Program-made: the position numbers and the translations under genes
The notes under the pieces: model-generated
Told to the model about the DNA's origin: nothing
Database searches by the model: none
Seen by the model: the letters and a program-made list of their open reading frames with translations, nothing else
In this document: positions 1-64,000 of the stretch, piece after piece
Layout of the letters: each line of letters starts with the position of its first letter
How positions within the stretch are numbered: position 1 is the stretch's first letter
From: Rhodosorus marinus CCMP1338
Taxonomy: Eukaryota > Plantae > Rhodophyta
DNA length: 64,000 nucleotides
Direction of reading: 5' to 3'
Assembly (NCBI GenBank): GCA_029953675.1
Contig: JAMWBK010000011.1
Coordinates: 1,364,001-1,428,000, forward strand

Positions 1-3000
1 AGTTTGGGTCTGACCATGCGGAGTTCACCAACCACAGAGCGTGGGTGTATCCATGTCGTCGCTTCCGTAACCGAGTCGATATGCTGCCGCCAGCTCTGGG
101 AAGTGTTTGTCGACAAGCTTCTTAGCCACGCGTCGATCAATTCGGTTAAATGCATTCTCAAGGTCAAGCCTGAGGACCACTGAATCAGGTTCGCATGACA
201 AGTGGGCCTGGATCGCATGCAGCGAGCGTTCACACCCGCCGCTGACGCCAATACCGAGTTGTAGTGGCACCAGGAGCTTGCGCACCCCGTCGACTACAGC
301 GCGAAGGGCCCGCTGCGTCGCTAGCTTTCGTAGAACCTCTGGTACGCCGATGGGCCGAACGCCGGGGTTTTCCTGGGGTGCTGATCCTTGCTTAGGCTTC
401 GCGAATGGTAGGAGTCTGCTGCTGCGAAGGGCGCGAGTCAGAGTCGGGGAGAATTTCTCCGGAGCGGATGCGAGTTGTCGCAGTGTGGACGCGCGTCATC
501 AGCGTGTTGTCTCTCGCTTCTCAGGGTAGTTAGCCTCTGAATAAACGGATCATCATCACTCGAATCAATGCCACTTGTGTCTGTTCAGTTCCACCTTGTG
601 TTTGTTCCGCTCGGAGTCCGCTAGGGCCCGGGCTCTTGACCCTGAGGGAGACGTGCCACAACGGACAGGAGTCCCTCTTCAGCCGCCGTTGTCGGATCCG
701 ACCTGTGCTTAAGGGCGTCGGTATCCAGGTTGAGGGAGTTCAGCTCTTGTGCGACCTCGTCGGGAAGGTCACCCCCGGCCGGGTCGGGAAAGAGCGCTTT
801 GAGTTGGCGCCAGGTAGCCTCCGCAAAAGGTGCCATCTCGGTGGCCTGTAGTCGACGGGCAGCATCTGAGAGCCGCCCCAAATGTGCTAGCTTCAAAGCT
901 TGCTTGTGGCGCCCCAGAATTTGGCGTCGAAAGGCGTCAGCTCCTTCCAGTGCGATTGTATGCGGCAGCGTAGACGCCTTGTCTTCTAGCGCGCTCCATA
1001 CCGTAGAGAATTCTCCTTCAAGTACGTGCGTTGCCTGAGTGCCAGGATCAAGTGCAGAGTGTCCAAGCACGAGGCCGGGAAGTCCGACAAGAAGCAGGCT
1101 GGCGTTCGGTGGTGCGCTGCTGTCCATGGCAAGCTCTAGTGCCGCACGGAGAAGGCGGTTCCACGTATTGACCTGGGCGCGTGGCAGGAATCGCCCTGTG
1201 GGCACCGGACAGTGTGTAAGACGCGTCCACTGCCTGCCTCCTTCCGTCACGTCGTCGACGAAGTCGCTCCACCGTTTAATCCAGTCTTGAAGATCCGAGA
1301 AGAACCTAGGCTCGTCGCGGCGTCGCTTCATTCCCCTACTTCTGCTTGGCATTATTGCGTTGTGTTTTCCTCGCGATCCTACGTGTCCATTGCGTGTTGG
1401 TTAGGGTGAGTATCCGCCTGGCTCACATTCGTATTCTTCGGGGTCTCCATTGATACCGGGGTCATCTCTGTATCTGGTCCGGGGCCAGCAGCGGATACTC
1501 GCTGACGCTTCTGTTGAGGTGGCTCCGGAAGGTTGCAGGGGAGTTCCGCGTGGGGATTGTCCTCGCGGTCAGTCTCCGCCGGTACTTGGGATGTTGCCCC
1601 GGAATCACCCTGAGTGTCAACAATCGCACGGGCTGCCTGTGCGTCACCCTGAAGAGACGAGGCTTCAGCGTCTGAGCTCGTTGCGGCTGCAGGCTCTGGG
1701 GGTTCCGCGCTCTCCCCGGGTACCGCGGGCGGAGATTGTCTTGCTTTGAGGAGTTCCAGTCGTGCCTCAAGATACTCGTGGAGCGCTGCGAGAGTATTGG
1801 AGGAGAGATGCCGCCGGCGGATCTTCGAACGAGTCCAGATAAGCTGTTCGATGGCCCGCTTCAGAGTTTGGGCCGCAATATCTGCGGGGCAATACCTTGG
1901 CGTTCTAGGTAGCCGAGCAGGTTGTCAGGCTACAGAGTCTCGCCAGTGTACAGGCTCACTTGACAATCCGCGTGTCGCAGGGTAAAGGATCCGAAAATCC
2001 CTGTTCGGAAAACTCCCCGAGAAATCGCGCTTTGTAGAATCGGGATCGCATCTGGATGGAAGAGCATGCAGGCATGGGATGCAATGAAGTCCACATGTGC
2101 CGCATAGGAGCTGGGGATCCTCAGTATTCTGCAAAGAACCGCTAAAAAGTCCGCGGGAGCCACCTCATCCATCCTGGGGGGTCGCACGTTCCGTAGGGAG
2201 GCGAGGACCGGTGTGACGTCGGGTCCCCAGCCTGACCCCCCGACCGTTGCGTGCAATTACCGCAGAGCTGCCTGCTGGGTCTGCGGTCCTGGGCGTGCAA
2301 CAGTTCTGAATCGAGCATCTCCTCTTCCTGGGGCGCACTGAGCTGCGAAATCGGCGTACGTTGGCCTGGCATTGCCGTTCCCAATGGCTGGGAAAGCCTC
2401 TGCATATTGCCCTGGATCGAGGACACCTGTCTCTCTCGGGCGCATGGAGCGAGTTCCTAAATCTTGGGCACCTGTCCTTGTCTGGTTATATCTGGGTATC
2501 CACGTCCCCAGATCTCCGGTCCCGTCCGAGATTTGAATTTGCTGGCGTCGTTGCATAACGGCCCTGTTGATCTCCTGTTGCTGTCTCCGTGGGGGGGGAG
2601 AATTCTCGCTTCCCTGGCCCCAAGTCCACATCTGGGGCGAGTCTGCTAGCTGGTGGAGGCGTCGAGTGACGCCAGTGAGGTCGCTGGTGCTCCCAATGCG
2701 GGAGTACAACTTAAAGCTCGCCTTGTAGAACTCCTCCACGGCTGCTTCCCCAATGCCCACACCATAACAAAACTGGTCACAGGTGCGCAGCTGTTGCATG
2801 AAAGAGGCGGCTGGATCATTAGTGGCATCAGTCTCATTCCTGCTCCCTGCCTGCGTAACGTCTTCTGCTGGTGTCGATGTCCTTGGTTGCTGCTCTGCTC
2901 CCACAGCGCGGAGCTGTAGTGCATGTAACACTTCCATGGCACCCGGTGCCGGTGGACCGGGGATGAGAATTGGCTCTGGGTACGGCCCCCGCACCTCCCG

Positions 3001-3060
3001 CACTATCATATTCTTCTGGTTTCCGAATTCCAACTTTGCTCCACGCCAACCCCAGAGCTT
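1..3060 (-). mobile_element. Family A CRE-like non-LTR retrotransposon, 5' half: degenerate ORF1 (~3033-1355) plus start of ORF2/RT, running off the window start
   Basis: ORF2 starts MPSRSRG at 1352. After the insert at 481-598 it reads RPIGVPEVLRKLA...LQLGIGVSGGCE...RLDLENAFNRIDR (early RT motifs), near-identical to the A copy at 34246-34600. ORFs 2257-3033, 1930-2256 and 1462-1770 share one frame, broken by stops. Confidence 0.85.
481..598 (+). mobile_element. Short 3'-end fragment of family D2, inserted antisense into the family A RT
   Basis: Encodes DARHQRVVSRFSG*, matching 18185-18229 (DARHQRLVSRFSG*), followed by an ATC-rich tail. The A frame (PGP-GLRAE / LRQLASAP) resumes on both sides. 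Confidence 0.8.
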
Positions 3061-3086
3061 TTACCCCAAACTAACCCAACCACCCC

Positions 3087-3693
3087 AGGTTACCCCAGAC
3101 TAACGTAACCGTAAGCTTTACTGGGCAGCTGCTTACTGCAGCGTAACACTACTTCTATCGCTATCTAGGGGAATACTTACTACAACCCCGCTACCGGGGT
3201 CTCATGCTACGTTCTAAAGAAAAAAAAGGCACCAGTGGATTCTCCAACTGGTCCACGCGCAAAGCGCTTAGCGCTATCTCCGCATTACCTCGCCAAAGTT
3301 GCCGGTTTATCTGCGATCTTATATCGCTCAGTTCTAGTCTCCTGTGCAAGAAATGCTTGCAGCTGTCCGGCAGAAACTCCTGTGCCATCGGTCCAGTCCG
3401 CCCAAATGTTTCTATTGCAATTGGGATGAACTTGTCATCCGGGTGTTCTAGCGTCATCGCCTCCTTGTAGTGCGCTTTCTTCCACCTCTCTGCACATCTT
3501 GCTGCATATCCACTCTGCTCCTGACTACGCCTCAGATACTTCCCTGGCAAAGGAGACATAACCGTCACGTCAAGCGCATACCGTTGAAATGTCCTCGGAT
3601 GCGTAGCAATGATGTCTGGCCGTAGCCCGTAGTTTTCAAAATACTTCTCTGGCTCCTGCTCGATGTCCACAAAGTTCCATCTGTTCAGCCACC
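3087..3693 (-). mobile_element. Family A 5'-truncated copy (RLE domain, 3' UTR, 16-mer tail)
   Basis: ORF 3191-3670: RPDIIATHP..YALDVTV..PIAIETFG..LWRGNA..ERSMRPR*. Ends GCTGCCCAGTAAAGCTTACGGTTACGTTAGTCTGGGGTAACC. Confidence 0.92.
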
Positions 3694-4955
3694 GTAACCC
3701 CGTAGCCTTTATTGGGCAGCTACCTAATGTAGCGCATCACACGATCACTACGTACGCACTAATCAAACCCGGACCCCCTGTCCAGGCGTCTCATCTAAAT
3801 TCTACTTAGGAGAAATATCGGTCTATCTGCGCGATCTTTCTCGATCGCGGGCTCAACTAGCGCAGCATTGTGCTGCCACAAAATGTGGTTTAATTGACCC
3901 CTCACCGACGATAGATGGTAGTCACGATCATGCAGGTGCGCGCTCGCCGTTCGAAGAAATTCAAGGCTTGCCTGGCCCATTCGACCAAAAGTCTCAAAAA
4001 TGAACGGCACAAGAACCACATCTCGGTTTTCCCCCCTCAGCACTTCCTTACAATTCAACGCCTTCGCTTGTTCTGCTTGTTTCGCAGCATACCCGCAGTT
4101 CCAGCTCGTATGTCTCAACTGATGCCTTTGAAGTGGCGATGTCACCATCATATCCACCACGTACACGCATCCGCTCGTCGGGTGTCGTGCAACGATGTCT
4201 GGTCGAATTCCAGACCCAGAAAAGAACCCCTGAGGTTCTACTTGTATCTCCGTGAAATTCCATAGGTTTAACCATCTACTCAGTTCGACCTTTAGCTCGT
4301 AGTGCCTCTTGGTTCGCATCCCCGATGACTTCCTGCCGTGGTGCAGCCGCTGGATCCCACGCACATCGTGTGGTTGCTCGCAGACTCTGCACGTGTGTGA
4401 CCGGCCTATTCCTTGCAGTGGTAGCCCTAGAAGCATCCGCATGCTCCACAACATCTCATTTCGCGTCAACTGCCGCGGCCCTGTACTAGGACAGTCGCCT
4501 AGTCAGACCCTGCACCTCGTTCCGGATGCCGATTGGATCCTCGCCCGGTCTAGGTCGTCCAGCGTTGAATCCCCAGTAAGCTCCTCAAAGGCTTGTCGGT
4601 GACACTCTCGAGAGAGCGTTTTTGGGATCGGACCGTCAAACCTTTGGGTACCTGTTGTGTCTTCCGCTGTGCCTTCGGCCGAGTCCTCCAGAGGTTGCCA
4701 ATCGGCCAGCCTCTGGATCCGTGCACTGGTCGTCGCTGGCAAACGTCGTCTAATTGCGCGACTTGCCTCCACCAGTTGCCAAGCATCGGTTGCCATCGAA
4801 GTCGCACCCGTGGCAGCGATTCTCCTTGTGCAGCCGCAATGCACTCCTGGGAAAGCCGTTCGAGGTAGCGTGATTCAGTGGTGCTCTCTTGCAGGCTGTG
4901 CTTCCACCCTGCATGGAAGGCAACTGGTTGAATTCTCGTGCGCGTGGCAAAGCCA
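3694..4955 (-). mobile_element. Family B 5'-truncated copy (Zn knuckle + RLE)
   Basis: ORFs 4503-4844 and 3795-4469: CRVC..H, KRHYEL, RPDIVARHP, VVDMMVT, PFIFETFG. 3' UTR ends GCTGCCCAATAAAGGCTACGGGGTTACG. Confidence 0.9.
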
Positions 4956-4974
4956 ACCCCAGACTAACTCCCCC

Positions 4975-6532
4975 GGGTCTAAGGGGGAGAAGCACGATTA
5001 CCTCCCCGGGTACGGCTGCGAGGTCGCAGCCGATGGATTTGCAGTCTTATGTCGTGAAGGAGGGCGGAGACTGGGCATTTGGCGTACGCGTTTATGAAGT
5101 TGGCTCCGGCGTTGGATTTCTCTGGAAAGAGGCTTGCTTTCCCTCCGTGGCAGAATTCCACCTGTCGCCCTACCTCGCGGCGAGCTCTTAGTGGCTGGGA
5201 CCATCCTGGACTTCATCTTTACGAGCCTTGCGAGTAACCTTCGGGACACCGTCATGTACGAATTTTTGGGGGTCATGCCGCGCCTGATTCTGGCCCCAAC
5301 TCACACGCCGGAGCGCAGATGGCGTGTCCAAGATCGGCTTGCCATGTTCCTGAAAGGGGAATGCGAGGTGTTGCAGCAAAGCTACTTGGCGTCGTTGGAA
5401 CCATCCGTTCGTCGGACCCGGGCTGGAACCGTCTCGCCCCTGACGGCTCGAGTACAGAAACGCCGTGCCGGACGAGAATCGATCCCGTTTTTGCTCCTGG
5501 CGTGAACTGCTATGGGGACGAACTGAGGCGATTGAGGACTCACCCGTTGACGGAGTTCTTGCCGATGAGGGAGAAGCTAGCCCCGGGTCACCTGTTGCAG
5601 ATTACTCAGGTCTGAGCCGATTGTGGAGCTCCCGCACTGAAGTGATTCAACATAGCCCTACCTGGGGCCAACACAGTGCCGCTCACGCAATCTTGCTCAA
5701 CTCTCCCATCACACCGCCTACCACCGCCGCTCGCCTTCGCGGCATGGGAGGCCATCTCTCGCACCTGTGCTTAACCACTCTGCCTTCGTCGCCGGGTCAC
5801 CGTCTCGATGCCTTCCAGTTCCGCTCCGCCGCACGGATCTACTTGGGTTTGCCACAAGCGCCGTGGCACTCTAATCGGCCGTCTTTCTGTCAGGGATGAG
5901 AGAGCCGGATTGACGCTAGTGGCTACCACTTCTTGGGTTCATGCGGACTGTTGCGAGGTCTCCGCACGAGCCGCAACACTCGTCTCAAGTACATCCTAAG
6001 CGAATGTTTAACTCGGGTAGGGCATACGGTTGAGGTGGAATCGGAACTACCCAGATCGGTCGCGGACACGGCGCCGCCCCACTGTATCGCAGATCTTCTT
6101 GTATCAGACCCTGCCGCCCGACGCTCAGCATATGTTGACCTTGCGATTACATGCCCTGTGGCGAGCGCCCACCTCACGGCTCCCGCCCGCCGCCGAGGGG
6201 CAGCCGCTTCGACTCTTCGACGAGTGAAGGAACGATGGTATGCTGAGAGCATGGCCAGTCTGCCATACGCCGAGGGTCGCTCCCACCGGTTCCAGCCTTT
6301 CATTGTAGAAAGCTTTGGTCATGTGGATAAGTCGGGTTTTAGAGTGGTTGCGGAAATGTTTTGCTGAGCATCCTACTGAGTACTTGGCGCTTTTACGGCC
6401 GTTGAGTGCCGCCCTGTGGCGATATTCTAGCAGCATGCTTGGCGAGGCGCGACATCGTCGCCTGGATTTGCACGCTTTCCTCCCTAGTTCTTAGTTCATT
6501 TTCACGCCTTGCCTAGCGCATCAGGCTATGCT
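4975..6532 (+). mobile_element. Family C element with a large internal deletion (pre-RT region joined to Zn knuckle/RLE)
   Basis: 5134-5505 resembles the pre-RT segment of D (MPRLIL..RLAMFL vs FPRLVL..KLQMFL). 5465-6494 is the C-family RLE end (IADLLV, YVDLAITCP, PFIVESFG). Confidence 0.85.
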
Positions 6533-6974
6533 GGAAGCGGGCCCCTTTGCCTTGTTCTAGAGATCACGTGACTCAAGAGCCAAGAAAGATGTCTCTAACG
6601 AAAATCGGTCTCTACAAGATTTGGAGGGCTTCTTTGTGGACTCTTACCATTTCGGCCTTGTTGGTTAGATTAAAACGAGTCATCGCGTAGACGGAAAAAA
6701 AAAGCACTATTGCAGTGTAAATGGAAAGTGCCAAACATTGCGGAGGTTCCTTGGCGAGGATTCCATGGTGAAGATATTGTATAGGGCTCTAGGTGGCGTT
6801 GCATGACCTAACGAAGACCCCTGAAAAACCGAGGGCCAAGAAAAAGTTGCGAACTCCCCAAGGGGTGCAAAATTCTTTTGCGACTTTGTGAATGCCTTCG
6901 GAAGTTCCACTTGAGACTTAGTTTCGTGGAGCAAGAATCCGGCTTCAACTAGTGTTTCTAGTCTCCCAAACTAA

Positions 6975-7862
6975 GGTACGTAGGGCTTCAGGCTATGCTA
7001 AGCAGTCCAGTAAAGCGGATTCTCCGTACGAGGCGTCACACTCGCCTCAAGTACATCCTCAGCGAATTTTTGACTCGGATAGGGCATACGGTTGAAGTTG
7101 AGTCGGAACTGCCAAGATCAATCTCGGACTCTGCACCGCCCCGTTGTATAGCCGATCTCCTCGTCTCCGACGCTGCTGCCAGACGCTCAACATATGTGGA
7201 CCTTGCGATTACCTGCCCCGTGGCCAGCGCCCACCTCACCGCAGCCGCCCGCCGCCGGGGGGCCGCGGCTTCAGCCCTTCGAAGAGTTAAGGAACCGGTA
7301 TGCTGAGAGCATGGCCAGTCTGCCTTGCGCTGAGGGTCGCTCTCACCGGTTCCAGCCATTCATTGTGGAAAGCTTTGGTCACGTGGATAAGTCGGGTTTA
7401 GAGTGGTTGCGGAAATGTTTTGCTGAGCATCCTACTGAATATTTGGCGCTCTTGAGGCGTTTAAGCGTCTCCCTTTGGCGATATTCCAGCCACATGCTTT
7501 CCGAGGCGCGCCATCGGCGCCTGGGGTTGCATGCTTCCCTCCCTAGTTATTAGTTCATCTTCACGCCTTGCGTAGCGCTTCAGGCTATGCTAGTAAAGTC
7601 AAGTAAAGTCGGGGGGAGTAAAGCGGAAATGTTTCACTGAGCATCCTGTTGAATACTTGGAACTTTTGCGGCGTTTACGTGTCTCTCTATGGCGATATTC
7701 GAGAAGCATGCTTGCCGAGGCGCGCCATCGGCGCCTGGGTTTGCACGCTTCCCTACCTAGTTCTTAGTTCCTTTTCACGGTTTGCGTAGCGCTTTAGGTT
7801 ATGCTAGTAAAGTCAGTCAGTAAAGCCCAGTAAGCGCAGTAAAGCCCAGTAAAGCCCAGTAC
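6975..7862 (+). mobile_element. Tandem family C 3'-end fragments with (AGTAAAGYCC)n tails
   Basis: RLE fragment ending LHASLPSY* (7553) with tail at 7590-7625; second short copy 7626-7862 ends in AGTAAAGCCC repeats. Confidence 0.88.
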
Positions 7863-8145
7863 AACCAAGCTTTCCCAGATTAACGTAGCCAAGCGCTTAC
7901 CAACCGTGGCGCACAATCGCAAAATCCATCCACGTTTTTCGAGATGTACTGCCGGGGTTTGAAGTGTTTGAGAAAACCAAAGCGCCCTGGTTAGTTCTAG
8001 CCAAAAAAGTCGGATACCAAGCGACCGCGGGGAGCGGTTCTGGGAGAGCGAGAGAGGAGTAGACCAACGAGTACCCACCCGACTGGGACAGAAGTTGTCC
8101 ACCTCCAGGTCCGCGAAGCTGGAGCAACGATCGCCTGCAATACAT

Positions 8146-11100
8146 TCAGCTTGACCTGGACGCTGGATCTTCGCAGCTGCATAGGTTGCCATCTCTACGC
8201 GGGATCTGTGAGATCATGTTTGTTTCACCATCAGTGATCCGACCATGAAGCGACGTCCAAAGAAACGTAACATCGGCGGCAAACTCTAGTAGTCGAGCCC
8301 AAAAAACAAATATAGAGTGCTGTCCCTTCTTCTTACCTCCCCGGGAGGGCATTGAAAGGCTCCCAAGGGGATGCATAAGGCGACTGTTTCGTCAAAGCAG
8401 TCCCCGTCTTGCCCGCAGAAGTCGCCGCAGGCACAGCCACCGGTCTCAAGGTCCAGCAGGACGACCTTTTTAATTTTGATGAAGAGGAACGAACGGGTGC
8501 TCAGTGGACTAGCTCTTGCGAGAACGTTCCGTTGAATTAAGGCTTTCCGGACGCTTACTCCTTCCTCACAACCGGTGCACTCTTCCAGCGGGTGCGTGAC
8601 GGCCGAGGTCACTTGGCACGCCTCGCCACTATCAGTGCAAGTAGGGTATGAGCATTCGATGTCACACCGACAGGCAAGGGTGCCCGGTACGGGAACAGTC
8701 GACTACAGGAGACGAAATTAAGAGAGAGAGCGGGGTTCGCGGCAAAAAATGTCAGACAGTGTTCGCTGGGGGGTGCAACTTCTCAGAGACACTGCGAGGG
8801 CCTACTCCCGGGACGCCATTCAATCTGCAAGGGTCTCCGACCGTCGCCGTTTTTGTAGTGCACTCTAAACCAGTACAAGTGTAGATCGTGCATGTGCTGG
8901 TCTCGTCCAATTTGCAAAAGCAGTCGTCGCCATCTCCGTTAGGGTCAAGTTCAACAGTCTGTGGGAATCGCAAGTTTCCAAAACTGGGTGAGTCAGCTGG
9001 GGCTCGTTCAGGCAGCAAGCCTTACTTGCTTTGTTCCAAGGTGGCGGTTGCATGACACGGCGACGGGTGAAGAAAACCCACTATGCCTTAATGAAAAAGG
9101 TTGCGTACCCCAGGCCTTGTACTGTAGCACAAATCTCCAGTATTTTTGGGCGCGTCAAAAGTGAAACCCACTGAAGTTCCGTTCTCAAGCTCCAGCCGAC
9201 TTTCATATCGGAGACTACATTCATCGATCACCTCACACACGCACACACCCGATTCGGTCTCAACTAGGGTCTGTCAAAAGTAGACAGAGGATGGAGGGGC
9301 ATGTGGACGCATGAACTGAATCAGAGGACATGGTTTGGGGAACAATAGGGAATTCATATTCCTGGAACAGGTTGAAGGCACTTCTTCTTCATCCGGAGAT
9401 GCGAAGTTGTGCAGGAGTGAGACTTGCGCTGTAGGCTTGTTCGCTTACCCCGGCGTTCCCGTTTAAGTTTGTACATGCCACTCCGACCGCCACTATTGTG
9501 GGCTGCGTTGGAATACTGCCGCACAGGGATGAACCGCTATCCAGACACTCCTGATAAACACAGGTATTATAGCAAACGCATTTTCCCTCCGTCGCGTCCA
9601 CAATAGCCCACTGTAAGTGCCCCAGCCCGTCGAGCGTTCGCGGAGAGAAGCAGCAGAGAGCCCACCGGATGACCCAACCGCAGCAAAACCATTTCGCAGC
9701 AGATATCGAAGAGCACGCGGCCAGTCAGGTTTCAGAATTTACAGTCAATACACAGCAAATACTCAGAAGTCATCAGAACAGAAACTTACGCTTGGTTTTT
9801 CGTTGGTACAGTAGGTTGTAGTGGGGCTGCCCTCAAACACGCAATTGTCGCCTACACACCCGAATTCCTCGCACTGGGTTATGCAGAGGCACGTCCCATC
9901 TAGATCTTGAATGGTCTACGTAGGGAGGGCAAGCGGAGGGTGGAGGCGGGGTTGTGAATACAACACGAAAAAAACGGACCCATTAGGTTTCCATGAGCTA
10001 TTTCGTCAGGTGGCCGTCGCAGTGGCAGTGGAGGGGCCAAAATAGGCTGAAAACACCTGCAGCCAAACCACTGCGATTGCTGGATATGGATACACAGACG
10101 ACTTACCCCAGAGACGCCATCGCTTCTGCAGGATTCGCCAATAAACGCCTCCCCCCCGTATAAATGGTCGCATGGAATTTTGGGTGGTGGCCCGCACACG
10201 CACATACCATCATCGCCACGTGAAAATACCTGACAAACCGCATTTACGTACGGTGATTTCAATCGATAGCAAGAAACGGGGCTGCATTAGGTCGCGGGAT
10301 CGTTTCTTTGCCAGATTTCACCTGCTTCTTGAGCAAGGGGGGGGGGGTTATACTGTTGTATATAAAACTCACAGGGGCTGCGTTGGAATTGGATCCATTC
10401 GAATCGAGAGGATAGAGGTTGCACCGTTCGCCGACGTCTACACATTTATCACTTGCAGCAAGGTAGCATGTCGTGTCCTTTGGGCACGGAAAATCTTGAC
10501 AAAAGCAGGTGCTTGAGCCAGCTTCCACAACGAGCACCTGTGCCATGGAAAGAACGCGGGCGTCAGGTTTTCGAGCGCAAGGCGATCGCCTAATCGTCCT
10601 TCTTTTCTATCCCGAGGATGGAACATACCCCGCTATCGCCACTCGAGCTCGTACAGGGGCGGCCAGAAAAACCCTTGGTACCATCAAATTCACACTCAGC
10701 TGCGCAGTAGCATTCGTTTCCTCCATCGAGCAGCAGAAACTGCGTTTAGGGACGTGAGCGTGAGCGTGAGCGATCAACAAAAAAAACCGGAGGGAGGTGG
10801 GTGAACGGCAAATGCGTTGAACAGCTCAGTGAAAAGCAGTTTTCTAGGATCAGCCGGTTTTTGGGAGGGGTTTTCTTACTCCGGGGAGACCGTTCTCATC
10901 ACCGCATGTATCCAGAGGACGGGCGTCTTGCTCGCAGAAGTCCTCGGTACAAGGACATCGGCTAAGCCGGCACAAGCAGTCTTCAGAGTTGGGATCGTTT
11001 ACGAGGACCTGCGCAAAACCCAACGAGAGTTAGAAATTAGTGGAAAGGGCCAGCTGCGGAGCTTTCGACGGATGTCGTTTGGACAGACAAGGCAGGAATT

Positions 11101-13081
11101 AAAGCCCTATCTGAACAAGTCATGGTGGCTGTTTGCCTATGCTCACCCCATCTAGTCCAGAAGTATCGCAAAGAGACCCGGTTCGCCATGCCCCTGTCCT
11201 CCTACAGTCCGAGGGATCATCTACGTCGCAGGTATCATAGAAGCAACTCCTTCCCTCATATAGTTCTGGTTCGCACTGGCAGAATCCTTCTCTCTGCCGG
11301 TCTGGTGCGAGGATCTGTGATGAAACTTCCAGCGTAAGTCCGGGGAAGGACGGGGTCTGACAGGAGCAGAAAGGGCGGCAACGGCTCTCGCTCTGTTCCC
11401 CACCGCTGCCTAAAGTTTCTAGTGCTTTGCTAGCTCACCCCCATGCTAAGGTCGTCCCCGTATCGAATTGCACATTTCTCACCGCTAACGCCATGTTGGA
11501 GCGTCAGTTGTCCAGGCACTTGGTATACGCAGGGAATGCCAGCGCATCCACAACGGAACGGCGACCTGTATGCAATCTATCAACCACCGTCGTGTGGGTT
11601 GAGAAAAGGATATGACCGTTTGTGAGAATTGAGTCACTGCGGATTCGAGAGCTGGGAACGTGGGGCGTATCCATCTGTTTCCTTCGCGTCTCTTCAACTC
11701 TGAAAAGTGAGCGTGCTTTTGAATATGTAGAACCACTCACCCCTGCATACTTGTAGAAGTGGCTACAAGGAGCACCTACTACTGTAGTTGTTTGCAGCGT
11801 CGAGAAAGCACTTGTGAAAATTTCGATCGTACAACTCGTATCCGAGTCTGTACTTACGCACTCACAGAGTCCATCCTCAACAAAGTGCGCCGTCTTAGTG
11901 AAAAATTCGACACAAGAGAGCGCAGTCGGATTTGGTCAATTGTGGGAAGTGTTCATCTAAGGAGAACTTGCGCAAAGGACGCGGACGAGACAGAATTCGA
12001 GTTTGTGATGACGGAGTTGATACTCCTCGCAGGGAAGGGCGGACTCACCCCTTTCCTGAAGCATTGATCACCGGGAGAAAATTCGGTCGAACAATCGAAC
12101 TCTGCAGGATCGCAGTCAGAAATCACACATTTGATTGCGGTCACATCACCGACGTCACATCTGCAGTCACTTTCTGAGCTCTCGTCAATCGATGTTCCCA
12201 CAAGGGTCTGCCAGTAGGTAGACGGAGGTCACAGCGGAAAAAATTTCTGAGCGTCGAGGAAATATTCTAGCCAAGATTGTGATGAATCCAACGAATAGGG
12301 ATCTTCTCGCGCCCACACGCACCCCTCGGAGGCCAAACAAAGCACAAGGACTGCCCAGATCTGTGGAAGATGAGGTACACGAAGCAGATTGCTGAACCCC
12401 GCTTGGAGTGTCTTCATCCACGAGCGTGCAAGTGTAACTCTTGCAGGTCTTGACAGCCGCCGGCAGCGGCAGGTCAGGCGGTAAACAGGGGAGTGACCCG
12501 CACGTGAGCGATATCATGCAGATCCTGGGCTGCTGGCCCTGTCGTTTGAAGCAAGTTTTCGTGTCGTCCAATCCAGCTGGTGCGTAGGAGTATATCAAAC
12601 CCGTTCCGCCCTCGGGAGCAACACCAGCTCGCACCAGGAGCTGCAAGTCTTCACTGCAGCAGTTGCCTTGGAAATTTAGGTCCGAGGCAGGTATGAAAAG
12701 TTTGGCCTTCTTGACCCGTTTCACCTTGGAGACGAACGGATACGCTTCCTGTGTGAGCTGGGGAATGTCCATTCCCTTCAGCAACACACCAGCCTCGAGC
12801 CGCTTGAGCTCGAACTCGTTTAGAGTGGCGTCGAAGGAGATCTCGATGCCGGCAGGAGCGTTCTTGGTGTACTTGACACAGAAGCGCCCGTAGGTCACCC
12901 CACTCCGCTTGAGTTTTCTGCAGAATTTGTTCCTCCCTCCGCTGATGCTCACTGAAGGTAATTCGTTAAGCATAGCGCCGCATTCACCGGAAGCGCCTGG
13001 AACGACACTCTGGGCGAGGCTTCCAGTCGCTTCAATAAACGCGACAACGAAGAGTGCAAAGATCCACCCCCTCGCCACCAT
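8146..13081 (-). CDS. Secreted Cys-rich modular protein, 16 exons (~946 aa): 13081-12323, 12207-12049, 11893-11741, 11576-11439, 11314-11147, 11008-10880, 10739-10629, 10537-10373, 10229-10107, 9915-9790, 9610-9449, 9270-9109, 8958-8806, 8702-8559, 8465-8337, 8205-8146
   Basis: Signal peptide MVARGWIFALFVVAFIEATGSLA. Manual translation gives one open frame using GT..AG introns of 91-191 nt, all phase 0. Every internal exon has a CxC motif and usually a late GxxC. The true 3' end is uncertain. Confidence 0.8.
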
Positions 13082-13751
13082 GGCCGAACGATTGAGCAAC
13101 CAAGCAATCCACAGTCCCAGAACGGATGCCTACCAACCCAAACACACACCTTCTCACTACGACTTATGCCAACGAGCAAACCCACCCGGATAGCGCTCCA
13201 GAACACATAAAAAGGGATAAACAGCCGCAAGCACCGAATGTCAGTTCTCTTCCAATCCTGACGTACCCGAACTCCAACTATGCATATATGATATCAGTGC
13301 ACACCCAACAAATCTTCCATGCACATGGGCTCTTGTGACGCAAAGGGAAAAATCGACCGAAATATGCTGAGGCAATAAACCATTCATCATCATCAGAGTA
13401 GGAGTATAAAATAGGCTACGTTAGCGTAGAATATGAGAAGGCGAAAGGGAAAAGGTAGACAAGTAACCACCAACAGAGCCTCCCTAAAACCCAAACCTAA
13501 GCAAAACATCCTCCCCAACCCTCCAAACCCCTTCCCCCCCCCAATAATAGGGATGCGCCCAGAAAGGGTTGCAGTAGTAAAGGCGCAAATTGTTAAAAAG
13601 GATTCGATGGATATTCAAAGTGGAAGCTGGAGTAGGCCATGGACCTTCAGTGCGACCTTAGTCGATCCTAGTCTTCCTTCCACTTGATTTTGTTTTTGCA
13701 TCCGATTAGCCAGATTAGCACTCTGCGGTGTGCACGACCAAATAAAAGAAT

Positions 13752-14350
13752 CCACTGTTTTTTTCTGTTTTTTTATCTCTAACGGTTTTTTTATCTCTAA
13801 CTGCTTTTTTAGCTTGTATAAAGAAACGACTGTTTTTTTCTGTTTTTTTATCTCTAACGTTTTGTTTTTTTTATCTCTATCTGCTTTTCTAGGTTGTATA
13901 AAGAAACAACTGTTTTTTTTCTGTTTTTTTATCTCTAACTTTTTTTTTTGATCTCTAACTGCTTTTTTAGGTTGTAGTTCGCCACTGTCTCCCTACACCT
14001 CGTAAAAGAAGCGCCTGTTTTTTTCTGTTTTTTTATCTTTAACGTTTGTTTTTTTGGATATCTAACTGCTTTTTTAGGTTGTATAAACAAACGACTGTTT
14101 GTTTTCTGTTTTTTTATCTCTAACGTTTTATTTTGATCTCTAACTGCTTTTTTTGGTTGTCCAAAAAAACGTAACTGTTTTTTCTGTTTTCTTAACTCTA
14201 ACGTCTTTTGTTTTATGTCTAACTGTTGTTTTAAGGTGTAGTTTGCCACTGTCTCCCTACACCTTGTAAAAGAAAGGACTGTTTTTTTCTGTTTTTGTTT
14301 TATCTCTGACGGTTTTTTTAGGTTGTAGTTTGTCTCCCTACACCTCGTGA
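13752..14350. repeat. T-rich minisatellite, about 7-8 units of ~78 bp and ~105 bp
   Basis: Recurring CTGTTTTTTTCTGTTTTTTTATCTCTAAC...CTGCTTTTTTAGGTTGT. Long units add GCCACTGTCTCCCTACACCTYGTAAAAGAA. Confidence 0.9.
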
Positions 14351-14639
14351 ATGTGCATGCACACGCGCTGGTTTTTGCATAGCCTGAAGCGCTCCGCAGG
14401 GCGTGAAAAGCAAGTTTTCTGGAATCTGCAATAGGCAAATCGAACGAAGGCAAATCAGCGCTGTGCATGGTTTTTTATGCACTGCACTGGTTTGCATACT
14501 GCAGTGTCCGCACCGACCTCACACGTTCTCAACTATTGTTTGACTGGTTCTTCGCGTGGCGGAACGAGTGTGTTCGAATTAACGATTTAATCGCAAACTG
14601 AAATAAACGTTCAAACGCTCATATCTTGTTCGGATCTCC

Positions 14640-17600
14640 TAGGCGCTCGCGCAGAGGACCTTCCAGCTTTGGCGATTGCGGCCCATTTTGGGCGCCTTTC
14701 CCGGGTTCAGCAGAACCTACTAGATCGGCTCCCAATCAGCGGTTTTCTGTATTCTGCTCTTAAGGATTTTCTTGCCTCACAGACTTCGCTTTTGGAGACT
14801 CATCCTGTTTTTCTTCTTCAGGTGTTTCCCATGGGGCGTCTCTCTGAAGGCACGTTTCCTCTCATGGATGTGGAGGAGCCTCCTGCCATGGATAGTGCTG
14901 GCGGGGATCCGGTGGATCCGCTCGCTATCGAGCCGAGCACCCCCGAGGCCTCGGGTGTTCGGCGTCGCGTTGCCGGCTCTTTGGCGGCTGCTTATGCGTC
15001 CCTCTAATCTCTGCGTCTCCCTCCGCCCAAGCGTCCTCTTTTTGAGGCCAGGGGCGGGGGACAATTCTTCTCCTTCCCACCCTGATTGGCATCCCAATGA
15101 CGCTTCCTCCGGAGTGAGGGAGCAGGATATCCGAGTTCCTCCGGGATCCTTGCGAGCTCCCTGCTTTTTTCACTCTTCCGGGTAGTTTTGAGGACTGGCG
15201 TTCTACCCTTTTCCCCTGGTTTGCGGGGTTCGTAGCCCGTTTCCCTTTGGGGATATTCCTCTCTGCTCTCACTCCCGCCCACACTCTCACCCTCATTGCT
15301 TGCGTAGGCGGGTGTCTTTTCTTCTAGATTTTTTGCTGCTGGAAGTGGCTGACCATCATCAGGAGCCATTAGGTTGGAAACTAATGTTCATTTTCCCTCG
15401 TCTCGTCCTTACGGTCTCAAAAGGGCGTAACACATGCCCTATTCGCGGCAAAGTTCAAGCTTTTCTAGCTTGAAAGGAAGCAGTGGGGCAGAGGGATATG
15501 CGACGGGTTCGTCAATCCTTCAGCATGGCGCGTCAGTCGAACCTTATCGGACTGACCTGGCTGACGCAGTCACCGCGTTGTTTCCTGTGCACGACGTGAG
15601 TTGGAACGCTGGGTTCCAGACCCCTTCGCCGCCGCTCCGCAGGACACGGGTCGGGTGTTCGTCCGGTTTGATGAGGTTCAGGCTCTTATCGGGTCCGCTC
15701 CGCGACACTGTGCACCGGGTCCCTCTGGATTTCGCGTCGAACTCTTTCAGTGGTTGGGTGAGGACGGCTTGGACGCTCTGGCTCGAGTGCTTGAGGGCCT
15801 TGTCAATGGGGATGACCTTTGTGCGGATGCTTGGACGTAAGTGTCCCGCTCCCAGCTTGCACTGCTGCCCAAGCCTGGCCATATACGCCAGACACCTTCC
15901 TTGCGCCCAATCGGGATGCGTGAGGCGCTGCAGATGCTCGCGAGTCGTTTCCTCTCGCGCCGGTTCACTCTGGAAGCACGGAGTTTTTTTGGGCTGACGC
16001 AGGTCGGCGTCGGGTATTCCGGGGGTTTTGAATTGGTTTCTCGCGTACTTCAATTGGATGGTCCGCGCGATGAACCTTTCGGTACGCTCTCGGTCGATTT
16101 CACCAATGCTTTCAACAGCGGCTCTCGGGTTCATGCGCTGGAGGTTGTTCGTCAGTTGTTCCCGACAAGGTTCGGTTTCCTGCGGCGCGTCTACGGTGAG
16201 GGTCCAAATGGCCCCCGCCTTGACACCTTGGGCGTGGACACTCACACTTTCACAGCCCATACTGGGGTTCAGCAGGGGGACCCTCTCGGGCCTTTCCTCC
16301 GCGCCTGCGGATTACAGTTTGTGTTGTTGCGGCTCAAACACCAGTTCCCCAGGATCCGTGTCGTTGCCTTTCATGATGACGTGACGCTCCTCGGCACTCC
16401 GGATGATCTGGTGCCGGCTTACGATTTCCTCGGGGAGATGGCCACTTCGGTGGGCCTGTCGATATACCACGCGAAATGTGACTTCTGGGGTGACTCTCTG
16501 CGCACCGCTGCAGAAGTGCCCTCAAGATTTTTGGATATCTGGCGCCCAGAGGGTTTCATCCATTTTGTTGTCCCGGTAGGCACGCTGAGCGTTATCGAGC
16601 GCACCCTTGGCGAGCGAATGAGGGAACATGAGTCGCTGCTGGCCGAGTTGTGTCGGCTCCCTGAAGGGTTTTTGAAGACGGCGATGCCCATCTTCTGTTT
16701 CAGTGCGTGCCAGCGTTTGAACTATTTCCTCCGGCAGTTGCCTTCTCATTGGGGGGCATGGCTGGCCCTTCGAGAAGATCAGCGTGCGCGGGAAGTGTTG
16801 GGCTCCTTGCTGGACACGGATTTCTCTACACTTGAAGGCACCGACACGGACACCCTCCACCGACAGCTCGCTTTACGCGTCCGGCTGGGCGGGCTGGCCG
16901 TGGGGTCTTTTGCGCCCATCCAACCGGCGGCACTGGTGAGTTCATGGGCCAACTCGCTCATTACGTGGTCTCCCGAGGGCGATTCGAATGTGCGAGGTTT
17001 GCTCTGCGGCCTTCGTGAGGGGCGATTGGATCAACTTCTGAGCTCGCGGCTTGGTGGCCTGTTCGAGGAGTTGGAGAAAGCGCTGCAAGCGTGTATTACC
17101 GTACCCACTACTACACTGCCCCGCTATGGTTCTTGGCGGGCAGTTCTGGATTCCTTTCACGCCCAGGTCCCGGCGGCCGAGGCGGGTGGCGGACGGATCG
17201 CGCAGGATGTTGAGGCAGCCGGAGCTGTCGCTGATGTAAATGTTGATGCGGATGATGCTGAAACGGATGATGTGACCGTGCCTTCACGGCCGCCAGAGGA
17301 CTCTGTTTCTGAGTTGGGCCGGGTCCCATCGAGGAACGATGTAATTCAAAAGGCCCTATCATGGGACATACATCGCAACTCTCATGCCTACCTCCTGAGT
17401 TCACCGTCCCCTTCGGCCTCTACTTTGGCAAGCCTCCGCGGTTTGGGAGGTAGCCTGAGCTCGCATTTTTTTATGGTCATCCCTGCATATCCGCGGTTGG
17501 TGCTGGCGGATTTTGAGTTGCGGGTGGCCTTCCGCTTGTACCTGGAGTTACAACAACCCCCTTGGCCGTTTGGGCCAGATTCGATGTGCACTCTTTGCGG

Positions 17601-18235
17601 CGCTTCTGTGACCGTAGGTGATTCCGGTTTACACTTGTTGGCGTCTTGTGCGGAGGTCCAGAGAGCCCGAACCCGACGTCACACGCGGATAAATCGTTTG
17701 CTCTTTCGCTACCTTTGGTCGCAGGTACTCGGCACGGCCCGGGAGGTCGAGTATGAAGTTCCTTTACCAGTGGCAGCGGCAATTGAGGGCGAACCTGGTG
17801 GTGGACGCGGCAATGTGGTGCAGCGAGTTGCAGATCTTGTGGTGTCTGACCTGAATGCTCGTCAAAGCGAGTACATCGACCTTTCGATCCCATGCCCCAA
17901 AGCTTCCAGGTACTTGCCAGCGTCCGCCCAGCGTCAAGGAGCAGCCACTCGGTCGGTGCGGTTGTTGAAGGAGTCCCAGTACGCTGCGGGGATGCCGGAA
18001 CCCGCCCTACGCGACTCTGCGCTGTCGTATCGGTTTGTCCCCCTCACCATCGAATCCTTCGGCTTGGTTGACAGTGTGGGTTCTCGTTGGTTGCGTGGTA
18101 TTTTTGATCGTGACTCAGAGAGGTCTTGATAGCCTCCTCACGGAGCTGTTTTTGGCTCTTTGGCGTTGCAACGTTGCTTTGTTATCGGATGCACGTCATC
18201 AGCGTCTTGTTTCCCGTTTCTCAGGGTAGTTAGAT
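14640..18235 (+). mobile_element. Family D2 CRE-like element, 5'-truncated within ORF1; RT + Zn knuckle + RLE, with stops/frameshifts
   Basis: 15841-18129: RPIGMRE, SVDFTNAFN, QQGDPLGP, AFHDD, GGL, CTLC..HLLASC, RTRRH, VADLVV, YIDLSIPCP, PLTIESFG. 14669-15007 resembles D ORF1 (LKDFLASQTSLLETHP vs LEAFLSTEATLLEAHP). Confidence 0.92.
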
Positions 18236-18256
18236 TTCTAGCGCTACATTAGGTAG

Positions 18257-20740
18257 TTGAACGTGTTGCACCGCATTGATCGCCGGCTTGCAAAACGCAT
18301 CATCGACGCGCGTTTTCCGGAGTTGCTCCCACTCTATGTGCTTGGGTATGGTAGTGATTCTGCCGACGGCTCGTACCACTTCGGCTGGCTTCCTGAAGAA
18401 AACTCCCCTTCTTCCTCGCGAGATCGATTCTTCCTCCGCTCGCGTACTGGCGTTCAACAGGGCGATCCCCTCGCACCGGTGCTCCGTGCCCTTGCTCTTT
18501 CGCCATATCTTATGGCGATGCGCACTCTCTTTCCCAGCATCACGATGCTCGGGCTCCATGACGACATTAGCTTGGTTGTCCCCTATTACACCATTCAAGA
18601 GGCATTTCACTGGAGTCAAAAGAGTTTTAAGCTCTCTCGGCGCCCGACTGCAACCGGATAAGTGCGTCCTCTTTGGCTCGCCGCGGCTTGTCAATCACGA
18701 CTTCCCCGCAGTTGATTTTACGCGGCATGGAGTGATGCTACACTCTGTCCCTGTGGGCACCCGGGCCTTTGTCATCCGAGCCTGCCGCAAGTTGCAACTA
18801 CACACGCCAAGCTCGTCAAAGGGATTCAGAAACTCCCAGAAGGCGAGTTGCAGACGAAGATGGCCCTCTTTCGCTACTGTGCTGGTCCGAGGCTGGACTA
18901 TCATCTCCGGTGCCTGGCCCTTGTTTTTGGTGCGCTTCTCGCTACTGAGGCGGACACAATCACAATGCACGAGTTGGACACGTTGTGCGGAGGTCTGCTT
19001 ATTCTGCAAGGGCTCCCACCGGAAGAGTTGGATACCGTGAAAGTCCAAATTCGCTTACCTGGCAAGTGGGGTGGGCTTGGTCTGGCTACGCGCGTTCGCA
19101 TTCACCCGATTGCTTTTTACGCCGTTTGGCTTCGCACGCTTCAGAATAATGTGGCTGACAATACCTTTTTGAGACGTCTGGGCACGGCGTGTCGCGGGGC
19201 CGATCCCAACGTGGTTACGGCGCTTGAACCTCTCGCCAGTTCTGCAGACCACCTGGAACACCAACTCATGCTCGCCAGCCGATGGACAACTTCTCGCCTC
19301 AGCTTCCGCACTTCTGCTCGTATTCGAACGCTCGCACTTTGGTCTAAGGCGCTTCCAACAGGTGATGCAGTCTCTGCTTCCATCAATCCTCCGCTCGCAT
19401 GTCCTCTACAACACATACTCTCAGGAGAGCCACCGTAGAGCGTTCGAGAATATCGTGGATAATTCCGATCTTGACGATTGCACTCGTGCCCGTGTCCGAT
19501 CTGCTTCCGGTGCCGGCGCTGGCGGCTGGCTTCGTGACCTCCCTAGCACAGGGCCTGAGCTCCTTTCCACCGAAGAAATTCGCTGCAGCTTGCGTCTTCT
19601 TTTGGGGCTCCCGATACCTGGTCCTCGCACTACCCCTGAGTGCACGGTCTGTGGCAAACCACACGCGGCGGATGGGACCCAACGCTTATTCCACTGCTCT
19701 ACTTCGGCCGGGAACTGGACTCTGCGGCATAATCGCATTCATGATGAACTGGACTTTACTAGCATAGCCTGAAGCGCTACGCAAAGCGTGAAGATGAACT
19801 AATAACTAGGGAGGGAAGCATGCAACCCCAGGCGCCGATGGCGCGCCTCGGAAAGCATGTCGCTGGAATATCGCCAAAGGGAGACACTTAAACGCCTCAA
19901 GAGCGTTTGAGCGCCAAATATTCAGTAGGATGCTCAGCAAAACATTTCCGCAACCACTCTAAACCCGACTTATCCACGTGACCAAAGCTTTCCACAATGA
20001 ATGGCTGGAACCGGTGAGAGCGACCCTCAGCGCAAGGCAGACTGGCCATGCTCTCAGCATACCGTCGTTCCTTAACTCAAAAATGAACTTGCGCGTCACT
20101 TACGCCGGTGGGCACCTGAATGAGATTCAAGTTGAGCCCTCCGGGTTTTTTGAGGGTAGTCGACTTCGACCCGACATTGTTGTTCGTCATCACTGCACAG
20201 GCAAGCAGCACGTTCTTGATGTCAAGGTGGATTCCCCTCTACGAGTCCACCTAGTTGCTCGAGCCACATGTCAAACCGGGTATGCTGCCGCCAACGCGGA
20301 GGTCGGGAAGCGAGCCAAATATCGTGATGCCATCGATGACCGCAGTGACTTCCAATTTGTACCTTTCGACGTCGAAGGGTTTGGAAGACTTGGTCAACCC
20401 GCCCAAGATTTCATCAACGAAACTACTGAACACCTTGGACACAAAACAGACGCGTGTACTCTCCTGCGTGAGGACCTTAGTCGAGAACTATGGCGTGGTA
20501 CGGCTAGCTTAGCGATCCGTGCCACGCGCAAAGATGATCATGTTCGGACAATGTTCCCTGTTGTTCTGGGAGGCGATCGACAAAGACCAGGCAGACCGAT
20601 CGATATTCCCACTAGCTAGAAGTTAGATGAGACCCCTGGACAGGGGGTCTAGGTGAGTTTAGAGCGAAGATAGAGTAGTGGTATTTCGCTGCGGTAGGTA
20701 GCTGCCGAATAAAGGCTACGGGGTTACGTTAGTCTGGGGT
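18257..20740 (+). mobile_element. Family B2 5'-truncated element (RT to RLE), split by a family C insertion
   Basis: HRIDRR, QQGDPLAP, LHDD, GGLGLATR, CTVC..H, RHNRIHDEL | ELARH..RPDIVVRH..PFDVEGFG. Ends in the AATAAAGGCTACGGGTTACGTTAGTCTGGGGTT terminus. Confidence 0.9.
19751..20082 (-). mobile_element. Family C 3' fragment nested antisense in B2, with 7-bp TSD ATGAACT
   Basis: Reverse complement of the C terminus and tail. ATGAACT at 19744-19750 and 20083-20089. Confidence 0.9.
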
Positions 20741-22710
20741 TGACACCTCTCGCCTGACTCTCCAAGCAGCTACAGGAGTCCAACAGGGAGATCCACTGGG
20801 GCCGGTGCTACACGCACTATCCCTGGCGCCCTTTCTAAGAGCGTTGCGAGCCAAGTTCTCCAACGAAACGATTGCTGCTATCCACGACGATATCACGATT
20901 GTCGGGCCGCTACAAGCCTTGAAGGCATCCCTGGCATGGGGAAAAACTGTGCTCCCCTCTCTTGGAGCACGCCTGCAACTCGGCAAGTGCACTGTGTACG
21001 GGCGAACACTGACTACCACGCGAGTGGTCAATCATGAGATTCCTGGAGTCCAAGTGACCAGAGACGGAGTCACCATCCACTCGATACCGATAGGCAGCCG
21101 AGAATATATCGAACAGGAGTGCCGGGGGCTGCAAAATAAGCATGAGAAACTCTTTGAGGAAATTGCCAAGCTCCCACAACCGGAGCTTACGACGCAAATT
21201 GCCCTCTCCAGGTTCTGTGCGGAAACGCGGTTAGACTATGTTCTACGATGCCTCGCATACGAATTTGGAAGAACTCTGGCACGCGAGGCCGATGAGATGA
21301 CCAGATATCATCTGGAAATTCTATTCGGAGGCCTCGCTACGACAGCTGTAGAGGACGACGAGTACGCAGAGCTGATCTCGGACCAAATCGCTCTGCCCTG
21401 CAGCTGGGGGCGGGGGGTTGGGTTTCGCTACTCGAAAGCGCGTCCAACCCATCGCGTTTTACTCGTCATGGAGAAACACCTTCCGGAACAATGAAGATGA
21501 ATGGCCATACCTGACTGAACTAGAGCGGGAGGTTTCGGCAGAACGCTCACCAGACACATACGAGCCGACGGAGCAACGATGGTCGACTGCACAGCTGACG
21601 GACCAGATCTGTGCATCGTCGCGAGCAATACAACGGAGGCTCGGACCAGAAACCCCGCCGCGGATCTTGGCACTGACTACCCTGCAACAACCGCCAGAAA
21701 CATCTCTTCGAAGCGCACCGGGCGAGACTGCAGCTTGGAATAATGGTTCAATACAACAAACCCTCTCTCTGGAATGCACAATGGTGTGCCTCTCGAGAGA
21801 GAGGCACACCATTGTGCATTCCAAAGGTTGGTCACCAACCCACGAATCTCCCCTGAAAACCGAGCTTCGAGTCCATAGAGCAAGAGCCTGAGGGGTACTT
21901 CGAGAACTACGGACTGCGACCTGACGCGCTTTGCGCGTAGACCAGTTGGAGAATCCGCTGGTGCCTGTTTTTTCTTTTGAACGTAGCATGAGACCCCGGT
22001 AGCGGGGTTCCAGTAAGTTTCTCCCTAGATAGGATTAGACGTAGTGCTGCGCTGCAGTAGGCAGCTGCCCAGTAAAACTTACGGTTACTAGGCCCGAGGA
22101 CCAAACAAAGGTATGCGCTGGATGTGACTGCGGTGTCACCATTACAGGGAAAATATTTGCGGCGGAGCCAAGATGATAGTGGATACGCGGCGAGAGCTGC
22201 GGAGAAGTGGAAAATCGCTCACTACAAGGAAGCGATGGTGATCGAGAAACTGGATGACAAGTTCATCCCGATAGCGATAGAGACGTTTGGGCGTACGGGG
22301 CGAATGGCACAAGAGTTCCTCCGCGACAGCTGCAAACACCTACTGCACAGGAGTGAGGAGCTGAGAGACGTGAGATCCCAGATAAACCGGCAACTATGGC
22401 GAGGTAACGCAGAGACAGCACTAGGCGCTTCGTCTGGGGTTCCTCCGCGACAGCTGCAAACACTTACTGCACAGGAGTGAGGAGCTGAGAGATGTGAGAT
22501 CTCAGATGAACCGGCAACTATGGCGAGGTAATGCAGAGATAGCACTAGTCGCTTTGCGCGTGGACCAGCTGGAGAATCCGCTGGTGCCTGTTTTTTCTTT
22601 GAACGTAGCATGAGACCCCGGTAGCGGGGTTCCAGTAAGTTTCTCCCTAGATAGGATTAGACGTAGTGTTGCGCTGCAGTAGGCAGCTGCCCAGTAAAGC
22701 TTACGGTTAC
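20741..22710 (+). mobile_element. Head-to-tail family A truncated copies (20741-22088 with internal deletions; 22089-22710)
   Basis: QQGDP, AIHDD, RLDYVLRCL and RLE motifs; two A termini ending GGTTAC. Confidence 0.9.
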
Positions 22711-23760
22711 CTGGAGCGCCCGTAGGCCGGTTTTGGGAGTCTTGGTGGATGATTTTCGAAACGAATTCAACAGCGTCTCGTGGACGCATGCGTTGGAGGT
22801 GATCCGACGGGTTTTTCCGGAAGCGTGGCCCATCCCTCTCTGGTCTTTACCGAAGGGGGAGCATCTCCTACTGCACCAGGGAGGGCACTGTTTTCCAAGC
22901 ACGTACTCGAGTCCAACAAGGCGATCCTTGTGGGCCTCTACTTCATACTGGTGCCTTGCAGCTCGTTCTCCTGCGTCTCGCGACTGAGGTGCCGGCTCTT
23001 CGTATCTACGCCTATCACGACGACGCGACCTTGCTGGGCGCCCCTGAAACCCTGGCTCGGGGTTCGACCCAGGTCAAAACGATTGCACGTCGAGTAGGTC
23101 TGACGGTGGAATCAGAAAAGTGTCGTTTTCTCGCTCCAAAGTGAAGCTTCGATGGCTTCTCTGCCATCTAATCTACGAATCATTGACGAACGTGAAGGGT
23201 CGGAGCACCACGGCGTCGGTTTCGGGAGCAACAACTTCGTCCAAGCCCCTTGCGAACGAGTTTTGACACGGCACAAGCAGCTCACTGACGCCATTGAGCG
23301 CCTTCTAGAATGCATGCTGCAATTGGCCTGCTTGCTTTCCCGCTTTTGTGCCGGTTCCCGACTCAACTACTGCTTGCGTAGCCTACCACCCGACTGCAGT
23401 TCGTGGATCGCCGCGAAGGCCGACGAGATGGCGCTGCACCACTGGGGCACGCTCTTGGATGAACCCCTCGATCTTGAAGCTGCTCCCGACAGGGACTTAG
23501 TTCGTGCCCAGCTTGCTCTACTGTTGCGGTTAGGGGGATTTGGCGTCGCCGACCGTTGGCTCGTCTGCTCTCCTGCGGCGGGCGCGTCCTGGGCAACCGC
23601 GCTCCGTACCTTGGTGAATTTTCGGATACCAAGTGCCTGCCTTTTGGCTCGAGCACAGACTAGCGAGGACCCAGTGACCCTTCCGCCCCAGCTTTTGACG
23701 ATCCATGATGGCCTACAACAGGCGTTCGGCCTAGCGCTTCAGGCTATTCTAGTAAACCCC
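22711..23760 (+). mobile_element. Family C RT fragment joined to a family C 3' terminus
   Basis: DFRNEFN, QQGDPCG (frameshifted), AYHDD, GGFG. LTIHDGLQQAF matches TINDGLQHAF at 53629; then AGCGCTTCAGGCTATTCTAGTAAA. Confidence 0.82.
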
Positions 23761-24080
23761 AGGCGCACGGGCAATGTCTCTCAAATGAGGTTCTACCGAT
23801 GAGCGACTATTGCTGGTTGAATATTATTCCGGCTGGCCCTCGGCGGCGGGCTATAGCAGTGAGGTGGGCGCTGGCCACAGGGCATGTAATCGCGAGGTCA
23901 ACCTATGCATAATCTATCTGGCCTTTACAAATCTATCTGGACTTACTCTATCTAGCGTGGTACCTAGTTTCTAATTCCCTGCTCGCGGGTTTTGCGTAGC
24001 TTTAAGGCGATGGTTTCTAGTTTGATTTATATTCAATGCACAACTTACAATGCAATGAAACAATCTTAGCCAAAAGTCCT

Positions 24081-27000
24081 TCAACACCTGGATCGGTTAA
24101 CTGCGACGATTTCGATATTGTCCGGACAGGTCTCAGAGATGGCGACAGCGACTGCCTCGGATAAGCCCTGAATCCGCCTAGAGGAAATGCTCAATACCCC
24201 GAGAACCTCGTTTGAGCTGATGACGACGCCATCTGCTTGCTCCCATGAAACTCCCTTCGGCTTTTGAGGCCATTCCCAGGATACCTCAAGGATCTTCGGC
24301 AGGTTCACAGCAGCATCCTTCGACGAGAAAGTGATCATACAGGCGCTAGCCGTCTCACCGGAGAGTCTCGTCACGGATGCAACCTTCTCTACTGATACCC
24401 TGTAAGAACTGCAACCCGCTTTCGGCTCGCGGGCCACGGTTTCCGGCAGAAGTAGCTCGGTCGATGTTTCAGCCGGAGCCGTTGTCGGGGACGTCGTAGG
24501 AGTCCCAGTATAAGTCGGTGTCGGCGTGGGTGTCTGAGTCGGAGTCGCTGTCGGTGTCGGGGTTGGAGTGGGAGTCGGGGTCTCATCCGAATCGAAAGAG
24601 TTGCACATGATTGGAATTGTCGAGTTGAGGGCGTCGGCAAAGCTCGACCTCACGTAGCTTCCGGTGAAGTAGAGTCGAATGTTGGTAATGCCCTTGATGT
24701 CCTGGAGCCTGGCATCGATCTGATAGTTGCTGAATGGGCTTATGTCGATGAATTTCTCCGTCGAGAAGACGGCATTTTGTCGGATGTAGTTGGATGCCAT
24801 CCACTCCTTGATTTCCAGCTCGTCACAAGCAGGTGCACCCCCAAAGTACATAAACGTTCGCTTTCGGTTGGCGTGCGTATACTTCTTCACGTAGTACATC
24901 GAGTCCTCATCATCTTCCGCCTCTGCAACTCGAGCGACTCCGGACATGCTCTTGTGCGTGATGTCGACGACTGGACTCGTCTCATCCGACACGCCGTCAA
25001 AAACGACAAACATGCTGTTCATCGAGATCATGGGGAAGAAGAGCGGATCGTCCAGTCCCGGGAGATTGTTGAAAGCCGGATGCGATGGGTCAATGCAAAA
25101 ATTGATCGACCCCGTCTCCAGAAACTCCGCCCAGTTATCTTCTCCTACTGTATCCGCTTTGATATTGTAAGGGCCCCAAAAGGTGCCATACTCCATCAGT
25201 TGGCCTTGCGTGTAGGTGGTCTCGTACCAACTCTTGAGCGACTTGCGAAGTTGAATGATCGCGTCAGACGCACAGCTGAAGTATAGGCTCCCTGATGTGT
25301 CCAGAAGGGAAGTTTCCCACTCGCAGTTCGCGAGGCTAACGGTGTCTACCGACGACATCGAGCCCATCATGAGATAGTTCCTCGCGGTGAAGACGGCCTC
25401 CAGATCTCGGTGAAAATCGGCTATCAGAAGGTTGTAGTTGGTCTGGTGAGCGGTCTTAACAGCCGGTGCAGCGGGATTTATCATGTTGTTCTTCATCTCG
25501 ACCGCCAGTACAGCCACGACGTTCTGGAGGTAGAGCTTTGTCGCGGTGACCTGCTTGAGGTAGCTCATATAGGATGAGTAAAGCGCGATGAGGTCGTTCT
25601 TTTGGTTGACCCACATCTCCAACCCATCGAATGCCCGAAGAAATCCAGTCGCCGAGGTGTAGCACTCGGTTTTCATGTACCCCACGTAGTCTTGGAGCTC
25701 TTTTCTGTCAAGCGCCACCATCCCGTTACTAATCGAGGTTTGAACATCGTTAACTTGAGCAGCTAGCGCGACGGCTTCGTCATAGTCGTCCGCACTGTAG
25801 ACGCTCTCCAGCGGATCCGCGAGCGTCTCTGTACCCTCCGTAAGAAATCCAATATCGGCCATGATAGCGTCGTAGCTCACTTCATAGTTTGACCAGTCGG
25901 CGCTTTCTCCCGGCGAAGGGAAAAAGCCTATCAATTCGTTCGTCAGCGAGGGTATCGTAGCAAACTTGGGGTTACTGCTCAAGGTCTCAATGCCGGCGAA
26001 AACCGCCTTCGTTGTATCACCGAGCGACTTACTGTCGGTAAAACTGCCGACTTTGGACATTGCCTTGGTCACTGCGAATGCCGCGTCGAAGACGTTCGCA
26101 AAGAAACTCACAAACTGCATCACCTTGTTGAACTTGGCACGCTTTTCGACCTTACGCCAGCACTCGTCCATTTTAGCTTGCTGCGACTCCATCGTGCTCT
26201 GGTACTTCCAAATGTTCTGATCAGTCACGGACATCGACCGGTTCACCTCCATGATCTCCTCCATCAGCGCCAGCTGCTTGGCCAGCTGCGAGTCGATACC
26301 CGTCTGCGCGTTGCTCGTCGCGTTGGAGAGGAGCTCCATGGAAGCTTCCGAATCCTCAACGCTGCTTCGGTAGGCGTCGTAGTAGTACTCCATGGATTCT
26401 CCGAGCTGGCGCTGTGTTTCAAGGTAGTCGAGCAGGTACTCAAAGCTCATGACGCTGAGCTGGTTGGCATTCGTACCGGAGGAGGTGGTCAACGGATTCG
26501 CACCCTTGATAATAGAAATCGCCTTGCCTGCTAGCGAGGTGTACTTGGCTTTCTCCGTCTCGTCTGAAGTCTGATTGGCCACTAGCTGAGCATTGTAGAG
26601 CATATCGGAAACTGACAGGAGAATCATGGTGTACGCGTTTTGGTTTTCTTCGGAGTCATCGTTGAAGAACATCATATCCAGCATCCTCTTCGAGAGGCTG
26701 AGACCGTAGTCGATGTACGCCAACGGCTGAGGAAAGTTTTCGTGGGCAAAGGACCGCGGATCGTCGTAGTCATTGGTGTCCCACTCCTCCACTTCAGCGC
26801 CGATTGTTGCTCGGAATAACATCGGTAGCGGATCGTGAGGCTTCTTTCCCTTCCACCCAGAGTTGTTTGATATTCCCTTGTTGCCGTGAAGTGGATAACC
26901 TGACAATGAAACTGTTTCGTAGTAGTTTACGTTCAGAAATGGGCCCTTCTGCCATGTTCGCGTGTAGCAGTTCGTCGTGAGCTGGCCCCCTATTCCGGGC

Positions 27001-28011
27001 TCTCCTGGCTTCCCGCCAGGCCCTCCTCTGCCGGGATTAGATTCACCATTGAAAGAAATCAGCTGCTTCTTCATTGCTAAGGGCCCCATCTGCTTCTCCT
27101 CCGACAACAACGCTCGAGTAAATCTGTACGGTTCCTGCATGTCCACCAGGTCCACCTCTTCCTCCTTGTCCCGCCTGACCACCCGACATCGGATAACCGG
27201 GCTGATAGTACACACATTTCTTCTTGGGTCCGTTCTTGGTACCTGTAGGACACTCCTTACACCAAGAATCTTTGCATTTCCCAGCCACCCAGTTTTTCTT
27301 CTTGCCGCACTCGACTCCATCGATCGGCTTCTGTGCATTACCTCCGTCTCCACCATATCCACCGGTACTACCGTCGCTCCCATCAGTTCTTATGGTCATG
27401 GTATATCCTCCCTCGATTAGGCCCTCGATGTTCATGTACTTGGCGACCATGATGAAGCTTCCCCCCTGGTTGCCCGGACTGCCAATGGCTCCCGTACCTC
27501 CCGGTTTACCCTTTTTACCATGGCGATTCACGTTGACATCCTTCGTTCTCACCACAGGATCGGGGGTCTTCGGCGTGTCTGGCGCGATCGGTGGAGGTAC
27601 CGTGACCTCCGTTGCCTTCAGGTTGATCTCAAAATCTCCATCGCTCTGAATCTCAATGATATTCGCGACAATCGTCACGTTCGTACCCCGCATCTCAGCA
27701 GCCACCCCTGCCGCGCCCTTGATCAGAACGTAGTACGCGTATACTATGATATCCTGCTCAGTTCCAAACAACTTTGTCGTGCCCGTGCTATTCGACGTGA
27801 AGTCCATCGTGTAGAAGAACGGTGCATAGATTGCAAACGTTCCGCTCTCATCACCGTCCACGTATCCAGAACTCACATCCTGAGCCATCAAACACGTGGT
27901 ATTGGAGAATCCCCATCCATCACACACGCTCACGTCATCAGCACTCACTCCTCCGAAGCAGAGGAGCATCGCGAAGGTCATAGACCCAACCACCGCAAAC
28001 GTTCGCTTCAT
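24081..28011 (-). CDS. Large secreted protein (~1300 aa): Gly-rich/collagen-like N-terminus, long helical region, putative TcA-like C-terminal domain, PT linker; one frame break near 27050
   Basis: ORF 27043-28011 (signal peptide MKRTFAVVGSMTFAMLLCFGGVSA, GXX runs) overlaps ORF 24081-27383 in another frame, and the Gly-rich pattern continues across the junction. Functional label is inference. Confidence 0.75.
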
Positions 28012-28169
28012 CTCGTAGGTAGGTACTTACAAATCGCGCGGGGTAGTATTTCCATCTCTCGCTCTGGCTTGTTGCCCACCGGCATCCCAACTACTTTTCA
28101 CTTGGCTTATATAGGTTGTCAACCACCCTGTAGGGGCTATGCAAGTTGGTTTGGTGCTTCACTGGTAAA

Positions 28170-29560
28170 AAGCTATCCGTGAAGTCCCAGTAAGAAGCAG
28201 TTAAGGGAAAGTTCCACAGCAAAACGTTGACACGAGGCAGAAAGCGTTAGTCTGGATTTCGCTAGGTCTTCTTCTTCCAACCGTAAGCTTTACTGACAAC
28301 ACAGCTGCCTACCACAGACTTCTAGGAGTCAACACGAGCTTGATTATCCCTGTTTTGTTCAACCCGCGTTTCAAAATATGGTTTTCTGGAAGCAACTGGG
28401 GTTACGTTAGTCTGGGGTAACCCCTCACTTTTCCTCTTGGAACCACTCCCTGGACAACAACTCAGCACTCTAAAAATGCTCATGCAAATCGCCTTTCTAT
28501 ATGGAACGATAGAGCGCCTATGGAAAGTGCTGTTCTTGATAAACTTGCAAAACTCAGGATAATCGGCGAAGACCGCGTTTCAATGCTTTTCTGGAAGCAA
28601 CTGCCAGCAAAACCACCACCACCAGCAAAAACCAGTTCAGGGGAAATTTCCATAGAAATTTCTTGGCGCGAGGCAAAGAGCATTCCGCGAATCATCAACA
28701 CAAGGCCGACTACCCCTGCTTCGTTCAACTATCGCTTCAAAATTTGCTTTTATGAAAGCAACCGGCCCGGAATTGTCTTTGAAGTTTTACAGTAATCTTT
28801 TCACAATCGTTTGAATGACTATATCCGACCTGATCAAGTTCGAGCGCATCAAGGCAACTAACATATTCCAGGACAGGAGGTTGTTTCCGTATTAATTCCT
28901 TCACCGTTAAACCATACATATAAACCGCCCCTCAGAAGATTTCGTGAACAGCCAAATGTTAGAAGATGACGTCAATGCATGTCGAATGTTCCCGTAATAG
29001 GTCTACCTGTAGGCCAGAGACTAATTGTGGAGTTAGCCATGGATATCCGTGAAGTCCCAGTAAGAAGCAGTTAAGGGAAACTTCCACAGCAAAACATTGA
29101 CACGAGGCAGAAAGCGTACATTTCGCTAGGTCTTCTTCTTGCAACCGCAAGCTTTACTGGGCAAGCTGCGCACCACAGACTTCTAGGTGTCAACACGAGC
29201 TTGATTATCCCTGTTTCGCTCAACCCGCTTTTCAAAATATGCTTTTCTGGAAGCGACTGCTAGCAAAACCGCTACCACCACCAGCAATAACCAGTTGAGG
29301 GAAAATTTCCATAGAAACTTCTTGGCACGAGACAAAGAGCATTCCGCGAGGCCTTCTTCCACGAATCATCAACACAAGGCCGACTAACCCCGCTTCGTTC
29401 AACTGGACTTTACTAGCAACTGAATGAATGGTTACTAACGCTTAAAATTTTGCTTTTTTGAAAGCAACCGGCACGGGATTGTCTTCGAAGTTTTACAGTA
29501 ATCTACTCACAATCGTTTGAATGACTATATCCGACCTATCAAGTTCGAGTGCTCAAGGCA
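28170..29560. repeat. Diverged tandem duplication (~870-bp period) carrying an A/B-like retroelement terminus on the minus strand
   Basis: ATCCGTGAAGTCCCAGTAAGAAGCAGTTAAGGGAAA at ~28176 and ~29045, with co-linear flanks. AACCGYAAGCTTTACTG...AGCTGC at ~28279 and ~29144. Confidence 0.85.
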
Positions 29561-29619
29561 AGTAACGGACAAATGGTGGTTTCTCTATAATATTAAACCA
29601 TTCGTATTAATTCCTGTCA

Positions 29620-30590
29620 GCAAATGACATCAATACATGTGGAGTGTTCCCTTCATAGGTCTACCTGTAAGCTAGAGACTAAGTGTGAAGTTAGCCATGC
29701 AGACACGTCAGGCCAGACCGGGGGGTCGATGATAGCTGAGTGTGAGCAAGGAAAGCAGTATCAGAAATATTGAACATACGTATCAGCATAGGGCGGACAC
29801 TACCATATTCTACTTAATTATGGATTGCGAGTGGCTAACAAGCCAGTACCTAGTCTAGAAAAGGTACTTGCGTGACCTAGACTAAGAAAATAAAATAGGC
29901 TACGTTAGCGTAGAATATTAGAAGGCGAAAGATTGCTGAAAGGTTATGAGCCCAGCTTACTGACTACGGCGGGTAGAGAAACGGAGTAATCGGTATTGTT
30001 GGAATTGTCGGAAGGAGAAGTTGGAGACCGATTGATCCTACAGGCATTCATGAAGTACCCGCAACTTGAATCGCACGAAGGATATCGGTTGTGGACAATG
30101 CATGTAAGGGCGCGGCTAGGGGCATGTCGGTTGACGACGCTGGTATTCCGAGACGACGATGCGGAAGTGGACCCCCACCGACTCACCCTCGTGGGAGCTT
30201 GTATTTAGCTTACGCTTGGGGGGGTGCAACAGTTGATGGTTGCGGACGAAAGCGATCCCAAAGTGATTTGGGAAAGGTTCGAGAAAGTATACACCAACCG
30301 ATGGAGAAGGAACAAGGTCTACCTGCAAGCCAGAGACTAATTGTGGAGTTAGCCATGGAGACGTCTGGCCGGACCGGAGGGGGGGTCCATGATGGCTGAA
30401 TGAGAGCGAGAACAACAATGTCAGAAATATTGATTATATGAATCAGCATGGAGCGGACAAAACCATATTTTACTTAATTATGGATTATGGGTGGCTAACA
30501 AGCCAGTGCCGAGTCTAGAAAAGGTACCTGCGGTGACCTAGACCAGGAATATAAATAGGCTAGGCAGAGTAGAATATGAGAAGGCGGAAG
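29620..30590 (+). mobile_element. Degenerate repeat, probably the 3' end of another LINE-like family, two adjacent copies (related pieces at ~28990-29045 and ~13405-13445)
   Basis: GGTCTACCTG.A.GC.AGAGACTAA.TGTG.AGTTAGCCATG at ~29000, 29659 and 30317. AAATAGGCTA..AGAATAT.AGAAGGCG at 13410, 29893 and 30553. No catalytic motif recognised. Confidence 0.45.
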
Positions 30591-31239
30591 TGATAATATA
30601 GACGAGGGAGAATAATAGGAATGTGCCCAAGGGGTTGCAGAGTGAAGGCGCACATGGTTAGCACCAAAAATGGCGAAATATGGGAAACTCCTGAAAAAAA
30701 TCTGCACAGTCCAATTCTCACAGAAATCCATCAATTAGCCACCTTCTCAGTCTGGACTCCCCGGAGGCCCCCCAGGCCCCCCGCGGAGAGGTGTGGCAGA
30801 GAAGGGATGTCCCCCCGATCTCCACAAAACTTCGCAACCTCTGTGCACAAGGTCCGCATCGACTCGAACATCCCGGGAAAACCGGTCACCGTCAGCGCGG
30901 GGTCAAAACATCAGTCCCCTGAAAATTTCCGTATGCCCCACCAAAATTATGTTTCAACAACTCAACAGGCTAAAAATAGTCATGCAAATCGCCTTTCCAT
31001 AATAGTGGTTCGTTCCATATTAGTGAATTGTTGAATCGGGGACTAAAATATATACATTTTTCTATAAGAGACACATCAGCACGGAATATTTGTCATTCCA
31101 TTCCATACATATCGGCGCGAGAATCAACGTATGGAAGGCAAGGTGACCCTAGTTAACCCCAGTCCAGTCCGAGTCCAGTGAACCGCGAGCGCCCTGACTG
31201 TGTTCAAACTGCGTCTACCCGCCTGAGTTTCCAGCTGTG

Positions 31240-31540
31240 GTGCATGAACGCTGCTTTGATGTCATATGAGGGGCCTTTGTCTTCCCCAGGAGGTCGTGCT
31301 TCGTGACTAGCACATCGCTTGGTACCCCTGATCTTTGAGTGCTTTGGGTTTATGGACTCCGCTGGCTCTCGCGGGCTTCCGCGAGCGCTCTGACCGTCTT
31401 CAATCTTTGTTTACCCGTTTGAGTTTCCTGCTGTGGCGCATGAACGCTGCTTTGATCTTGGAAGCGCGCCATCTTCGCTGCGCTTAGTGGTTTTCCTGAT
31501 GCTGGAGACGCGCGATATTCATCATCATCATTCATTCAGG
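31240..31540 (+). mobile_element. Degenerate family D-like 3' ends with ATC/CATT tail
   Basis: Similar to 59005-59232 (GCACATCGCTTGGTACCCCTGATC, CTGTGGCGCATGAA). Confidence 0.75.
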
Positions 31541-31629
31541 GCCTAACTACCCTCAGAAGCGGGAAACAAAACCCTTTTGGCGCGCGTCCAGGCCCTAATT
31601 TCCCTCTCGTAGGACACCCATCCCAGGGT

Positions 31630-34600
31630 TATTTGCGGCGGAGCCAAGATGATAGCGGATACGCGGCGAGAGCTGCGGAGAAGTGGAAAATCGCTCACTA
31701 CAAGGAAGCGATGGTGATCGAGAAACCGGATGACAAGTTCATCCCGATAGCGTTAGAGACGTTTGGGCGTACGGGGCAAATGGCACAAGAGTTCCTCCGC
31801 GACAGCTGCAAACACCTACTGCACAGGAGTGAGGAGCTGAGAGACGTGAGATCCCAGATAAACCGGCAACTATGGCGAGGTAACGCAGAGACAGCAATAG
31901 GCGCTTTGCGCGTGGACCAGCTGGAGAATCCGCTGGTTCCTGTTTTTTCTTTTGAACGTAGCATGAGACCCCGGTAGCGGGGTTCCAGTAAGTTTTTCCC
32001 TAGATAGGATTAGACGTAGTGTTGCGCTGCAGCAGGCAGCTGCCCAGTAAAGCTTACGTTACGTTGGTCTGGGGTTCGGCCTGACTTTCTAGCCCGACAC
32101 CCACGAACAGGCAAGCTCTACGTGATCGATGTGAATCTGGGGTTACGTTAGTCAAGGCCAAATGCACGCTCTACGGCCGAGCCTTGACGACGGCGCGAGT
32201 CATCAATCGCGAGATACCTGGCATACATGTCACCCGAGAAGGCGTCACTATCCATTCGATCCCGATGGGAAACCGGGAATATATCGAGCACGAGTGCCGT
32301 GCGCTTCAAAATAAGCACGAAAAAGCTCATCAAGGAATCAAGGAAATAGCACAGCCACCGCAACAGGAACTTAACGCACAGGTCGCATTGTTCAGGTACT
32401 GCGCGGAAACGCGGCTAGATTACCTGCTACGATGCCTAGCCTACCCGTTCGGCCGCAGTCTGGCACGGGAGGCGGACACCATGACGAGATATAATCTGGA
32501 AACCTTGCTCGGAGGCCTCGCTACCTACCTCTGGCATGGAGGACGAGGAGCACCTGGGACACATCTTGGAACATATTGCGCTGCCTTGCTGGTTGGGGGG
32601 GATTTGGGTTCGCTCCTCGACGGCGTATCCAACCTATTGCTTACTACTCGGCATGGACAAATACCTTTCGAAGCAATACAGGGGACTGGCCTCACATTGC
32701 TGAGCTGCAGAGGCAGGTCTATACAGACAGAACTCCGGCTACGAACAGCGCGACACGACTAAAATGGTCCACAGAACACCTCGCAGACCAGATACAATCA
32801 TCTGCTCGAGCGATACAACGCAGGCTGCGGCCCGAAACTCCGCCGCGGATCAGGAGACTGGCCACCCTGCAGCAGACGAGGGAAAACGCCCCAGAAAACT
32901 GTGGCGATTGGAATAATGGTTCTACACAACAAACTCTCTCTCGGGAGGCACACCATTCAGCATTCCAACGCCTGGTTAGCAATCCGCGCATCTCTGGCGA
33001 ACATCGCGCTCGAATCAGGTCGGCGGCGGGCTCTGGATCGGGAGTCTGGCTGCGCGAACTGCCGACGTTGGAGCCGAAAAAGCTGAGCTCGATCGAAATG
33101 CAGGTGAATATCCGACAACTACTGGGGCTACCGATTCCAGGGCTGCGAACTACGGAAAAATGTACTCTATGCCGTGGTAAACACGGAGCAAATGGAGTAC
33201 AACGCTTTCATCATTGCCCCACGTCGACGGGGCTGTGGCAACGTAGGCATGACGAGATATGCACGGAGATCGCAAGGTCGCTGAACCGGTGGAACTTTGT
33301 GGACATCGAGCAGGAGCCAGAGAAATATTTTGAAAATTACGCGCTACGGCCAGACATCATTGCTACGCATCCGAGGACATTGCAACGGTATGCGCTGGAC
33401 GTGACGGTTGTGTCTCCTTTGTAGGGGAAGTATCTGAGGCGTAGTCAGGAGGAGAGTGGATATGCAGCAAGATGTGCAGAGAGGTGGAAGAAAGCGTACT
33501 ACAAGGAGGCGATGACGCTAGAACACCCAGATGACAAGTTCATCCCAATTGCAATAGAAAAATTTGGGCGGACTGGACCGATGGCACAGGAGTTTCTGCG
33601 GGACAGCTGCAAGCATTTGTTGCACCGGAGCCTAGAACTGAGCGATATAAGATCGCAGATAAACCGGCAACTTTGGCGAGGTAATGCGGAGATAGCGCTA
33701 GGCGCTTTGCGCTTGGACCAGTTGGAGAATCCACTGGTGCCTGTTTTTTCTTTAGAACGTAGCATGAGACCCCGGTAGCGGGGTTGGAGTAAGCATTCCC
33801 CTAGATAGCGATAAAGTAGTGTTACGCTGCAGTAGGCAGCTGCCCAGTAAAGCTTACGGTTACGTTAGTCTTTATAAGGAAGTGCTGAGGGGGCAAAACC
33901 GAGATGTGGTTCTTGTGCCGTTCATTTTTGAGACTTTTGGTCGAATGGGCCAGGCAAGCCTTGAATTTCTTCGAACGGCGAGCGCGCACCTGCATGATCG
34001 TGACTCCCATCTATCGTTGGTGAGGGGTCAACTAAACCGCATTTTGTGGCAGCACAATGCTGCGCTAGTTGAGCACGCGATCTAGAAAGATCGCGCAGAT
34101 AGACCGATATTTCCCCTAAGTAGAATTTAGATGAGACTCCTGGACAGGGAGTCCAGGTTTGGTTAGTGCGTACGTAGTGATCGTGTGATGCGCTACACTA
34201 GGTAGCTGCCCAATAAAGGCTACGGGGTTACGTTAGTCTGTGGTTTGCGCAAGGTTGCAACGCAATGGACTCTTCACGCGGTTATGGACAGGGTGCGTGA
34301 GCTCCTGGTGCCCTTACAACTGGGTATTGGAGTAAGTGGCGGGTGCGAACGCTCACTTCACAGGATCCAGGCCCATTTGTCATGCGAACCCGATTCGGTG
34401 GTCCTTCGGCTAGACCTGGAGACTGCCTTTAATCGCATCGACCGACGACTTGCCAAGCAACTGGTGGACGAGCACTTCCCGGAGCTTGCACCACTGTATA
34501 GACTTGGCTATGGAAGCGACAACGCGGACTCACCGACGCTCTGTGGCTGGCGATCTTCCCCTGGACAGAACGAAACCGACACCTCTCGCCCGACTCTGCA

Positions 34601-37471
34601 AGCAGCTACAGGAGTCCAAAGGGAGATCCACTGGGGCCGGTGCTACATGCACTATCCCTGGCGCCCTTTCTAAGAGCGTTGCGAGGTTGCGAGCCAAGTT
34701 CCCCAACGAAACGATTGTTGCTATCCACAACGATATCACGATTGTCGGGTCGCTACAAGCCTTGAAGGCATCCCTGGCATGGGCAAAAACTGTGCTCCCC
34801 TCTCTTGGAGCACGCCTGCAACTCGGCAAGTGCACTGTGTACGGGCGAACACTGAATACCACGCGAGTGGTCAACCATGAGATTCCTGGAGTCCAAGTGA
34901 CCAGAGACGGAGTCACCATCCACTCGATACCGATAGGCAGCCGAGAAAATATCGAACAGGAGTGCCGGGGGCTGCAAAATAAGCATGAGAAACTCTTTGA
35001 GGAAATTGCCAAGATCCCTTAACCGGAGCTTGCGACGCAAATTGCCCTCTTCAGGTTCTGTGCAGAAACGCGACTAGACTATGTGCTACGATGCCTCGCA
35101 TACGAGTTTGGAAGAAATCTGGCACGCGAGGCCGACGTGATGACCAGATATCACCTGGAAATTCTATTCGGAGGCCTCGCTACGACAGCTGGGGTGAAAC
35201 TCTTTGAGGAAATTGCCAAGCTCCCACAACCGGAGCTTACGACGCAAATTGCCCTCTTCAGGTTCTGTGCGGAAACGCGGCTAGACTATGTTCTACGATG
35301 CCTCGCATACGAGTTTGGAAGAACTCTGGCACGCGAGGCGGATGTGATGACCAGGTATCATCTGGAAATTCTATTCGGAGGCCTCGCTACGACAGCTGTA
35401 GAGGACGACGAGTACGCAGAGCTGATCTCCGACCAAATCGCTCTGCCCTGCGGCTGGGGGGGGGGTTGGGTTTCGCTACTCGAAAGCGCGTCCAACCCAT
35501 CGCGTTTTACTCGTCATGGAGAAACACCTTCCGGAACAATGAAGATGAATGGCCATACCTGACTGAACTAGAGCGGGAGGTTTCGGCAGAACGCTCACCA
35601 GACACATACGAGCCGACGGAGCAACGATGGTCGACTGCACAGCTGGCGGACCAGATCTGTGCATCGTCGCGAGCAATACAACGGAGGCTCGGACCAGAAA
35701 CCCCGCCGCGGATCTTGGCATTGACTACACTGCAACAACCACGCGAATCACCTCTTCGAAACGCACCGGGCGAGACTGCAGCTTGGAATAATGGTTCAAT
35801 ACAACAAACCCTCTCTCGAGAGGCACACCATTGTGACCAAATACGCGGGGGCTTTGTCTTCCCCTGGTGTTCGTGCTTCGGCACTAGCACATCGCTTGGT
35901 ACCCCTGATCATTGAGTGCTTTGGGTTCATGGACTCTGTTGGTTCTCGCTGGCTTCGGGAGTTGTTCCGCGAACGCCCTGACCGTCTTCAATCGTTGTTT
36001 ACCCGCTTAAGTTTCCTGCTGTGGCGCATGAATGCCGCTTTGATGTTGGAGGCGCGAGTTCTTCGCCGCACTTAGTCTTTTTTTCCCCTCGGGGTTTTTT
36101 CTTTCAGCCTCCGATTAAACCATTCGTCGTCGATTGTGCATTCCAAAGGTTGGTCACCAACCCACGAATCTCCCCTGAAAACCGAGCTCGAATACGGTCC
36201 GCCGCGGGATCCGGGTCGGGAGTCTGGCTGCGTGAAATACCAACGCTGACACCGAAAAAATTGAGTGCGGTTGAGATGCAGGTAAACGTTCGACAACTGC
36301 TGGGGCTGCCAATGCCGGGATTACGGACCACCGAGAAGTGCACTAGTTGCCAGAGTAAACACGGAGGGACTGGGGTACAACGGTTTCATCACGGCCCAAC
36401 ATCAACTGGACTGTGGCAACGTAGACACGACGAAATCTGCAGAGAGATGGCACGGTGGCTGAGGCGATGGAACTTCATGGACGTAGAGCAAGCGTACTTC
36501 GAGAACTACGGACTGCGACCTGATATCATTGCGAGGCATCCGAGGACCAAACAAAGGTATGCGCTGGATCTGACGGTGGTGTCACCATTACAGGGAAAAT
36601 ATTTGCGGCGGAGCCAAGATGATAGCGGATACGCGGCGAGAGCTGCGGAGAAGTGGAAAATCGCTCACTACAAGGAAGCGATGGTGATCGAGAAACCGGA
36701 TGACAAGTTCATCCCGATAGCGATAGAAACGTTTGGGCGTACGGGGCAAATGGCACAAGAGTTCCTCCGCGACAGCTGCAAACACCTACTGCACAGGAGT
36801 GAGGAGCTGAGAGACGTGAGATCCCAGATAAACCGGCAACTATGGCGAGGTAACGCAGAGATAGCATTAGGCGCTTTGCGCGTGGACCAGCTGGAGAACC
36901 CGCTGGTGCCTGTTTTTTCTTTTGAACGTAGCATGAGACCCCGGTAGCGGGGTTCCAGTAAGTTTTTCCCTAGATAGGATTAGACGTAGTGTTGCGCTGC
37001 AGTAGGCAGCTGCCCAGTAAAGCTTACCGTTACGACTGCTTAGCCATGACATCCCTGGCGTCACGGCAACGCGAGACGGAGTTACCATCCATTCCATTCC
37101 GAGTGGAACACGGGCTTACATCCAAAGCGAGTGCCGGAAAATACAAAACAACCACGAGAAGCTATTCAAGGAGATAATGCACCTGCCCCCTGATGAACTG
37201 AATACGAAACTGGCACTCTTCCGGTATTGTTCTGAACCCCGCCTAGACTACTTTCTACGCAGCCTCGCCTACCCCTTTGGAAGAACACTTGCACGGGAAG
37301 CGGACGCCCTGACGCGTTATCACCTCGATACGCTATCTGGAGGCCTCACTACTACGGACACCGAGGACCCTGACTACGAAAACTCTACACAAGCCCAGAT
37401 CGCACTCCCCTGTTGATGGGGAGGACTGGGATTCGCTACGAGACAACGGATCCAGCCCATCGCCTTCTACT
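31630..37471 (+). mobile_element. ~5.8-kb head-to-tail array of truncated A/B copies: A 31630-32076, 60-bp RLE sliver 32077-32135, A 32154-33871, B 33872-34245, A 34246-37033 (with D insert), A variant 37034-37471
   Basis: Nearly every junction carries all or part of GGGGTTACGTTAGTCT. ORFs show RT and RLE motifs of several A subfamilies. Confidence 0.9.
35836..36132 (+). mobile_element. Family D 3' fragment nested in A, with 6-bp TSD ATTGTG
   Basis: Matches 58995-59290. ATTGTG at 35830-35835 and 36133-36138. The uninterrupted A copy (~51620, minus) reads CACCATTGTGCATTCC. Confidence 0.9.
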
Positions 37472-39125
37472 GGACTTTACTGGACTTTACTAGCATAGCC
37501 TGAAGCGCTACGCAAGGCGTGAAGATGAACTAATAACTAGGGAGGGAAGCATGCAACCCCAGGCGCCGATGGCGCGCCTCGGAACGCATGTCGCTGGAAT
37601 ATCGCCAAAGGGAGACACTTAAACGCCTCACGAGCGCCAAATATTCAGTAGGATGCTCAGCAAAACATTTCCGCAACCACTATAAACCCGACTTATCCAC
37701 GTGACCAAAGCTTTCCACAATGAATGGCTGGAACCGGTGAGAGCGACCCTCAGCGCAAGGCAGACTGGCCATGCTCTCAGCATAATGTCGTTCCTTAACT
37801 CTTCGAAGGGCTGAAGTCGCGGCCCCCCGGCGGCGGGAGGCTGCGGTGAGGTGGGCGCTGGCCACGGGGCAGGTAATCGCAAGGTCCACATATGTTGAGC
37901 GTCTGGCAGCAGCGTCGGAGACGAGGAGATCGGCTATACAACGGGGCGGTGCAGAATCCGAGATTAATCTGGGCACTTCCGACTCAACCTCAACCGTATG
38001 CCCTATCCGAGTCAAAAATTCGCTGAGGATGTACTTGAGGCGAGTGTGACGCCTCGTACGGAGACCTCTCAACAGTCCGCAGGAACCCAGGAAGTGGTAG
38101 CCACAAGCGTCAATCCGGCTCTCACATCCCTGACAGAAAGACGGCCGATTAGAGTGCCACGGAGCCTGTGGCAAATCGAGATAGATCCGTGCGGCAGAAC
38201 GGAACTGGAAAGCATCGAGACGATGAATTAATGACGAAGGTAGAGTGGTTAACCACAAGTGCGAGAGGTGGCCTCCCATGCCGCGGAGACGAGCGGCAGG
38301 GGTAGGCGGCGTGAGAGGAGAATTGAGCATGACTGTGTGAGCGGCACTGTGTTGGCCCCAGGTGAGGCTATGTTGAATCACATCAGTGCGGGAGCTCCAC
38401 AATCGGCTCAAATCCGGGCAGTCTGCAACAGGTGACCCGGGGCTAGCTCTCCGTCATCGGCAAGAACTCGGTCGAGGGGAGAATCCTCAATCGCTTCAGC
38501 TCGTCCCCGTAACAGCTGAAGGGCATGTACTCGCGAGGTCAACATATGCGGAGCGTCTGGCGGCAGCATCGGAGACGAGGAGATATAACCACATGCATCG
38601 ATCCGACCCTCAAATCCCTGACAGAAAGACGGCCGATTAGAGTGCCACGGAGCTTGTGACGATCCCAGATAAATCCGTGCGGCGGAACGAAACTGGAAGG
38701 CATCCAGACGGTGACCCAGTGATGACGGCAGGGTCGTTAACCACAAATGTGATAGATGGCCTCCCATGCCGCGGAGGCGAGCGGCGGTGGTACGCGGTGT
38801 GAGGGGAGAGTTGAGCAAGATTGCGTGAACGGCACTGTGTTGGCCCCAGGTGAGGCTATGTTGAATCACATCAGTGCGCGAGCTCCACAATCGGCTCAGA
38901 CCCGGGTAATCGGCAACCGGTGCCCCGGGGCTGGCTTCCCCCTCGTCGGCGAGTACTCTGTCGATGGGAGAGTCCTCGATTGCCTCTGTTTGTCCCCATG
39001 ACAGCTCCTTCCAGCAGAGAAATCTAGGATCGGCTCTCGTCCGGCACTGCGTTGCACTTACTGAACGCCTGTTGCAGAGCATCATAGACACTCAAAAGCG
39101 ATGGCGGAAGGGTCACGGGCTCCTC
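37472..39125 (-). mobile_element. Two tandem family C 3' fragments
   Basis: ORFs 37680-38411 and 38408-39091 match 52553-53629; tail ACTGGACTTTACTGGACTTTACTAGC on the plus strand at ~37470-37495. Confidence 0.9.
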
Positions 39126-39126
39126 G

Positions 39127-39430
39127 TTAGTCAGTGCTTAAGCCAAAAGGCAGGCACCGTCGTCGTTTGATTTCTCGACGTCTGCTGGGCATTGTTGGGT
39201 TGTGTTTTCCTGGTATCTCCTGTGTCCATCTGGTGATGGTTGGCTTGTAGGTCAGCCTGAGGCAAAGTTCTGGCTCTGCAGTCTCTACGGCTGGTAGGGT
39301 CATCTCTGTATCCGGGAGTGTGCCGTCAGCAGACGTCTCGAGAGCGTTTCTGTTGAGGAGGCGCCGGAAGGTTGCAGAGGAGTTCCGCGTGGGGGTTACC
39401 CTCTTGTGCATCCTCCTGAGGTAATTGGGA
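39127..39430 (-). mobile_element. Fragment of an A-related element at the ORF1/ORF2 boundary
   Basis: VTPTRNSSATFR and MPSRRREIKRRR vs IPTRNSPATFR and MPSRSRGMKRRR at 1560-1320. Confidence 0.75.
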
Positions 39431-39439
39431 TGTCGGGCT

Positions 39440-39935
39440 ACCCCAGACTAGCGCAACCCCGCGTTAGCAGGGCTTTTCTCCAGGTACGCCGTCAGCGAGG
39501 GCAGGCGGTTCTCCAGCGAAGCAACGACAAGAAGGCTGGTCAGTTTTGAGATCAGTACGTGCGGCGACGCTTCGTCGCAGTTGCTGAGAGGGGCCTCGGT
39601 GCTGAATGCGCCCATGCGCAGTCCACGAGCGGAGAGACGGCAGCGTCGGCCACCGGAAGAGGTGGGGAAAACCCAGCCATCACAAAAGAGTGTGGCGAGG
39701 AGAAGTTTCACCACCAAAGCGCCACAAAAACTGGCGAATATCCAATACAAAGCACCACGAATCCTCCACCACAACCCAACGAAAAGGAGAGAAAGCCCGC
39801 AGACAAGCCACACACTCAAAAACCCCGGGCAAAGACGGAAGTCAGTGCCTCCGAACAAACACTATGATAATCAAAAACCCGCCCAACCCAACACCATAAA
39901 CCCTCACAAGCCACCAGAACATCTATATTGCCGGT
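39440..39935 (-). mobile_element. 5' end of a D-related element
   Basis: LSARGLRMGAFST..ISKLTSLLVVASLENRLPSLTAYLE vs LSARVELCVGGFST..CSKLTSLLVTASQEHRLPLLIAYLE (54686-55270). The 5' UTR TATAGAT..GTGAGGG..TATGGTG also matches. Confidence 0.8.
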
Positions 39936-41360
39936 AGGGCTGTGCCAAGTGGGTCGGGTTTTGGGCGGCCTCTTCTAACGTTCAAATTTTCTCCCGCACT
40001 CATCGCCTGGTTCCTTTGTTTAATCCAATGCTGAAAAAAAGCCGAGGGGCAAAATTGATTGCGAGCGGCGAAGATCGCTCCAACATTAATTGACTCGAGA
40101 AGTGGACGGCGATAGTCGTCGCACTACGTAGGTTCACCTTCTGTTCCTAATCCTAATGTTTCGGGAGTGATCCGCGAACGTATTGACCGTCTTTCCTCGT
40201 TGACGGGTGAACAATGGGGGGGAAAGACGGTCAGGACGTACGCGTACACTCCCGAACATGAATTGAATGAATTTATTTAAATTAGTGAATGATTGACTGA
40301 ATGATTGATTTGTATCGATCTAACCGATAGTTAACGGCGCGGGGAGAGCTGTGGTGGTCCAGCCGATGTGTTCCAATCATCATTGGTGAGGTTAGCTACT
40401 CGGCAATGAGTACTGGTGGGCTCTTCCATTTATTAATCCTTGAATATTCGTCGCTTTTCTGACGGGTGAAATCCTGAGAAAAGAAGAGACCACCCTCTCT
40501 AACGTTCGAATTTTCCTGCCTGAAAAAACATCAGTAATAACAACAAAGGACGCCTACCTCTGTAGGACGGCCCGTTGAACTTCCGTATGGTTCAAAATAT
40601 AATTCAAAATTCCATCTCGTTCAATTTCGTCTTTTGTTCTTTTTTGACTTCAGGGTGCTGAGTATTGGGTGCTCCCTACGTTGTTTAAGTGTCGCTCTCT
40701 GGCATATTTTGGCAGCATCTCGCCGATGTGCGCCACCACCGGCTGGGCAGCTCTTGCATGCTTCTCTCCCTAGTACCTAGCTCCATTTTATAAAACCGCT
40801 TCAGGCTATGCTAGTAAACCACCAACACTCTGAAGCTTTGCAAGAACGGACGGCGTTCGACTACGGGGTCACCCCCCCCCCATAGGACAATGGATTCCCA
40901 AGATATGTATATAGTCGAAATTGCAACTGAAATTTTGATTTAATTGGACACCAAAGACACACGGGGGCAAGTTGAACTATAGAAAGCATGGTGGATTGTC
41001 TTCTCATTTGGAGGGGGAGGGGGGAGGGGATTTGAGTGATGTATCAAAGAAATTCATTTTGAACACATAAAAACAATCTAATCGAATGTCGAAATTATAT
41101 ATATGAAAACTAAACTCAGGAATCTGTATTTTTTGATCAAAAGTTTTGGAAGTTTGCGAAGTGAAAAAGGTCAAAAAAATTGAATAGTCGAAATTACATA
41201 TTAAATTCTATTTTGGCCTCGGTTTACGTTGGTCTGAGAGAATTCAGAGGCTGAAAGAAAAAAAACGTTGTCAGCCAGGTGCTACCACATACAAATCATG
41301 GCCGTTCCCCAGCGTTGAGTGTACATCGGGGGTGGGTCGTGCCCTTAATTTCTTATCATT

Positions 41361-41480
41361 ATTACTTCTTTGCGCATCAATGCAGCTTTGATGTTGGAGG
41401 CGCGAGTTCTTCGTAGTCTTTTTTTCCCCTCGGAGTTTTTTCTTTCAGCCTCCGATTAAACCATTCATTCATTACTTCTT
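41361..41480 (+). mobile_element. ~100-bp family D 3' end with 10-bp TSD ATTACTTCTT
   Basis: TSD at 41361-41370 and 41471-41480; tail CATTCATTC. Confidence 0.9.
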
Positions 41481-41977
41481 AATGAAGTTTTCTAATTTGC
41501 ATACACAGTGCTGCTCACGCAATCTTGCTCGACTCTAGTCCTTAGTCTTCTTGCACGCCTTACCTGGACTTTACTGGACTTTACTAGCATAGCCTGAAGC
41601 CTTACGTAGCGCTTCAGGCTATGCTAATAAACCCAATTGGCAACAAAACAAAGTGGAGGAGAAAAGTTGAACATTAGATGAATGTGTTTAGCGGACGTTG
41701 AAAACATGAATGAGTTTGCGGACACTGAAAAAAAAAACGATAGAAGGTGTGGTCGGTTGCTTTCGCCCGGGTGTTGATGAGTGGAAAGGATGGAAAGATT
41801 TGTTTCTATGAATCGAAATGCATTGGAATAGAGATGTATTGGGGCCGAGGTCCCACACTATTTAATCTACGAGGTTAGCCTGCGGAGCATGCCGAGGTGT
41901 GAGAAATTGAGTTCGGCTCAGCGACCTTTTTTGGCACAGGGACCAATTCTGGCTCATTGTTGGGAGTTTGAAGAAAC

Positions 41978-42904
41978 ATGAAGGCTATTCCAGTATTGCT
42001 TTTGGGGCTTATGGCCGTGGTTTGTCTCTTTGTGGAAACGAAGGCGCAGAATTTGCAGGATGAGATTTGTGTCCCACTTGACACATTTGAAGATGTTGTG
42101 AACGGACTGCTAGGTACTATCCATCTCGACTGGACCAACATCGGACCTTACAATAAGAAGAACAGGAACTGGATTAAGCAGAAGTCTTGGGTCAGCCTCG
42201 GTGCATTGGGAAGGTACACGTTACCTGCCGCGGTGATAAAGCACAAGAGGGGTAGCAAAATCTACTATGAGCACATCAACAAGTGGGGAGTGAGGAAGGG
42301 TGGATTCTCGGTGAAGGTAGTCAAGCATAAGAAATACGACTGGGCTTTGAGAATCAAGGTTGTCTATGAGAGCGATGGTGACGAAATCATTGTCAAGTGC
42401 TATGACAAGAAGACCAAGAAGCCTTGCAAGAACCAGAAATACAACAACAGAGGCCAACTGGACAAAGTCACAGCGATCATCCACGCCGCAGTGAAGACGG
42501 AAAAGAACTCTCCAATTCTCAAGCTGAAGAACTATCACAGTCTGTTCAAGATGGAGAGCAAGTTCGGCAAGAAGCTCTTAGAGAAGTTTGGAGATGAAAA
42601 GAAAGGCTGGGTCGGCAAAAACAAGAAACCCCTAAGGACGGTCGAGGATTGGGTGCTTGGCTACCTCGTCGATGGCGCACTCACCGAGCTGCTCTTCAAT
42701 TTCGATGTCAACAACCTCATCGACGGTTACCTTGTCGACCAGAAAAAATACGACGTCGGTAAGCTCTTAGGCCTTGCCGACGTACCTTTCGTTGGTCTCC
42801 TGGACAAGAAAGTACTGGAGAAACTCGATATTGTCCAGGCAACCAAGAAGAAGAATTCGGTATGCCTCAAGTATAAAGTGCCGCTCTCCGCGTTGTTTTC
42901 ATGA
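41978..42904 (+). CDS. Secreted Lys-rich hypothetical protein (308 aa)
   Basis: Intact ATG-to-stop ORF, signal peptide MKAIPVLLLGLMAVVCLFVETKA, coding-like codon usage; no domain recognised. Confidence 0.85.
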   Translation: MKAIPVLLLGLMAVVCLFVETKAQNLQDEICVPLDTFEDVVNGLLGTIHLDWTNIGPYNKKNRNWIKQKSWVSLGALGRYTLPAAVIKHKRGSKIYYEHINKWGVRKGGFSVKVVKHKKYDWALRIKVVYESDGDEIIVKCYDKKTKKPCKNQKYNNRGQLDKVTAIIHAAVKTEKNSPILKLKNYHSLFKMESKFGKKLLEKFGDEKKGWVGKNKKPLRTVEDWVLGYLVDGALTELLFNFDVNNLIDGYLVDQKKYDVGKLLGLADVPFVGLLDKKVLEKLDIVQATKKKNSVCLKYKVPLSALFS

Positions 42905-43060
42905 TGAGATGATGATTGGCGTATGTCAGAAAGAAATAAAAGTTCCCCATCTCTCTGCGTGGATTGAATGGACAGCCTGTCTCCGTTGACGTTGTATTAT
43001 ATCTTACTGTGGAGTGGTTCGGATGACTTGCTTCTTGTTTCCGAGGAAACATTTTCGTTA

Positions 43061-43610
43061 TACACTACACTGGCTTTATTAGCACTACACTAGCACCGTT
43101 CTAGCTGATGCGGGCTGTGTAGCGAGGCCTTTGCTCCGCGAACAGAAGCATTCCGCTCCTGTCATTCCCGATCCACTTACCCCCCGTGGAAGGCCAGACC
43201 TCTCCTGGGCCCACTTTTGGGGCCACATCCTGCCCCCGCTAGTATCCCTAGTCCTGCGTATTCCCAGATCCTCCGTCGTGGTTCTCTGAGCAACGCACGG
43301 CTACTATGGTGGTTTTACTAGATAGCTTTATTAGCATAGCCTAAAGCGCTACTCAAAGCGTGAAAATGAACTAAGAACTAGGTAGGGAAACGTGCAAGGC
43401 CAGGCGCCGATGGCGCGCCGCGGCCAGCATGGGTTTAACTGGCTTTATTAGCCTAAAGCGCTACGCAAACCGTGAAAAGGAACGAAGAACTAGGTAGGGA
43501 AGCGTGCAAACCCAGGCGCCGATGGCGCGCCTCGGCAAGCATGGTTTACTGACTTTATGGCATGGTTTACTAACAAAGTCTGAAACGCTACGCAAGACGT
43601 AGAAGGAAAC
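43061..43610 (-). mobile_element. Cluster of minus-strand 3' ends: three family C-like termini (43305-43610) and a degenerate RLE end with an (AGTGT)n tail (43061-43300)
   Basis: Repeated CAGGCGCCGATGGCGCGC and AGCGCTAC. 43061-43100 reverse-complements to GCTAGTGTAGTGCTAATAAAGCCAGTGTAGTGTA. The second assignment is weak. Confidence 0.65.
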
Positions 43611-43779
43611 TAGGCACGTTGGAGAAGAGGATGCAAGCCCTAGGCGCCCCGATTAAACAAATTCGATGATCCCCTCTGGGTTTATTCTTTCGCTCTCGGA
43701 TTACAGAAATTCATTTCATCAATGACTCATCAACGGTTCAATGCCTAGGCCGGAGATAATTGATTATTAGACTAACCTT

Positions 43780-44115
43780 GATTGAATATTGTGGCGCATG
43801 AATGCCGCTTTGATGTTGGAGGCGCGAGTACTTCGCCGCGCTTAGTCTTTTTTTCCCCTCGCGGTTTTTTTTTTTCAGCCTCCGATTAAACCATTCGTTC
43901 GATTGAATATTGGTCGATTTATCTTTGGTCTATCTCTCGTTGGCTTCGGGAACTGTTCCGCGAACGCCCTAACCGTCTGTCCCCGCTGTTTACCTGTTTT
44001 CAGTTTCTTGTTGTGGCGTGTGAACGTGCTTTGATGTTGGAGGCGCGCGATCTTCGCCGAGCTCAGTCTTTTTTTTCGCCTCGGGGTTTTTTCTTTCGGT
44101 CTCCGATTAAAGAAA
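43780..44115 (+). mobile_element. Family D 3' ends; the first has 12-bp TSD GATTGAATATTG
   Basis: TSD at 43780-43791 and 43901-43912; older copy at ~43930-44115. Confidence 0.88.
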
Positions 44116-44360
44116 TTCACAAGTCCATCCACTTCAAAAATTTATCTGACGATGGGCGTCCGATGAATGTTAGCAGACAGCCCACGACAACATGTAATAC
44201 GGATCCAGAATTTCGGGGTTTCGCTCTTGATTTATATCCATTGTTTCATCCAGAAAAGGTTTTTTTCGGACCCCAACAAAGCGCGTCGGCTTCCACGCTC
44301 CCCTTACGGCTACGGTAGCCACGAGTGATCCATTGAGTACAAAACCTGACATACGTATCC

Positions 44361-44449
44361 GGCAATTGGGCGATTGGGCAATTTAGGTAATTGGGTAATT
44401 GGACAATTCGGCAATTCGGCAATTCGGCAATTCGGCAGTTGGGCAATCC
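44361..44449. repeat. 8-bp microsatellite (GGCAATTS)n, ~11 degenerate copies
   Basis: Directly visible, with GGCAATTC x3 perfect in the core. Confidence 0.9.
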
Positions 44450-44484
44450 GTGTGAGATTTTCTTTTAAAGAGAGTTCGTTGCGC

Positions 44485-44646
44485 TTTCGTTCGCTTAAGT
44501 TTCCTGCTGTGGCGCATGAATGCCGCTTTGATGTTGGAGGCGCGAGTACTTCGCCGCGCTTAGTCTTTTTTTCCCCTCGGGGTTTTTTTCAGCCTCCGAT
44601 TAAACCATTCATTCATTTCGTTCGACGAATGGTTTAATCGGAGGGC
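44485..44646 (+). mobile_element. Family D 3' end with 9-bp TSD TTTCGTTCG, abutted by an inverted ~20-nt D tail
   Basis: TSD at 44485-44493 and 44616-44624; CCTCCGATTAAACCATTC (44593-44610) is inverted at 44627-44644. Confidence 0.85.
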
Positions 44647-45343
44647 TATCGTTGGTGCAGAGCGAAAACATAGAAAACAATTATTTTAAAGTATATCATA
44701 AAAACTAGAGAAACACGAATAAAAACATTTAAAACGTAAAATGTTGTCAAGGACGTACTGAAAGCACCAATCAGACATCTAAAAAATAATAACAAGAGGT
44801 AACTCAACATGACCTCTAACGACAATTTTCTCATATCAAGCAATGAAAAAGCGCCAAGCGTCCCTATCCAACAGAATAAAATTTATTTCTTCTTTGTTTT
44901 CTGCCTGCTTCGGGGGGGGGGGAGGGGGCGCGATGCGTGCCAGTATCGAGCTAGAGCGGAGGATGGAGGACAAGCACATTGAGGAGGGCGGTCGTCTGGC
45001 AGGGAGCGGGCTTCGAGAGTGGGTCTTTTCTTACCATTTTCTTGTCTGGAATCTTACATTCTTGGTTCGACTCGAAAAACTCAAGAGCAACGAAGTCGAA
45101 AACGAAGTACGATGTGAGAAAAGATGAGTTCAGCATTTAAAGGCTGAATCGCCGGAGGGGGTGGCCAGGTTGTTGGTGAGCTGATTTACGGTGGGCTAGT
45201 GTTCTGTATCCGCCTGAGTGAAGAGTTTCCTTTTAGTGAGCGGCTATAACGCGCCGGTGAAGTTGCGTGTGTATGAGCTGGTGAGGTGCGTGACTTGTCG
45301 TGTTGGTTTGGAAAACGTTGGGTGCTGAGAAGAAATTCCAACA

Positions 45344-47980
45344 ATGTTCTGGAAGTTGGTGATATTCTGTCTGGGATTATTCGGTGTTATTAGCATCACC
45401 TCGGCTCAGGTTCAGTATGGACATCAGTCATGCAACAAGGATCTTCTTAAGGATGACTGGAAACCCAAGAGGTATGAGCGATTCTCGGAAATTTTGGCTA
45501 AGACGCCGCATGGGAAGCCGGTTAAGATACCATGTGGAGTGGCGGTGATTGTAGATACTAAAGATATCCCCAAAGTTAATGGAATTGAGGTTCTCGGGCT
45601 TCTGTATGTACCTCCGAACGTTGGTAAGCTTGTGGTTAGAACTCAGTACGTGCTTGTGACGGGGTACCTGAGGGTCGGAGATGAGCGAGGGATGCGAAAG
45701 GGTAGCAGGGTTGATTTCGTTCTGGACAACTTTGACTACAAGCTGAAGGATGTCATCGTGAATTCTGAGGAACTGGAGATCGTAGGTGGGAAGAACGAGG
45801 TTGTAGGTAGTGACGGGAGACTTGGACGACTGTCGTTTGCTGTGATAGGGGGACAGATTGAGATTCATGGGCTTGCTAGAAAAGATACTAGATCTGTACA
45901 CAACCTCCTACATCGGAGGGCGGAGAAGGGAGATGAAGAGATTACTGTGGAGGAGCCGTGCGAATGGCCGATCGGGTCGAGAATTCTGATTGCTACGACG
46001 AGCTACCGTAAGCGGGAAACGGAGGAACGGGTGATCAAGGGGACAAGCACCAATTCTAAAGGTATGGCGGTGCTGAAGCTGAACAGACCGCTCAAGTACA
46101 AGCACCTCGCTACCGAGGATTCGTACGAAGATGTGAAGGGCTACAAGGTGGAAATGCCCGCGGAAGTTGTGCTATTGACTCGGCCTGTGAGGATCAGCAG
46201 GCGTAAGACGAGCAAGCAGTCAAGCAAGTTCGGACCGCACTTGATGGTAGCGAACACACAACTCAAGCAGGTGATCCACGGCGTGGAGTTTGTCGAGATG
46301 GGTCAGCTGGGGACGCTCGGGAGATATCCGATTCACTTCCACCTGTGCGGAAAAACGGATTGGTCTGAAGTCTATGGATGCAGTATATTGCGAAGCAATC
46401 AGCGCGGCATAGTAATCCACGGAACCGACAAGGTAAAAATCTTCGACAACGTTCTGTACGACGGGGCCGGACACCAGATCATGATGGAGGACGGAATCGA
46501 GGAACAGGGAAAGTACTACCGCAATGTTGTGGTCAACTGCGACGCCATCCGAAGACGTGACCTGCTTCCTGACTCTAGTGATGATCAAGTGTCTGGAATC
46601 TGGATATCCAACCCGAGAAACGAGTTCAAGGGGAACAGGGTAGTCGGAAGTGAAGTTGCTGGCATCTTTACTGAGCTGAGGGCCGTCACAGGACCATCCA
46701 AGGAACTCCCACGTGCGAAGAATTTTGATCCTAGGTTCGAGCTCCTCGATCTCTTCGTGGACAACGTCGTCCACACCAACGGGGAGTTCGGGCTATGGTT
46801 CAACGGCTGGACACCGCCTAAGAGGGTCTCTGTGGGGCGCATAAACTCATACAGAAACCTGGTCCACGGGGTGCTAATGGAATTGAGTTCGAGCTTGGAA
46901 CTCCACGACAGTGTGCTCGTAGACAACGGAGGAGGGATCGACTTGGATCGAATGCACAACTCGAGGGTGAGCGACTCTCTTATCGTTGGGAAAAGCAAAA
47001 TGCCCGGGGCGAATTGTCCAAAGGCTCACTCGGTCGAGTTTAAGAATAGAATGTTTGAGAGGGAGAGCCGATCAGCATACCTCGCTAATGTGACATTTGA
47101 TGGCTTCAAGGACTGCAAGTCTACGGGTGTTGTAGGTGTACAAGGAGACGATCCTGCCGTCCAGTTCAACGGTTGGAGTACGAGCACCGGGCTGCGCAAC
47201 TGTCATTTTCTGGATATTGGACCTGATCAAGGCTTTGGTCTAAGGAACGCCGAAAAATCGGACTTTCAGTGGTCCGAGTTTGTGGCTATTCCCGCTAGAG
47301 ACACAACGTGGGGGAAGAAAACGATACCCAATGGTTTTGCCATCGCTGACACACCGTTTATGGTCCCCGACCCAAAGAGGAAGAAGTGCGTGGCGATCAG
47401 GGAGTTTGGAAAGTTCTGTTCGGGCGTTTGCTTCAGAACGGTGAACGTTCAGCTGACAGTGGATAGTATCTTCGACCTTAGCTATCAACTTGAGGTGATC
47501 AAGGTGGACGGAAAACTTAGGTCCGAAGTAGTAGTAAGTCCGTTTAAGAGTATCCTGGCCCCCACCAAGTTGCAGTACTTCTTCACGGTGGAAACCGCTG
47601 TTAAGTACGCTGTTAAACTGAGGAAGCAAGACAACAGGCCCTTTCCCACGCGGATGTTTGTGGACGTAGGAGATCAGGACCTCAGATGCACGCGGGGAGA
47701 CATTCTGCTCGACTTTGAGATGGATGGGTTCTCACTTGGCAGAGCGAGAAAGGAAAAGCAACCAGCCAAACGCTACTGGACTGGGTGCCGAAAAAAACAC
47801 ACGCCAAGCACTAGTGTGTACTACCAAGACAAGTGCAAGGGGGGCAAGATGTTCAGGAGGGTTACTATCCCTCACAAGGCCTTGCCCTACAATCGCCAAC
47901 AGGTGCTTGCCTCGAGCGGTCTCGAGTTCAACATTAACGAGGGTTCACCAAAATGTAAAACCGACAAGACCTGCGACTAG
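45344..47980 (+). CDS. Secreted G8-domain / pectin-lyase-like beta-helix protein (CEMIP/TMEM2/fibrocystin-L-like), 878 aa, intronless
   Basis: Signal peptide; G8-like beta strands with conserved Gly (IEVLGLLYV, VLVTGYLRVG, AVIGGQIEIHG); VVLLTRPVRI; GRYPIHFH hallmark; IVIHGT, GIWISNPRNEFKGNRVVGS. Confidence 0.88.
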   Translation: MFWKLVIFCLGLFGVISITSAQVQYGHQSCNKDLLKDDWKPKRYERFSEILAKTPHGKPVKIPCGVAVIVDTKDIPKVNGIEVLGLLYVPPNVGKLVVRTQYVLVTGYLRVGDERGMRKGSRVDFVLDNFDYKLKDVIVNSEELEIVGGKNEVVGSDGRLGRLSFAVIGGQIEIHGLARKDTRSVHNLLHRRAEKGDEEITVEEPCEWPIGSRILIATTSYRKRETEERVIKGTSTNSKGMAVLKLNRPLKYKHLATEDSYEDVKGYKVEMPAEVVLLTRPVRISRRKTSKQSSKFGPHLMVANTQLKQVIHGVEFVEMGQLGTLGRYPIHFHLCGKTDWSEVYGCSILRSNQRGIVIHGTDKVKIFDNVLYDGAGHQIMMEDGIEEQGKYYRNVVVNCDAIRRRDLLPDSSDDQVSGIWISNPRNEFKGNRVVGSEVAGIFTELRAVTGPSKELPRAKNFDPRFELLDLFVDNVVHTNGEFGLWFNGWTPPKRVSVGRINSYRNLVHGVLMELSSSLELHDSVLVDNGGGIDLDRMHNSRVSDSLIVGKSKMPGANCPKAHSVEFKNRMFERESRSAYLANVTFDGFKDCKSTGVVGVQGDDPAVQFNGWSTSTGLRNCHFLDIGPDQGFGLRNAEKSDFQWSEFVAIPARDTTWGKKTIPNGFAIADTPFMVPDPKRKKCVAIREFGKFCSGVCFRTVNVQLTVDSIFDLSYQLEVIKVDGKLRSEVVVSPFKSILAPTKLQYFFTVETAVKYAVKLRKQDNRPFPTRMFVDVGDQDLRCTRGDILLDFEMDGFSLGRARKEKQPAKRYWTGCRKKHTPSTSVYYQDKCKGGKMFRRVTIPHKALPYNRQQVLASSGLEFNINEGSPKCKTDKTCD

Positions 47981-48255
47981 TCTCTCCTACCCACGGGTGT
48001 GGAAGGACAGTCTGTGCTAGGACGTACAAGCTAAGCAGGGAGCAAATGATGGGGCCGACAGTAAGCGAGTCAATGGACCCCTCCTTGAATGGCCACAGAC
48101 GCTCACCAGCATGGGCAGTATATACATAGAGCAGTTTAGAATGACGTTGAAAATGGGAGGATGCTCCGATTGCAGATTTTTCTTTTTCGGCTTGAAAATA
48201 AACCGAGAAGCTTTTTCCGTGAGTCACATTCAGCGAGCAGACTTCACGGGTAAAT

Positions 48256-48437
48256 GCTCAGGCTATGTTAGTAAAACCACCATTGATCATGTTGTCTAAG
48301 ATTCTACCACAAAGGACAAAAACATGGATGTTCCTAGTGTGGAACATCCATGTGATTTGGAACATCCATGTTTTTGCCCTTTGTGGTAGAATCTTAGACA
48401 ACATGATCAATGGTGGTTTTACTAACATAGCCTGAGC
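48256..48437. repeat. 79-bp inverted repeat (1 mismatch) with a 24-nt spacer
   Basis: 48256-48334 is the reverse complement of 48359-48437 except for one A/G. Confidence 0.95.
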
Positions 48438-49515
48438 GCTACGCAAGATGTAAAAGGAGACTAGGGAGAAGAGCATGTAAAAGCCTATGCGGCGGTGGCG
48501 CGCCTCGGCGCGTATGTTGCTAGAATACCTCCAGAGAGCGCACTTCAACGGCGGAGGAGCACCAGATATTCTTCAGGTTGTTCGGCAAAATATTTACGCA
48601 GCCACTCCAAGCTTGAATTTGACATATACCCAAAGCTTTCCACAATGAAAGGCTGGAACCTGTGAGACCGGCCCTCTTCCCGGGGAAGACTGGCCATGCT
48701 CTCAGCGTGTCGTCATTCCTTCACGCTGGGGAGTAAATGATGATAATCAATAGTTGTCTAGAATAGAAAGTTCATAACCAATTCTTAACACGTACTTTTT
48801 GGAAGTTATGACGGTTCAGCTGCCTTACCGAAGGGTTTAGATCTATGGGCTAACTTTGGAACAGGGTGTTTCAGGGACGGTGTTAGGGGCGCAGCCGGTG
48901 AAGTCTACGCAAGCTATTTCGATGCAAAGCGGGAAGCTGCATCTATACACCGAACGACGTCTACTTGCCTGGTCGAAGTTTCCGATGGCTGGTAGCTCAC
49001 GTTCGAAGATTTCCGCAGAGGACGTCTTGTCCAAGTTCAAGGACGAGCCCGCTAGTTTGTGCGCCGCGAAATGCCCTATGCTCGACCCACGGATCCTCTG
49101 TCCGCGAGAAGTCTTATACTCCAGATACTGCAGATTCTCGTAGTTCAGCGCAACTCTTCCCGGGGAAGACTGGCCATGCTCTCAGCGTACTGTCGTTCCT
49201 TCACGCGGCGAAGTACAGAAGCTGTTGCCCCCCTGCGGAGAGCTGCAGAAGGGAGATAGGTACCGGACACGGGGCAAGTGACAGCGAGGTCCACATAGGC
49301 CTAGCGTCTGGCGGCTGCGTCCGAGACCAGCAGATCCGCGATGCAACGAGTAGAGGTGGTTGCGGAGGGTGCACTAGGCAGTGCCGATTCCACCTCGACC
49401 GTGCAGCCAACTCTTGTCAAGTGTTCGCTCATGATTTATTTCAGGCGCGTGTGTCTTTTAAGGGCAAGTGACAGTGAGGTTCAAATATGCTGAGCGTCTG
49501 GCGGCTGCGTCCGAT
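48415..49515 (-). mobile_element. Diverged family C 3' region in two pieces (48415-48727, 49150-49515) separated by unrelated sequence
   Basis: GGGAAGACTGGCCATGCTCTCAGCGT duplicated at ~48681 and ~49160; similar to the C RLE region. Confidence 0.75.
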
Positions 49516-50087
49516 AGCATTTCATTCAAACGATCGGAATCAAGGGTAGCGTAGGCCTCACCCCCGACCGAAAGCCCTCCAATATTCGTTGCCGAATTCA
49601 GAAACCAATACGGCATGCCTTGTTGCCGGATATGCCGGATATATTGGGCTCCTCCCTTTTTGCCGGACATGCTGGTTGACCTGAACGCAAGAACGCGGTC
49701 CCTCCCTTCTTGGTTTCGCTTTCAGAAAAAAAAAGGTAGTTGGAGAATCATCAGCCTTCGCCCAGGCTTGCCACACTCAGAAAAGCGACCATATCTGTGC
49801 GGTATTCGAAATTCAAAGGATAAATAAATAGAAGGGTCGACGCGCCACTCAACGGTACCGAGTAATGATTGGGCCATGGGCCAAGTCCGGAGTGATGACG
49901 ACAATTGAAGTGCGGCTCGCAGCGTTAGACAAAAAAATTACAAAAACAAAAAAAAAGAAGACTCTCTATAAACGCAAAATCAGAAGCAAAAGGCGCGTAC
50001 CTGGGTACCTACCCCGCAGAGGCTATTTTCTTCGCCTGACGGCGATTTGAGCGCCAAGGAGGCAAGCGACGCGTGCGAGCTCGAAAA

Positions 50088-50298
50088 ACTCGACCCATTG
50101 GGCACAACCCTATTGAGAGTAAATGGCCTCTCCGCAGAAGGCCGTGCTCGTAATAGTTTCTATCCGACCCACTTGGCGCAACACTATTCGGAGTAAATGG
50201 GCTCTCCGCAGAAGGCCGTGCTCATAATAGTTTCTATCCGACCCACTTTGCGCAACACGATTCGGAGTAAATGGCCTCTCCACAGAAGGCCGTGCTAT
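50088..50298. repeat. 74-bp tandem repeat, ~2.8 copies
   Basis: GAGTAAATGGSCTCTCCRCAGAAGGCCGTGCT at 50117, 50191 and 50265. Confidence 0.92.
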
Positions 50299-50716
50299 TA
50301 ATAATTCCTACTTTTCAATCAGGTAGAAAATTCGAACGTTGACAGGAGCGGTCGGGTTGTTTGAAATTGATTTTTATAGTACGCGAAAGTCGCAGTGCGG
50401 ATGCTGGAAGAGGGAAGGGTGGGGGAGGGGAACAAAACTATTGGGAATACATTGCACTTCCGAGTGGAAAAGGATGAGGTGTGCTCTATGAATCGGTACG
50501 ACGCAGGGCGGTTGCTTTGTGGGTACGGGCTTCATTTTGAGTTGGATGGTTTTTGCTGCTGAGTATGAAAAATTCAAATTCAAAGTCACCGGCGTTACGC
50601 TAGAACCAGCGATTTGGACAAAGTCGAGAAGTAAGAGAATTGTACTGGCTAGTGTTGCGTAGCGCTTCAGGCTATGCTAGTAAAGTCCTATGCTAGTAAA
50701 GTCCAGTAAAGTCCAG

Positions 50717-52500
50717 TGTAACCGTAAGCTTTACTGGGCAGCTGCGTACTGCAGCGCAACACTACGTCTAATCCTATCTAGGGAGAAACTTACTGGAATC
50801 CCGCTACCGGGGTCTCATGCTACGTTCAAAAAAAAAAACAGGCACCAGCGGATTCTCCAACTGGTCCACGCGCAAAGCGCCTAGCGCTATCTCTGCGTTA
50901 CCTCGCCATAGTTGCCGGTTTATCTGGGATCTCACGTCTCTCAGCTCCTCACTCCTGTGTAGCAGGTGTTTGCAGCTGTCGCGGAGGAACTCTTGTGCCA
51001 TTTGCCCCGTACGCCCAAACGTCTCTATCGCTATCGGGATGAACTTGTCATCCGGTTTCTCGATCACCATCGCTTCCTGGTAGTGAGCGATTTTCCACTT
51101 CTCCGCAGCTCTCGCCGCGTATCCGCTATCATCTTGGCTCCGCCGCAAATATTTTCCCTGTAATGGTGACACCACCGTCATATCCAGCGCATACCTTTGT
51201 TTGGTCCTCGGATGCCTCGCAACGATATCAGGTCGCAGTCCGTAGTTCTCGAAGTACCCCTCAGGTGCTTGCTCTACGTCCATGAAGTTCCATCGCCTCA
51301 GCCACCGTGCCAGCTCTCTGCAGATTTCGTCGTGTCTACGTTGCCACAGTCCAGTTGATGTTGGGCCGTGATGAAACCGTTGTACCCCAGTCCTTCCGTG
51401 TTTACTCTGGCAACTAGTGCACTTCTCGGTGGTCCGTAATCCCGGAATTGGCAGCCCCAGCAGTTGTCGAACGTTTACCTGCATCTCAACCGCACTCATT
51501 TTTTTCGGTGTCAGCGTTGGTATTTCACGCAGCCAGACTCCCGACCCGGATCCCGCGGCGGACCGTATTCGAGCTCGGTTTTCAGGGGAGATTTGTGGGT
51601 TGGTGACCAACCTTTGGAATGCACAATGGTGTGCCTCTCGAGAGAGGGTTTGTTGTATTGAACCATTATTCCAAGCTGCAGTCTCGCCCGGTGCGCTTTG
51701 AAGAGATGTTTCGCGCGGTTGTTGCAGGGTAGTCAGTGCCAAGATCCGCGGCGGGGTTTCTGGTCCGAGCCTCCGTTGTATTGCTCGCGACGATGCACAG
51801 ATCTGGTCCGCCAGCTGTGAAGTCGACCATCGTTGCTCCATCGGCTCGTATGTGTCTGGTGAGCGTTCTGCCGAAACCTCCCGCTCTAGTTCAGTCAAGT
51901 ATGGCCATTCATCTTCATTGTTCCGGAAGGTGTTTCTCCATGACGAGTAAAACGCGATGGGTTGGACGCGCTTTCGAGTAGCGAAACCCAACCCCCCCCA
52001 GCGGCAGAAAAGAGCGATTTGGTCCGAGATCAGCTCTGCGTACTCGTCGTCCTCTACAGTTGTCGTAGCGAGGCCTCCGAATAGAATTTCCAGATGATAT
52101 CTGGTCATCACATCCGCCTCGCGTGCCAGAGTTCTTCCAAACTCGTATGCGAGGCGTCGTAGAACATTGTCTAGCCGAGTTTCCGCACAGAACCTGAAGA
52201 GGGCAATTTGTGTCGTAAGCTCCGGTTGTGGTAGCTTGGCAATTTCCTCAAAGAGTTTCTCATGCTTATTTTGCAGCCCCCGGCACTCCTGTTCGATGTA
52301 TTCTCGGCTGCCTATCGGTATCGAGTGGATGGTGACTCCGTCTCTGGTCACTTGGACTCCAGGAATCTCATGGTTGACCACTCGCGTGGTAGTCAGTGTT
52401 CGCCCGTACACAGTGCACTTGCCGAGTTGCAGGCGGCAATTTGCGTCATAAGTTCCGGTTGTGGGAGCTTGGCAATTTCCTCAAAGAGTTTCTCATGCTT
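50717..52500 (-). mobile_element. Young family A 5'-truncated copy with an uninterrupted 535-aa RT-thumb/Zn-knuckle/RLE frame; tail-to-tail with family C tails at 50655-50716
   Basis: ORF 50804-52411; terminus GCTGCCCAGTAAAGCTTACGGTTAC. Confidence 0.93.
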
Positions 52501-52502
52501 AT

Positions 52503-53722
52503 TTGGACTTTACTAGCATAGGCTGAAGCGCTACGCAAGGCGTGAAGATGAACTAATAACTAGGGAGGGAAGCATGCAACCCCAGGCGCCGATGGCGCGC
52601 CTCGGAAAGCATGTCGCTGGAATATCGCCAAAGGGAGACACTTAAACGCCTCAAGAGCGCCAAATATTCAGTAGGATGCTCAGCAAAACATTTCCGCAAC
52701 CACTCTAAACCCGACTTATCGACGTGACCAAAGCTTTCCACAATGAATGGCTGGAACCGGTGAGAACGACCCTCAGCGCAAGGCAGACTGGCCATGCTCT
52801 CAGCATACCGTCGTTCCTTAACTCTTCGAAGGGCTGAAGCCGCGGCGCCCCGGCGGCGGGCGGCTACGGTGAGGTGGGCGCTGGCCACGGGGCAGGTAAT
52901 CGCAAGGTCCACATATGTTGAGCGTCTGGCAGCAGCGTCGGAGACGAGGAGATCGGCTATACAACGGGGCGGTGCAGAGTCCGAGATTGATCTGGGCAGT
53001 TCCGACTCAACCTCAACCGTATGCCCTATCCGAGTCAAAAATTCGCTGGGGATGTACTTGAGGCGAGTGTGACGCCTCGTTCGGAGACCTCTCAACATTC
53101 CGCAAGAACCCAGGAAGTGGTAGCCACAAGCGTCAATCCAGCTCTCACATCCCTGACAGAAAGACGGCCGATTAGAGTGCCACGGAGCCTGTGGCAAACC
53201 GAGATAGATCCGTGCGGCAGAACGGAACTGGAAAGCATCGAGACGATGACTCAATGACGACGGTAGAGTGGTTAACCACAAGTGCGAGAGGTGGCCTCCC
53301 ATGCCGCGGAGACGAGCGGCAGTGGTAGGCGGCGTGAGAGGAGAATTGAGCATGACTGTGTGAGCGGCACTGTGTTGGCCCCAGGTGAGGCTATGTTGAA
53401 TCACATCAGTGCGGGAGCTCCACAATCGGCTCAAACCCGGGTAGTCTGCAACAGGTGACCCGGGGCTAGCCTCTACGTCATCGGCAAGAACTCGGTCGAG
53501 GGGAGAATCCTCAATCGCTTCAGCTCGTCTCCATAACAGCTCCCTCGAGGAACGAAAACGGGACCGATTTGCGTCCGGCACGGCGTTGCACCTCCTGAAC
53601 GCGTGTTGAAGACCATCATTAATTGTCAAAAGCGGGGGCGGCAGGTGGCGATCCCGCCTTTACTGGACTCTACTAGCATAGCCTGAAGCGCTACGCAAGG
53701 CGTGAAGATGAACTAATAACTG
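52503..53722 (-). mobile_element. Family C 5'-truncated copy (ORF 52553-53629) plus a second terminus at 53652-53722
   Basis: CQGC..HFLGSC, RTRRH, IADLLV, YVDLAITCP, PFIVESFG, LHASLPSY*. Confidence 0.92.
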
Positions 53723-54529
53723 AACATCGTCTTAAGGCTCCCAGCCTTGCTCCATACGCTCAGAACATGTCTCTGGGTTTACCGTAGCGGTAGCCTCATT
53801 GGACTCTGGCCGCGGCGTGGGAAAATCTGTCACAGCCCACCTCGCGTCTACTCATAACAGCTGCCGAACGCTCGACGGTTCAGCCGAGAAGCGATCTTTC
53901 AGCCACTCGGAGTGAACAGGACGTTTTCGACAACAGCAAAAGATGTTTATCCACATATGCTTCCCCATCACATTGCCCTTTCCAAATGTTCAAGGAATCC
54001 TCAAGTTCGGAATTCAGGAGCCGTTACAAGGCCGTCATCCGAAGGCCGAGGTACGGACCTTCACGTTAGCTGGGCTTCGATGCGGTAGATGTATTCTTCG
54101 TAGTGACACATAGAAGCCGGTCGTTGTGCCTCATCGCATGAGGCAGCTCTCAAAAGATTGTCGTCAATACTCAATGAGAGGAGGCTCCTCATTGCGATAC
54201 GATCGCTTCTGGCGCAAAAAACCTACGGTTTTTTTTTAATCTCTTGCATTTGCTTCTGAGTTTGCACGGACCAGTTCTTCACCTTCGTGGCCTTCGATTT
54301 CGCTGCGAGGTACCCATTATCGGTCGCCCGGGGTCGCCTTTACGGAGCGTGCTGGACGCTTCCTCTCGTCCGCGGTATGAAGCGACCGCTGCGATAGGTC
54401 GACGGAAGCAGGGGCGTTGACTAACGTAGAGAGAACGCACGTTCCGCGGCTTTGGATCAGTCCTTTGTCCCCACGCGATTGAAAACCTGTGGTTCTTATG
54501 ATGACATCATCAGGGCTATCAGGCTCCGA

Positions 54530-57500
54530 GCCGGCTCTGGATGTATAGATACAGTTTTTGGTTTCGTGAGGGTGTATGGTGCTGGCTTTTGGTAGTTTTG
54601 AGTCGCAATTGTGTTCTTCGGTGGGAGGCGCTTCTTTCTGCAGCCTTTCCCCCGCATCTTCTAGTGGTGTGGTGCGTGCTGGGGGTTGCTAGCGCCCCTT
54701 GGAGGTCGTGGTGGTTTTTGTTTGGTTGCAAACGTTGGGAACAAGTTCTCTTTTTGGGGGTTTCGTGGGGGAATCGGTTTTTCACACCTTCCAATCGTTA
54801 TGGTTGGGGTTTCCCCACCCATTCCGGCGGACGGAGCCGTTCTCTCAGCGCGCGTGGAGCTCTGCGTGGGCGGGTTTAGTACCGCGGCCACCCTCACGGA
54901 CTGCGCTGACGAGTTAGCCCATGGGATCTGCTCGAAACTGACGAGTCTTCTTGTGACTGCTTCCCAGGAACACCGCCTGCCCCTGCTGATCGCCTATTTG
55001 GAGCGCTTCTCCGCCTCCGCGCCTGCCCCATACCCCCGGTGCCCGTCCCCGCGGATCCGCACGGTACAGCGGGGCCTGCCTCCACCCGACCCGAGCGCTC
55101 CGCTCCGGTCATTCCTGATTCCGACTGGCCTACCCCTATTCAAGGACAGACGCCTCCTGGGCCCGCGTCGGGCCCGAATCCTGCTCCCTCCAGTGCCCCA
55201 CGTGCGACCTATTCGCAGGTCCTACGCAGGGGCTCTTCTGAACAACGCACGACGGCAATGGTGCGTATGATGCCACAACACATCCCTATTGACTCTTCTC
55301 GCCAACTATCTCCGTTCCACTTTGTTTGGATGACGAACGTGCGTCCCCAGACCCCCTCTCGTGGTCGGGGCCGCGCGCCCGTCCACTACCGCGATTTTCG
55401 CGACACCATGGCTTCCTCCTTGGGGTCGCCCCGTCTGAATTCCTATATGTGGACTTCACGGGCCCTCATGCCTGTTTTCTTGTTACTGACTCGGCTTACC
55501 AGTTCCTTCAATCCCTTGTAACCACCCCCGCGCCCCAGCGCTCTGCTCTGGCCAACATGATACTGACTCGTCCTCATGTCTCTTTGTTTGTCGAGTTCGA
55601 TCGTTTTGACGCCGGCTGGGTTCCTCCGTCGCCCTTGCAAAACCTGGATGCCTCGCAGGCTTCGGTTGTCGCGCTACACACTCATGCGGCGCGGCTCTCG
55701 CGCATACAGGCGAGCCTCTTCGCGCGTTTTCCTCCTCGCGGGGTCCTCCGCACCGCGCTAGAGGCCTTCCTCTCCACTGAGGCCACCCTGCTGGAAGCCC
55801 ACCCTGCGTTTGACCTTCTGCCGCCGACTCTTGAGCACCCTTCCTCCCCTCGCCCTGCCTCCGAGGCTCGTGACACCGACATGGCAGAAGCACCATCGGC
55901 CTCTCCGAATCCGCTGGCTCTGGACACCCTCAGTCAAGACTCCGCTGCTGAAAACCCTGTGTCTACTTTCTTCAGGTCTTTTAGTTCCTTCGTGCGCCCT
56001 CCACGTAAGCGTCGTGCGGCTCCTGAGCCTCCCTCCGAGGCACCTCCTCCGGATATTCGATCTGCCTTCCCGACTGAGGGGAGGCCCGATGTCTGAGTCT
56101 TCCTCCTCCGCGTGCGTGTCGTCCCGGTTACCCCTGTTTACCAGTGACCGCTCAGCCTGGCATGAGCGTGTTCTCTCGTGGTTTTCGCACCTTGTCGCCT
56201 CCTACCCGGACGGTTCCTTCCCCTTTGTCGTCAGAGCACGGCCGTACGGCTCCCTCGTCGACTTCATAAGCCCCTAGGATTGGTGTTGGATTTTCTCTGG
56301 CAGCAGGTCGCCGCGAACCCTCACTGCTCTCTTCGCTGGGAACTCTTGTTCTTTTTTCCCCGCCTCGTGCTCACCTCCTCTACCGTCCCCCTCAACCCAC
56401 ATCCTCGCCGGGTCCACCCTCGCCGAAAACTGCAAATGTTCCTTTCCGGCGACTTTGAGGACCTCGAACGTCTTTATTTCGCTTCTCTCTCTTCCTTTTC
56501 TCCTAGTGCTCCCTCAGCTTTTAGGTCTTCTCGACAGAATCGGGCGCGTCACGCGGTGGCAGGCGGTGATCTGCGGCGGGCAGCCGGGATCCTCCAGCAG
56601 CGGCAACCTGTGGTTCCATACTCCGATGATCTTTCTTCACCGCTCCGTTTGCTCTTTCCCTCGGAAGGCTCCCCTTGGGACTCCTCGTTTGAATCAGTGT
56701 TGGAAGAGTACCGCGCCGCGCCACATCCCAGTGCGCGGTTAGTGGTCAATCTGGAGGCGGTGCGTGAGTTGGTTCATGATGCTCCGAAGGGCCGTTCCCC
56801 AGGGCCCTCGGGGCTGCGGGTGGAATATCTCCGTTTCTTAAGTGATGAAGGTTTGAAGGCGTTGGCGTGGGTGGTCGAAGCGCTTGTGAATGGTGATCCC
56901 CTGTGTGAGTGTGCGTGGTTCTTGGTCGGGCGTTTTCAGTTGTGTCTGCTTTCGAAGCCCGGCCACACGGCCTCGAGCCCTGCTATTCGCCCTATTGGCC
57001 TGGTTGAGGTGGTCCGCAAATTGGCGGCGCGATGGTTAGTGAAAATCTTGGTTCCCGAATCCCGCCGTTTCTTTGGGCACGTGCAGTTAGGCGTGGGCTA
57101 TCGTGGTGGCTGTGAGTTGTTGTCTGTTTTACTCCGTTCGGAAATGGCGTACTCCCCAGATTCTGGGCTCCTCTCTGTAGATTTTACCAATGCGTTCAAC
57201 CGCGTCTCTCGTCCGGCTCTCATGCCCGTGGTGCGCGAAGTCTTCCCTGTAGGCTTTCCCTTTGTTAGTAGACTTTATTCTCCGCTTGGTCGTGGGGCTA
57301 CCTATGACACCCTTGGCGCTTCCTCACACACGTTTGCGGCGCGCACAGGGGTACAACAGGGTGATCCCTTGTCCCCTTTCCTACATGCCTGTGGACTACA
57401 ACTCGTCTTGCTTTGTCTTCGCTCCGAATTCCCGCAGGTTCGTACGGTTGCATACCACGACGACGTGTGCCTCCTGGGGCCCCCTGATACTCTAGCACTC

Positions 57501-59292
57501 GCTTATGATCGTCTCCGCTCCTTGGCTTCGCGGGTTGACCTGGAGGTTAATCATCACAAATCGTTCTACTGGGGAGGTGTAGCTGCACAAGAGCAGCAGG
57601 TACCTGCGTCGTTCCAGGATATTTGGAGACCGGATGGTTTTGTCCACTTAGGCATCCCCTACGGGTCGCCGTCCTTCGTTGAAGGCGAGTTGCTGCAGCT
57701 CCTCGGTAAGCACAGACAGCTGGTTGCAGAGCTTCGACGGCTACCTCCGGGCTTTCTCCAGTGCTCGTTGTTGCTGTTTCGGTATTGTTGCAGTCAGCGG
57801 TTAACCTATTGGCTTCGCTCACTTCCAACTCATTGGGGCCGGTGGTTGGCCACTCGTGCGGATGCTGAAAGTTTCCGTGACCTGGGATATTTTCTCGATG
57901 AAGAGCTGAGCGCTCTGCCGCGACCCACCTGTGATGTTGTGCGCGCCCAGGTAGGCCTCCCATTGCGATTGGGGGGACTGGGCCTCTGCAATCGTGTTGT
58001 GGTCCAACCTGCAGCCGCAGTAGGGGCCTGGGGAACCGCACTTCCCACTTTGAGCAGCTTGGGTATCTCGAAGTTCCGCAATTTGATGGCGAGCCTCTCG
58101 CGGGGTGTCTTGCTTCCCAGCGTACCGGAAAGCGCCCAAGACTTGTTTCTGGAGCTCCAAACCGCCCTGAATTCCTGTACTAGTCTCCCCGAAACCGTTC
58201 AACCCCGTCTTCCTGACTGGCGAGCTGTATTTGACCGCTCTCGAGGCTCCGCCCCGGGGATTCGTCCTGCGCCTGAACCTGTTCTAGGGGAGATTGACCC
58301 AGTGGTTGCCGCAGAAGAAGAAGTTCCAGTTGATCCTCCTGATGGTTCCCAGCGCGCTGGGAGCCGAGCTCAAGCACGCACGGATGCGCTGCAAAATATC
58401 CTTTCTTGGGACTTGCACCGTGCTGCATATGGCCGACTCCTCGCGCAGATGGTCTCATCTTCTCGCGCTCGCGCCCGCCTACGTAGTCTTGGAGGGGTTA
58501 TTAGCTCTCAGTGGCTCATGACCGTACCAGCCTTTCCGCCACTCACACTGTCGGATTTCGAAGTGCGTACTTCACTGCGCTTATACCTCGGCTTACATCA
58601 GCCCCCTTGGCCGTACGAGATGGGTTCGTCGTGCCCTCTGCTGCTCTCAGACTGAAGACAACGCAGATTTTGGCGCCCACCTGCTCGCTAGTTGCCCGGC
58701 GGTGAAAGGTGCTCGAACCCGCCGCCACACACGGATCTTGAACCTGTTATACCGGGAACTTCGGCCTATAGTCCGGCAAGCCGGTCTGGAAATCGAACGT
58801 GAGAAACCTTTACCCGTCGCGGACTTTCAAAATGATGAACGCCGTGTAGCCGACCTGGTGATCACCTGTGACGACAGCCGCCGTACCACATACGTTGATC
58901 TTGCTGTTCCTAACCCTCAAGCTAGTCGTTATCTCCCGGCTGCGGGGGAGCGCCGTGGATCTGCCGCCGCCAGCATGAGACGCCGCAAAGAGATCAAATA
59001 CGCGGGGGCTTTGTCTTCCCCTGGTGTTCGTGCTTCGGCACTAGCACATCGCTTGGTACCCCTGATCATTGAGTGCTTTGGGTTCATGGACTCTGTTGGT
59101 TCTCGCTGGCTTCGGGAGTTGTTCCGCGAACGCCCTGACCGTCTTCAATCGTTGTTTACCCGCTTAAGTTTCCTGCTGTGGCGCATGAATGCCGCTTTGA
59201 TGTTGGAGGCGCGAGTACTTCGCCGCGCTTAGTCTTTTTTTCCCCTCGGGGTTTTTTTTTTCAGCCTCCGATTAAACCATTCGTTCGTTCGA
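54530..59292 (+). mobile_element. Apparently full-length family D CRE-like element (~4.8 kb): ORF1 (~54690-56096) and ORF2 (ATG 56089 to 59232), with several frameshifts/stops
   Basis: SPGPSGLR, RPIGLVEVVRK, SVDFTNAFN, QQGDPLSP, AYHDD, GGLG, HLLASC, RTRRH, VADLVI, YVDLAVPNP, PLIIECFG; tail CATTCGTTCGTTCGATT. 5' end supported by the homologue at 39440-39935. No TSD found. Confidence 0.92.
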
Positions 59293-59477
59293 TTAAAGAG
59301 AATATGACTGTTTCCAGGTGGTTGAAACCGCAGAATACTTTCAAATCGAGTTTACTTCTTCTTTACAATTTTTTTTGTCACTCTAGCCCTCGAACTCTAC
59401 CTCTCTGGACTTTACTAGCTCTACCTCTCTAGGTACCACACAAACCAGAATCCTGCTCCGGAGGATTGGGGCTCTTG

Positions 59478-62400
59478 CTACAGTTCCTGCTGCTTGTAGA
59501 GGGAAGCGTAGACTCCGTCTGGAATCGACATGAGATCAGCGTGGTTCCCTGTTTCGACAATTCTACCCTCTGATACAACGGCAATTGTCTCTGCGTTCAC
59601 CACCGTGGAGAGGCGGTGGGCGATGACAATGGTGGTTCGGCCCACTGCAGCTTTGCTCAATGCGCTCTGGACAATTCTCTCGGATTTACTGTCAACAGCA
59701 CTGGTAGCCTCATCCAGGAGGAGAATAGGCGGCTTGCGTACAACGGCTCGAGCTATCGCGATGCGTTGTCTCTGGCCGCCACTCAGCTTTGCTCCGTGCG
59801 CACCGACCTGGGTGTCGTAGCCATGCGGTAGCTTCATCACAAACTCGTGCGCGTTCGCGAGCTTCGCAGCTTCGACAATCTCATCCTCTGTTACCACTGT
59901 ACCTTCGGCCTTGCGCAGCCCATGCGCAATGTTCTCACGCACCGTCGTTGAGAAAAGTTCAGGCTCCTGCGTCACGAAACCGATGTGGTCACGCATCGAC
60001 GCGGTGTTCCACGCGGGGAGAGGCTTTCCGTCGATTTTAACCTCACCAGCAGTTGGATCGTAGAACCGTTCAGCGAGCATCGCCACGGTGCTTTTCCCCG
60101 CGCCGCTTGGGCCCACAAGAGCAAGCGTTCTCCCCTTCCCGACTTTCACGCTGAGTCCCTTCAGCACCGTCTGTTCAGGCCTCGCAGGGTACTGGAACAC
60201 AACATCGTTCAGCTCCACCTCTCCACGGCATTTTTCCATAATCTCTCCTCCCTCATCCATCGGATCGATGGCTGATTTCATATCTATCAGTCCGAATACT
60301 CTTTTAGCGGCGGACCCGGCTTCCGCAGCTTCTGGAAGCAATGTCATCGACATTCCAGCCGCAATAGCTCCGAAGGTCAAAGCTGAGCCTGCCCTCAGCC
60401 CTTGTAAAAAGTCACACCAACCCCAGTAGATGACTTTCGACATGAACCAGGCCGTAACGGCATATATCCCATAAGAGCAGAACTGAGTAAACCCATACGC
60501 TAGGCCATTGATCAGCGCCTTTCGTTTTCCAATCTGAGCGGGCAGTTCAAGTTCGGAATCGTAGTCGTTCAGGAACTTTTCGCCTGCTCCTAGAGCCGTC
60601 ACGGTCTGAACGCAGTCGACAGCGCTGGTCGCGATCGAGTTGGCGGAGGCGAGCAATTGCGCGAGTTTCGCCGAAAGGCCCCGCATCAACCTCACTTGAA
60701 TCACTGGGCCCAACGTCATCACCGGCATACAGGCAAGCACGACAAGGGCGATCGACCAGCAACTACTGAAGGCTATGATGATTGAGAAGACCAGGATAGA
60801 AGTCATATATACATAGTGCATCTGTCGTTCACCAACCGCACCCCTCAGCTTAGCCACGTCTGGCCCAAGACGAGACGTAAGACTTCCAGCGCTATTCTCG
60901 CGTAGATCAAAAAACCCAACGCTCTGACGAATGACTACCTCAAAAGCCATGTTCCTCAACCGTTTCATGAGCCTCTCTCCAGCCACCCCGAAGACATACA
61001 AGCCAAGGAAATGTGAAAACAGCATAGCGAAGCCAAGTACAGCGAACATGATGGTGTAGAATCGAACCTCGCCCTCATCGTTGGTCGTCAACACCAGTAC
61101 TCCAATCTCCGCCATGATTAAGCTCCATGCTGGCCATAACAGTCCACCGATTAACGCGCAGAATATGCCGATGACGAAGTAGGGCCACTCTGGCTTGTTC
61201 AAAGACATCGCTCTACGCAAAGCTCCCTTGCGAGCCACATGTTCATTCTCTTCCTGATCTTGGTCCATCTCTATGGTAGTGGCATCCATCGTCGATGTCG
61301 CCGTCGTCGTCGGCTTGCAGACGGAATCACCACATCCTTGGCTCTCTTCAGCAGTGTACTCCTGGCGGTCAATGGCCGAACCGACGTCGTCCTGTTCCGC
61401 ATCACTTTCTGAAGCACTCTTCTGCAACTTCACAAGGTTTGAGTAGATACCAGTATCGTTAGCGACGAGCTGCTCGTGAGTTCCCTGTTGTCTAATCATG
61501 CCGTCCTCGAACACCACAATCTTGTCGGCGTTTCTGATCGTCGAAAGTCTGTGCGCTATAACGACCACGGTTCTTCCCTCTCGGACGTTGTCCATCGCCT
61601 TCTGCACCAGTCGCTCGGATGTGTTGTCCAGGGCGCTTGTCGCCTCGTCGAATAGTAAGATCTTCGGGTCTCTACTCAGTGCCCGTGCGATAGCAATGCG
61701 CTGCTTTTGTCCTCCAGATAACTGAGCTCCTCTGTCGCCTACGATCGTGTCGTACCCACAGGGCAATTCCATGATAAAATCGTGCGCATTTGCCGCCTTG
61801 GCAGCGGCGATGACCTCCTCCATCGACACATTTTCCTGCCTTACCTGCAGACCGCCATCTTCTCCCGTATATACCCCAACTTTTCCACCAAGAGCAATGT
61901 TGTCCTTGATCGACATGGCGAAAAGCGTTGGAGTCTGTGACACATAGCCAATTTGACCCCTCAACCAAGCCACGTTGAACTGGTCTAATTCTATTCCGTC
62001 CAATAAAACCGACCCATCCGTAGGGTCGTAGAACCTCTCCAGGAGGTTCATCGTCGTCGTCTTTCCGGACCCACTTTCACCAACTAGGGCCACCGTTGAT
62101 CCTGCTTCAATCGACAAGTTCAGCCCTTTCAGGGCCAAAGCGTCCGATCGAGAACGGTACCCGAATTTGACGTCTATAAACTCGATGTTTCCCAGCAGTT
62201 CAGCGCCAGCTTTCCCCTCCTGGTTGAACGCATCTATCTCACTCTTCCTCGAGATGATTTCGAAAACTTTTGGTGCTGCCCCGCGTGCTTCGTTGATGGC
62301 ATTGATAGCCTGACTTCCGTCTCCGAGTGCCATAGCTCCGATTATCACTGCAAAAATTACGATGAAAACATCCTGACCGAGGATAGTCCCCCCTCGAACG

Positions 62401-63530
62401 AGCAAACTTCCATACCAGAAAGCGAGGCCATAGGAGCAAATCAGCGTGCAATTGGTGAGACCACTTCCAAGGGCATGCCAGAAAGACTTTCGAATTCCTG
62501 CTCGAGTGGCTCCTTCCAGCATATCCGAGTATCGTGCAGCCTCGGTTTTCTCTAGTCCGCAAGACGCGACAACCCGTATCATCGAGAACGCTTCATAGGC
62601 AACCGCACCTGCCTTTGCATACGCAGTCTGGCCATCTACAATCGCTCCTCCTGCAGTTTGTGCGAACAGATATGAAGTAGCCACCAAAAGCGGTGCCATC
62701 GCTAGAATAACCAGCGTTAGCTGCCAACTGTAAATTAATCCGATCAACATCCCCCCGATGAACATTGTCACACTCTGCACTGCGGTCGCAACCTTGTCCC
62801 CAATGCCGTCCTCAACCACATGAATGTCAAGCGCCGCACCCTGAGCCACTTCTGCAGAATCCACCTCTTCATACCAACCCATGTCTTGTGACAGTAGCGA
62901 CCTTAGAAATAACTTCCTCATCCTCCTAGACTGTCTTTGGCTTGTCCACATCATTAAATACACTTGCAAGATACCCGCCACAGCGGCCCCGATCCCCATA
63001 TATACGAATATTAGTGCATGGTCGTTGATCCTTTCAAGTATGGCCTCTGGATTTGTCAAGAACCCCTGTACGTCCCCGAATTCACCCATAATCTCCCCCG
63101 CTACTATAGTGTACATCGGAGCCAGGACTCCCTGGCATGCTCCAGCCAACACTCCAATTAGGATTAAGAGTCTCTCAACGCCAGTTGAAAATTTGAACAA
63201 TTCCAGGAATGATACTGATCGTGCCTTTTTAGTTTTTCTTCTCTTCGTCTTGAAAAGCCCAAAGCACCGCTGAACATCCTCGTACTCCTCCTTCTCCTCC
63301 TCCTCCTCCTGCACCTCATCCTCCTCGAAATTTTCCAAGCTCACTGACACGTCTGGGGTTACGCTCACGTGTTCAGTTGTGGACGTCCTCAGACGCATTG
63401 ATCTCCTAAGTTTGGATATTCTCGTCGACAGAGACATCTCGTCCGAGTCACTTGAGACTAGATCAGACTCTCTCGTCCCGCTGGACGAAAATAAATCGAT
63501 TTTAGCAGCTGACATCTCGCGTCTTTCCAT
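59478..63530 (-). CDS. ABCB1: Full-size ABCB (MDR/P-glycoprotein-type) exporter, 1350 aa, intronless
   Basis: TMD-NBD-TMD-NBD; Walker A GESGSGKT and GPSGAGKS; signatures LSGGQKQRIAIARA and LSGGQRQRIAIARA; Walker B ILLFDEATS and ILLLDEATS. First ATG at 63530. Symbol is subfamily-level, not an orthology claim. Confidence 0.96.
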   Translation of the reverse strand: MERREMSAAKIDLFSSSGTRESDLVSSDSDEMSLSTRISKLRRSMRLRTSTTEHVSVTPDVSVSLENFEEDEVQEEEEEKEEYEDVQRCFGLFKTKRRKTKKARSVSFLELFKFSTGVERLLILIGVLAGACQGVLAPMYTIVAGEIMGEFGDVQGFLTNPEAILERINDHALIFVYMGIGAAVAGILQVYLMMWTSQRQSRRMRKLFLRSLLSQDMGWYEEVDSAEVAQGAALDIHVVEDGIGDKVATAVQSVTMFIGGMLIGLIYSWQLTLVILAMAPLLVATSYLFAQTAGGAIVDGQTAYAKAGAVAYEAFSMIRVVASCGLEKTEAARYSDMLEGATRAGIRKSFWHALGSGLTNCTLICSYGLAFWYGSLLVRGGTILGQDVFIVIFAVIIGAMALGDGSQAINAINEARGAAPKVFEIISRKSEIDAFNQEGKAGAELLGNIEFIDVKFGYRSRSDALALKGLNLSIEAGSTVALVGESGSGKTTTMNLLERFYDPTDGSVLLDGIELDQFNVAWLRGQIGYVSQTPTLFAMSIKDNIALGGKVGVYTGEDGGLQVRQENVSMEEVIAAAKAANAHDFIMELPCGYDTIVGDRGAQLSGGQKQRIAIARALSRDPKILLFDEATSALDNTSERLVQKAMDNVREGRTVVVIAHRLSTIRNADKIVVFEDGMIRQQGTHEQLVANDTGIYSNLVKLQKSASESDAEQDDVGSAIDRQEYTAEESQGCGDSVCKPTTTATSTMDATTIEMDQDQEENEHVARKGALRRAMSLNKPEWPYFVIGIFCALIGGLLWPAWSLIMAEIGVLVLTTNDEGEVRFYTIMFAVLGFAMLFSHFLGLYVFGVAGERLMKRLRNMAFEVVIRQSVGFFDLRENSAGSLTSRLGPDVAKLRGAVGERQMHYVYMTSILVFSIIIAFSSCWSIALVVLACMPVMTLGPVIQVRLMRGLSAKLAQLLASANSIATSAVDCVQTVTALGAGEKFLNDYDSELELPAQIGKRKALINGLAYGFTQFCSYGIYAVTAWFMSKVIYWGWCDFLQGLRAGSALTFGAIAAGMSMTLLPEAAEAGSAAKRVFGLIDMKSAIDPMDEGGEIMEKCRGEVELNDVVFQYPARPEQTVLKGLSVKVGKGRTLALVGPSGAGKSTVAMLAERFYDPTAGEVKIDGKPLPAWNTASMRDHIGFVTQEPELFSTTVRENIAHGLRKAEGTVVTEDEIVEAAKLANAHEFVMKLPHGYDTQVGAHGAKLSGGQRQRIAIARAVVRKPPILLLDEATSAVDSKSERIVQSALSKAAVGRTTIVIAHRLSTVVNAETIAVVSEGRIVETGNHADLMSIPDGVYASLYKQQEL

Positions 63531-63569
63531 CACTTAACCTCAAGAGTCAATGGCCAAGACTAATCATCA

Positions 63570-64000
63570 TCCTTGCGCAGACCCTTCCTTCGGCACTCGT
63601 TCCCGCTTCCTCCCCCAGACCCTTCACACCGACCTCCTCCAAACCACTGCAGACAATATCCCATTAAGACGCGTCTTCCTTCTTCTCTGTACAGGCCACT
63701 GAAGCCAAAAAAGAGAAAAACTTACGGCAATCCTCCCAAATCGTATACACAATAATCCTTCAGGGGAGGACTGGGAGTAGAAAGACCTCCAATCCTACCG
63801 GCTAGAACGGCAATACAATCTCCAGCAGTAACGAAAGACCCTTAAAATAAATAAGAAGTTTCGTGGGATGGTGAGTATGGTGTGCTGTACGGAGGAAAGC
63901 GCCATGAGAGAATTACTGACTCCCATTACTACTGTTCTTTGTTGGCCATCCACAATTTCCTTCACAAGATGCCAGACTCTTATTGGGGGAGGCTTACTGG
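63570..64000 (+). mobile_element. Possible degenerate LINE RT-thumb fragment
   Basis: Only a RGGLGV motif near 63762 in a stop-riddled frame. Confidence 0.25.

Follow-up and report, generated by a model that had tools for sequence, protein, structure and literature searches.

R2 uses a single site in the 28S rDNA, where its two nicks lie 2 bp apart, and CRE1/CRE2, SLACS and CZAR, which are site-specific and carry a restriction-like endonuclease, produce long target duplications in spliced-leader RNA genes. The microsatellite-specific LINEs Dong, Waldo, Kibi and Koshi insert into units of 2–4 nt that are already widespread in their hosts' genomes. TRAS1 and SART1 of Bombyx mori, members of the R1 clade with an APE-type endonuclease and poly(A) tails, insert sequence-specifically into a repeat, the proven TTAGG telomere target, with precise nicks on both strands and in fixed orientation; they form arrays at chromosome ends and account for a considerable share of the genome.

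We analysed a window of 64,000 nucleotides located 14–78 kb from the right end of Rhodosorus marinus contig JAMWBK010000011.1, with coverage reaching up to 4.5 kb from the end of this contig and up to 1.9 kb from the end of JAMWBK010000007.1. A 16-base motif, GGGGTTACGTTAGTCT, is the 3′ tail and the duplicated insertion site of several site-specific LINE families, and the families that carry it pile head to tail close to R. marinus chromosome ends. We are confident that this motif constitutes the working end of a set of site-specific non-LTR retrotransposons that comprises families A, B and A′, their full-length F forms and at least one other family. These elements are additional site-specific LINEs of an already known kind.

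MoTeR1 and MoTeR2 of Pyricularia (Magnaporthe) oryzae (PMC3374306, cited in PMC10088271) resemble the R. marinus elements in being endonuclease LINEs in fixed orientation in a short tandem repeat at chromosome ends, and in forming head-to-tail arrays with short repeat tracts between the copies. The MoTeR 5′ end carries repeat-like variant sequence where the F elements of R. marinus have a degenerate G-rich leader. MoTeR elements insert into a proven telomere repeat, TTAGGG, whereas the target in R. marinus is the 16-mer, a candidate telomere unit. The Giardia elements GilM and GilT (PMC64710), which PMC10088271 assigns to the CRE clade, are likewise endonuclease LINEs in head-to-tail arrays at chromosome ends, but the outermost copies end in the known telomere repeat of Giardia, and a 16-mer tail/target system is not known to have been described for them. 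TRAS1 and SART1 are similar to the R. marinus elements in repeat-specific insertion, orientation and end arrays, and differ in clade, endonuclease, tail and proven target. With R2 the elements have in common a zinc knuckle and endonuclease fold, a precise 3′ junction, a variable 5′ end and a 3′ UTR structure that is probably read by the reverse transcriptase (RT); unlike in R2, the nicks deduced from the junctions would be 13–14 nt apart and the target would be rebuilt by the element's tail. In contrast to CRE1/CRE2, SLACS and CZAR, no spliced-leader gene is involved, and as in Dong, Waldo, Kibi and Koshi the 3′ tail has the sequence of the target repeat, which allows it to base-pair with the target once this is nicked.

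The repeats of R. marinus have hitherto been counted, not described, and LINE families among them can now be given a concrete insertion mechanism. The proposed mechanism involves a ~20-bp target, nicks at two defined positions and restoration of the target for the next insertion; an element-rebuilt target would therefore lead to head-to-tail stacking of copies near chromosome ends.

Junctions that carry the motif

GGGGTTACGTTAGTCT and its parts are far commoner than expected by chance and are located where LINE copies meet. The exact 16-mer occurs three times, and seven times with up to two mismatches (0.00 expected from 100 shuffles), and the 13-mer GTTAGTCTGGGGT occurs eight times with up to one mismatch, versus 0.07 expected. 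The following sites were identified (window coordinates).

1–3091 (−): full-length A-like element F1 with degenerate G-rich leader (3060–3091), ORF1 region and RT start; continues beyond the window edge
3092–3110 (−): A tail GGTTAC (3105–3110) and right target copy GTTAGTCTGGGGT (3092–3104), reading GGTTACGTTAGTCTGGGGT; then degenerate G-rich repeats to ~3060
3111–3693 (−): 5′-truncated A-family LINE copy ending ..CCCAGTAAAGCTTAC (tblastn map, 3′ end scan)
3694–3701 (−): B tail GGGGTTAC; the next element starts at once, with zero target-derived bases between
3702–4954 (−): 5′-truncated B-family LINE copy with RT end, zinc knuckle, restriction-like endonuclease and 3′ UTR ending ..CAATAAAGGCTAC (tblastn map, ORF translation, 3′ end scan)
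4955–4968 (−): left duplicated-target copy GTTAGTCTGGGGTT at the 5′ junction of the 5′-truncated B copy; identical to the 13 nt after the A tail at 3092–3104
20720–20741 (+): B tail GGGGTTAC and 14-nt target copy GTTAGTCTGGGGTT, 22 nt, then 5′-truncated A copy
22083–22088 (+): A tail GGTTAC; 5′-truncated A copy starts directly after (3′ end scan, junction table)
22705–22710 (+): A tail GGTTAC; 5′-truncated LINE of another family starts directly after (3′ end scan, tblastn map, junction table)
28396–28418 (+): G-strand piece CTGGGGTTACGTTAGTCTGGGGT, 23 nt, joined to an inverted element end (AACCCCTCAC..) (alignment of two ~870-bp duplicates)
32058–32076 (+): A tail GTTAC and target copy GTTGGTCTGGGGTT, one mismatch
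32136–32153 (+): TCTGGGGTTACGTTAGTC between a 59-bp fragment and a 5′-truncated A copy, unattached to any element 3′ end
33858–33871 (+): A tail GGTTAC and 8 nt of target (GTTAGTCT), then 5′-truncated B copy (3′ end scan, junction table)
34224–34245 (+): B tail GGGGTTAC and 14-nt target copy with one mismatch (GTTAGTCTGTGGTT), then 5′-truncated A copy (3′ end scan, junction table)
37028–37033 (+): variant A tail CGTTAC; another 5′-truncated A copy directly after (3′ end scan, tblastn map, junction table)
50718–50723 (−): A tail GGTTAC abutting an inverted C-family tail (AGTAAAGTCC)n (3′ end scan)

F1 is collinear with an F2 copy at window coordinates 71.8–73.5 kb, has reverse-transcriptase matches at 64–396 in the tblastn map and is 77% complementary, as an inverted copy, to the A copy at 34248–34576; the A copy at 3111–3693 is in the same manner 95% complementary to 33276–33813. 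The insert at 28396 measures ~170 bp in all and lies between imperfect 31–35-bp duplications, and the sister copy at 29020–29380 is empty.

Comparison of the junctions revealed that the motif consists of two parts. Because (GG)GGTTAC is attached to the element in every case, it is the element-encoded part; GTTAGTCTGGGGT(T) is the target-DNA part. The junction table holds 15 A/B-type 3′ ends (13 from the window and its extension, one each from loci L004 and L005), all of which bear ..TT(A/G)C; the tail is never missing and its length is specific to the family. Upstream of it, the 3′ UTR contains a small conserved hairpin followed by ..CCCA(G/A)TAAAG..TAC and then the tail, which is GGTTAC in A and GGGGTTAC in B; the 5 bp of the hairpin are paired in 98.6% of cells, with one compensatory GC-to-AU change. 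The target-derived part after the tail amounts to 0–1 nt in seven cases, 8 nt in one and 13–15 nt in eight (seven 13–14-nt cases from the junction table and one of 15 nt in L003), and is never longer; the next element, mostly 5′-truncated, begins after it. Tail and spacer are identical at another chromosome end (L005) and recur in L003, a JGI contig of an unrelated assembly whose element is 68% identical. Neither 1.5 units nor an 18-mer gave a match when metagenome contigs were scanned, the collection evidently being without the motif-bearing L003 contig.

An earlier note had proposed that the motif serves as both tail and landing site, and the junctions support the two roles. The compound insertion of B and A copies (3105–4954) has identical 13–14-mers on both flanks, and GTTAGTCTGGGGT on either side behaves as the target-site duplication that the note had likened it to. 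Its placing of the unit at nearly every A/B junction agrees with our check of all the coordinates concerned, but 7 of the 15 tabulated 3′ ends have only the 5–8-nt tail (..TTAC). What had appeared to be a tandem unit in circular permutations is mostly a composite of element tail and 13–14-bp duplicated target, although true arrays of 29, 34 and 41 nt exist outside the window. Similarly, no run exceeds ~1.5 units inside the window, but the 29- and 34-nt runs lie 4–8 kb past it on the same contig and the run of 41 nt is close to the end of a different contig.

At every A/B-type 3′ end that is followed by more than the tail, the G-strand continues the sense strand. The R. marinus elements thus run with the G-strand, unlike MoTeR, in which the sense strand runs with the C-strand. 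Inverted junctions (..TCTGGGGT/AACCCC..) were found four times: two onto antisense element ends (B at window coordinate 67721 and an unnamed family at 28418), one palindromic and one onto the F1 leader.

Element class

A, B and their relatives are LINEs in which the RT is followed by a zinc knuckle and an R2-type restriction-like endonuclease. Pfam RVT_1 was recognised in the large RT ORFs of related families in the window (825 and 762 aa), and the best PDB sequence matches of the large RT ORF are L1 ORF2p and R2. An alignment of 25 C-terminal sequences showed conservation at C..C, RH, E, RPD, D and K. The C-terminal domain of the A element was modelled by AlphaFold with a pLDDT of 87.8, and in a Foldseek comparison with the PDB the best seven matches of the model were all R2 proteins (probability 1.00, TM 0.53–0.68); a search of the PDB with the A C-terminal sequence gave no match, the likeness to R2 being found by fold comparison alone. 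The RVT_1 matches, the L1 and R2 matches and the R2-like fold bear out the earlier assignment of the elements to RLE LINEs. They fit non-LTR retrotransposons with a restriction-like endonuclease (R2/CRE/NeSL type) in having a LINE RT, a zinc knuckle and PD-(D/E)xK endonuclease C-terminal to the RT, and a precise 3′ junction with variable 5′ truncation and a specific target.

The A and B proteins are only ~40% identical and the motif is nonetheless identical in both. Searches with the element-ORF proteins returned four R. marinus proteins and no others. The RepeatMasker table of the R. marinus genome paper assigns 9.04% of the genome to LINE/CRE-SLACS, with families not specified. The motif-using families probably belong to LINE/CRE, the largest repeat class of this genome, with the putative CRE-clade label coming solely from that paper's annotation.

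A proposed self-rebuilding target

A self-rebuilding target of ~20 bp used by endonuclease-bearing LINEs is, with high probability, the best explanation of these junctions. From the junction sequences we deduced the nick positions, and the endonuclease would recognise ~20 bp, ..GGTTAC^GTTAGTCTGGGGT(T)^, the predicted substrate duplex being GGGGTTACGTTAGTCTGGGGTTAC. The bottom strand would be nicked opposite TTAC^G and reverse transcription primed there, with the C of ..TTAC as the first base, and a top-strand nick 13–14 nt downstream would result in a 13–14-bp target-site duplication. The tail of the new element and the right-hand duplicate would then form a complete target again, while the left duplicate would remain behind the upstream element. 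As the element's own tail and the right duplicate would rebuild the target, targets would multiply with the elements and insertions would stack head to tail, with the most recent one furthest downstream. If an insertion were aborted after the last bases alone had been copied, it would add 14 + 2 = 16 bp, so the machinery could make short perfect arrays unaided.

Several observations speak against this scheme. There is no clean empty/filled pair at a canonical target, and an ancestral target is still needed. The four inverted junctions require an extra assumption, either that priming can start from the nick in the top strand or that two ends have fused. In several cases the array is on a 3′-truncated element or on host DNA, for which a scheme driven purely by the elements has no explanation other than off-target insertion of RNAs with a 5′ array. 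For the inverted junctions we also considered fold-back of the cDNA, which was dropped because the G-strand has no pairing partner; twin priming does not fit the order of segments in the 28396 insertion.

Origin of the first targets and other readings

We lean slightly towards propagation by the elements themselves, rather than a telomerase origin, as the source of the first targets. It is conceivable, though we do not favour it, that the 16-mer is the telomerase-made telomere repeat of R. marinus, that A, B and F are telomere-specific LINEs and that the short subtelomeric arrays are remnants of ends that were healed and later invaded. This reading is compatible with the target-site mechanism, the sole difference being the origin of the arrays. 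In its full form, which we likewise hold as a tentative possibility, the telomere would have a 16-nt unit, (GGGGTTACGTTAGTCT)n, and the ends would be mosaics of very short tracts and endonuclease-bearing telomere-specific LINEs, broken, healed and re-invaded repeatedly; the template RNA would carry ACCCCAGACTAACGTAACCCC.

A telomeric origin is favoured by the setting of the arrays. Those of 29, 34 and 41 nt abut the flank of a host gene (Spondin_N gene), an A′ copy cut inside the endonuclease and a D/E-type copy whose sister runs past the break, and all eight arrays off element 3′ ends, on two contigs, have the G-strand toward the nearby contig end. Counted by junction, the G-strand is joined to unrelated or 3′-truncated sequence at eight, all outward; of these eight, one is inside the duplication-flanked insertion and another marks an internal deletion. 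The two F2-type copies do not have the same array/element boundary, and the arrays would therefore predate the insertions. An F2-type copy with its tail outward is the outermost visible element at both contig ends, an inverted duplication of the kind typical for end breakage lies 7 kb from a contig end, and the motif is retained by LINE families with as little as ~40% mutual protein identity. Dimers of canonical telomere repeats number zero in the ~140 kb of sequence fetched, and red-algal telomere motifs are known as unusual and poorly charted (PMC7046594).

Against a telomeric origin, the longest array measures 41 nt and no array is longer than 2.6 units; with long tracts, it would be unlikely for both F2 insertions to have fallen within the first 2–3 units. 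At 28396, a piece of the motif came within a duplication-flanked insertion into a site whose sister copy lacks it. Two motif loci are close to contig ends, within 80 kb and 26 kb respectively, but an A copy with a decayed motif is internal, in a LINE cluster at 800 kb on a 1107-kb contig, 300 kb from the nearest contig end. The genome paper gives telomeres on 12 contigs with no remark on an unusual unit. The covered sequence stops 4.5 kb and 1.9 kb short of the contig ends and includes no end itself.

Searches of the genome paper and its supplements gave no telomere motif for R. marinus. Red-algal telomeres being poorly known, the motif, if it is the terminal repeat, would bring a 16-nt unit and an invaded telomere like those of Bombyx and Magnaporthe to a new eukaryotic lineage, as the first telomere-targeting LINE system in red algae. 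To our knowledge, only yeasts have telomere units that approach such a length. Should the motif not be the terminal repeat, a retrotransposon would keep and multiply its own landing sites without a host repeat, which bears on the origin of LINE-rich chromosome domains.

That the motif is a mere element-encoded slippage tail, with insertion showing no sequence preference, is very improbable and already contradicted by the junction table. Other LINE families of the window do have tails of their own, such as the repeat (CAGTAAAGYC)n of family C, and the 28396 insertion took a piece of the motif to an unrelated site. However, the portion past ..TTAC is absent at seven junctions, the target-like part ends at a constant phase when it is there, the motif also occurs 5′ of 5′-truncated copies, and no solo A/B copy was found in unique DNA with unrelated flanks. 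The earlier note had considered that the 16-mer might occur solely on element 3′ ends; it also lies beside a host gene and beside 3′-truncated elements.

A conserved multicopy host gene (small RNA, rRNA or spliced-leader) as target, as for R2 or CRE/SLACS, is equally improbable: LINEs with this endonuclease type often use such genes (PMC4640811), but the motif flanks are never a common gene, Rfam returned a U4-like fragment alone in the window, unrelated to the motif, and the window has no tRNAs. With no small-RNA gene beside any copy, small-RNA and spliced-leader genes were rejected as targets.

One further copy of the motif, with two mismatches, lies away from junctions at 39440–39460 (−), inside the decayed ORF1 region of an F-like element.

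Elements and their host setting

The window corresponds to positions 1,364,001–1,428,000 (about) of the 1,442,050-bp contig JAMWBK010000011.1 (contig 11) of the unicellular red alga Rhodosorus marinus CCMP1338 (GCA_029953675.1), and its right edge lies 14 kb from the right end of the contig. The assembly has 13 large contigs, 12 contigs with telomeres and 15% repeats, and its RepeatMasker table lists 4,036 LINE/CRE-SLACS copies that make up 9.04% of the genome (PMC10250338). In the window, LINE fragments of several families are nested together, and among them lie host genes, each a single uninterrupted ORF:

24081–27383, minus strand: 1100-aa ORF, no Pfam match
45344–47980, plus strand: CEMIP-type beta-helix protein, 878 aa
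59478–63530, minus strand: full ABC-B transporter, 1350 aa

Pfam RVT_1 is present in two large ORFs from related LINE families in the window; for the one ORF searched against solved structures, L1 ORF2p and R2 were the best matches. The C-terminal part common to families A, B, C and others gave no Pfam match; alignment with 20 relatives revealed conserved C..C, RH, E, RPD, D and K positions in it, and a confident AlphaFold model of the A C-terminus (pLDDT 87.8) had R2 retrotransposon proteins as all seven of its best PDB matches (probability 1.00, TM 0.53–0.68). These conserved positions and the R2-like predicted fold back the restriction-like endonuclease supposed in the earlier note, and we assign a predicted enzyme of this type to the A/B-type elements, which are only about 40% identical to each other (A versus B) in this region. 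Membership of the CRE clade rests on the label in the genome paper. A 5-bp hairpin lies within the terminal 30 nt of the 3′ UTR (A: GCTGC-loop-GCAGC; B: GCTAC-loop-GTAGC); it is paired in 98.6% of cells and shows one compensatory change, which is modest evidence of a recognition structure.

Element tails and the probable target site

The G-rich 16-mer found at LINE junctions occurs in the window three times exactly and seven times with up to two mismatches (0.00 expected), and GTTAGTCTGGGGT eight times with up to one mismatch (0.07 expected); every site listed in the earlier note proved real when its position was looked up. A version with two mismatches, GGGGTTGCGCTAGTCTGGGGT, is located at 39440–39460 (minus strand) within the decayed ORF1 region of an F-like element, at no junction.

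A scan for conserved 3′ ends revealed that all A copies end in ..CCCAGTAAAGCTTAC followed by GGTTAC (variants GTTAC and CGTTAC), and all B copies in ..CCCAATAAAGGCTAC followed by GGGGTTAC. Because this tail, (GG)GGTTAC, is invariably present, has a family-specific length and is retained even at inverted and off-target junctions, we conclude that it is element-encoded. The 13–14-mer behind it is target DNA. The 'circular permutations' that had been taken as a sign of a tandem unit are indeed seen, but mostly arise because the element tail GGGGTTAC abuts a target copy GTTAGTCTGGGGTT, the two together reading as 1.4 units.

The LINE tails differ family by family, each having its own. Family D ends in ..CCATTCGTTCGTTCG. 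Family C ends in tandem 10-mers (CAGTAAAGYC)n, from a terminal CAGTAAAG that is present once in A and B, and its insertions lie inside other LINEs, not at the 16-mer. The 10-mer tails are:

7818–7861, window
37468–37491, window
41564–41585, window
50672–50717, window
18528–18616, L005 (another chromosome end)

Exactly where a C-family 3′ end (..GGCTATTCTAGTAAA) stops, a stretch of 76 nt matching U4 snRNA starts (Rfam RF00015; window 23757–23832, plus strand; score 50.8 bits, gathering threshold 46); it could be a LINE–snRNA chimeric retrocopy or reflect insertion beside a U4 gene.

The spacer, that is, the length of GTTAGTCTGGGGTT.. after the tail, was measured at 15 A/B-type 3′ ends, of which the window plus its extension supplied 13 and L004 and L005 one each, with the JGI contig L003 as a separate data set.

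Target-derived sequence after the tail
0–1 nt: 7 cases
8 nt: 1 case
13–14 nt: 7 cases
15 nt: 1 case, L003
more than 15 nt: 0 cases

In L003 (JGI sample 3300016967, 2,684 bp) an A-like element with 68% protein identity ends in ..AATAAAGCTTAC CGTTACGTTAGTCTGGGGTTA, and the next 5′-truncated copy follows it; as this contig carries the motif, the motif is shared beyond the R. marinus assembly.

Where the spacer has zero length, the 5′-truncated next element starts exactly after ..TTAC, and the B + A compound at 3105–4954 (minus strand) is flanked by GTTAGTCTGGGGTT at its 5′ end and by GTTAGTCTGGGGT beyond its last tail. From the spacer-length classes and the flanks of this compound we infer a target of approximately 20 bp, GGTTAC^GTTAGTCTGGGGT(T)^. 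A bottom-strand nick opposite the first caret, serving as the priming site, would explain the invariant cDNA start at the C of TTAC; a top-strand nick at the second caret would generate a target-site duplication of 13–14 bp. The tail of the new copy and the right-hand duplicate would then form the full target again, so that new insertions would pile up on the downstream side, leaving the 13–14-mer only behind the final copy of each chain. The chains at 20.7–23.6 kb, 31.6–37.5 kb and 4968–1 (minus strand) show just this arrangement. Aborted insertions could also append whole units, since the 14-bp duplicate and two non-overlapping tail bases make 16 bp. The proposal that the 16-mer acts as tail and landing pad holds in refined form: it very probably plays this part for endonuclease-bearing LINEs, with the tail plus the 13–14-bp duplication restoring the target.

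Arrays near contig ends and the telomere reading

That the 16-mer is the host telomere unit, as the earlier note suggested, is a serious possibility, if short of probable. On contig 11 beyond the window, a 29-nt array abutting an inverted B copy lies 80 bp past the stop codon of a host Spondin_N-domain gene, and a 34-nt array, followed by the full-length A-like element F2, comes after an A′ copy that breaks off between the RHDE and RPD motifs. On contig 7 (JAMWBK010000007.1, covered over the stretch 26 to 1.9 kb inward of its right end), GGGGTTACGT precedes the first LINE fragment after host genes, with AGTTAC plus a 13-mer behind the fragment; further, a 41-nt array comes after a D/E-type copy whose sister copy runs past the break, with CTG common at the junction, and an F2-type 5′ end again follows the array. 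The array/element boundaries of the two F2 copies differ (..TCTGGG+CTGGGG versus ..GGGGTTA+G), indicating that the arrays were in place before the insertions, and the G-strand runs toward the nearby contig end in all eight arrays free of an element 3′ end. An A′ element lying 7 kb inward of the contig 11 end is present as a near-perfect inverted duplication (window coordinates 69677–70883, minus, and 71029–71300, plus; 98.7% identity over 149 bp and 95% over 65 bp; a spacer of approximately 270 bp separates the two main arms), which resembles a fold-back rearrangement. These features are as expected of healed chromosome breaks, which raises the telomere reading.

However, the longest array measures 41 nt (in sequence reaching to 4.5 kb from the contig 11 end and to 1.9 kb from that of contig 7), and long terminal tracts would make two independent F2 landings within the first 2–3 units unlikely. 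At window 28396 a motif piece sits inside an approximately 170-bp insert and the sister copy has no motif, so the piece can travel with an insertion; moreover, contig 13 has an internal LINE cluster, 300 kb away from the closer contig end, in which an A copy bears a decayed motif of approximately 1.8 units. The genome paper does not remark on an unusual telomere, and the telomere sequence is not stated in its text or searched supplements (PMC10250338). The lack of canonical telomere dimers in the 140 kb examined is neutral.

Inverted junctions and other repeats

The insert at 28396 is the difference between the copies of an 870-bp tandem duplication (90% identity; window 28174–29349) in a low-GC stretch. 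Both copies have an inverted A-like 3′ end and then GGTTG(G/C)AAGAAGAAGACCTAGCGAAAT, with CCAGACTAACG in one versus GTACG in the other. The insert starts with 20 nt of G-strand followed by an inverted element end, and has an imperfect 31–35-bp duplication on both sides. Four inverted junctions of the form ..TCTGGGGT|AACCCC.. are compatible with either priming at the 3′ end of a G-strand or the joining of two such ends. In L006 (21412–21450), an internal deletion in an F2-type copy brings ORF1 next to the reverse-transcriptase region; the palindromic filler at this deletion, TTAGTCTGGGGTTACGTTAGTCTGGGGT|AACCCCAGACT, has the appearance of two G-strand ends in head-to-head fusion. Other tandem repeats of the window, the last two unrelated to the motif, are:

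13743–14320: T-rich repeat, periods about 80, 185 and 264 bp, with blocks CTGTTTTTTT and ATCTCTAACG
44361–44447: (GGCAATTG)n array, about 11 copies
50091–50310: 74-bp repeat, 3 copies

Follow-up and report, generated by a model that had tools for sequence, protein, structure and literature searches.

A secreted, cysteine-rich protein of Rhodosorus marinus encoded as one divergent module per phase-0 exon, probably by old exon duplication

The window analysed here, a stretch of 64,000 nt from the red alga Rhodosorus marinus CCMP1338, contains on its minus strand, at positions 8146-13081, the gene NDN08_007373, whose product is deposited in GenBank as the hypothetical protein KAJ8901529.1. The coding sequence starts with an ATG at 13081, ends with a TGA at 8148-8146 and is divided into 16 exons by 15 introns of 91-191 nt, all of which are bounded by GT and AG and lie in phase 0. 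The R. marinus genome as a whole has 8,392 genes and 24,821 introns, or approximately three introns per gene (PMC10250338). Splicing of the window sequence yields a protein of 946 amino acids. NDN08_007373 also matches MMETSP transcripts and is a genuine, transcribed nuclear gene; its 5' UTR covers at least positions 13082-13169, as nt 90-178 of the cDNA contig L001 align to 13169-13082, upstream of the ATG. Only exon 1 is visible in a bacterial-style ORF list, as a 304-amino-acid ORF. The original prediction that the ORF track misses the gene is therefore correct for such a list, but the gene was already annotated in GenBank. It had also been noted that the neighbouring genes need no introns, which was checked in part and holds for the continuous ABCB transporter and CEMIP-like ORFs.

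The exon structure could be compared with transcripts from a second strain (MMETSP0315), which are short-read assemblies from one culture of a strain other than CCMP1338 and about 80% identical to the window gene. The ends of the alignment blocks of a cDNA contig coincide with every predicted exon end and the protein of the other strain is colinear and gap-free across 15/15 junctions, confirming the predicted junctions at the nucleotide and protein level. For exon 5, the transcripts use an acceptor at 11314, unlike the GenBank model, in which the acceptor lies 42 nt upstream and in frame (exon start 11356). This adds 14 amino acids, seen in the GenBank protein P0001 as the extra stretch TPSFPGLTLEVSSQ, and we have corrected this one splice acceptor of the public gene model.

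Exon 1 (12323-13081, 253 codons, 13 cysteines) codes for a predicted signal peptide and a basic head of about 230 amino acids. Residues 5-23 are the sole segment with a KD19 value above 1.6 and no second membrane-spanning segment is present. As judged from hydrophobicity and from the n-, h- and c-regions of the sequence, the signal peptide would comprise residues 1 to about 23-24 (13010-13081), with cleavage predicted at SLA/Q, a site that fits the -3/-1 rule. By this N-terminal signal peptide the protein is predicted to enter the secretory pathway. The secreted protein, of about 920 amino acids, is acidic and contains 9.8% cysteine; the pI is 8.7 for the head and 4.05 for the module array.

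The 14 internal exons each comprise 37-56 codons, are phase 0 at both ends and encode one module per exon. Modules 1 to 3 are encoded by exon 2 (12049-12207, 53 codons, six cysteines, motif DCRCD), exon 3 (11741-11893, 51 codons, four cysteines, LCECV) and exon 4 (11439-11576, 46 codons, four cysteines), and module 4 by exon 5 (11147-11314, 56 codons, six cysteines, FCQCE), for which we use the acceptor of the other-strain transcripts. They are followed by exon 6 (module 5, 10880-11008, 43 codons, six cysteines), exon 7 (module 6, 10629-10739, 37 codons, four cysteines) and exon 8 (module 7, 10373-10537, 55 codons, six cysteines, CFCQ). Exon 9 (module 8, 10107-10229, 41 codons, four cysteines, CVCG) also contains an RGD tripeptide, which is conserved in both strains. 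Exon 10 (module 9, 9790-9915, 42 codons, six cysteines) is backed by the gene model and the other-strain protein; exons 2-4, 6-9, 11, 12 and 15 are each backed by the gene model and other-strain cDNA or protein. The array continues with exon 11 (module 10, 9449-9610, 54 codons, six cysteines), exon 12 (module 11, 9109-9270, 54 codons, four cysteines), exon 13 (module 12, 8806-8958, 51 codons, six cysteines), exon 14 (module 13, 8559-8702, 48 codons, seven cysteines) and exon 15 (module 14, 8337-8465, 43 codons, six cysteines). A glycine codon closes 11 of the 14 internal exons, the exceptions being exons 8 (Pro), 10 (Ser) and 15 (Glu). The layout originally described, with 16 exons, phase-0 introns throughout, internal exons of 37-56 codons and 11 glycine ends, was reproduced in each element, and the reading of the product as a secreted, cysteine-rich protein with one module per symmetric exon is supported.

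A hydrophobic strand followed by CxC had been proposed for the start of each exon, and both elements are present in all 14 internal exons. The framework was compared with 20,000 composition-preserving shuffles of these exons, none of which matched it: the first two cysteines form a CxC at residues 8-15 in 14/14 exons (mean of the shuffles 0.43, maximum 5), the start is hydrophobic in 14/14 (mean 6.0, maximum 13) and a terminal glycine is found in 11/14 (mean 1.6, maximum 7). In module alignments the invariant scaffold is CxC...C...C (C1xC2, C3 and C6), which allows two putative disulfides. The C4/C5 pair is optional and its members are present or absent together; this third pair occurs in nine of the 14 modules, while the other five have four cysteines only. 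The cysteine count is thus even in 13 of the internal exons, and as exon 14 and exon 1 carry odd numbers (7 and 13), some disulfides may cross modules or some cysteines may be free. Between the cysteines the modules differ strongly, as had been claimed: paralogous modules are 15-39% identical, mean column identity is 22-24% and normalised pairwise scores do not exceed 0.20. In a leave-one-out profile test, 8/14 modules scored above composition-matched shuffles (scores of -4 to 15 bits). An alignment of tandem modules (A2, 313 columns) was discarded, as MAFFT had mis-registered the overlapping pairs. AlphaFold2 models are weak. An in-phase two-module unit reached a pLDDT of 42.9, with unreliable coordinates, and module 12, modelled with a 30-row MSA, reached 59 and showed two beta-hairpins in low-confidence coordinates.

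Searches for relatives returned nothing but noise beyond the genus. In Pfam-A, hmmscan with the 946-amino-acid protein matched no family at E<=10, likewise for exon 1 alone. Against PDB sequences, the module profiles A1 and A6 (exon and junction registers) gave only noise at E<=10, the best such matches being PDP-24 (E=0.16) and ferredoxin (E=0.14), and exon 1 gave only noise as well. Among 1.84 billion representative proteins, the sole match of the module profile was the protein itself; word-seeded searches, for which the query was the complete protein, exon 1 by itself or residues 500-1058, recovered only the two Rhodosorus orthologues P0001 and P0002, and a scan of metagenome contigs gave no match. 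The module profile is weak, so that these results exclude similar long arrays rather than distant single modules, and Stylonematophyceae other than Rhodosorus may be thinly covered in the databases searched. Head and module thus appear to be orphans, and the gene is restricted to the genus Rhodosorus in current data. A literature search found nothing on this protein or on a comparable red-algal array. The module would be a building block outside the described domain families.

One could argue that the modules are highly divergent EGF-like repeats that straddle the introns, so that one exon would close with C1-C3 and the following one open with C4xC5...C6. UniRef automatically names P0001 an 'EGF-like domain-containing protein', and like an EGF-like domain the module has up to six cysteines, a beta-rich character, a G-x-C-x-C element, an acidic composition and a tandem, extracellular arrangement. 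In the junction-centred register there are six invariant cysteines, with the CxC standing where EGF has C4-x-C5 and preceded by a conserved glycine, and the weak AlphaFold2 models place beta-hairpins at the strand-CxC element. Small disulfide folds can also be related without any sequence signal. However, every sequence-based membership test failed in both registers: at a cut-off of E<=10 the spliced protein has no match to a Pfam EGF-clan model, and the module profiles have none to an EGF chain of the PDB, a database from which a Notch EGF pair recovers at least 70 different EGF chains. The profile also found no EGF protein among the 1.84 billion representatives. The PROSITE patterns EGF_1 and EGF_2 are also unmatched, which we take as a lead only. 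Foldseek, run against the PDB with the low-confidence single-module model, found no match, EGF or other (best E 2.6). In addition, the loop spacings are atypical, with C2-C3 (6-15) and C3-C4 (about 11-26) above textbook EGF values, and in five of the 14 units the would-be C1 and C2 are missing, which leaves their EGF partners C3 and C4 orphaned, so that the four-cysteine variants are incompatible with the simple loss of one EGF disulfide. We therefore consider an EGF origin unlikely, and the automatic label is corrected by these tests.

Serial exon duplication, as originally suggested, is supported by the cysteine framework, intron position and phase shared by 14/14 modules. If one exon-intron unit was duplicated in tandem, all introns would share their position within the module as well as their phase, and we infer that successive duplications of such a unit explain the array best. 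No similarity beyond chance 9-21-mers was found when the introns were compared by blastn with each other or with the window. The duplications thus seem to be old and the introns do not appear to be introner copies; an introner or transposon origin of the introns was rejected on the same grounds. A recent expansion or higher-order repeat was likewise rejected, as the array has no periodicity and the exons share almost no DNA similarity. We propose that the array grew long ago as one exon with its intron was copied in tandem again and again, and that the modules then diverged almost past recognition, while purifying selection preserved their cysteine scaffold. On this reading module number is still changing in the genome, through deletions or duplications between adjacent modules.

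Comparison of the two strains is consistent with such selection. Modules present in both are colinear, 1:1 orthologous and 62-93% identical, and each of the 90 cysteines in the alignment before the 3' frameshift is conserved. The dN/dS ratio is 0.40 overall, 0.49 for the non-cysteine codons of the modules and 0.12-0.73 per exon or module, exceeding 1 in none of them, although a comparison of two sequences lacks the power to test selection at individual sites. Module 9 is the most diverged (62% identity, dN/dS 0.73). The modules are thus under purifying selection, which acts on their cysteine scaffold. The array had been called hypervariable, but its divergence is old and lies between paralogues, whereas orthologues have been kept.

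At the 3' end, exon number differs between the strains by a module-scale change. A single 281-nt out-of-frame deletion in the window fuses modules 15 and 16, with the joint at approximately 8163/8164. Exon 16 as translated (8146-8205, 19 codons and the TGA) is therefore the start of module 15, joined out of frame to the middle of the next module. The untranslated remnant of that next module, which corresponds to exon 17 of the other strain (8079-8163), can be read in the +1 frame as ...PGQAECIAGDRCSSFADLEVDNFCPSR and is followed by the old donor GTGGGT. The remnant of old intron 17 (7949-8078, GTGGGT...GGCAG) is homologous to the intron 17 retained in the transcript forms L002 and P0003. Next comes the remnant of the old last exon (7880-7948, YISKNVDGFCDC...), in which the module start is intact and is followed by deletions of 38 and 26 nt relative to the other strain. 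Exons 1-15 were rejected as a pseudogene, as they are expressed, show purifying selection and keep their cysteines; decay is seen only downstream of the deletion.

It is conceivable, though we give it little credence, that the gene defines a genus-restricted, hitherto undescribed disulfide-module fold, which originated de novo in the Rhodosorus lineage and was then multiplied exon by exon. With the phase-0 layout, modules could be gained, lost or occasionally skipped while the frame stays intact, to give strain-specific and possibly condition-specific variants of the surface or matrix. If true, this would represent an independently invented, red-algal counterpart of the modular extracellular-matrix and recognition proteins of metazoans.

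We find it improbable that positive selection, for instance in host-microbe or mating recognition, drives rapid evolution of the protein as a surface or secreted molecule, with its diversity in the loops between cysteines and in module number. The dN/dS values (0.40, or 0.49 for non-cysteine module codons) are fairly high for a conserved gene, with some modules at 0.70-0.73, the strains differ in module number and the gene is a genus-restricted orphan in current data. But no exon has a dN/dS above 1, the shared modules are colinear 1:1 orthologues, and the change in module number, an out-of-frame deletion with downstream decay, resembles a loss rather than adaptive variation. Comparing exon number and dN/dS across strains, as had been suggested, was possible for two strains and gave a difference in the former.

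Across modules 1-15 the seven transcript forms, contigs L001-L006 and protein P0003, show 100% identity, and they vary solely by retention of introns 15, 16 and 17, all of them canonical; no exon skipping was seen among these MMETSP0315 forms, although rare skipped isoforms could be missed in short-read assemblies of one culture. Splicing thus looks constitutive in all available transcripts. In favour of a cassette-like use of the exons, the protein is predicted to be secreted, any of the 14 symmetric internal exons could be skipped in frame and their mostly even cysteine counts mean that removing one need not unpair cysteines. Regulated skipping that produces combinatorial isoforms, and thereby a variable molecule for adhesion, recognition or an immune-like task, is nevertheless highly improbable, since no form lacks an exon, the modules are very divergent, each with its own 1:1 orthologue, rather than interchangeable copies, dN/dS is below 1 everywhere and the introns have no common conserved elements. 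Phase symmetry, for its part, arises by itself whenever an exon is duplicated together with its intron and does not point to regulated skipping. The combinatorial isoforms originally predicted are thus not borne out, and NDN08_007373 opens no long-standing question at present. The outcome set against that prediction, a known domain that is only constitutively spliced, was found in one half: splicing looks constitutive, but the module belongs to none of the known domains.

Our preferred explanation, an old, exon-duplicated and constitutively spliced array of about 15 cysteine-rich modules in a secreted protein, is probably correct. In such a protein, the signal peptide and the head of about 230 amino acids would be followed by a rod-like series of 14-15 small disulfide modules, and we infer that this series serves as an extracellular stalk, stabilised by disulfides, on which the head domain is presented. 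We speculate that it might have a structural or adhesive role at the cell surface or in the mucilage matrix, which would make it a candidate constituent of the extracellular matrix in unicellular red algae, a matrix about which little is known.

The closest parallel in architecture is provided by metazoan mosaics with one module per exon, such as the EGF arrays of Notch, fibrillin and the LDL receptor. Here too, secreted tandem disulfide modules of about 40-55 amino acids coincide with exons of symmetric phase, which permits units to be gained or lost in frame. Metazoan extracellular modules are typically of phase class 1-1, whereas the Rhodosorus modules are 0-0, occur in a unicellular red alga and fit neither EGF nor any Pfam family. 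That symmetric-phase exons act as modules that can be duplicated or deleted in frame is a general principle (PMC3632108). The Rhodosorus module shares the symmetric-phase boundaries of Patthy-type modules but not their occurrence in unrelated genes; it was found in no other protein, which, within the low reach of the profile, argues for intragenic duplication rather than shuffling between genes. NDN08_007373 could serve as a red-algal case study of exon duplication within a gene, and as a transcript-verified, non-animal example of how the amplification of one exon-intron unit can build a protein, in phase 0-0 instead of 1-1. Dscam-type cassette arrays are a functional analogy, with a similarly long run of in-frame exons of similar size in an extracellular protein, but the seven Rhodosorus forms show no alternative exon use, the introns share no elements, and each exon is unique and orthologously conserved rather than one of several similar alternatives. 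The cysteine-rich surface proteins of ciliates (immobilisation antigens) and Giardia (VSPs), to which no sequence relation was detected, resemble the Rhodosorus protein in their periodic cysteines, divergent loops and lineage-restricted occurrence. They typically belong to intronless multigene families with CxxC-type frameworks, whereas the Rhodosorus gene is single-copy, with one intron per module and a CxC framework.

Re-reading the minus strand confirmed the original prediction in its coordinates, all of its counts and the motifs it quoted. The gene is a complete eukaryotic CDS on the minus strand of the window at 8146-13081, running from an ATG at 13081 to a TGA at 8148-8146, and its 16 exons are separated by 15 introns of 91-191 nt. 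All 15 introns are bounded by GT..AG and lie in phase 0, which has a probability of 1e-4 to 6e-8 if introns are placed independently. The 14 internal exons have a length of 37-56 codons and share a framework that was compared with 20,000 composition-preserving shuffles. The first two cysteines form a CxC at residues 8-15 in every one of these exons (shuffle mean 0.43, maximum 5), 11 of the 14 end on a glycine (mean 1.6, maximum 7) and all 14 carry at least two hydrophobic residues among the first five (mean 6.0, maximum 13), and each of these values was equalled in 0 of the 20,000 shuffles.

The gene is already known as a GenBank hypothetical protein of Rhodosorus marinus (KAJ8901529.1, NDN08_007373), which shares 99% identity with the spliced protein. 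A transcript-derived protein of another Rhodosorus strain, MMETSP0315, matches the spliced protein at 80% identity and is colinear with it without gaps over 15/15 junctions, which shows that the predicted junctions are used. In addition, the blocks of the alignment between the window and L001, a cDNA contig of the same strain, end at every exon end. The predicted introns are thus real. For intron 4, two acceptors that preserve the frame lie 42 nt from each other (11315-11356). All transcripts of the MMETSP0315 strain use the downstream acceptor, with exon 5 starting at 11314, whereas the model in GenBank takes the upstream one and thereby gains 14 amino acids (TPSFPGLTLEVSSQ); the difference reflects either a mistake in the annotation or alternative use of 3' splice sites. 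The CCMP1338 genome, a long-read assembly of 31.2 Mb, contains 8,392 genes with a total of 24,821 introns, an average of about 3 in each gene (PMC10250338), so R. marinus is not intron-poor. With 15 introns, about five times the genome mean, the gene is notable, but not bizarre.

The protein begins with a predicted classical signal peptide (residues 1 to about 23), and no other segment is strongly hydrophobic. In its mature form the protein has an acidic pI of 4.3 and contains 9.8% cysteine, with a basic head encoded by exon 1 (pI 8.7) and a very acidic array of modules (pI 4.05). In module alignments, C1-x-C2, C3 and C6 are invariant, and a typical module has a lead of 8-14 residues followed by C-x-C, 3-9, C, 4-5, C, 4-7, C, 6-15, C and a tail of 3-16. 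The C4/C5 pair is optional; both cysteines are present in nine modules and both are absent from five, and this joint presence or absence suggests that C4 and C5 form a disulfide with each other. Such a bridge would be local and span the second hairpin, and C1, C2, C3 and C6 would make two more disulfides inside the unit that the exon encodes. Odd cysteine numbers occur only in exon 1 (12323-13081, 13 cysteines) and exon 14 (8559-8702, seven cysteines), which hints at a free cysteine, a bridge between modules or a disulfide between two molecules. We propose that the protein could be a secreted acidic stalk of about 15 modules, stiffened by disulfides and bearing a basic head domain; the most economical guess would be that it acts structurally or in adhesion, at the cell surface or within the mucilage matrix. 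Exon 9 (10107-10229) also encodes an RGD tripeptide (VFSRGDDGMCVC), which is kept in both strains and located in an exposed hairpin turn N-terminal of the CxC; it is probably without meaning in a red alga.

To our analysis, two aspects are new here: one module is encoded per phase-0 exon along the whole array, and the module, judged by its sequence, falls outside every known family. The spliced protein had no Pfam match at E<=10, and the comparison of the module with known families, as proposed in the original prediction, gave no family assignment. Whether built in the exon register or in an EGF-like one that straddles the junctions, module profiles retrieved noise only from the PDB, where a Notch EGF pair finds at least 70 distinct EGF chains. 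When the module profile was run exhaustively with HMMER over 1.84 billion representatives, the sole match was the protein itself, with 14 stretches; word-seeded searches with the whole protein, exon 1 alone or residues 500-1058 found only two Rhodosorus orthologues, and a contig scan gave no match. In leave-one-out tests, 8 of the 14 modules scored better than composition-matched shuffles, with scores of -4 to 15 bits, and due to these weak scores the global negative excludes that long arrays like this one exist elsewhere, while distant single modules could have gone undetected. UniRef labels the protein as 'EGF-like domain-containing protein', a designation that none of the sequence tests against Pfam, the PDB profiles or the representatives backed. 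A relationship between the module and EGF at the level of the fold is nevertheless possible. AF2 predicted two consecutive beta-hairpins for a single module, with low confidence (pLDDT 59), and gave a pLDDT of 43, likewise of low confidence, for a module pair; Foldseek found no neighbour of the single-module model.

All introns share an identical position relative to the module and an identical phase, and the simplest history is therefore that a single exon-intron unit was duplicated in tandem many times, as had been predicted. The introns have nothing in common with one another or with other parts of the window, which rules out that they are introners. The duplications are old, since the normalised similarity between modules is at most 0.20, the longest DNA matches between exons are 19 nt, the introns are unlike each other and every module pairs 1:1 with an orthologue of the MMETSP0315 strain. 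No higher-order period was found among the modules. While serial duplication held up, the proposed hypervariability did not. At a dS of 0.29 between the two strains, the overall dN/dS is 0.40, with 0.34 for the head and 0.12-0.73 for the modules, none of which exceeds 1, and all 90 cysteines aligned upstream of a 3' frameshift are conserved. Intron 15 is 79% identical between strains versus 88% for exon 15. These comparisons indicate that the gene is neither hypervariable nor positively selected, and we propose that the array was assembled by exon amplification and is kept by purifying selection.

Combinatorial isoforms, the other part of the prediction, were likewise not borne out by six contigs and one further protein from the MMETSP/JGI transcriptome. 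All forms are 100% identical over nt 1-2965, covering the head and modules 1-15, and introns 1-14 are spliced out throughout. The forms differ solely by insertions of 133, 135 and 127 nt, which are the canonical GT..AG introns 15, 16 and 17 (the last two in the numbering of the other strain), retained in the sets none, 15, 16, 17, 15+16, 16+17 and 15+16+17. No form lacked an exon in these short-read assemblies of one culture, from which rare skipped forms could escape. The retention of introns 15-17 means that the introns closest to the 3' end are incompletely processed, not that exons serve as cassettes, and its limitation to these introns fits slow or late splicing towards the 3' end.

The MMETSP0315 strain has 18 exons as compared to 16 in the window. 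Relative to L002, an unspliced transcript of that strain, the window carries a single 281-nt deletion (in 8079-8205) with its joint at about 8163/8164, which takes the remaining part of exon 16, intron 16 in full and the first part of exon 17. Two modules are thereby fused out of frame, with an offset of 1 nt and a new stop at 8146, and the CCMP1338 protein consequently ends about 110 amino acids early. Parts of the old 3' end are still recognisable on the minus strand, namely what is left of exon 17 at 8163-8079, intron 17 at 8078-7949 and, from 7948 onwards (within 7880-8078), the old last exon, in which the module start is intact (YISKNVDGFCDC...) and which has suffered further deletions of 38 and 26 nt. 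Such remnants, together with the further deletions, point to a true loss followed by decay rather than an assembly error. The deletion is direct evidence for changes in module number that take place in the DNA, between adjoining modules. Hypothetically, skipping of the chimeric exon 16 would join exon 15 in frame to the old last exon.

The locus is flanked by retroelements, as indicated by two long plus-strand ORFs with a reverse-transcriptase (RVT_1) domain at 15841-18129 and 56178-58655. The window further contains a 1100-aa ORF without a Pfam match (24081-27383, minus strand), an 878-aa CEMIP-like beta-helix ORF (45344-47980, plus strand) and a full-length, intronless ORF for an ABCB-type transporter of 1351 aa (59478-63533, minus strand). 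A T-rich tandem repeat array with units of about 80, 185 and 264 nt in 2-3 copies (13743-14320) is located about 0.6 kb upstream of the 5' UTR of the gene. Directly downstream of the gene lies a 214-nt tandem repeat of 1.9 copies (7409-7815), followed by a CAGTAAAGCC microsatellite of 4.5 copies (7818-7861).

Follow-up and report, generated by a model that had tools for sequence, protein, structure and literature searches.

The window analysed here is a stretch of 64,000 nucleotides of nuclear DNA from the red alga Rhodosorus marinus. A gene of the window matches R. marinus contig JAMWBK010000011.1 exactly. The window contains a gene that belongs to a small, lineage-restricted family made up of four R. 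marinus copies and one distant relative in the jakobid Andalucia godoyi. The gene, its parts in order of translation, and the adjacent repeat are as follows.

24081–28011, minus strand: complete orphan-family gene, from its first base through the stop (ORF list and collinearity with paralog P0152)
27940–28011, minus strand: signal-peptide-like N-terminus of about 24 residues (hydropathy 1.85 at residues 4–22)
27607–27864, minus strand: N-terminal beta-rich domain (AlphaFold strands, pLDDT 73–83)
26946–27597, minus strand: Pro-rich spacer, four glycine-every-third-residue motifs and a Cys-rich insert (motif positions)
25209–26822, minus strand: predicted alpha-helical region of about 540 residues (DSSP of a low-confidence AlphaFold model)
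26058–26123, minus strand: conserved 22-residue apolar segment, closing the first of the long predicted helices (hydropathy peak)
24633–25205, minus strand: conserved beta domain of about 190 residues (family alignment A5; strands in part at pLDDT 55–73)
24420–24632, minus strand: Pro/Thr-rich linker, longer than that of the paralogs (tandem repeat at 24513–24582)
24084–24419, minus strand: putative beta-sandwich domain at the C-terminus, about 110 residues long and containing 4 Cys (strands at pLDDT 54–66)
22718–23908, strand not given: dispersed repeat directly 3' of the gene (blastn, 78–88% identity to L004:9945–12381)

An earlier note on this DNA had read the span as a single giant protein. 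The strings of protein sequence that it quoted are all present in the minus-strand translation where it had placed them, yet the present assembly of this copy does not encode a giant protein continuously, because the coding sequence is divided between two overlapping minus-strand ORFs in different frames, 27043–28011 (322 codons) and 24081–27383 (1100 codons). Neither piece has an in-frame stop inside it, and a single frame change separates them, so that the copy as assembled would encode at most a 322-residue exported N-terminal fragment. Taken jointly, the pieces are collinear with the intact, expressed 1264-residue paralog P0152, and a Rhodosorus protein of 1220 residues matches the region with E=3e-179, far above chance by sequence comparison. 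An exact look-up returned no annotated product identical to either ORF. An intron was considered as the cause of the frame change and rejected: none is shared by the family, since three paralogs and a transcript are intronless and run uninterrupted through the equivalent region.

The window copy is either decaying or mis-assembled. A residual assembly error, which would mean that the alga truly has an intact fourth gene of about 1300 codons, is possible though somewhat doubtful. NextDenovo assembled the genome from Nanopore reads, with Pilon for polishing (PMC10250338), and apart from the frame change the two pieces lack stops and remain collinear with the intact paralogs. In addition, comparison of the window copy with another strain's transcript gives a non-neutral dN/dS of 0.38, and the codon composition of the copy resembles that of its expressed neighbours, with native GC3. 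On the other hand, three rounds of short-read polishing should clear most single-base errors in a unique gene, the other three copies came through the same assembly intact, and the locus lies approximately 50 kb from the contig end in transposon-rich DNA. The related transcript of the other strain also carries an in-frame stop of its own (n=1), and two independent disruptions in the lineage of this gene suggest decay. As for the surroundings, a related copy of the 3' repeat lies 3' of the paralog on contig 12, where it overlaps the reverse-transcriptase ORF of that locus (L004). Repeats are common to the family loci; however, their order and orientation vary from locus to locus, and a fixed unit of gene plus retroelement was rejected.

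The three intact R. marinus paralogs are intronless genes of 1263–1270 codons (L002:8001–11792, L003:7596–11408, and L004:4593–8399), which GenBank records as fragment models only (KAJ8904482.1, KAJ8905592.1, and KAJ8901027.1). They share the architecture of the window copy from end to end, including the signal-peptide-like start, and differ from it in being uninterrupted and in having a shorter Pro/Thr linker. Identity is 61–74% among the three paralogs and 34–38% between them and the window copy. One paralog is expressed, a full-length transcript of the family is known in another strain, and dN/dS of an intact paralog is 0.21, which indicates purifying selection.

The only relative found outside Rhodosorus is ANDGO_06449 of Andalucia godoyi (P0004), a 2055-residue protein whose source label is "Twitchin". 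The match has E=3e-17 over the helical and beta parts and about 6e-6 over the head. Its modules are arranged as in the algal proteins, from beta/Gly-rich head through helical region to beta domain, and invariant Gly, Cys, and FCIDP columns are common to both; identity in the helical part is 15–20%. The difference lies at the C-terminus, where at least four fibronectin-III stretches, a transmembrane anchor, and a short tail replace the Pro/Thr linker and the beta sandwich. The C-terminal segment is strongly hydrophobic (hydropathy 2.99).

The family is undescribed and carries no annotation anywhere. Searches by phmmer recovered the real relatives, and more than 140 of the 155 matches were noise from the Pro/Thr linker, which is the source of all low-complexity matches, e.g., internalin K and SslE. 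A word-index search with the 1100-codon ORF gave nothing, its candidates being swamped by Pro/Thr low-complexity words, and those with the Andalucia core and the N-terminal domain of a paralog gave only self-matches. Pfam, NCBIfam, and PDB sequence searches produced no real match for the family. Neither 1.84 billion representative proteins nor the genomes of 185,579 bacterial and archaeal species yielded a bacterial relative, and a tblastn search of plasmids gave no match. When viral, bacterial/archaeal, and metagenome contigs were searched by pattern and tblastn with the beta-domain alignment, no relative emerged, and there were no viral proteins among the phmmer matches. The native codon composition lends no support to recent horizontal transfer. 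Together with the missing bacterial relative, it leaves horizontal transfer from bacteria unsupported. The earlier note's description of the protein as eukaryotic and secreted is supported.

Export is indicated by the N-terminus. The hydropathy peak that the earlier note took for a signal peptide follows Lys/Arg in the window copy and recurs as a signal-peptide-like start in all three intact paralogs; an export signal and sequons were noted in the family sequences. The N-terminal beta-rich domain that comes next is 42% identical to the paralogs and 28% to Andalucia, and its model has no significant fold match in the PDB by Foldseek. The non-significant list includes beta-helix adhesin folds and gp37-gp38 adhesin structures. 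In the module that follows, which spans the overlap of the two ORFs, four glycine-period-3 motifs are parted by short strands, and in the family alignment its Gly and Cys columns do not vary between red alga and jakobid. The earlier note called the Gly-rich runs collagen-like: the runs are real, the first lying at 27460–27519, but each of the four has just 4–7 triplets and there is no match to Pfam Collagen.

The helical region is predicted to include two helices of approximately 100 residues each, according to the low-confidence model. Where about 400 residues of heptad-like helix had been described, the prediction extends to about 540, and the heptad pattern is not significant against shuffled sequences (z 0.9–1.35), with no clean 3.5 periodicity; a coiled-coil reading is unsupported. 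The apolar segment noted earlier is present; all paralogs have an apolar peak at the corresponding position, and Andalucia has one nearby (1.53). The hydropathy of the segment is only 1.2–1.6 and it contains charged residues. In the beta domain, 66 columns are invariant among the four copies, and identity to Andalucia is 26%. It contains the FCIDP motif at 25086–25100 and the SPFSNYQI...YFTGSY stretch at 24654–24740. The broader motif W..F...G...FC[IL]DP shows a weak alignment (E=0.12) to the Cys motif of 6fx6, a TIE thioester domain from S. aureus; a thioester (TIE/TED) domain was rejected, as the paralogs and Andalucia have no invariant Gln downstream of it.

The PT-repeat linker and Cys-containing end domain described earlier are likewise present. 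The linker is partly encoded by a 6/12/30-nt tandem repeat, and the C-terminal domain is 75% identical to the transcript of another strain. Modelled at pLDDT 54–66, this domain gives Foldseek matches to chitin-binding or carbohydrate-binding modules (2rtt, 8oye, and 3ndy; probability 1.0, approximately 105 columns), with target TM of 0.58 for 2rtt, 0.47 for 3ndy, and 0.13 for 8oye; no match to such modules was found at the sequence level.

The earlier note had proposed, from motif resemblance, a likeness to the A subunits of Tc toxins (TcA). In TcA, a pore-forming domain with antiparallel channel helices and hydrophobic tip loops is followed by a TcB-binding domain (PMC11435725, PMC6795518). 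The predicted layout of the family protein fits this published one, with two antiparallel helices of about 100 residues, an apolar turn, and a beta domain, as far as a low-confidence model of the helical and beta parts can tell (mean pLDDT 40.6, pTM 0.27). With the same model at pLDDT 40.6, all 22 of the 22 best Foldseek matches against the PDB were TcA subunits (YenTcA, TcdA1, TcdA4, XptA1/2, and TcaA-TcaB), at E 3e-8 to 8e-5 and probability 0.93–1.0, over approximately 800 columns for most of the 22. Among the 50 best PDB matches, the helical part was matched by TcA only and by no other long helical or fibrous protein. The superposition itself is poor (TM 0.11–0.14, rmsd >50 A, identity 8–12%). 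Given a pLDDT of 40.6 and such TM values, the matches may reflect merely a general layout of many long helices followed by a beta domain.

Sequence comparison gave no counterpart to these matches. With Pfam thresholds of E<=1 for pieces of the window and E<=10 for seven family members, TcA_TcB_BD, neuraminidase-like, VRP1, and other Tc domains were absent from all seven family sequences, and neither the ABC-toxin N-terminal domain nor TcA_RBD matched the family. Searches of PDB sequences by phmmer and with three profiles, among them that of the beta domain (A5), returned no TcA at E<=10. The proposed likeness is thus partly supported, by the Foldseek matches and the predicted layout; the poor superposition and the absence of any Tc sequence domain speak against it. 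The only structural analogue that the modelling points to is the channel and TcB-binding part of bacterial TcA subunits.

On this basis, we tentatively propose that the family encodes an exported, C-terminally tethered protein whose helical hairpin would behave like an alpha-helical membrane inserter of the TcA type when other cells are touched. Established are the gene family and its collinearity, the conservation, the expression of a paralog, the export signal, and the domain order; tethering, oligomeric membrane insertion, and the biological role are proposed. The protein enters the secretory pathway with its parts in the order beta-rich head, four glycine-period-3 motifs with the Cys-rich insert, helical region, beta domain, Pro/Thr spacer, and a carbohydrate-binding-like beta sandwich. 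The two longest predicted helices would flank the conserved apolar segment. Because Andalucia replaces the last two parts with fibronectin-III repeats and a transmembrane anchor, we infer a C-terminal tether that fixes the protein to the surface of its producer, in the alga to wall polysaccharide and in the jakobid to the membrane. This would leave the conserved head, hairpin, and beta domain pointing outward, and the hairpin would insert into the membranes of other cells, possibly as an oligomer, all this without demonstrable Tc membership and in the absence of a Tc shell, of receptor domains, and of TcB/TcC partners. A toxin with a role in defence or competition, as the earlier note suggested, would be a conjectural use for such a protein. 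Several observations speak against an inserter. Buried helices of soluble bundles share the moderate apolarity and charged residues of the apolar segment, and the extension after the beta domain would occupy the TcB docking site of TcA. Matches of the model in BFVD, which include collagen-repeat, phage tail, and fibre proteins, suit a fibre as well as they suit a channel. Low model confidence, the TM values, and the missing Tc sequence similarity count against it too.

A structural or adhesive protein is a serious alternative, which we hold to be plausible though somewhat short of probable. The protein would be a fibre or stalk of the surface or extracellular matrix, with a beta/Gly-rich head, a helical shaft, and C-terminal binding domains; it would not insert into membranes, and the TcA matches would stem from a model rich in helices and badly packed, an artefact for which the low model confidence and TM speak. 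Stylonematophyceae have thick mucilaginous walls (PMC10250338), a setting that suits such a protein, as do the Pro/Thr spacer with its carbohydrate-binding-like end domain and the fibronectin-III repeats of the Andalucia relative, which are typical of adhesion proteins. The tail-fibre and collagen-repeat proteins in BFVD and the beta-helix adhesin folds listed for the N-terminal model point the same way. However, a canonical coiled-coil shaft is unsupported because the heptad pattern is not significant, long helical or fibrous proteins are missing from the 50 best PDB matches except for TcA in the helical part, and the apolar segment is conserved at the predicted hairpin turn.

A bolder form of the inserter proposal seems unlikely to us: free-living protists, here the alga and the jakobid, would have as a native protein a minimal alpha-helical translocation channel of TcA-like type, tethered to the surface and reduced to the hairpin and funnel domain, with a novel glycine-rich head and no shell or cocoon partners. 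A protein of Mimivirus LCMiAC02 matched in BFVD would be a third, viral branch of the family. That protein, A0A481Z1I0, is uncharacterised, has 1032 residues, a size similar to the query, and is the best BFVD match (E=2e-14 over 917 aligned columns). It also invites the idea that the family derives from, or is common to, giant viruses of protists, which would account for its scattered occurrence in alga and jakobid. We regard this as quite improbable, given TM 0.16 and 11% identity with a low-confidence query model, and given that phmmer, pattern, and tblastn searches produced no viral protein or contig. The four algal copies are native in composition and 34–74% identical to one another, and are therefore long resident. 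Least probable, and largely refuted by the sequence comparisons, is a true Tc-toxin A subunit of bacterial origin working with TcB/TcC partners: the Foldseek matches and the reported precedent of a eukaryotic Tc toxin in the entomopathogenic fungus Metarhizium (PMC13236867) favour it, but no member has a Tc Pfam domain, the PDB sequence matches lack TcA, bacterial relatives are missing, GC3 is native, the protein is half the size of TcA without shell, neuraminidase-like, or receptor-binding domains, and no TcB/TcC-like (RHS/YD cocoon) domain occurs in the large ORFs of the window or the three paralog loci.

If the likeness to TcA is true, photosynthetic protists and jakobids would each gain their first Tc-channel-like module, one stripped of all sequence hallmarks of bacterial Tc toxins, and it would bear on the origin of syringe-type alpha-pore formers and on how unicellular algae deal with grazers, pathogens, and competitors. 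Were the minimal-channel form true, the Tc channel module would not be an invention of bacteria alone but a building block that is ancient or was shuttled by viruses. Regardless of TcA, a conserved family of exported proteins of about 1265 residues, with a unique glycine-period-3 module, is common to very distant eukaryotes. Three of its intact genes are present in GenBank merely as fragments, and the window copy provides a within-family case of a decaying or mis-assembled gene.

Compared with known systems, the family protein may share with TcA subunits (YenA2 of YenTcA, 6ogd_B; TcdA1; TcdA4; XptA1/2; TcaA-TcaB) the antiparallel helices, apolar turn, and beta domain of about 190 residues suggested by the model, and like them it is exported. 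It differs in lacking detectable sequence similarity and Tc Pfam domains, and at about 1300 residues it is roughly half as long. While the N-terminal part of TcA is an alpha-helical shell with a trefoil knot, a linker, and receptor-binding and neuraminidase-like domains, that of the family is a beta/Gly-rich module; TcA ends at the beta domain, whereas the family protein carries further domains after it, and unlike in Tc systems, TcB/TcC genes are absent near the family copies. The Tc complex of Metarhizium brunneum is comparable as a TcA-type gene in a eukaryotic genome. Its A subunit, however, has 2882 residues, was identified through its InterPro domains, namely the TcB-binding, the neuraminidase-like, and the ABC-toxin N-terminal one, and is accompanied by B and C partners (PMC13236867), features that the family does not share. 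For the glycine module, a collagen triple helix is a poor comparison, as the family runs are too short and too interrupted. It may be compared with polyglycine-II or short collagen-like modules, of the phage gp38 adhesin type and as in bacterial and viral collagen-repeat proteins, in having glycine at every third residue, conserved across lineages, though Foldseek gave no significant structural match.

The interrupted minus-strand gene at 24081-28011 of the window belongs to a protein family that is without annotation and extremely sparse. It consists of two minus-strand ORFs in different frames, overlapping by 341 bases, with one frame change between them and each stop-free inside. The earlier note had described a single giant protein here, which the present assembly does not encode, while all of the strings that it quoted are present in the two translations. 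The two pieces were searched, aligned, and folded separately.

Features of the window copy
27043-28011, minus strand, first piece: ORF of 322 codons with an ATG start (ORF listing)
24081-27383, minus strand, second piece: ORF of 1100 codons (ORF listing)
27460-27519, minus strand, first glycine run (ORF translation)
26058-26123, minus strand, apolar 22-mer (ORF translation)
24654-24740, minus strand, SPFSNYQI...YFTGSY stretch (ORF translation)
24420-24632, minus strand, Pro/Thr linker, with a 6/12/30-nt tandem repeat coding for part of it
24084-24419, minus strand, end domain with Cys (ORF translation)

When the second piece was searched with phmmer against 1.84 billion representative proteins, just five genuine relatives emerged, namely four R. 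marinus sequences and ANDGO_06449 of the jakobid Andalucia godoyi; the remaining matches reflect Pro/Thr low complexity. Word-index searches from the Andalucia sequence or the N-terminal domain gave no further relatives, nor did tblastn against plasmids. Both pieces are collinear with P0152, the complete 1264-residue product of a transcript from another strain of R. marinus, and three paralogs are intact in the genome.

Uninterrupted, intronless paralog ORFs (locus:positions)
L002:8001-11792, 1263 codons
L003:7596-11408, 1270 codons
L004:4593-8399, 1268 codons

GenBank models of these three genes are mere fragments of 328, 657, and 132 residues, the 328-residue one containing a spurious intron and the C-terminal 132-residue one lying beside a separate 500-residue gene call, and a full-length transcript of a different strain backs the long ORFs. 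Identity among the paralogs is 61-74%, and between them and the window copy 34-38%.

A shared intron as the cause of the frame change is excluded, because the paralogs have none at the equivalent place. Among transcripts, the one nearest to the window copy is 1.1 kb long and comes from another strain (L005:2-736); it is 82% identical to window 24074-24841, with dS 0.34 and dN/dS 0.38; for an intact paralog compared between strains, the values are dS 0.19 and dN/dS 0.21. Through most of its history the window lineage was constrained, and it is now either recently decaying or mis-assembled. We slightly favor a real frame change. The assembly was built from Nanopore reads and polished three times with Pilon, so residual error is possible, and an assembly error is a substantial though lesser possibility; however, the L005 transcript has one in-frame stop of its own, and the gene lineage would therefore have been disrupted independently in two strains. 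Some other cause is unlikely.

The encoded protein begins, as the earlier note had proposed, with a signal-peptide-like profile, followed by a beta-rich domain (AlphaFold pLDDT 73-83) and a spacer rich in Pro. Next comes a module of four motifs that repeat glycine at every third position, with short strands between them and a Cys-rich insert; its Gly and Cys columns do not vary between red alga and jakobid. The helical region of the earlier note is also predicted, but spans ~540 rather than ~400 residues and has no significant heptad pattern; in a low-confidence AlphaFold model it includes two helices of ~100 residues each, with a conserved apolar segment at the end of the first. A beta domain of ~190 residues follows (66 invariant columns among four copies; its FCIDP motif is common to Andalucia), then the PT linker and a ~110-residue beta sandwich matching chitin-binding or carbohydrate-binding modules in Foldseek. 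In ANDGO_06449, the same unit of head, helical region, and beta domain instead leads into fibronectin-III repeats and a transmembrane anchor, which suggests that the C-terminus is a tether in both lineages. Of all motifs in the family, W..F...G...FC[IL]DP (window 25086-25130 and the matching columns of the beta-domain alignment A5) is conserved most; it weakly aligns (E=0.12) with the 6fx6 thioester Cys motif, but since no partner Gln is conserved, this likeness is probably chance. 6fx6 is the TIE adhesin domain of S. aureus, and complement-type thioester proteins also occur in the Foldseek list.

The family loci, all four of them, are set among shared dispersed repeats. The assembly, GCA_029953675.1, is of R. 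marinus CCMP1338, a single-celled red alga in the Stylonematophyceae (PMC10250338). By record coordinates, the transposon-rich window covers ~1,364,001-1,428,000 of the 1,442,050-bp contig JAMWBK010000011.1, near its end, which would place the gene ~50 kb from the contig end.

Other features of the window
15841-18129, reverse-transcriptase ORF, the more divergent of two
56178-58655, reverse-transcriptase ORF
54554-59287, retroelement containing the latter ORF, 97-99% identical to copies adjoining paralogs on contigs 5 and 12
45344-47980, plus strand, single-exon gene for a CEMIP-type right-handed beta helix, 878 residues (Pfam E=4e-43)
59478-63533, minus strand, single-exon, full-length ABCB-type transporter (two ABC_membrane and two ABC_tran domains)

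The CEMIP-type protein has a signal-peptide-like start, and is another secreted protein of the same subterminal region; it exactly matches a product recorded for contig JAMWBK010000011.1, which ties the window to that assembly. Besides the retroelement, the window carries several dispersed repeats. A ~1-kb dispersed repeat family (5459-6519, 37505-38517, 52528-53645, and others) occurs in at least five places on both strands, is 84-86% identical to L004:10905-12021, and overlaps long ORFs without a Pfam match.

Our tentative reading is of an exported, C-terminally tethered surface protein, in which the conserved helical hairpin with its apolar tip may act like a TcA-type membrane inserter, outside the Tc family. 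With the second piece as query (a poor AlphaFold model from an alignment of seven sequences, pLDDT 40.6, pTM 0.27), the 22 best Foldseek matches in the PDB are all TcA subunits, from five genera, at E 3e-8 to 8e-5 and with ~800 aligned columns for most. They are followed by jelly-roll capsids, complement-type MG domains, and carbohydrate-binding modules, all matching beta parts. As no other long helical protein is among the best 50, the TcA match is not simply one of helices. On the other hand, no global superposition on TcA exists, given the TM-scores (0.11-0.14) and an rmsd of more than 50 A, and Foldseek itself warns about low-confidence models; a fibre with a purely structural or adhesive role, which would make the Foldseek result an artefact, is nearly as plausible.

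In BFVD, the helical and beta part (again a low-confidence query model) is best matched by A0A481Z1I0 of Mimivirus LCMiAC02, an uncharacterised protein of 1032 residues (E=2e-14, 917 columns), a match stronger than every TcA one; an invertebrate iridescent virus protein is second, and phage tail and fibre proteins come next. Scanning viral, prokaryotic, and metagenome contigs by pattern yielded no further relatives, and the codon composition of the family gene resembles that of neighbouring genes. A giant-virus link of the family is quite improbable.

It is very improbable that the protein is a genuine Tc A subunit of the bacterial type, working with partners: Pfam and NCBIfam gave no families except linker noise, single-sequence and profile queries found no TcA among PDB sequences, and the Tc motif resemblance proposed in the earlier note failed every sequence test. 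Nothing in the analysis shows a toxin or defence role. Returning to the TcA-type inserter, the predicted layout fits published descriptions of TcA, in which the channel helices run antiparallel, bear hydrophobic loops at their tips, and lead to a highly conserved C-terminal TcB-binding domain. While the eukaryotic Tc complex reported for Metarhizium is complete and recognisable by sequence, the R. marinus family, if TcA-like, would be a strongly reduced variant carrying a novel head.

Follow-up and report, generated by a model that had tools for sequence, protein, structure and literature searches.

Gene and repeat content of the window

The stretch of DNA analysed here (the window) is 64 kb long and lies ~14-78 kb from the end of the 1.44-Mb contig JAMWBK010000011.1. 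An 878-aa ORF of the window (45344-47980) has identical coding on JAMWBK010000011.1 of assembly GCA_029953675.1, which is that of the red alga Rhodosorus marinus in the genome paper (PMC10250338). The main text of that paper does not give the telomere repeat, and the contig end falls outside the window. ORFs are few. The genes of the window are an intronless ABC transporter, a CEMIP-like beta-helix protein and two reverse transcriptase (RT) ORFs, and interspersed repeats make up ~18 kb.

Three repeat families of the window, A, C and D, consist of copies that share their 3' end and are truncated to varying extents at the 5' end, which is the anatomy of non-LTR retrotransposons. The copies used as references are listed below.

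50718-52435, minus strand: family A reference copy, 5'-truncated; its ORF 50804-52411 ends in a CCHC motif and a restriction-like endonuclease (RLE) domain
52505-53645, minus strand: family C reference copy, 5'-truncated; RLE domain in ORF 52553-53629; tail GCTAGTAAAGTCC(AGTAAAGTCC)n
56178-59286, plus strand: family D copy; RT ORF 56178-58655 and RLE ORF 58702-59232; tail ...CCGATTAAACCATTCRTTC

The body of the family A reference copy ends in ...CAGTAAAGCTTACGGTTAC. The 3' end of family A reads ...GCAGCTGCCCAGTAAAGCTTACGGTTAC, followed by 0 to ~1.5 units of GTTAGTCTGGGGTTAC, and its tail unit is TTACGTTAGTCTGGGGT. Family C ends in ...GCTTCAGGCTATGCTAGTAAAGTCC with 0 to 2 more AGTAAAGTCC units, and family D ends in ...CAGCCTCCGATTAAACCATTC followed by (A/G)TTC repeats.

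The Pfam domain RVT_1 was detected in the family D ORF 56178-58655 and in ORF 15841-18129 of another element, and the best PDB matches of both RT ORFs are L1 ORF2p and R2 proteins. A C-terminal alignment of families A, C and D, the 15841-18129 element and P0052 shows conservation of C..C, RRH, E, (A/P)D(L/I)V and D..(V/I). The profile built from this alignment matches the RLE region of R2 (residues 913-1027, E=1.6e-07; residues 959-1090, E=2.2e-06), with which its CCHC, RRH, PD and D motifs align, in keeping with a CCHC motif followed by an endonuclease of the PD-(D/E)XK type. Together, the RT matches and the RLE profile match demonstrate that these families are R2-like, RLE-bearing LINEs. They represent previously undescribed R2-like LINE families of this red alga. 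The APE-type domain Exo_endo_phos was not found in any ORF scanned, in copies that may be incomplete at their 5' ends. Nor was a single specific target sequence found, a feature that is typical of R2-like elements though not strictly defining: the flanks differ between copies, and the sole common target feature is a likeness of 2-8 nt between the target and the phase of the tail. No significant structure emerged when the 3' ends were folded (z -0.4 to -1.5), and no stalling hairpin is claimed.

A related contig from a JGI sample (L002) carries a family A-like body that is 72-78% identical to the window copies, an intact tail 18-mer TTACGTTAGTCTGGGGTT and, directly after it, a second 5'-truncated copy. 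An MMETSP transcript codes for a 76%-identical protein. In the R2-like LINE families of the window, the tail is conserved much better than the body. The retroelement census, with its counts and lengths, covers the one 64-kb window and this one 2.7-kb contig.

A family A tail 13-mer lies at 63351-63363, in the N-terminal coding region of the ABC transporter, and is a possible in-frame tail insertion; the matches from an ortholog search with this N-terminus leave the region uncovered.

Three indels between two tandem units

Between 28 and 30 kb, the window contains two tandem paralogous units, X1 and X2, each built of two diverged sub-repeats. A MAFFT alignment gives an identity of ~88-91% between them over aligned columns. 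The initial annotation of the window had compared these units and singled out three differences as insertions made only of retroelement tails. The units, the three events and the associated features are as follows.

28174-29043, no strand assigned: tandem unit X1, which bears events (ii) and (iii)
29044-29701, no strand assigned: tandem unit X2, which bears event (i) and is the empty site for events (ii) and (iii)
29405-29436, minus strand: event (i), a 32-nt insertion in X2 with no counterpart after 28731 in X1
28248-28255, plus strand: event (ii), TAGTCTGG in X1 in place of AC (29118-29119) in X2
28399-28603, plus strand: event (iii), a 205-nt extra segment in X1
28364-28398, no strand assigned: first copy of a direct repeat (35 nt), the second copy being 28573-28603 (31 nt)
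28279-28326 in X1 and 29143-29187 in X2, minus strand: older family A-type 3' end of 45-48 nt (...GCAGCT..CAGTAAAGCTTACGGTT)

Events (i) and (ii) were both seen in the alignment as annotated. On the plus strand, event (i) reads TTCAACT/GGACTTTACTAGCAACT/GAATGAATGGTTACT/AACGC, where the slashes mark boundaries and the empty site reads TTCAACT/ATCGC. On the minus strand, it reads AGT-AACCATTCATTC-AGTT-GCTAGTAAAGTCC, followed by the AGTT of the target. The insertion comprises two tail stubs, one of family D (29422-29433) and one of family C (29405-29417), and after each stub the final 3-4 bases of the target are repeated (ACT and AACT, respectively).

Event (ii), together with the flanking CGT, is the 11-mer CGTTAGTCTGG of the family A tail. 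It lacks a target-site duplication (TSD), two target bases were lost, and one junction has a microhomology (CGT). The same 11-mer recurs in the same orientation at 28405-28415, 160 bp downstream.

For event (iii), the annotated junction of CTG with a tail string is present, but the insertion does not consist of tail only: the string marks the left border of a 205-nt insertion that is flanked by a direct repeat. After CTG (28396-28398), X1 continues with GGGTTACGTTAGTCTGGGGTAACC and X2 with CTAGCAAAACC. The inserted segment starts with a family A tail fragment (28399-28422; 27 nt with the shared CTG), continues with ~150 nt of other sequence and ends with the second repeat copy at 28573-28603. 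We read the 31-35-nt direct repeat around the event as a long TSD. The only part of the ~150-nt body with a relative in the window is 28455-28501, which is 87% identical to 30955-31001; a BLAST search of the window with 7-nt words found no source for the body other than these 47 nt, and an Rfam search over 28000-31700 gave no match.

Three-nucleotide microhomologies are found at the junctions of all three events, namely CGT in (ii), CTG in (iii) and ACT/AGT in (i), in agreement with the annotated use of microhomologies. The 205-nt extent of event (iii), its direct repeats and the AACT and ACT duplications of event (i) had been missed.

To polarize the indels, we used a four-way alignment in which the internal sub-repeats of the units serve as outgroup. 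Event (i) is present in one of the four sub-repeat copies (X1 lacks it, as do the two copies of the other sub-repeat), and event (ii) is likewise present in one of four. Thus, both are insertions rather than deletions in the paralog, and the short versions are the original ones and did not arise by deletion. A 15-nt indel (29347-29361 in X2, at 28690 in X1), on the other hand, is a deletion in X1 between CGCGA repeats, so ordinary indels also occur in this DNA. The older family A-type 3' end is missing from sub-repeat B and was therefore inserted before the X duplication.

The remaining X1/X2 indels (3, 8, 10, 15 and 28 nt) have no tail matches. Over the whole window, tail sequence is found in 2 of the 31 small indels between paralogous copies, these being the two focal ones, and tail patching is thus not a general source of indels. 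Metagenome scans with a 24-mer from the X units and with the tail 18-mer of family A gave no match, and neither an allelic nor an orthologous empty site was found.

The inserted strings match the extreme 3' ends of the elements

The claim that the patches are copies of retroelement 3' tails is borne out by exact matches to the ends of families A, C and D. Within event (i), GCTAGTAAAGTCC is the exact end of family C and AACCATTCATTC the exact end of family D, while the family A tail unit TTACGTTAGTCTGGGGT is matched exactly by an inserted string. The exact matches to the extreme 3' ends are 13, 12, 11 and 23 nt long.

These strings are far more frequent in the window than expected. GGACTTTACTAG occurs 14 times with one mismatch allowed (0.13 expected), GAATGAATGGTT five times (0.27 expected) and CTGGGGTTACGTTAGTC seven times with three mismatches allowed (0.10 expected). 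Tail 10-mers form 44 clusters, compared with 3.8 in Markov-shuffled sequence. The tail k-mers thus do not occur at chance frequency.

As a control, we masked the long copies and then searched for isolated matches to all parts of the three reference elements. Nearly all isolated matches of at least 13 nt derive from the final ~45 nt of the elements, and the ~6 kb of element body gives essentially only single 12-mers, which is chance level. The isolated matches of at least 13 nt are at 4955, 28279, 28396, 29149, 32136 and 63351 for family A, at 29402, 40806, 41564, 41605 and 59405 for family C, and at 29421 and 44627 for family D. A 14-nt family D match at 41725 falls in a T-run stretch (GTTTTTTTTTTCAG) and was left out of the count.

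That the matches arose by chance, or that the tails are motifs that already existed in the target, could be argued from the shortness of the strings and from nothing more. The enrichment rules out chance, the strings are missing from the paralogous empty sites, and a 12-nt stub at 59407-59418 is flanked by TSDs. We therefore give this reading next to no credence, and both chance and pre-existing target motifs are ruled out by the counts and the empty sites. Transposon excision footprints and assembly artefacts were also considered and rejected.

Tail-only copies and target-site duplications elsewhere in the window

Beyond the tandem units, the window contains further copies that consist of little more than a tail, the first of which the initial annotation had overlooked.

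59407-59418, minus strand: 12-nt tail-only family C copy between perfect 12-nt TSDs CTCTACCTCTCT (59395-59406 and 59419-59430)
50655-50717, plus strand: two tail-only family C copies (34 nt and 28-30 nt) in tandem, directly adjoining a family A copy at its 3' end
32136-32153, plus strand: isolated family A tail of 18 nt (TCTGGGGTTACGTTAGTC), lying 5 nt before a divergent 5'-truncated family A copy (32159-33871)
40797-40818, plus strand: isolated 22-nt family C 3' end CGCTTCAGGCTATGCTAGTAAA with a possible flanking 5-nt duplication (AAACC)
44627-44648: inverted family D end of 22 nt beside a family D tail

The tail-bearing family C copies of the window have lengths of ~12, 13-17, 22, 28, 28-30, 34, 37, 43, 69, 95, 106, 192, 329, 589, 1038 and 1140 nt. 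This series is continuous, which indicates that the tail-only insertions are the short end of the 5' truncation series. Copies shorter than 50 nt account for about half of family C in the window. This skew towards short copies is steeper than LINE studies usually report, and random abortion might not be its sole cause.

TSDs were also found around longer copies. One family D copy of 290 nt, nested in a family A copy, has a 6-nt TSD (ATTGTG), and two other copies of family A show the empty site. TSDs of 8-11 nt, namely ATTACTTCTT, GATTGAATAT and TTCGTTCG, flank another three family D copies, and these TSDs begin with bases that continue the ATTC/GTTC phase of the tail. The sequences that follow family C insertions are AGTT, AGAGAGGTAGAG and AGTTCAT, all of which start like the next tail unit (AGT...). 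Among the short insertions, the TSDs measure 12 nt at 59395-59430, 3-4 nt at event (i) and 31-35 nt around event (iii), and event (ii) has none. The 3-4-nt duplications at event (i) are short enough for partial coincidence. The TSDs at event (i), event (iii) and 59407-59418 resemble those of the longer family D copies and are marks of endonuclease-initiated target-primed reverse transcription (TPRT).

One could also suppose that the stubs are what internal deletions left of longer copies, given that the same units have undergone ordinary deletions such as the 15-nt loss from X1. Each such deletion, however, would have to begin exactly at the 5' junction, stop 12-17 nt short of the 3' end and spare both TSDs, and it would have to recur independently at 59395-59430, twice at event (i) and at other sites. 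Moreover, the stubs are 100% identical to the tail consensus, although X1 and X2 are ~10% diverged. A deletion origin is therefore very unlikely.

Break repair and DNA-templated insertion as less likely alternatives

The initial annotation had proposed that RTs write tail patches at microhomologies, possibly in the repair of breaks. One version of this proposal dispenses with the endonuclease: a broken chromosomal 3' end would pair with tail RNA through microhomology, a few bases would be copied, and end-joining would close the break. Event (ii) fits such a history, with its lack of a TSD, its loss of 2 nt of target and its 3-nt microhomology CGT. The use of CTG at the left junction of event (iii) and the presence of four or five insertions of tail sequence in a 1.2-kb stretch of non-coding DNA also favor it. 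In contrast, the TSDs at event (i), at the 205-nt insertion of event (iii) and at 59395-59430 argue against it, TSDs of this kind also flank ordinary copies of these families, and every family encodes its own endonuclease. We regard RT patching of breaks as unlikely for the set of events as a whole. Break repair is needless for most of them, except possibly for event (ii).

Alternatively, the patches could have been templated by DNA, with polymerase theta-type end-joining or short-tract gene conversion copying a tail already present in the genome and neither RNA nor RT taking part. A nearby template in cis and in the same orientation is the typical geometry of templated insertions made by theta-mediated end-joining, and the identical 11-mer CGTTAGTCTGG 160 bp downstream of event (ii) has this arrangement. 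For event (i), however, no DNA copy of either the family C or the family D tail lies within 8 kb. Templating by DNA would not be expected to produce TSDs, and it leaves unaccounted for why only extreme 3' ends, rather than arbitrary nearby DNA, were copied. We consider it an improbable origin of the patches in general. For event (ii) taken by itself, RT-mediated break repair and DNA-templated insertion are both plausible.

A proposed model of early-aborted TPRT

Together, our results suggest that the patches are probably the products of TPRT by the RT-RLE proteins of the R2-like LINEs themselves that was aborted early, which amounts to extreme 5' truncation, combined with template jumps. Such an origin leaves the accepted mechanism unchanged: the patches would be the extreme short end of ordinary LINE 5' truncation, together with template-jump junctions. 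Template jumping, microhomology-mediated joining at the 5' end and truncation are textbook features of LINE integration (PMC2881922), and human L1 is known to yield short retro-copies flanked by TSDs (PMC2831318).

We then propose the following sequence of steps. The target would first be nicked by the endonuclease of the element. The freed 3' end may then pair through 2-3 bases with a repeat unit in the tail of the element RNA, the pairing units being AGTAAAGTCC for family C, NTTC for family D and GTTAGTCTGGGGTTAC for family A. Reverse transcription would begin and halt after 8-30 nt. Finally, end-joining would link the short cDNA to the target DNA upstream of it, in many cases through a 3-nt microhomology such as CGT in event (ii) and CTG in event (iii), leaving a tail stub and a short TSD.

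Event (i) can be explained by two aborted insertions at one nick site (TTCAACT/), in which the family D stub would have been inserted first (TSD ACT) and the family C stub second (TSD AACT). This is the simplest history. A single event with a template switch is possible, but it requires the internal AACT to be a coincidence. The annotated chaining of tails of different families thus holds in that the tails of two families adjoin here, but a single chained event is not required, as each tail has its own TSD.

Event (iii) would be a longer insertion, at whose 5' junction the cDNA may have jumped to the 3' tail of a family A RNA. When the R2 protein was expressed in human cells, 5'-truncated insertions were frequent, and the 5' junctions fell into the classes 'Join', snap-back and 'Extra template', the last of which arises from copying of a second RNA (PMC11331408). 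The extra-template geometry fits at 28399-28422, 23729-23757, 22430 and 32136, the body of event (iii) having no match in the window beyond the 47 nt at 30955 and none in Rfam. At 23729-23832, a family C tail is fused to the first base of the 5' half of U4 snRNA. Junction fillers are found at 22430 (GTCTGGGGTT) and at 35192 (GGGT). This fusion and the two fillers fit the extra-template class. The filler at 35192 belongs to a junction that had been likened to that of event (iii); the junction is indeed present near 35191 (CTG-GGGT-GAAAC), but its four extra bases are too few for assignment to a tail. Snap-back synthesis would fit the two inverted duplications of tails seen at 41560-41631 and 44596-44648.

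The initial annotation was partly right: on this model, RTs wrote the patches from element tails with the use of microhomology, and break repair is needless where TSDs are present (events (i) and (iii) and the copy at 59407-59418) and fits event (ii), which lacks a TSD and lost 2 nt.

A more far-reaching idea is that tail-only synthesis is a distinct and frequent outcome, in which the RNPs of RLE-type LINEs would act like telomerase and copy a tail unit onto nicked or broken ends, sometimes family after family. If so, the stubs would record past nicks and breaks, and the finding that about half of the family C copies are below 50 nt would be explained. We hold this to be a long shot.

Comparison with known systems

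The R. marinus stubs are closest to the 5'-truncated, 'dead on arrival' copies of LINEs such as R2, L1 and CR1. They share with these copies the 3' anchoring, the TSDs, the microhomology at 5' joining, the continuum of lengths and the empty sites. They differ in that they go down to 8-17 nt, with tail only, and in that about half of family C is below 50 nt. Short retro-pseudogenes of at most 300 bp are known as products of L1 (PMC2881922; PMC2831318).

The junctions of R. marinus resemble the classes described for the R2 protein in that what may be the 3' end of a second RNA lies at the 5' junction (event (iii), 23729-23832, 22430 and 35191). Here, they are natural fossil events in a red alga with several co-resident LINE families. 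Chimeric retrocopies of U6 and L1 are a further known case. End-to-end template jumping has been ascribed to the R2 RT (Bibillo and Eickbush 2004, as cited in PMC2881922).

The variable number of tail units, 0 to 2.5 in R. marinus, and the running of the tail phase into the target are shared with the 'stringent-type' LINEs. Those elements carry short tandem repeats at the 3' end, for example (TGTAA)n in UnaL2 of the eel and the octamers of CR1. The continuation of the tail phase into the target suggests base pairing or slippage at initiation. In R. marinus, in contrast, the units are longer (10 and 16 nt) and the enzymes are of the RLE type rather than the APE type.

Short sequences written by RTs at repaired breaks are also known, namely endonuclease-independent L1 insertions, cDNA captured at double-strand breaks and interstitial telomeric repeats added by telomerase. 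Event (ii) would fit among these, whereas most of the R. marinus events differ from them in having TSDs and in deriving from elements that encode an endonuclease.

In genomes whose LINEs end in poly(A), insertions aborted after a dozen bases are invisible. The tails of the R. marinus elements are distinctive units of 10-16 nt and not poly(A), so even the shortest products of TPRT can be recognized and counted. These tails thus provide a natural read-out of how frequently LINE integration failed right after initiation, and the stubs also show where the endonuclease nicked and how the 5' end was joined, whether by microhomology, extra template or snap-back.

Genomic setting and tail conservation

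Within its 1.44-Mb contig, the window sits 14-78 kb from one end and is dense with nested copies of LINEs bearing a restriction-like endonuclease (RLE), which occur in both orientations and are mostly 5'-truncated. The region may be a subtelomeric retroelement graveyard. Families A, C and D, the R2-like LINE families found here, each carry a distinctive 3' tail. In L002, a related contig from a JGI sample (150-190, 2190-2225), the tail TTACGTTAGTCTGGGGTT is unchanged, whereas the family A-like body is 72-78% identical to the copies in the window. The family A-like tail seems to be more strongly constrained than the coding sequence. The L002 tail is directly followed by a second, 5'-truncated copy. 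One family A tail in the window continues into G-rich repeats that look telomere-like:

2990-3092, reverse strand: degenerate G-rich repeats (GGGGTAACCTGGGGTGGTTGGGTTAGTTTGGGGTAAAAGCTCTGGGGTTGG) continuing past the tail

Inverted and tandem duplications

Inverted duplications were found for two tails and within a family A copy:

41560-41631: inverted duplication of the family C tail
44596-44648: inverted duplication of the family D tail
21767-21801: inverted duplication of 29-35 nt (TGGAATGCACAATGGTGTGCCTCTCGAGA beside its own reverse complement) within a family A copy

In the first two, only a few bases separate the tail from its own reverse complement, and both look like products either of snap-back synthesis, a 5' junction class described for the R2 protein, or of 3'-to-3' double insertions. 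The third occupies the exact site at which family D is inserted in another family A copy (35835/36133), and this position may be a preferred nick site.

The intergenic sequence at 28-30.6 kb, upstream of a secreted-protein-like ORF (27043-28011, reverse strand), consists of stacked tandem duplications, among them the X units, the paralogs X1 (28174-29043) and X2 (29044-29701). A shared block ends both X units and starts two more repeats of ~275 nt:

28998-29043, 29660-29931, 30315-30603: stretches with the block of ~46-55 nt (AGGTCTACCTGTAGGCCAGAGACTAATTGTGGAGTTAGCCATGGA)

The Y units near 29.9 kb share the string AAAATAGGCTACGTTAGCGTAGAAT (29893-29925) with a repeat near 13.4 kb (13400-13460), just upstream of which lies a family D-like TAAACCATTCAT (13376). 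Sequence carrying AAAATAGGCTACGTTAGCGTAGAAT may represent another short retroelement family.

Tail sequence in a transporter gene and in a U4-like fusion

Tail sequence is also present in a coding region and next to an snRNA-like sequence:

63351-63363, forward strand: 13-nt family A tail string (GTCTGGGGTTACG) within the part of an ABC transporter ORF (59478-63533, reverse strand) that encodes the N-terminus
23729-23832, forward strand: 28-nt family C 3' end (GCCTAGCGCTTCAGGCTATTCTAGTAAA) that runs into the beginning of a U4 snRNA-like sequence

The transporter string is flanked on either side by ACGT and could be part of an in-frame 18-nt insertion encoding a repeated VSV..VSV peptide; a search for orthologs of the transporter N-terminus found none covering this region. 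The U4-like sequence comprises the 5' 75 model positions, lacks the 3' 63 and has an antisense fragment of family C (23836-23907) after it. The fusion resembles a chimeric retro-pseudogene similar to the U6-L1 chimeras.
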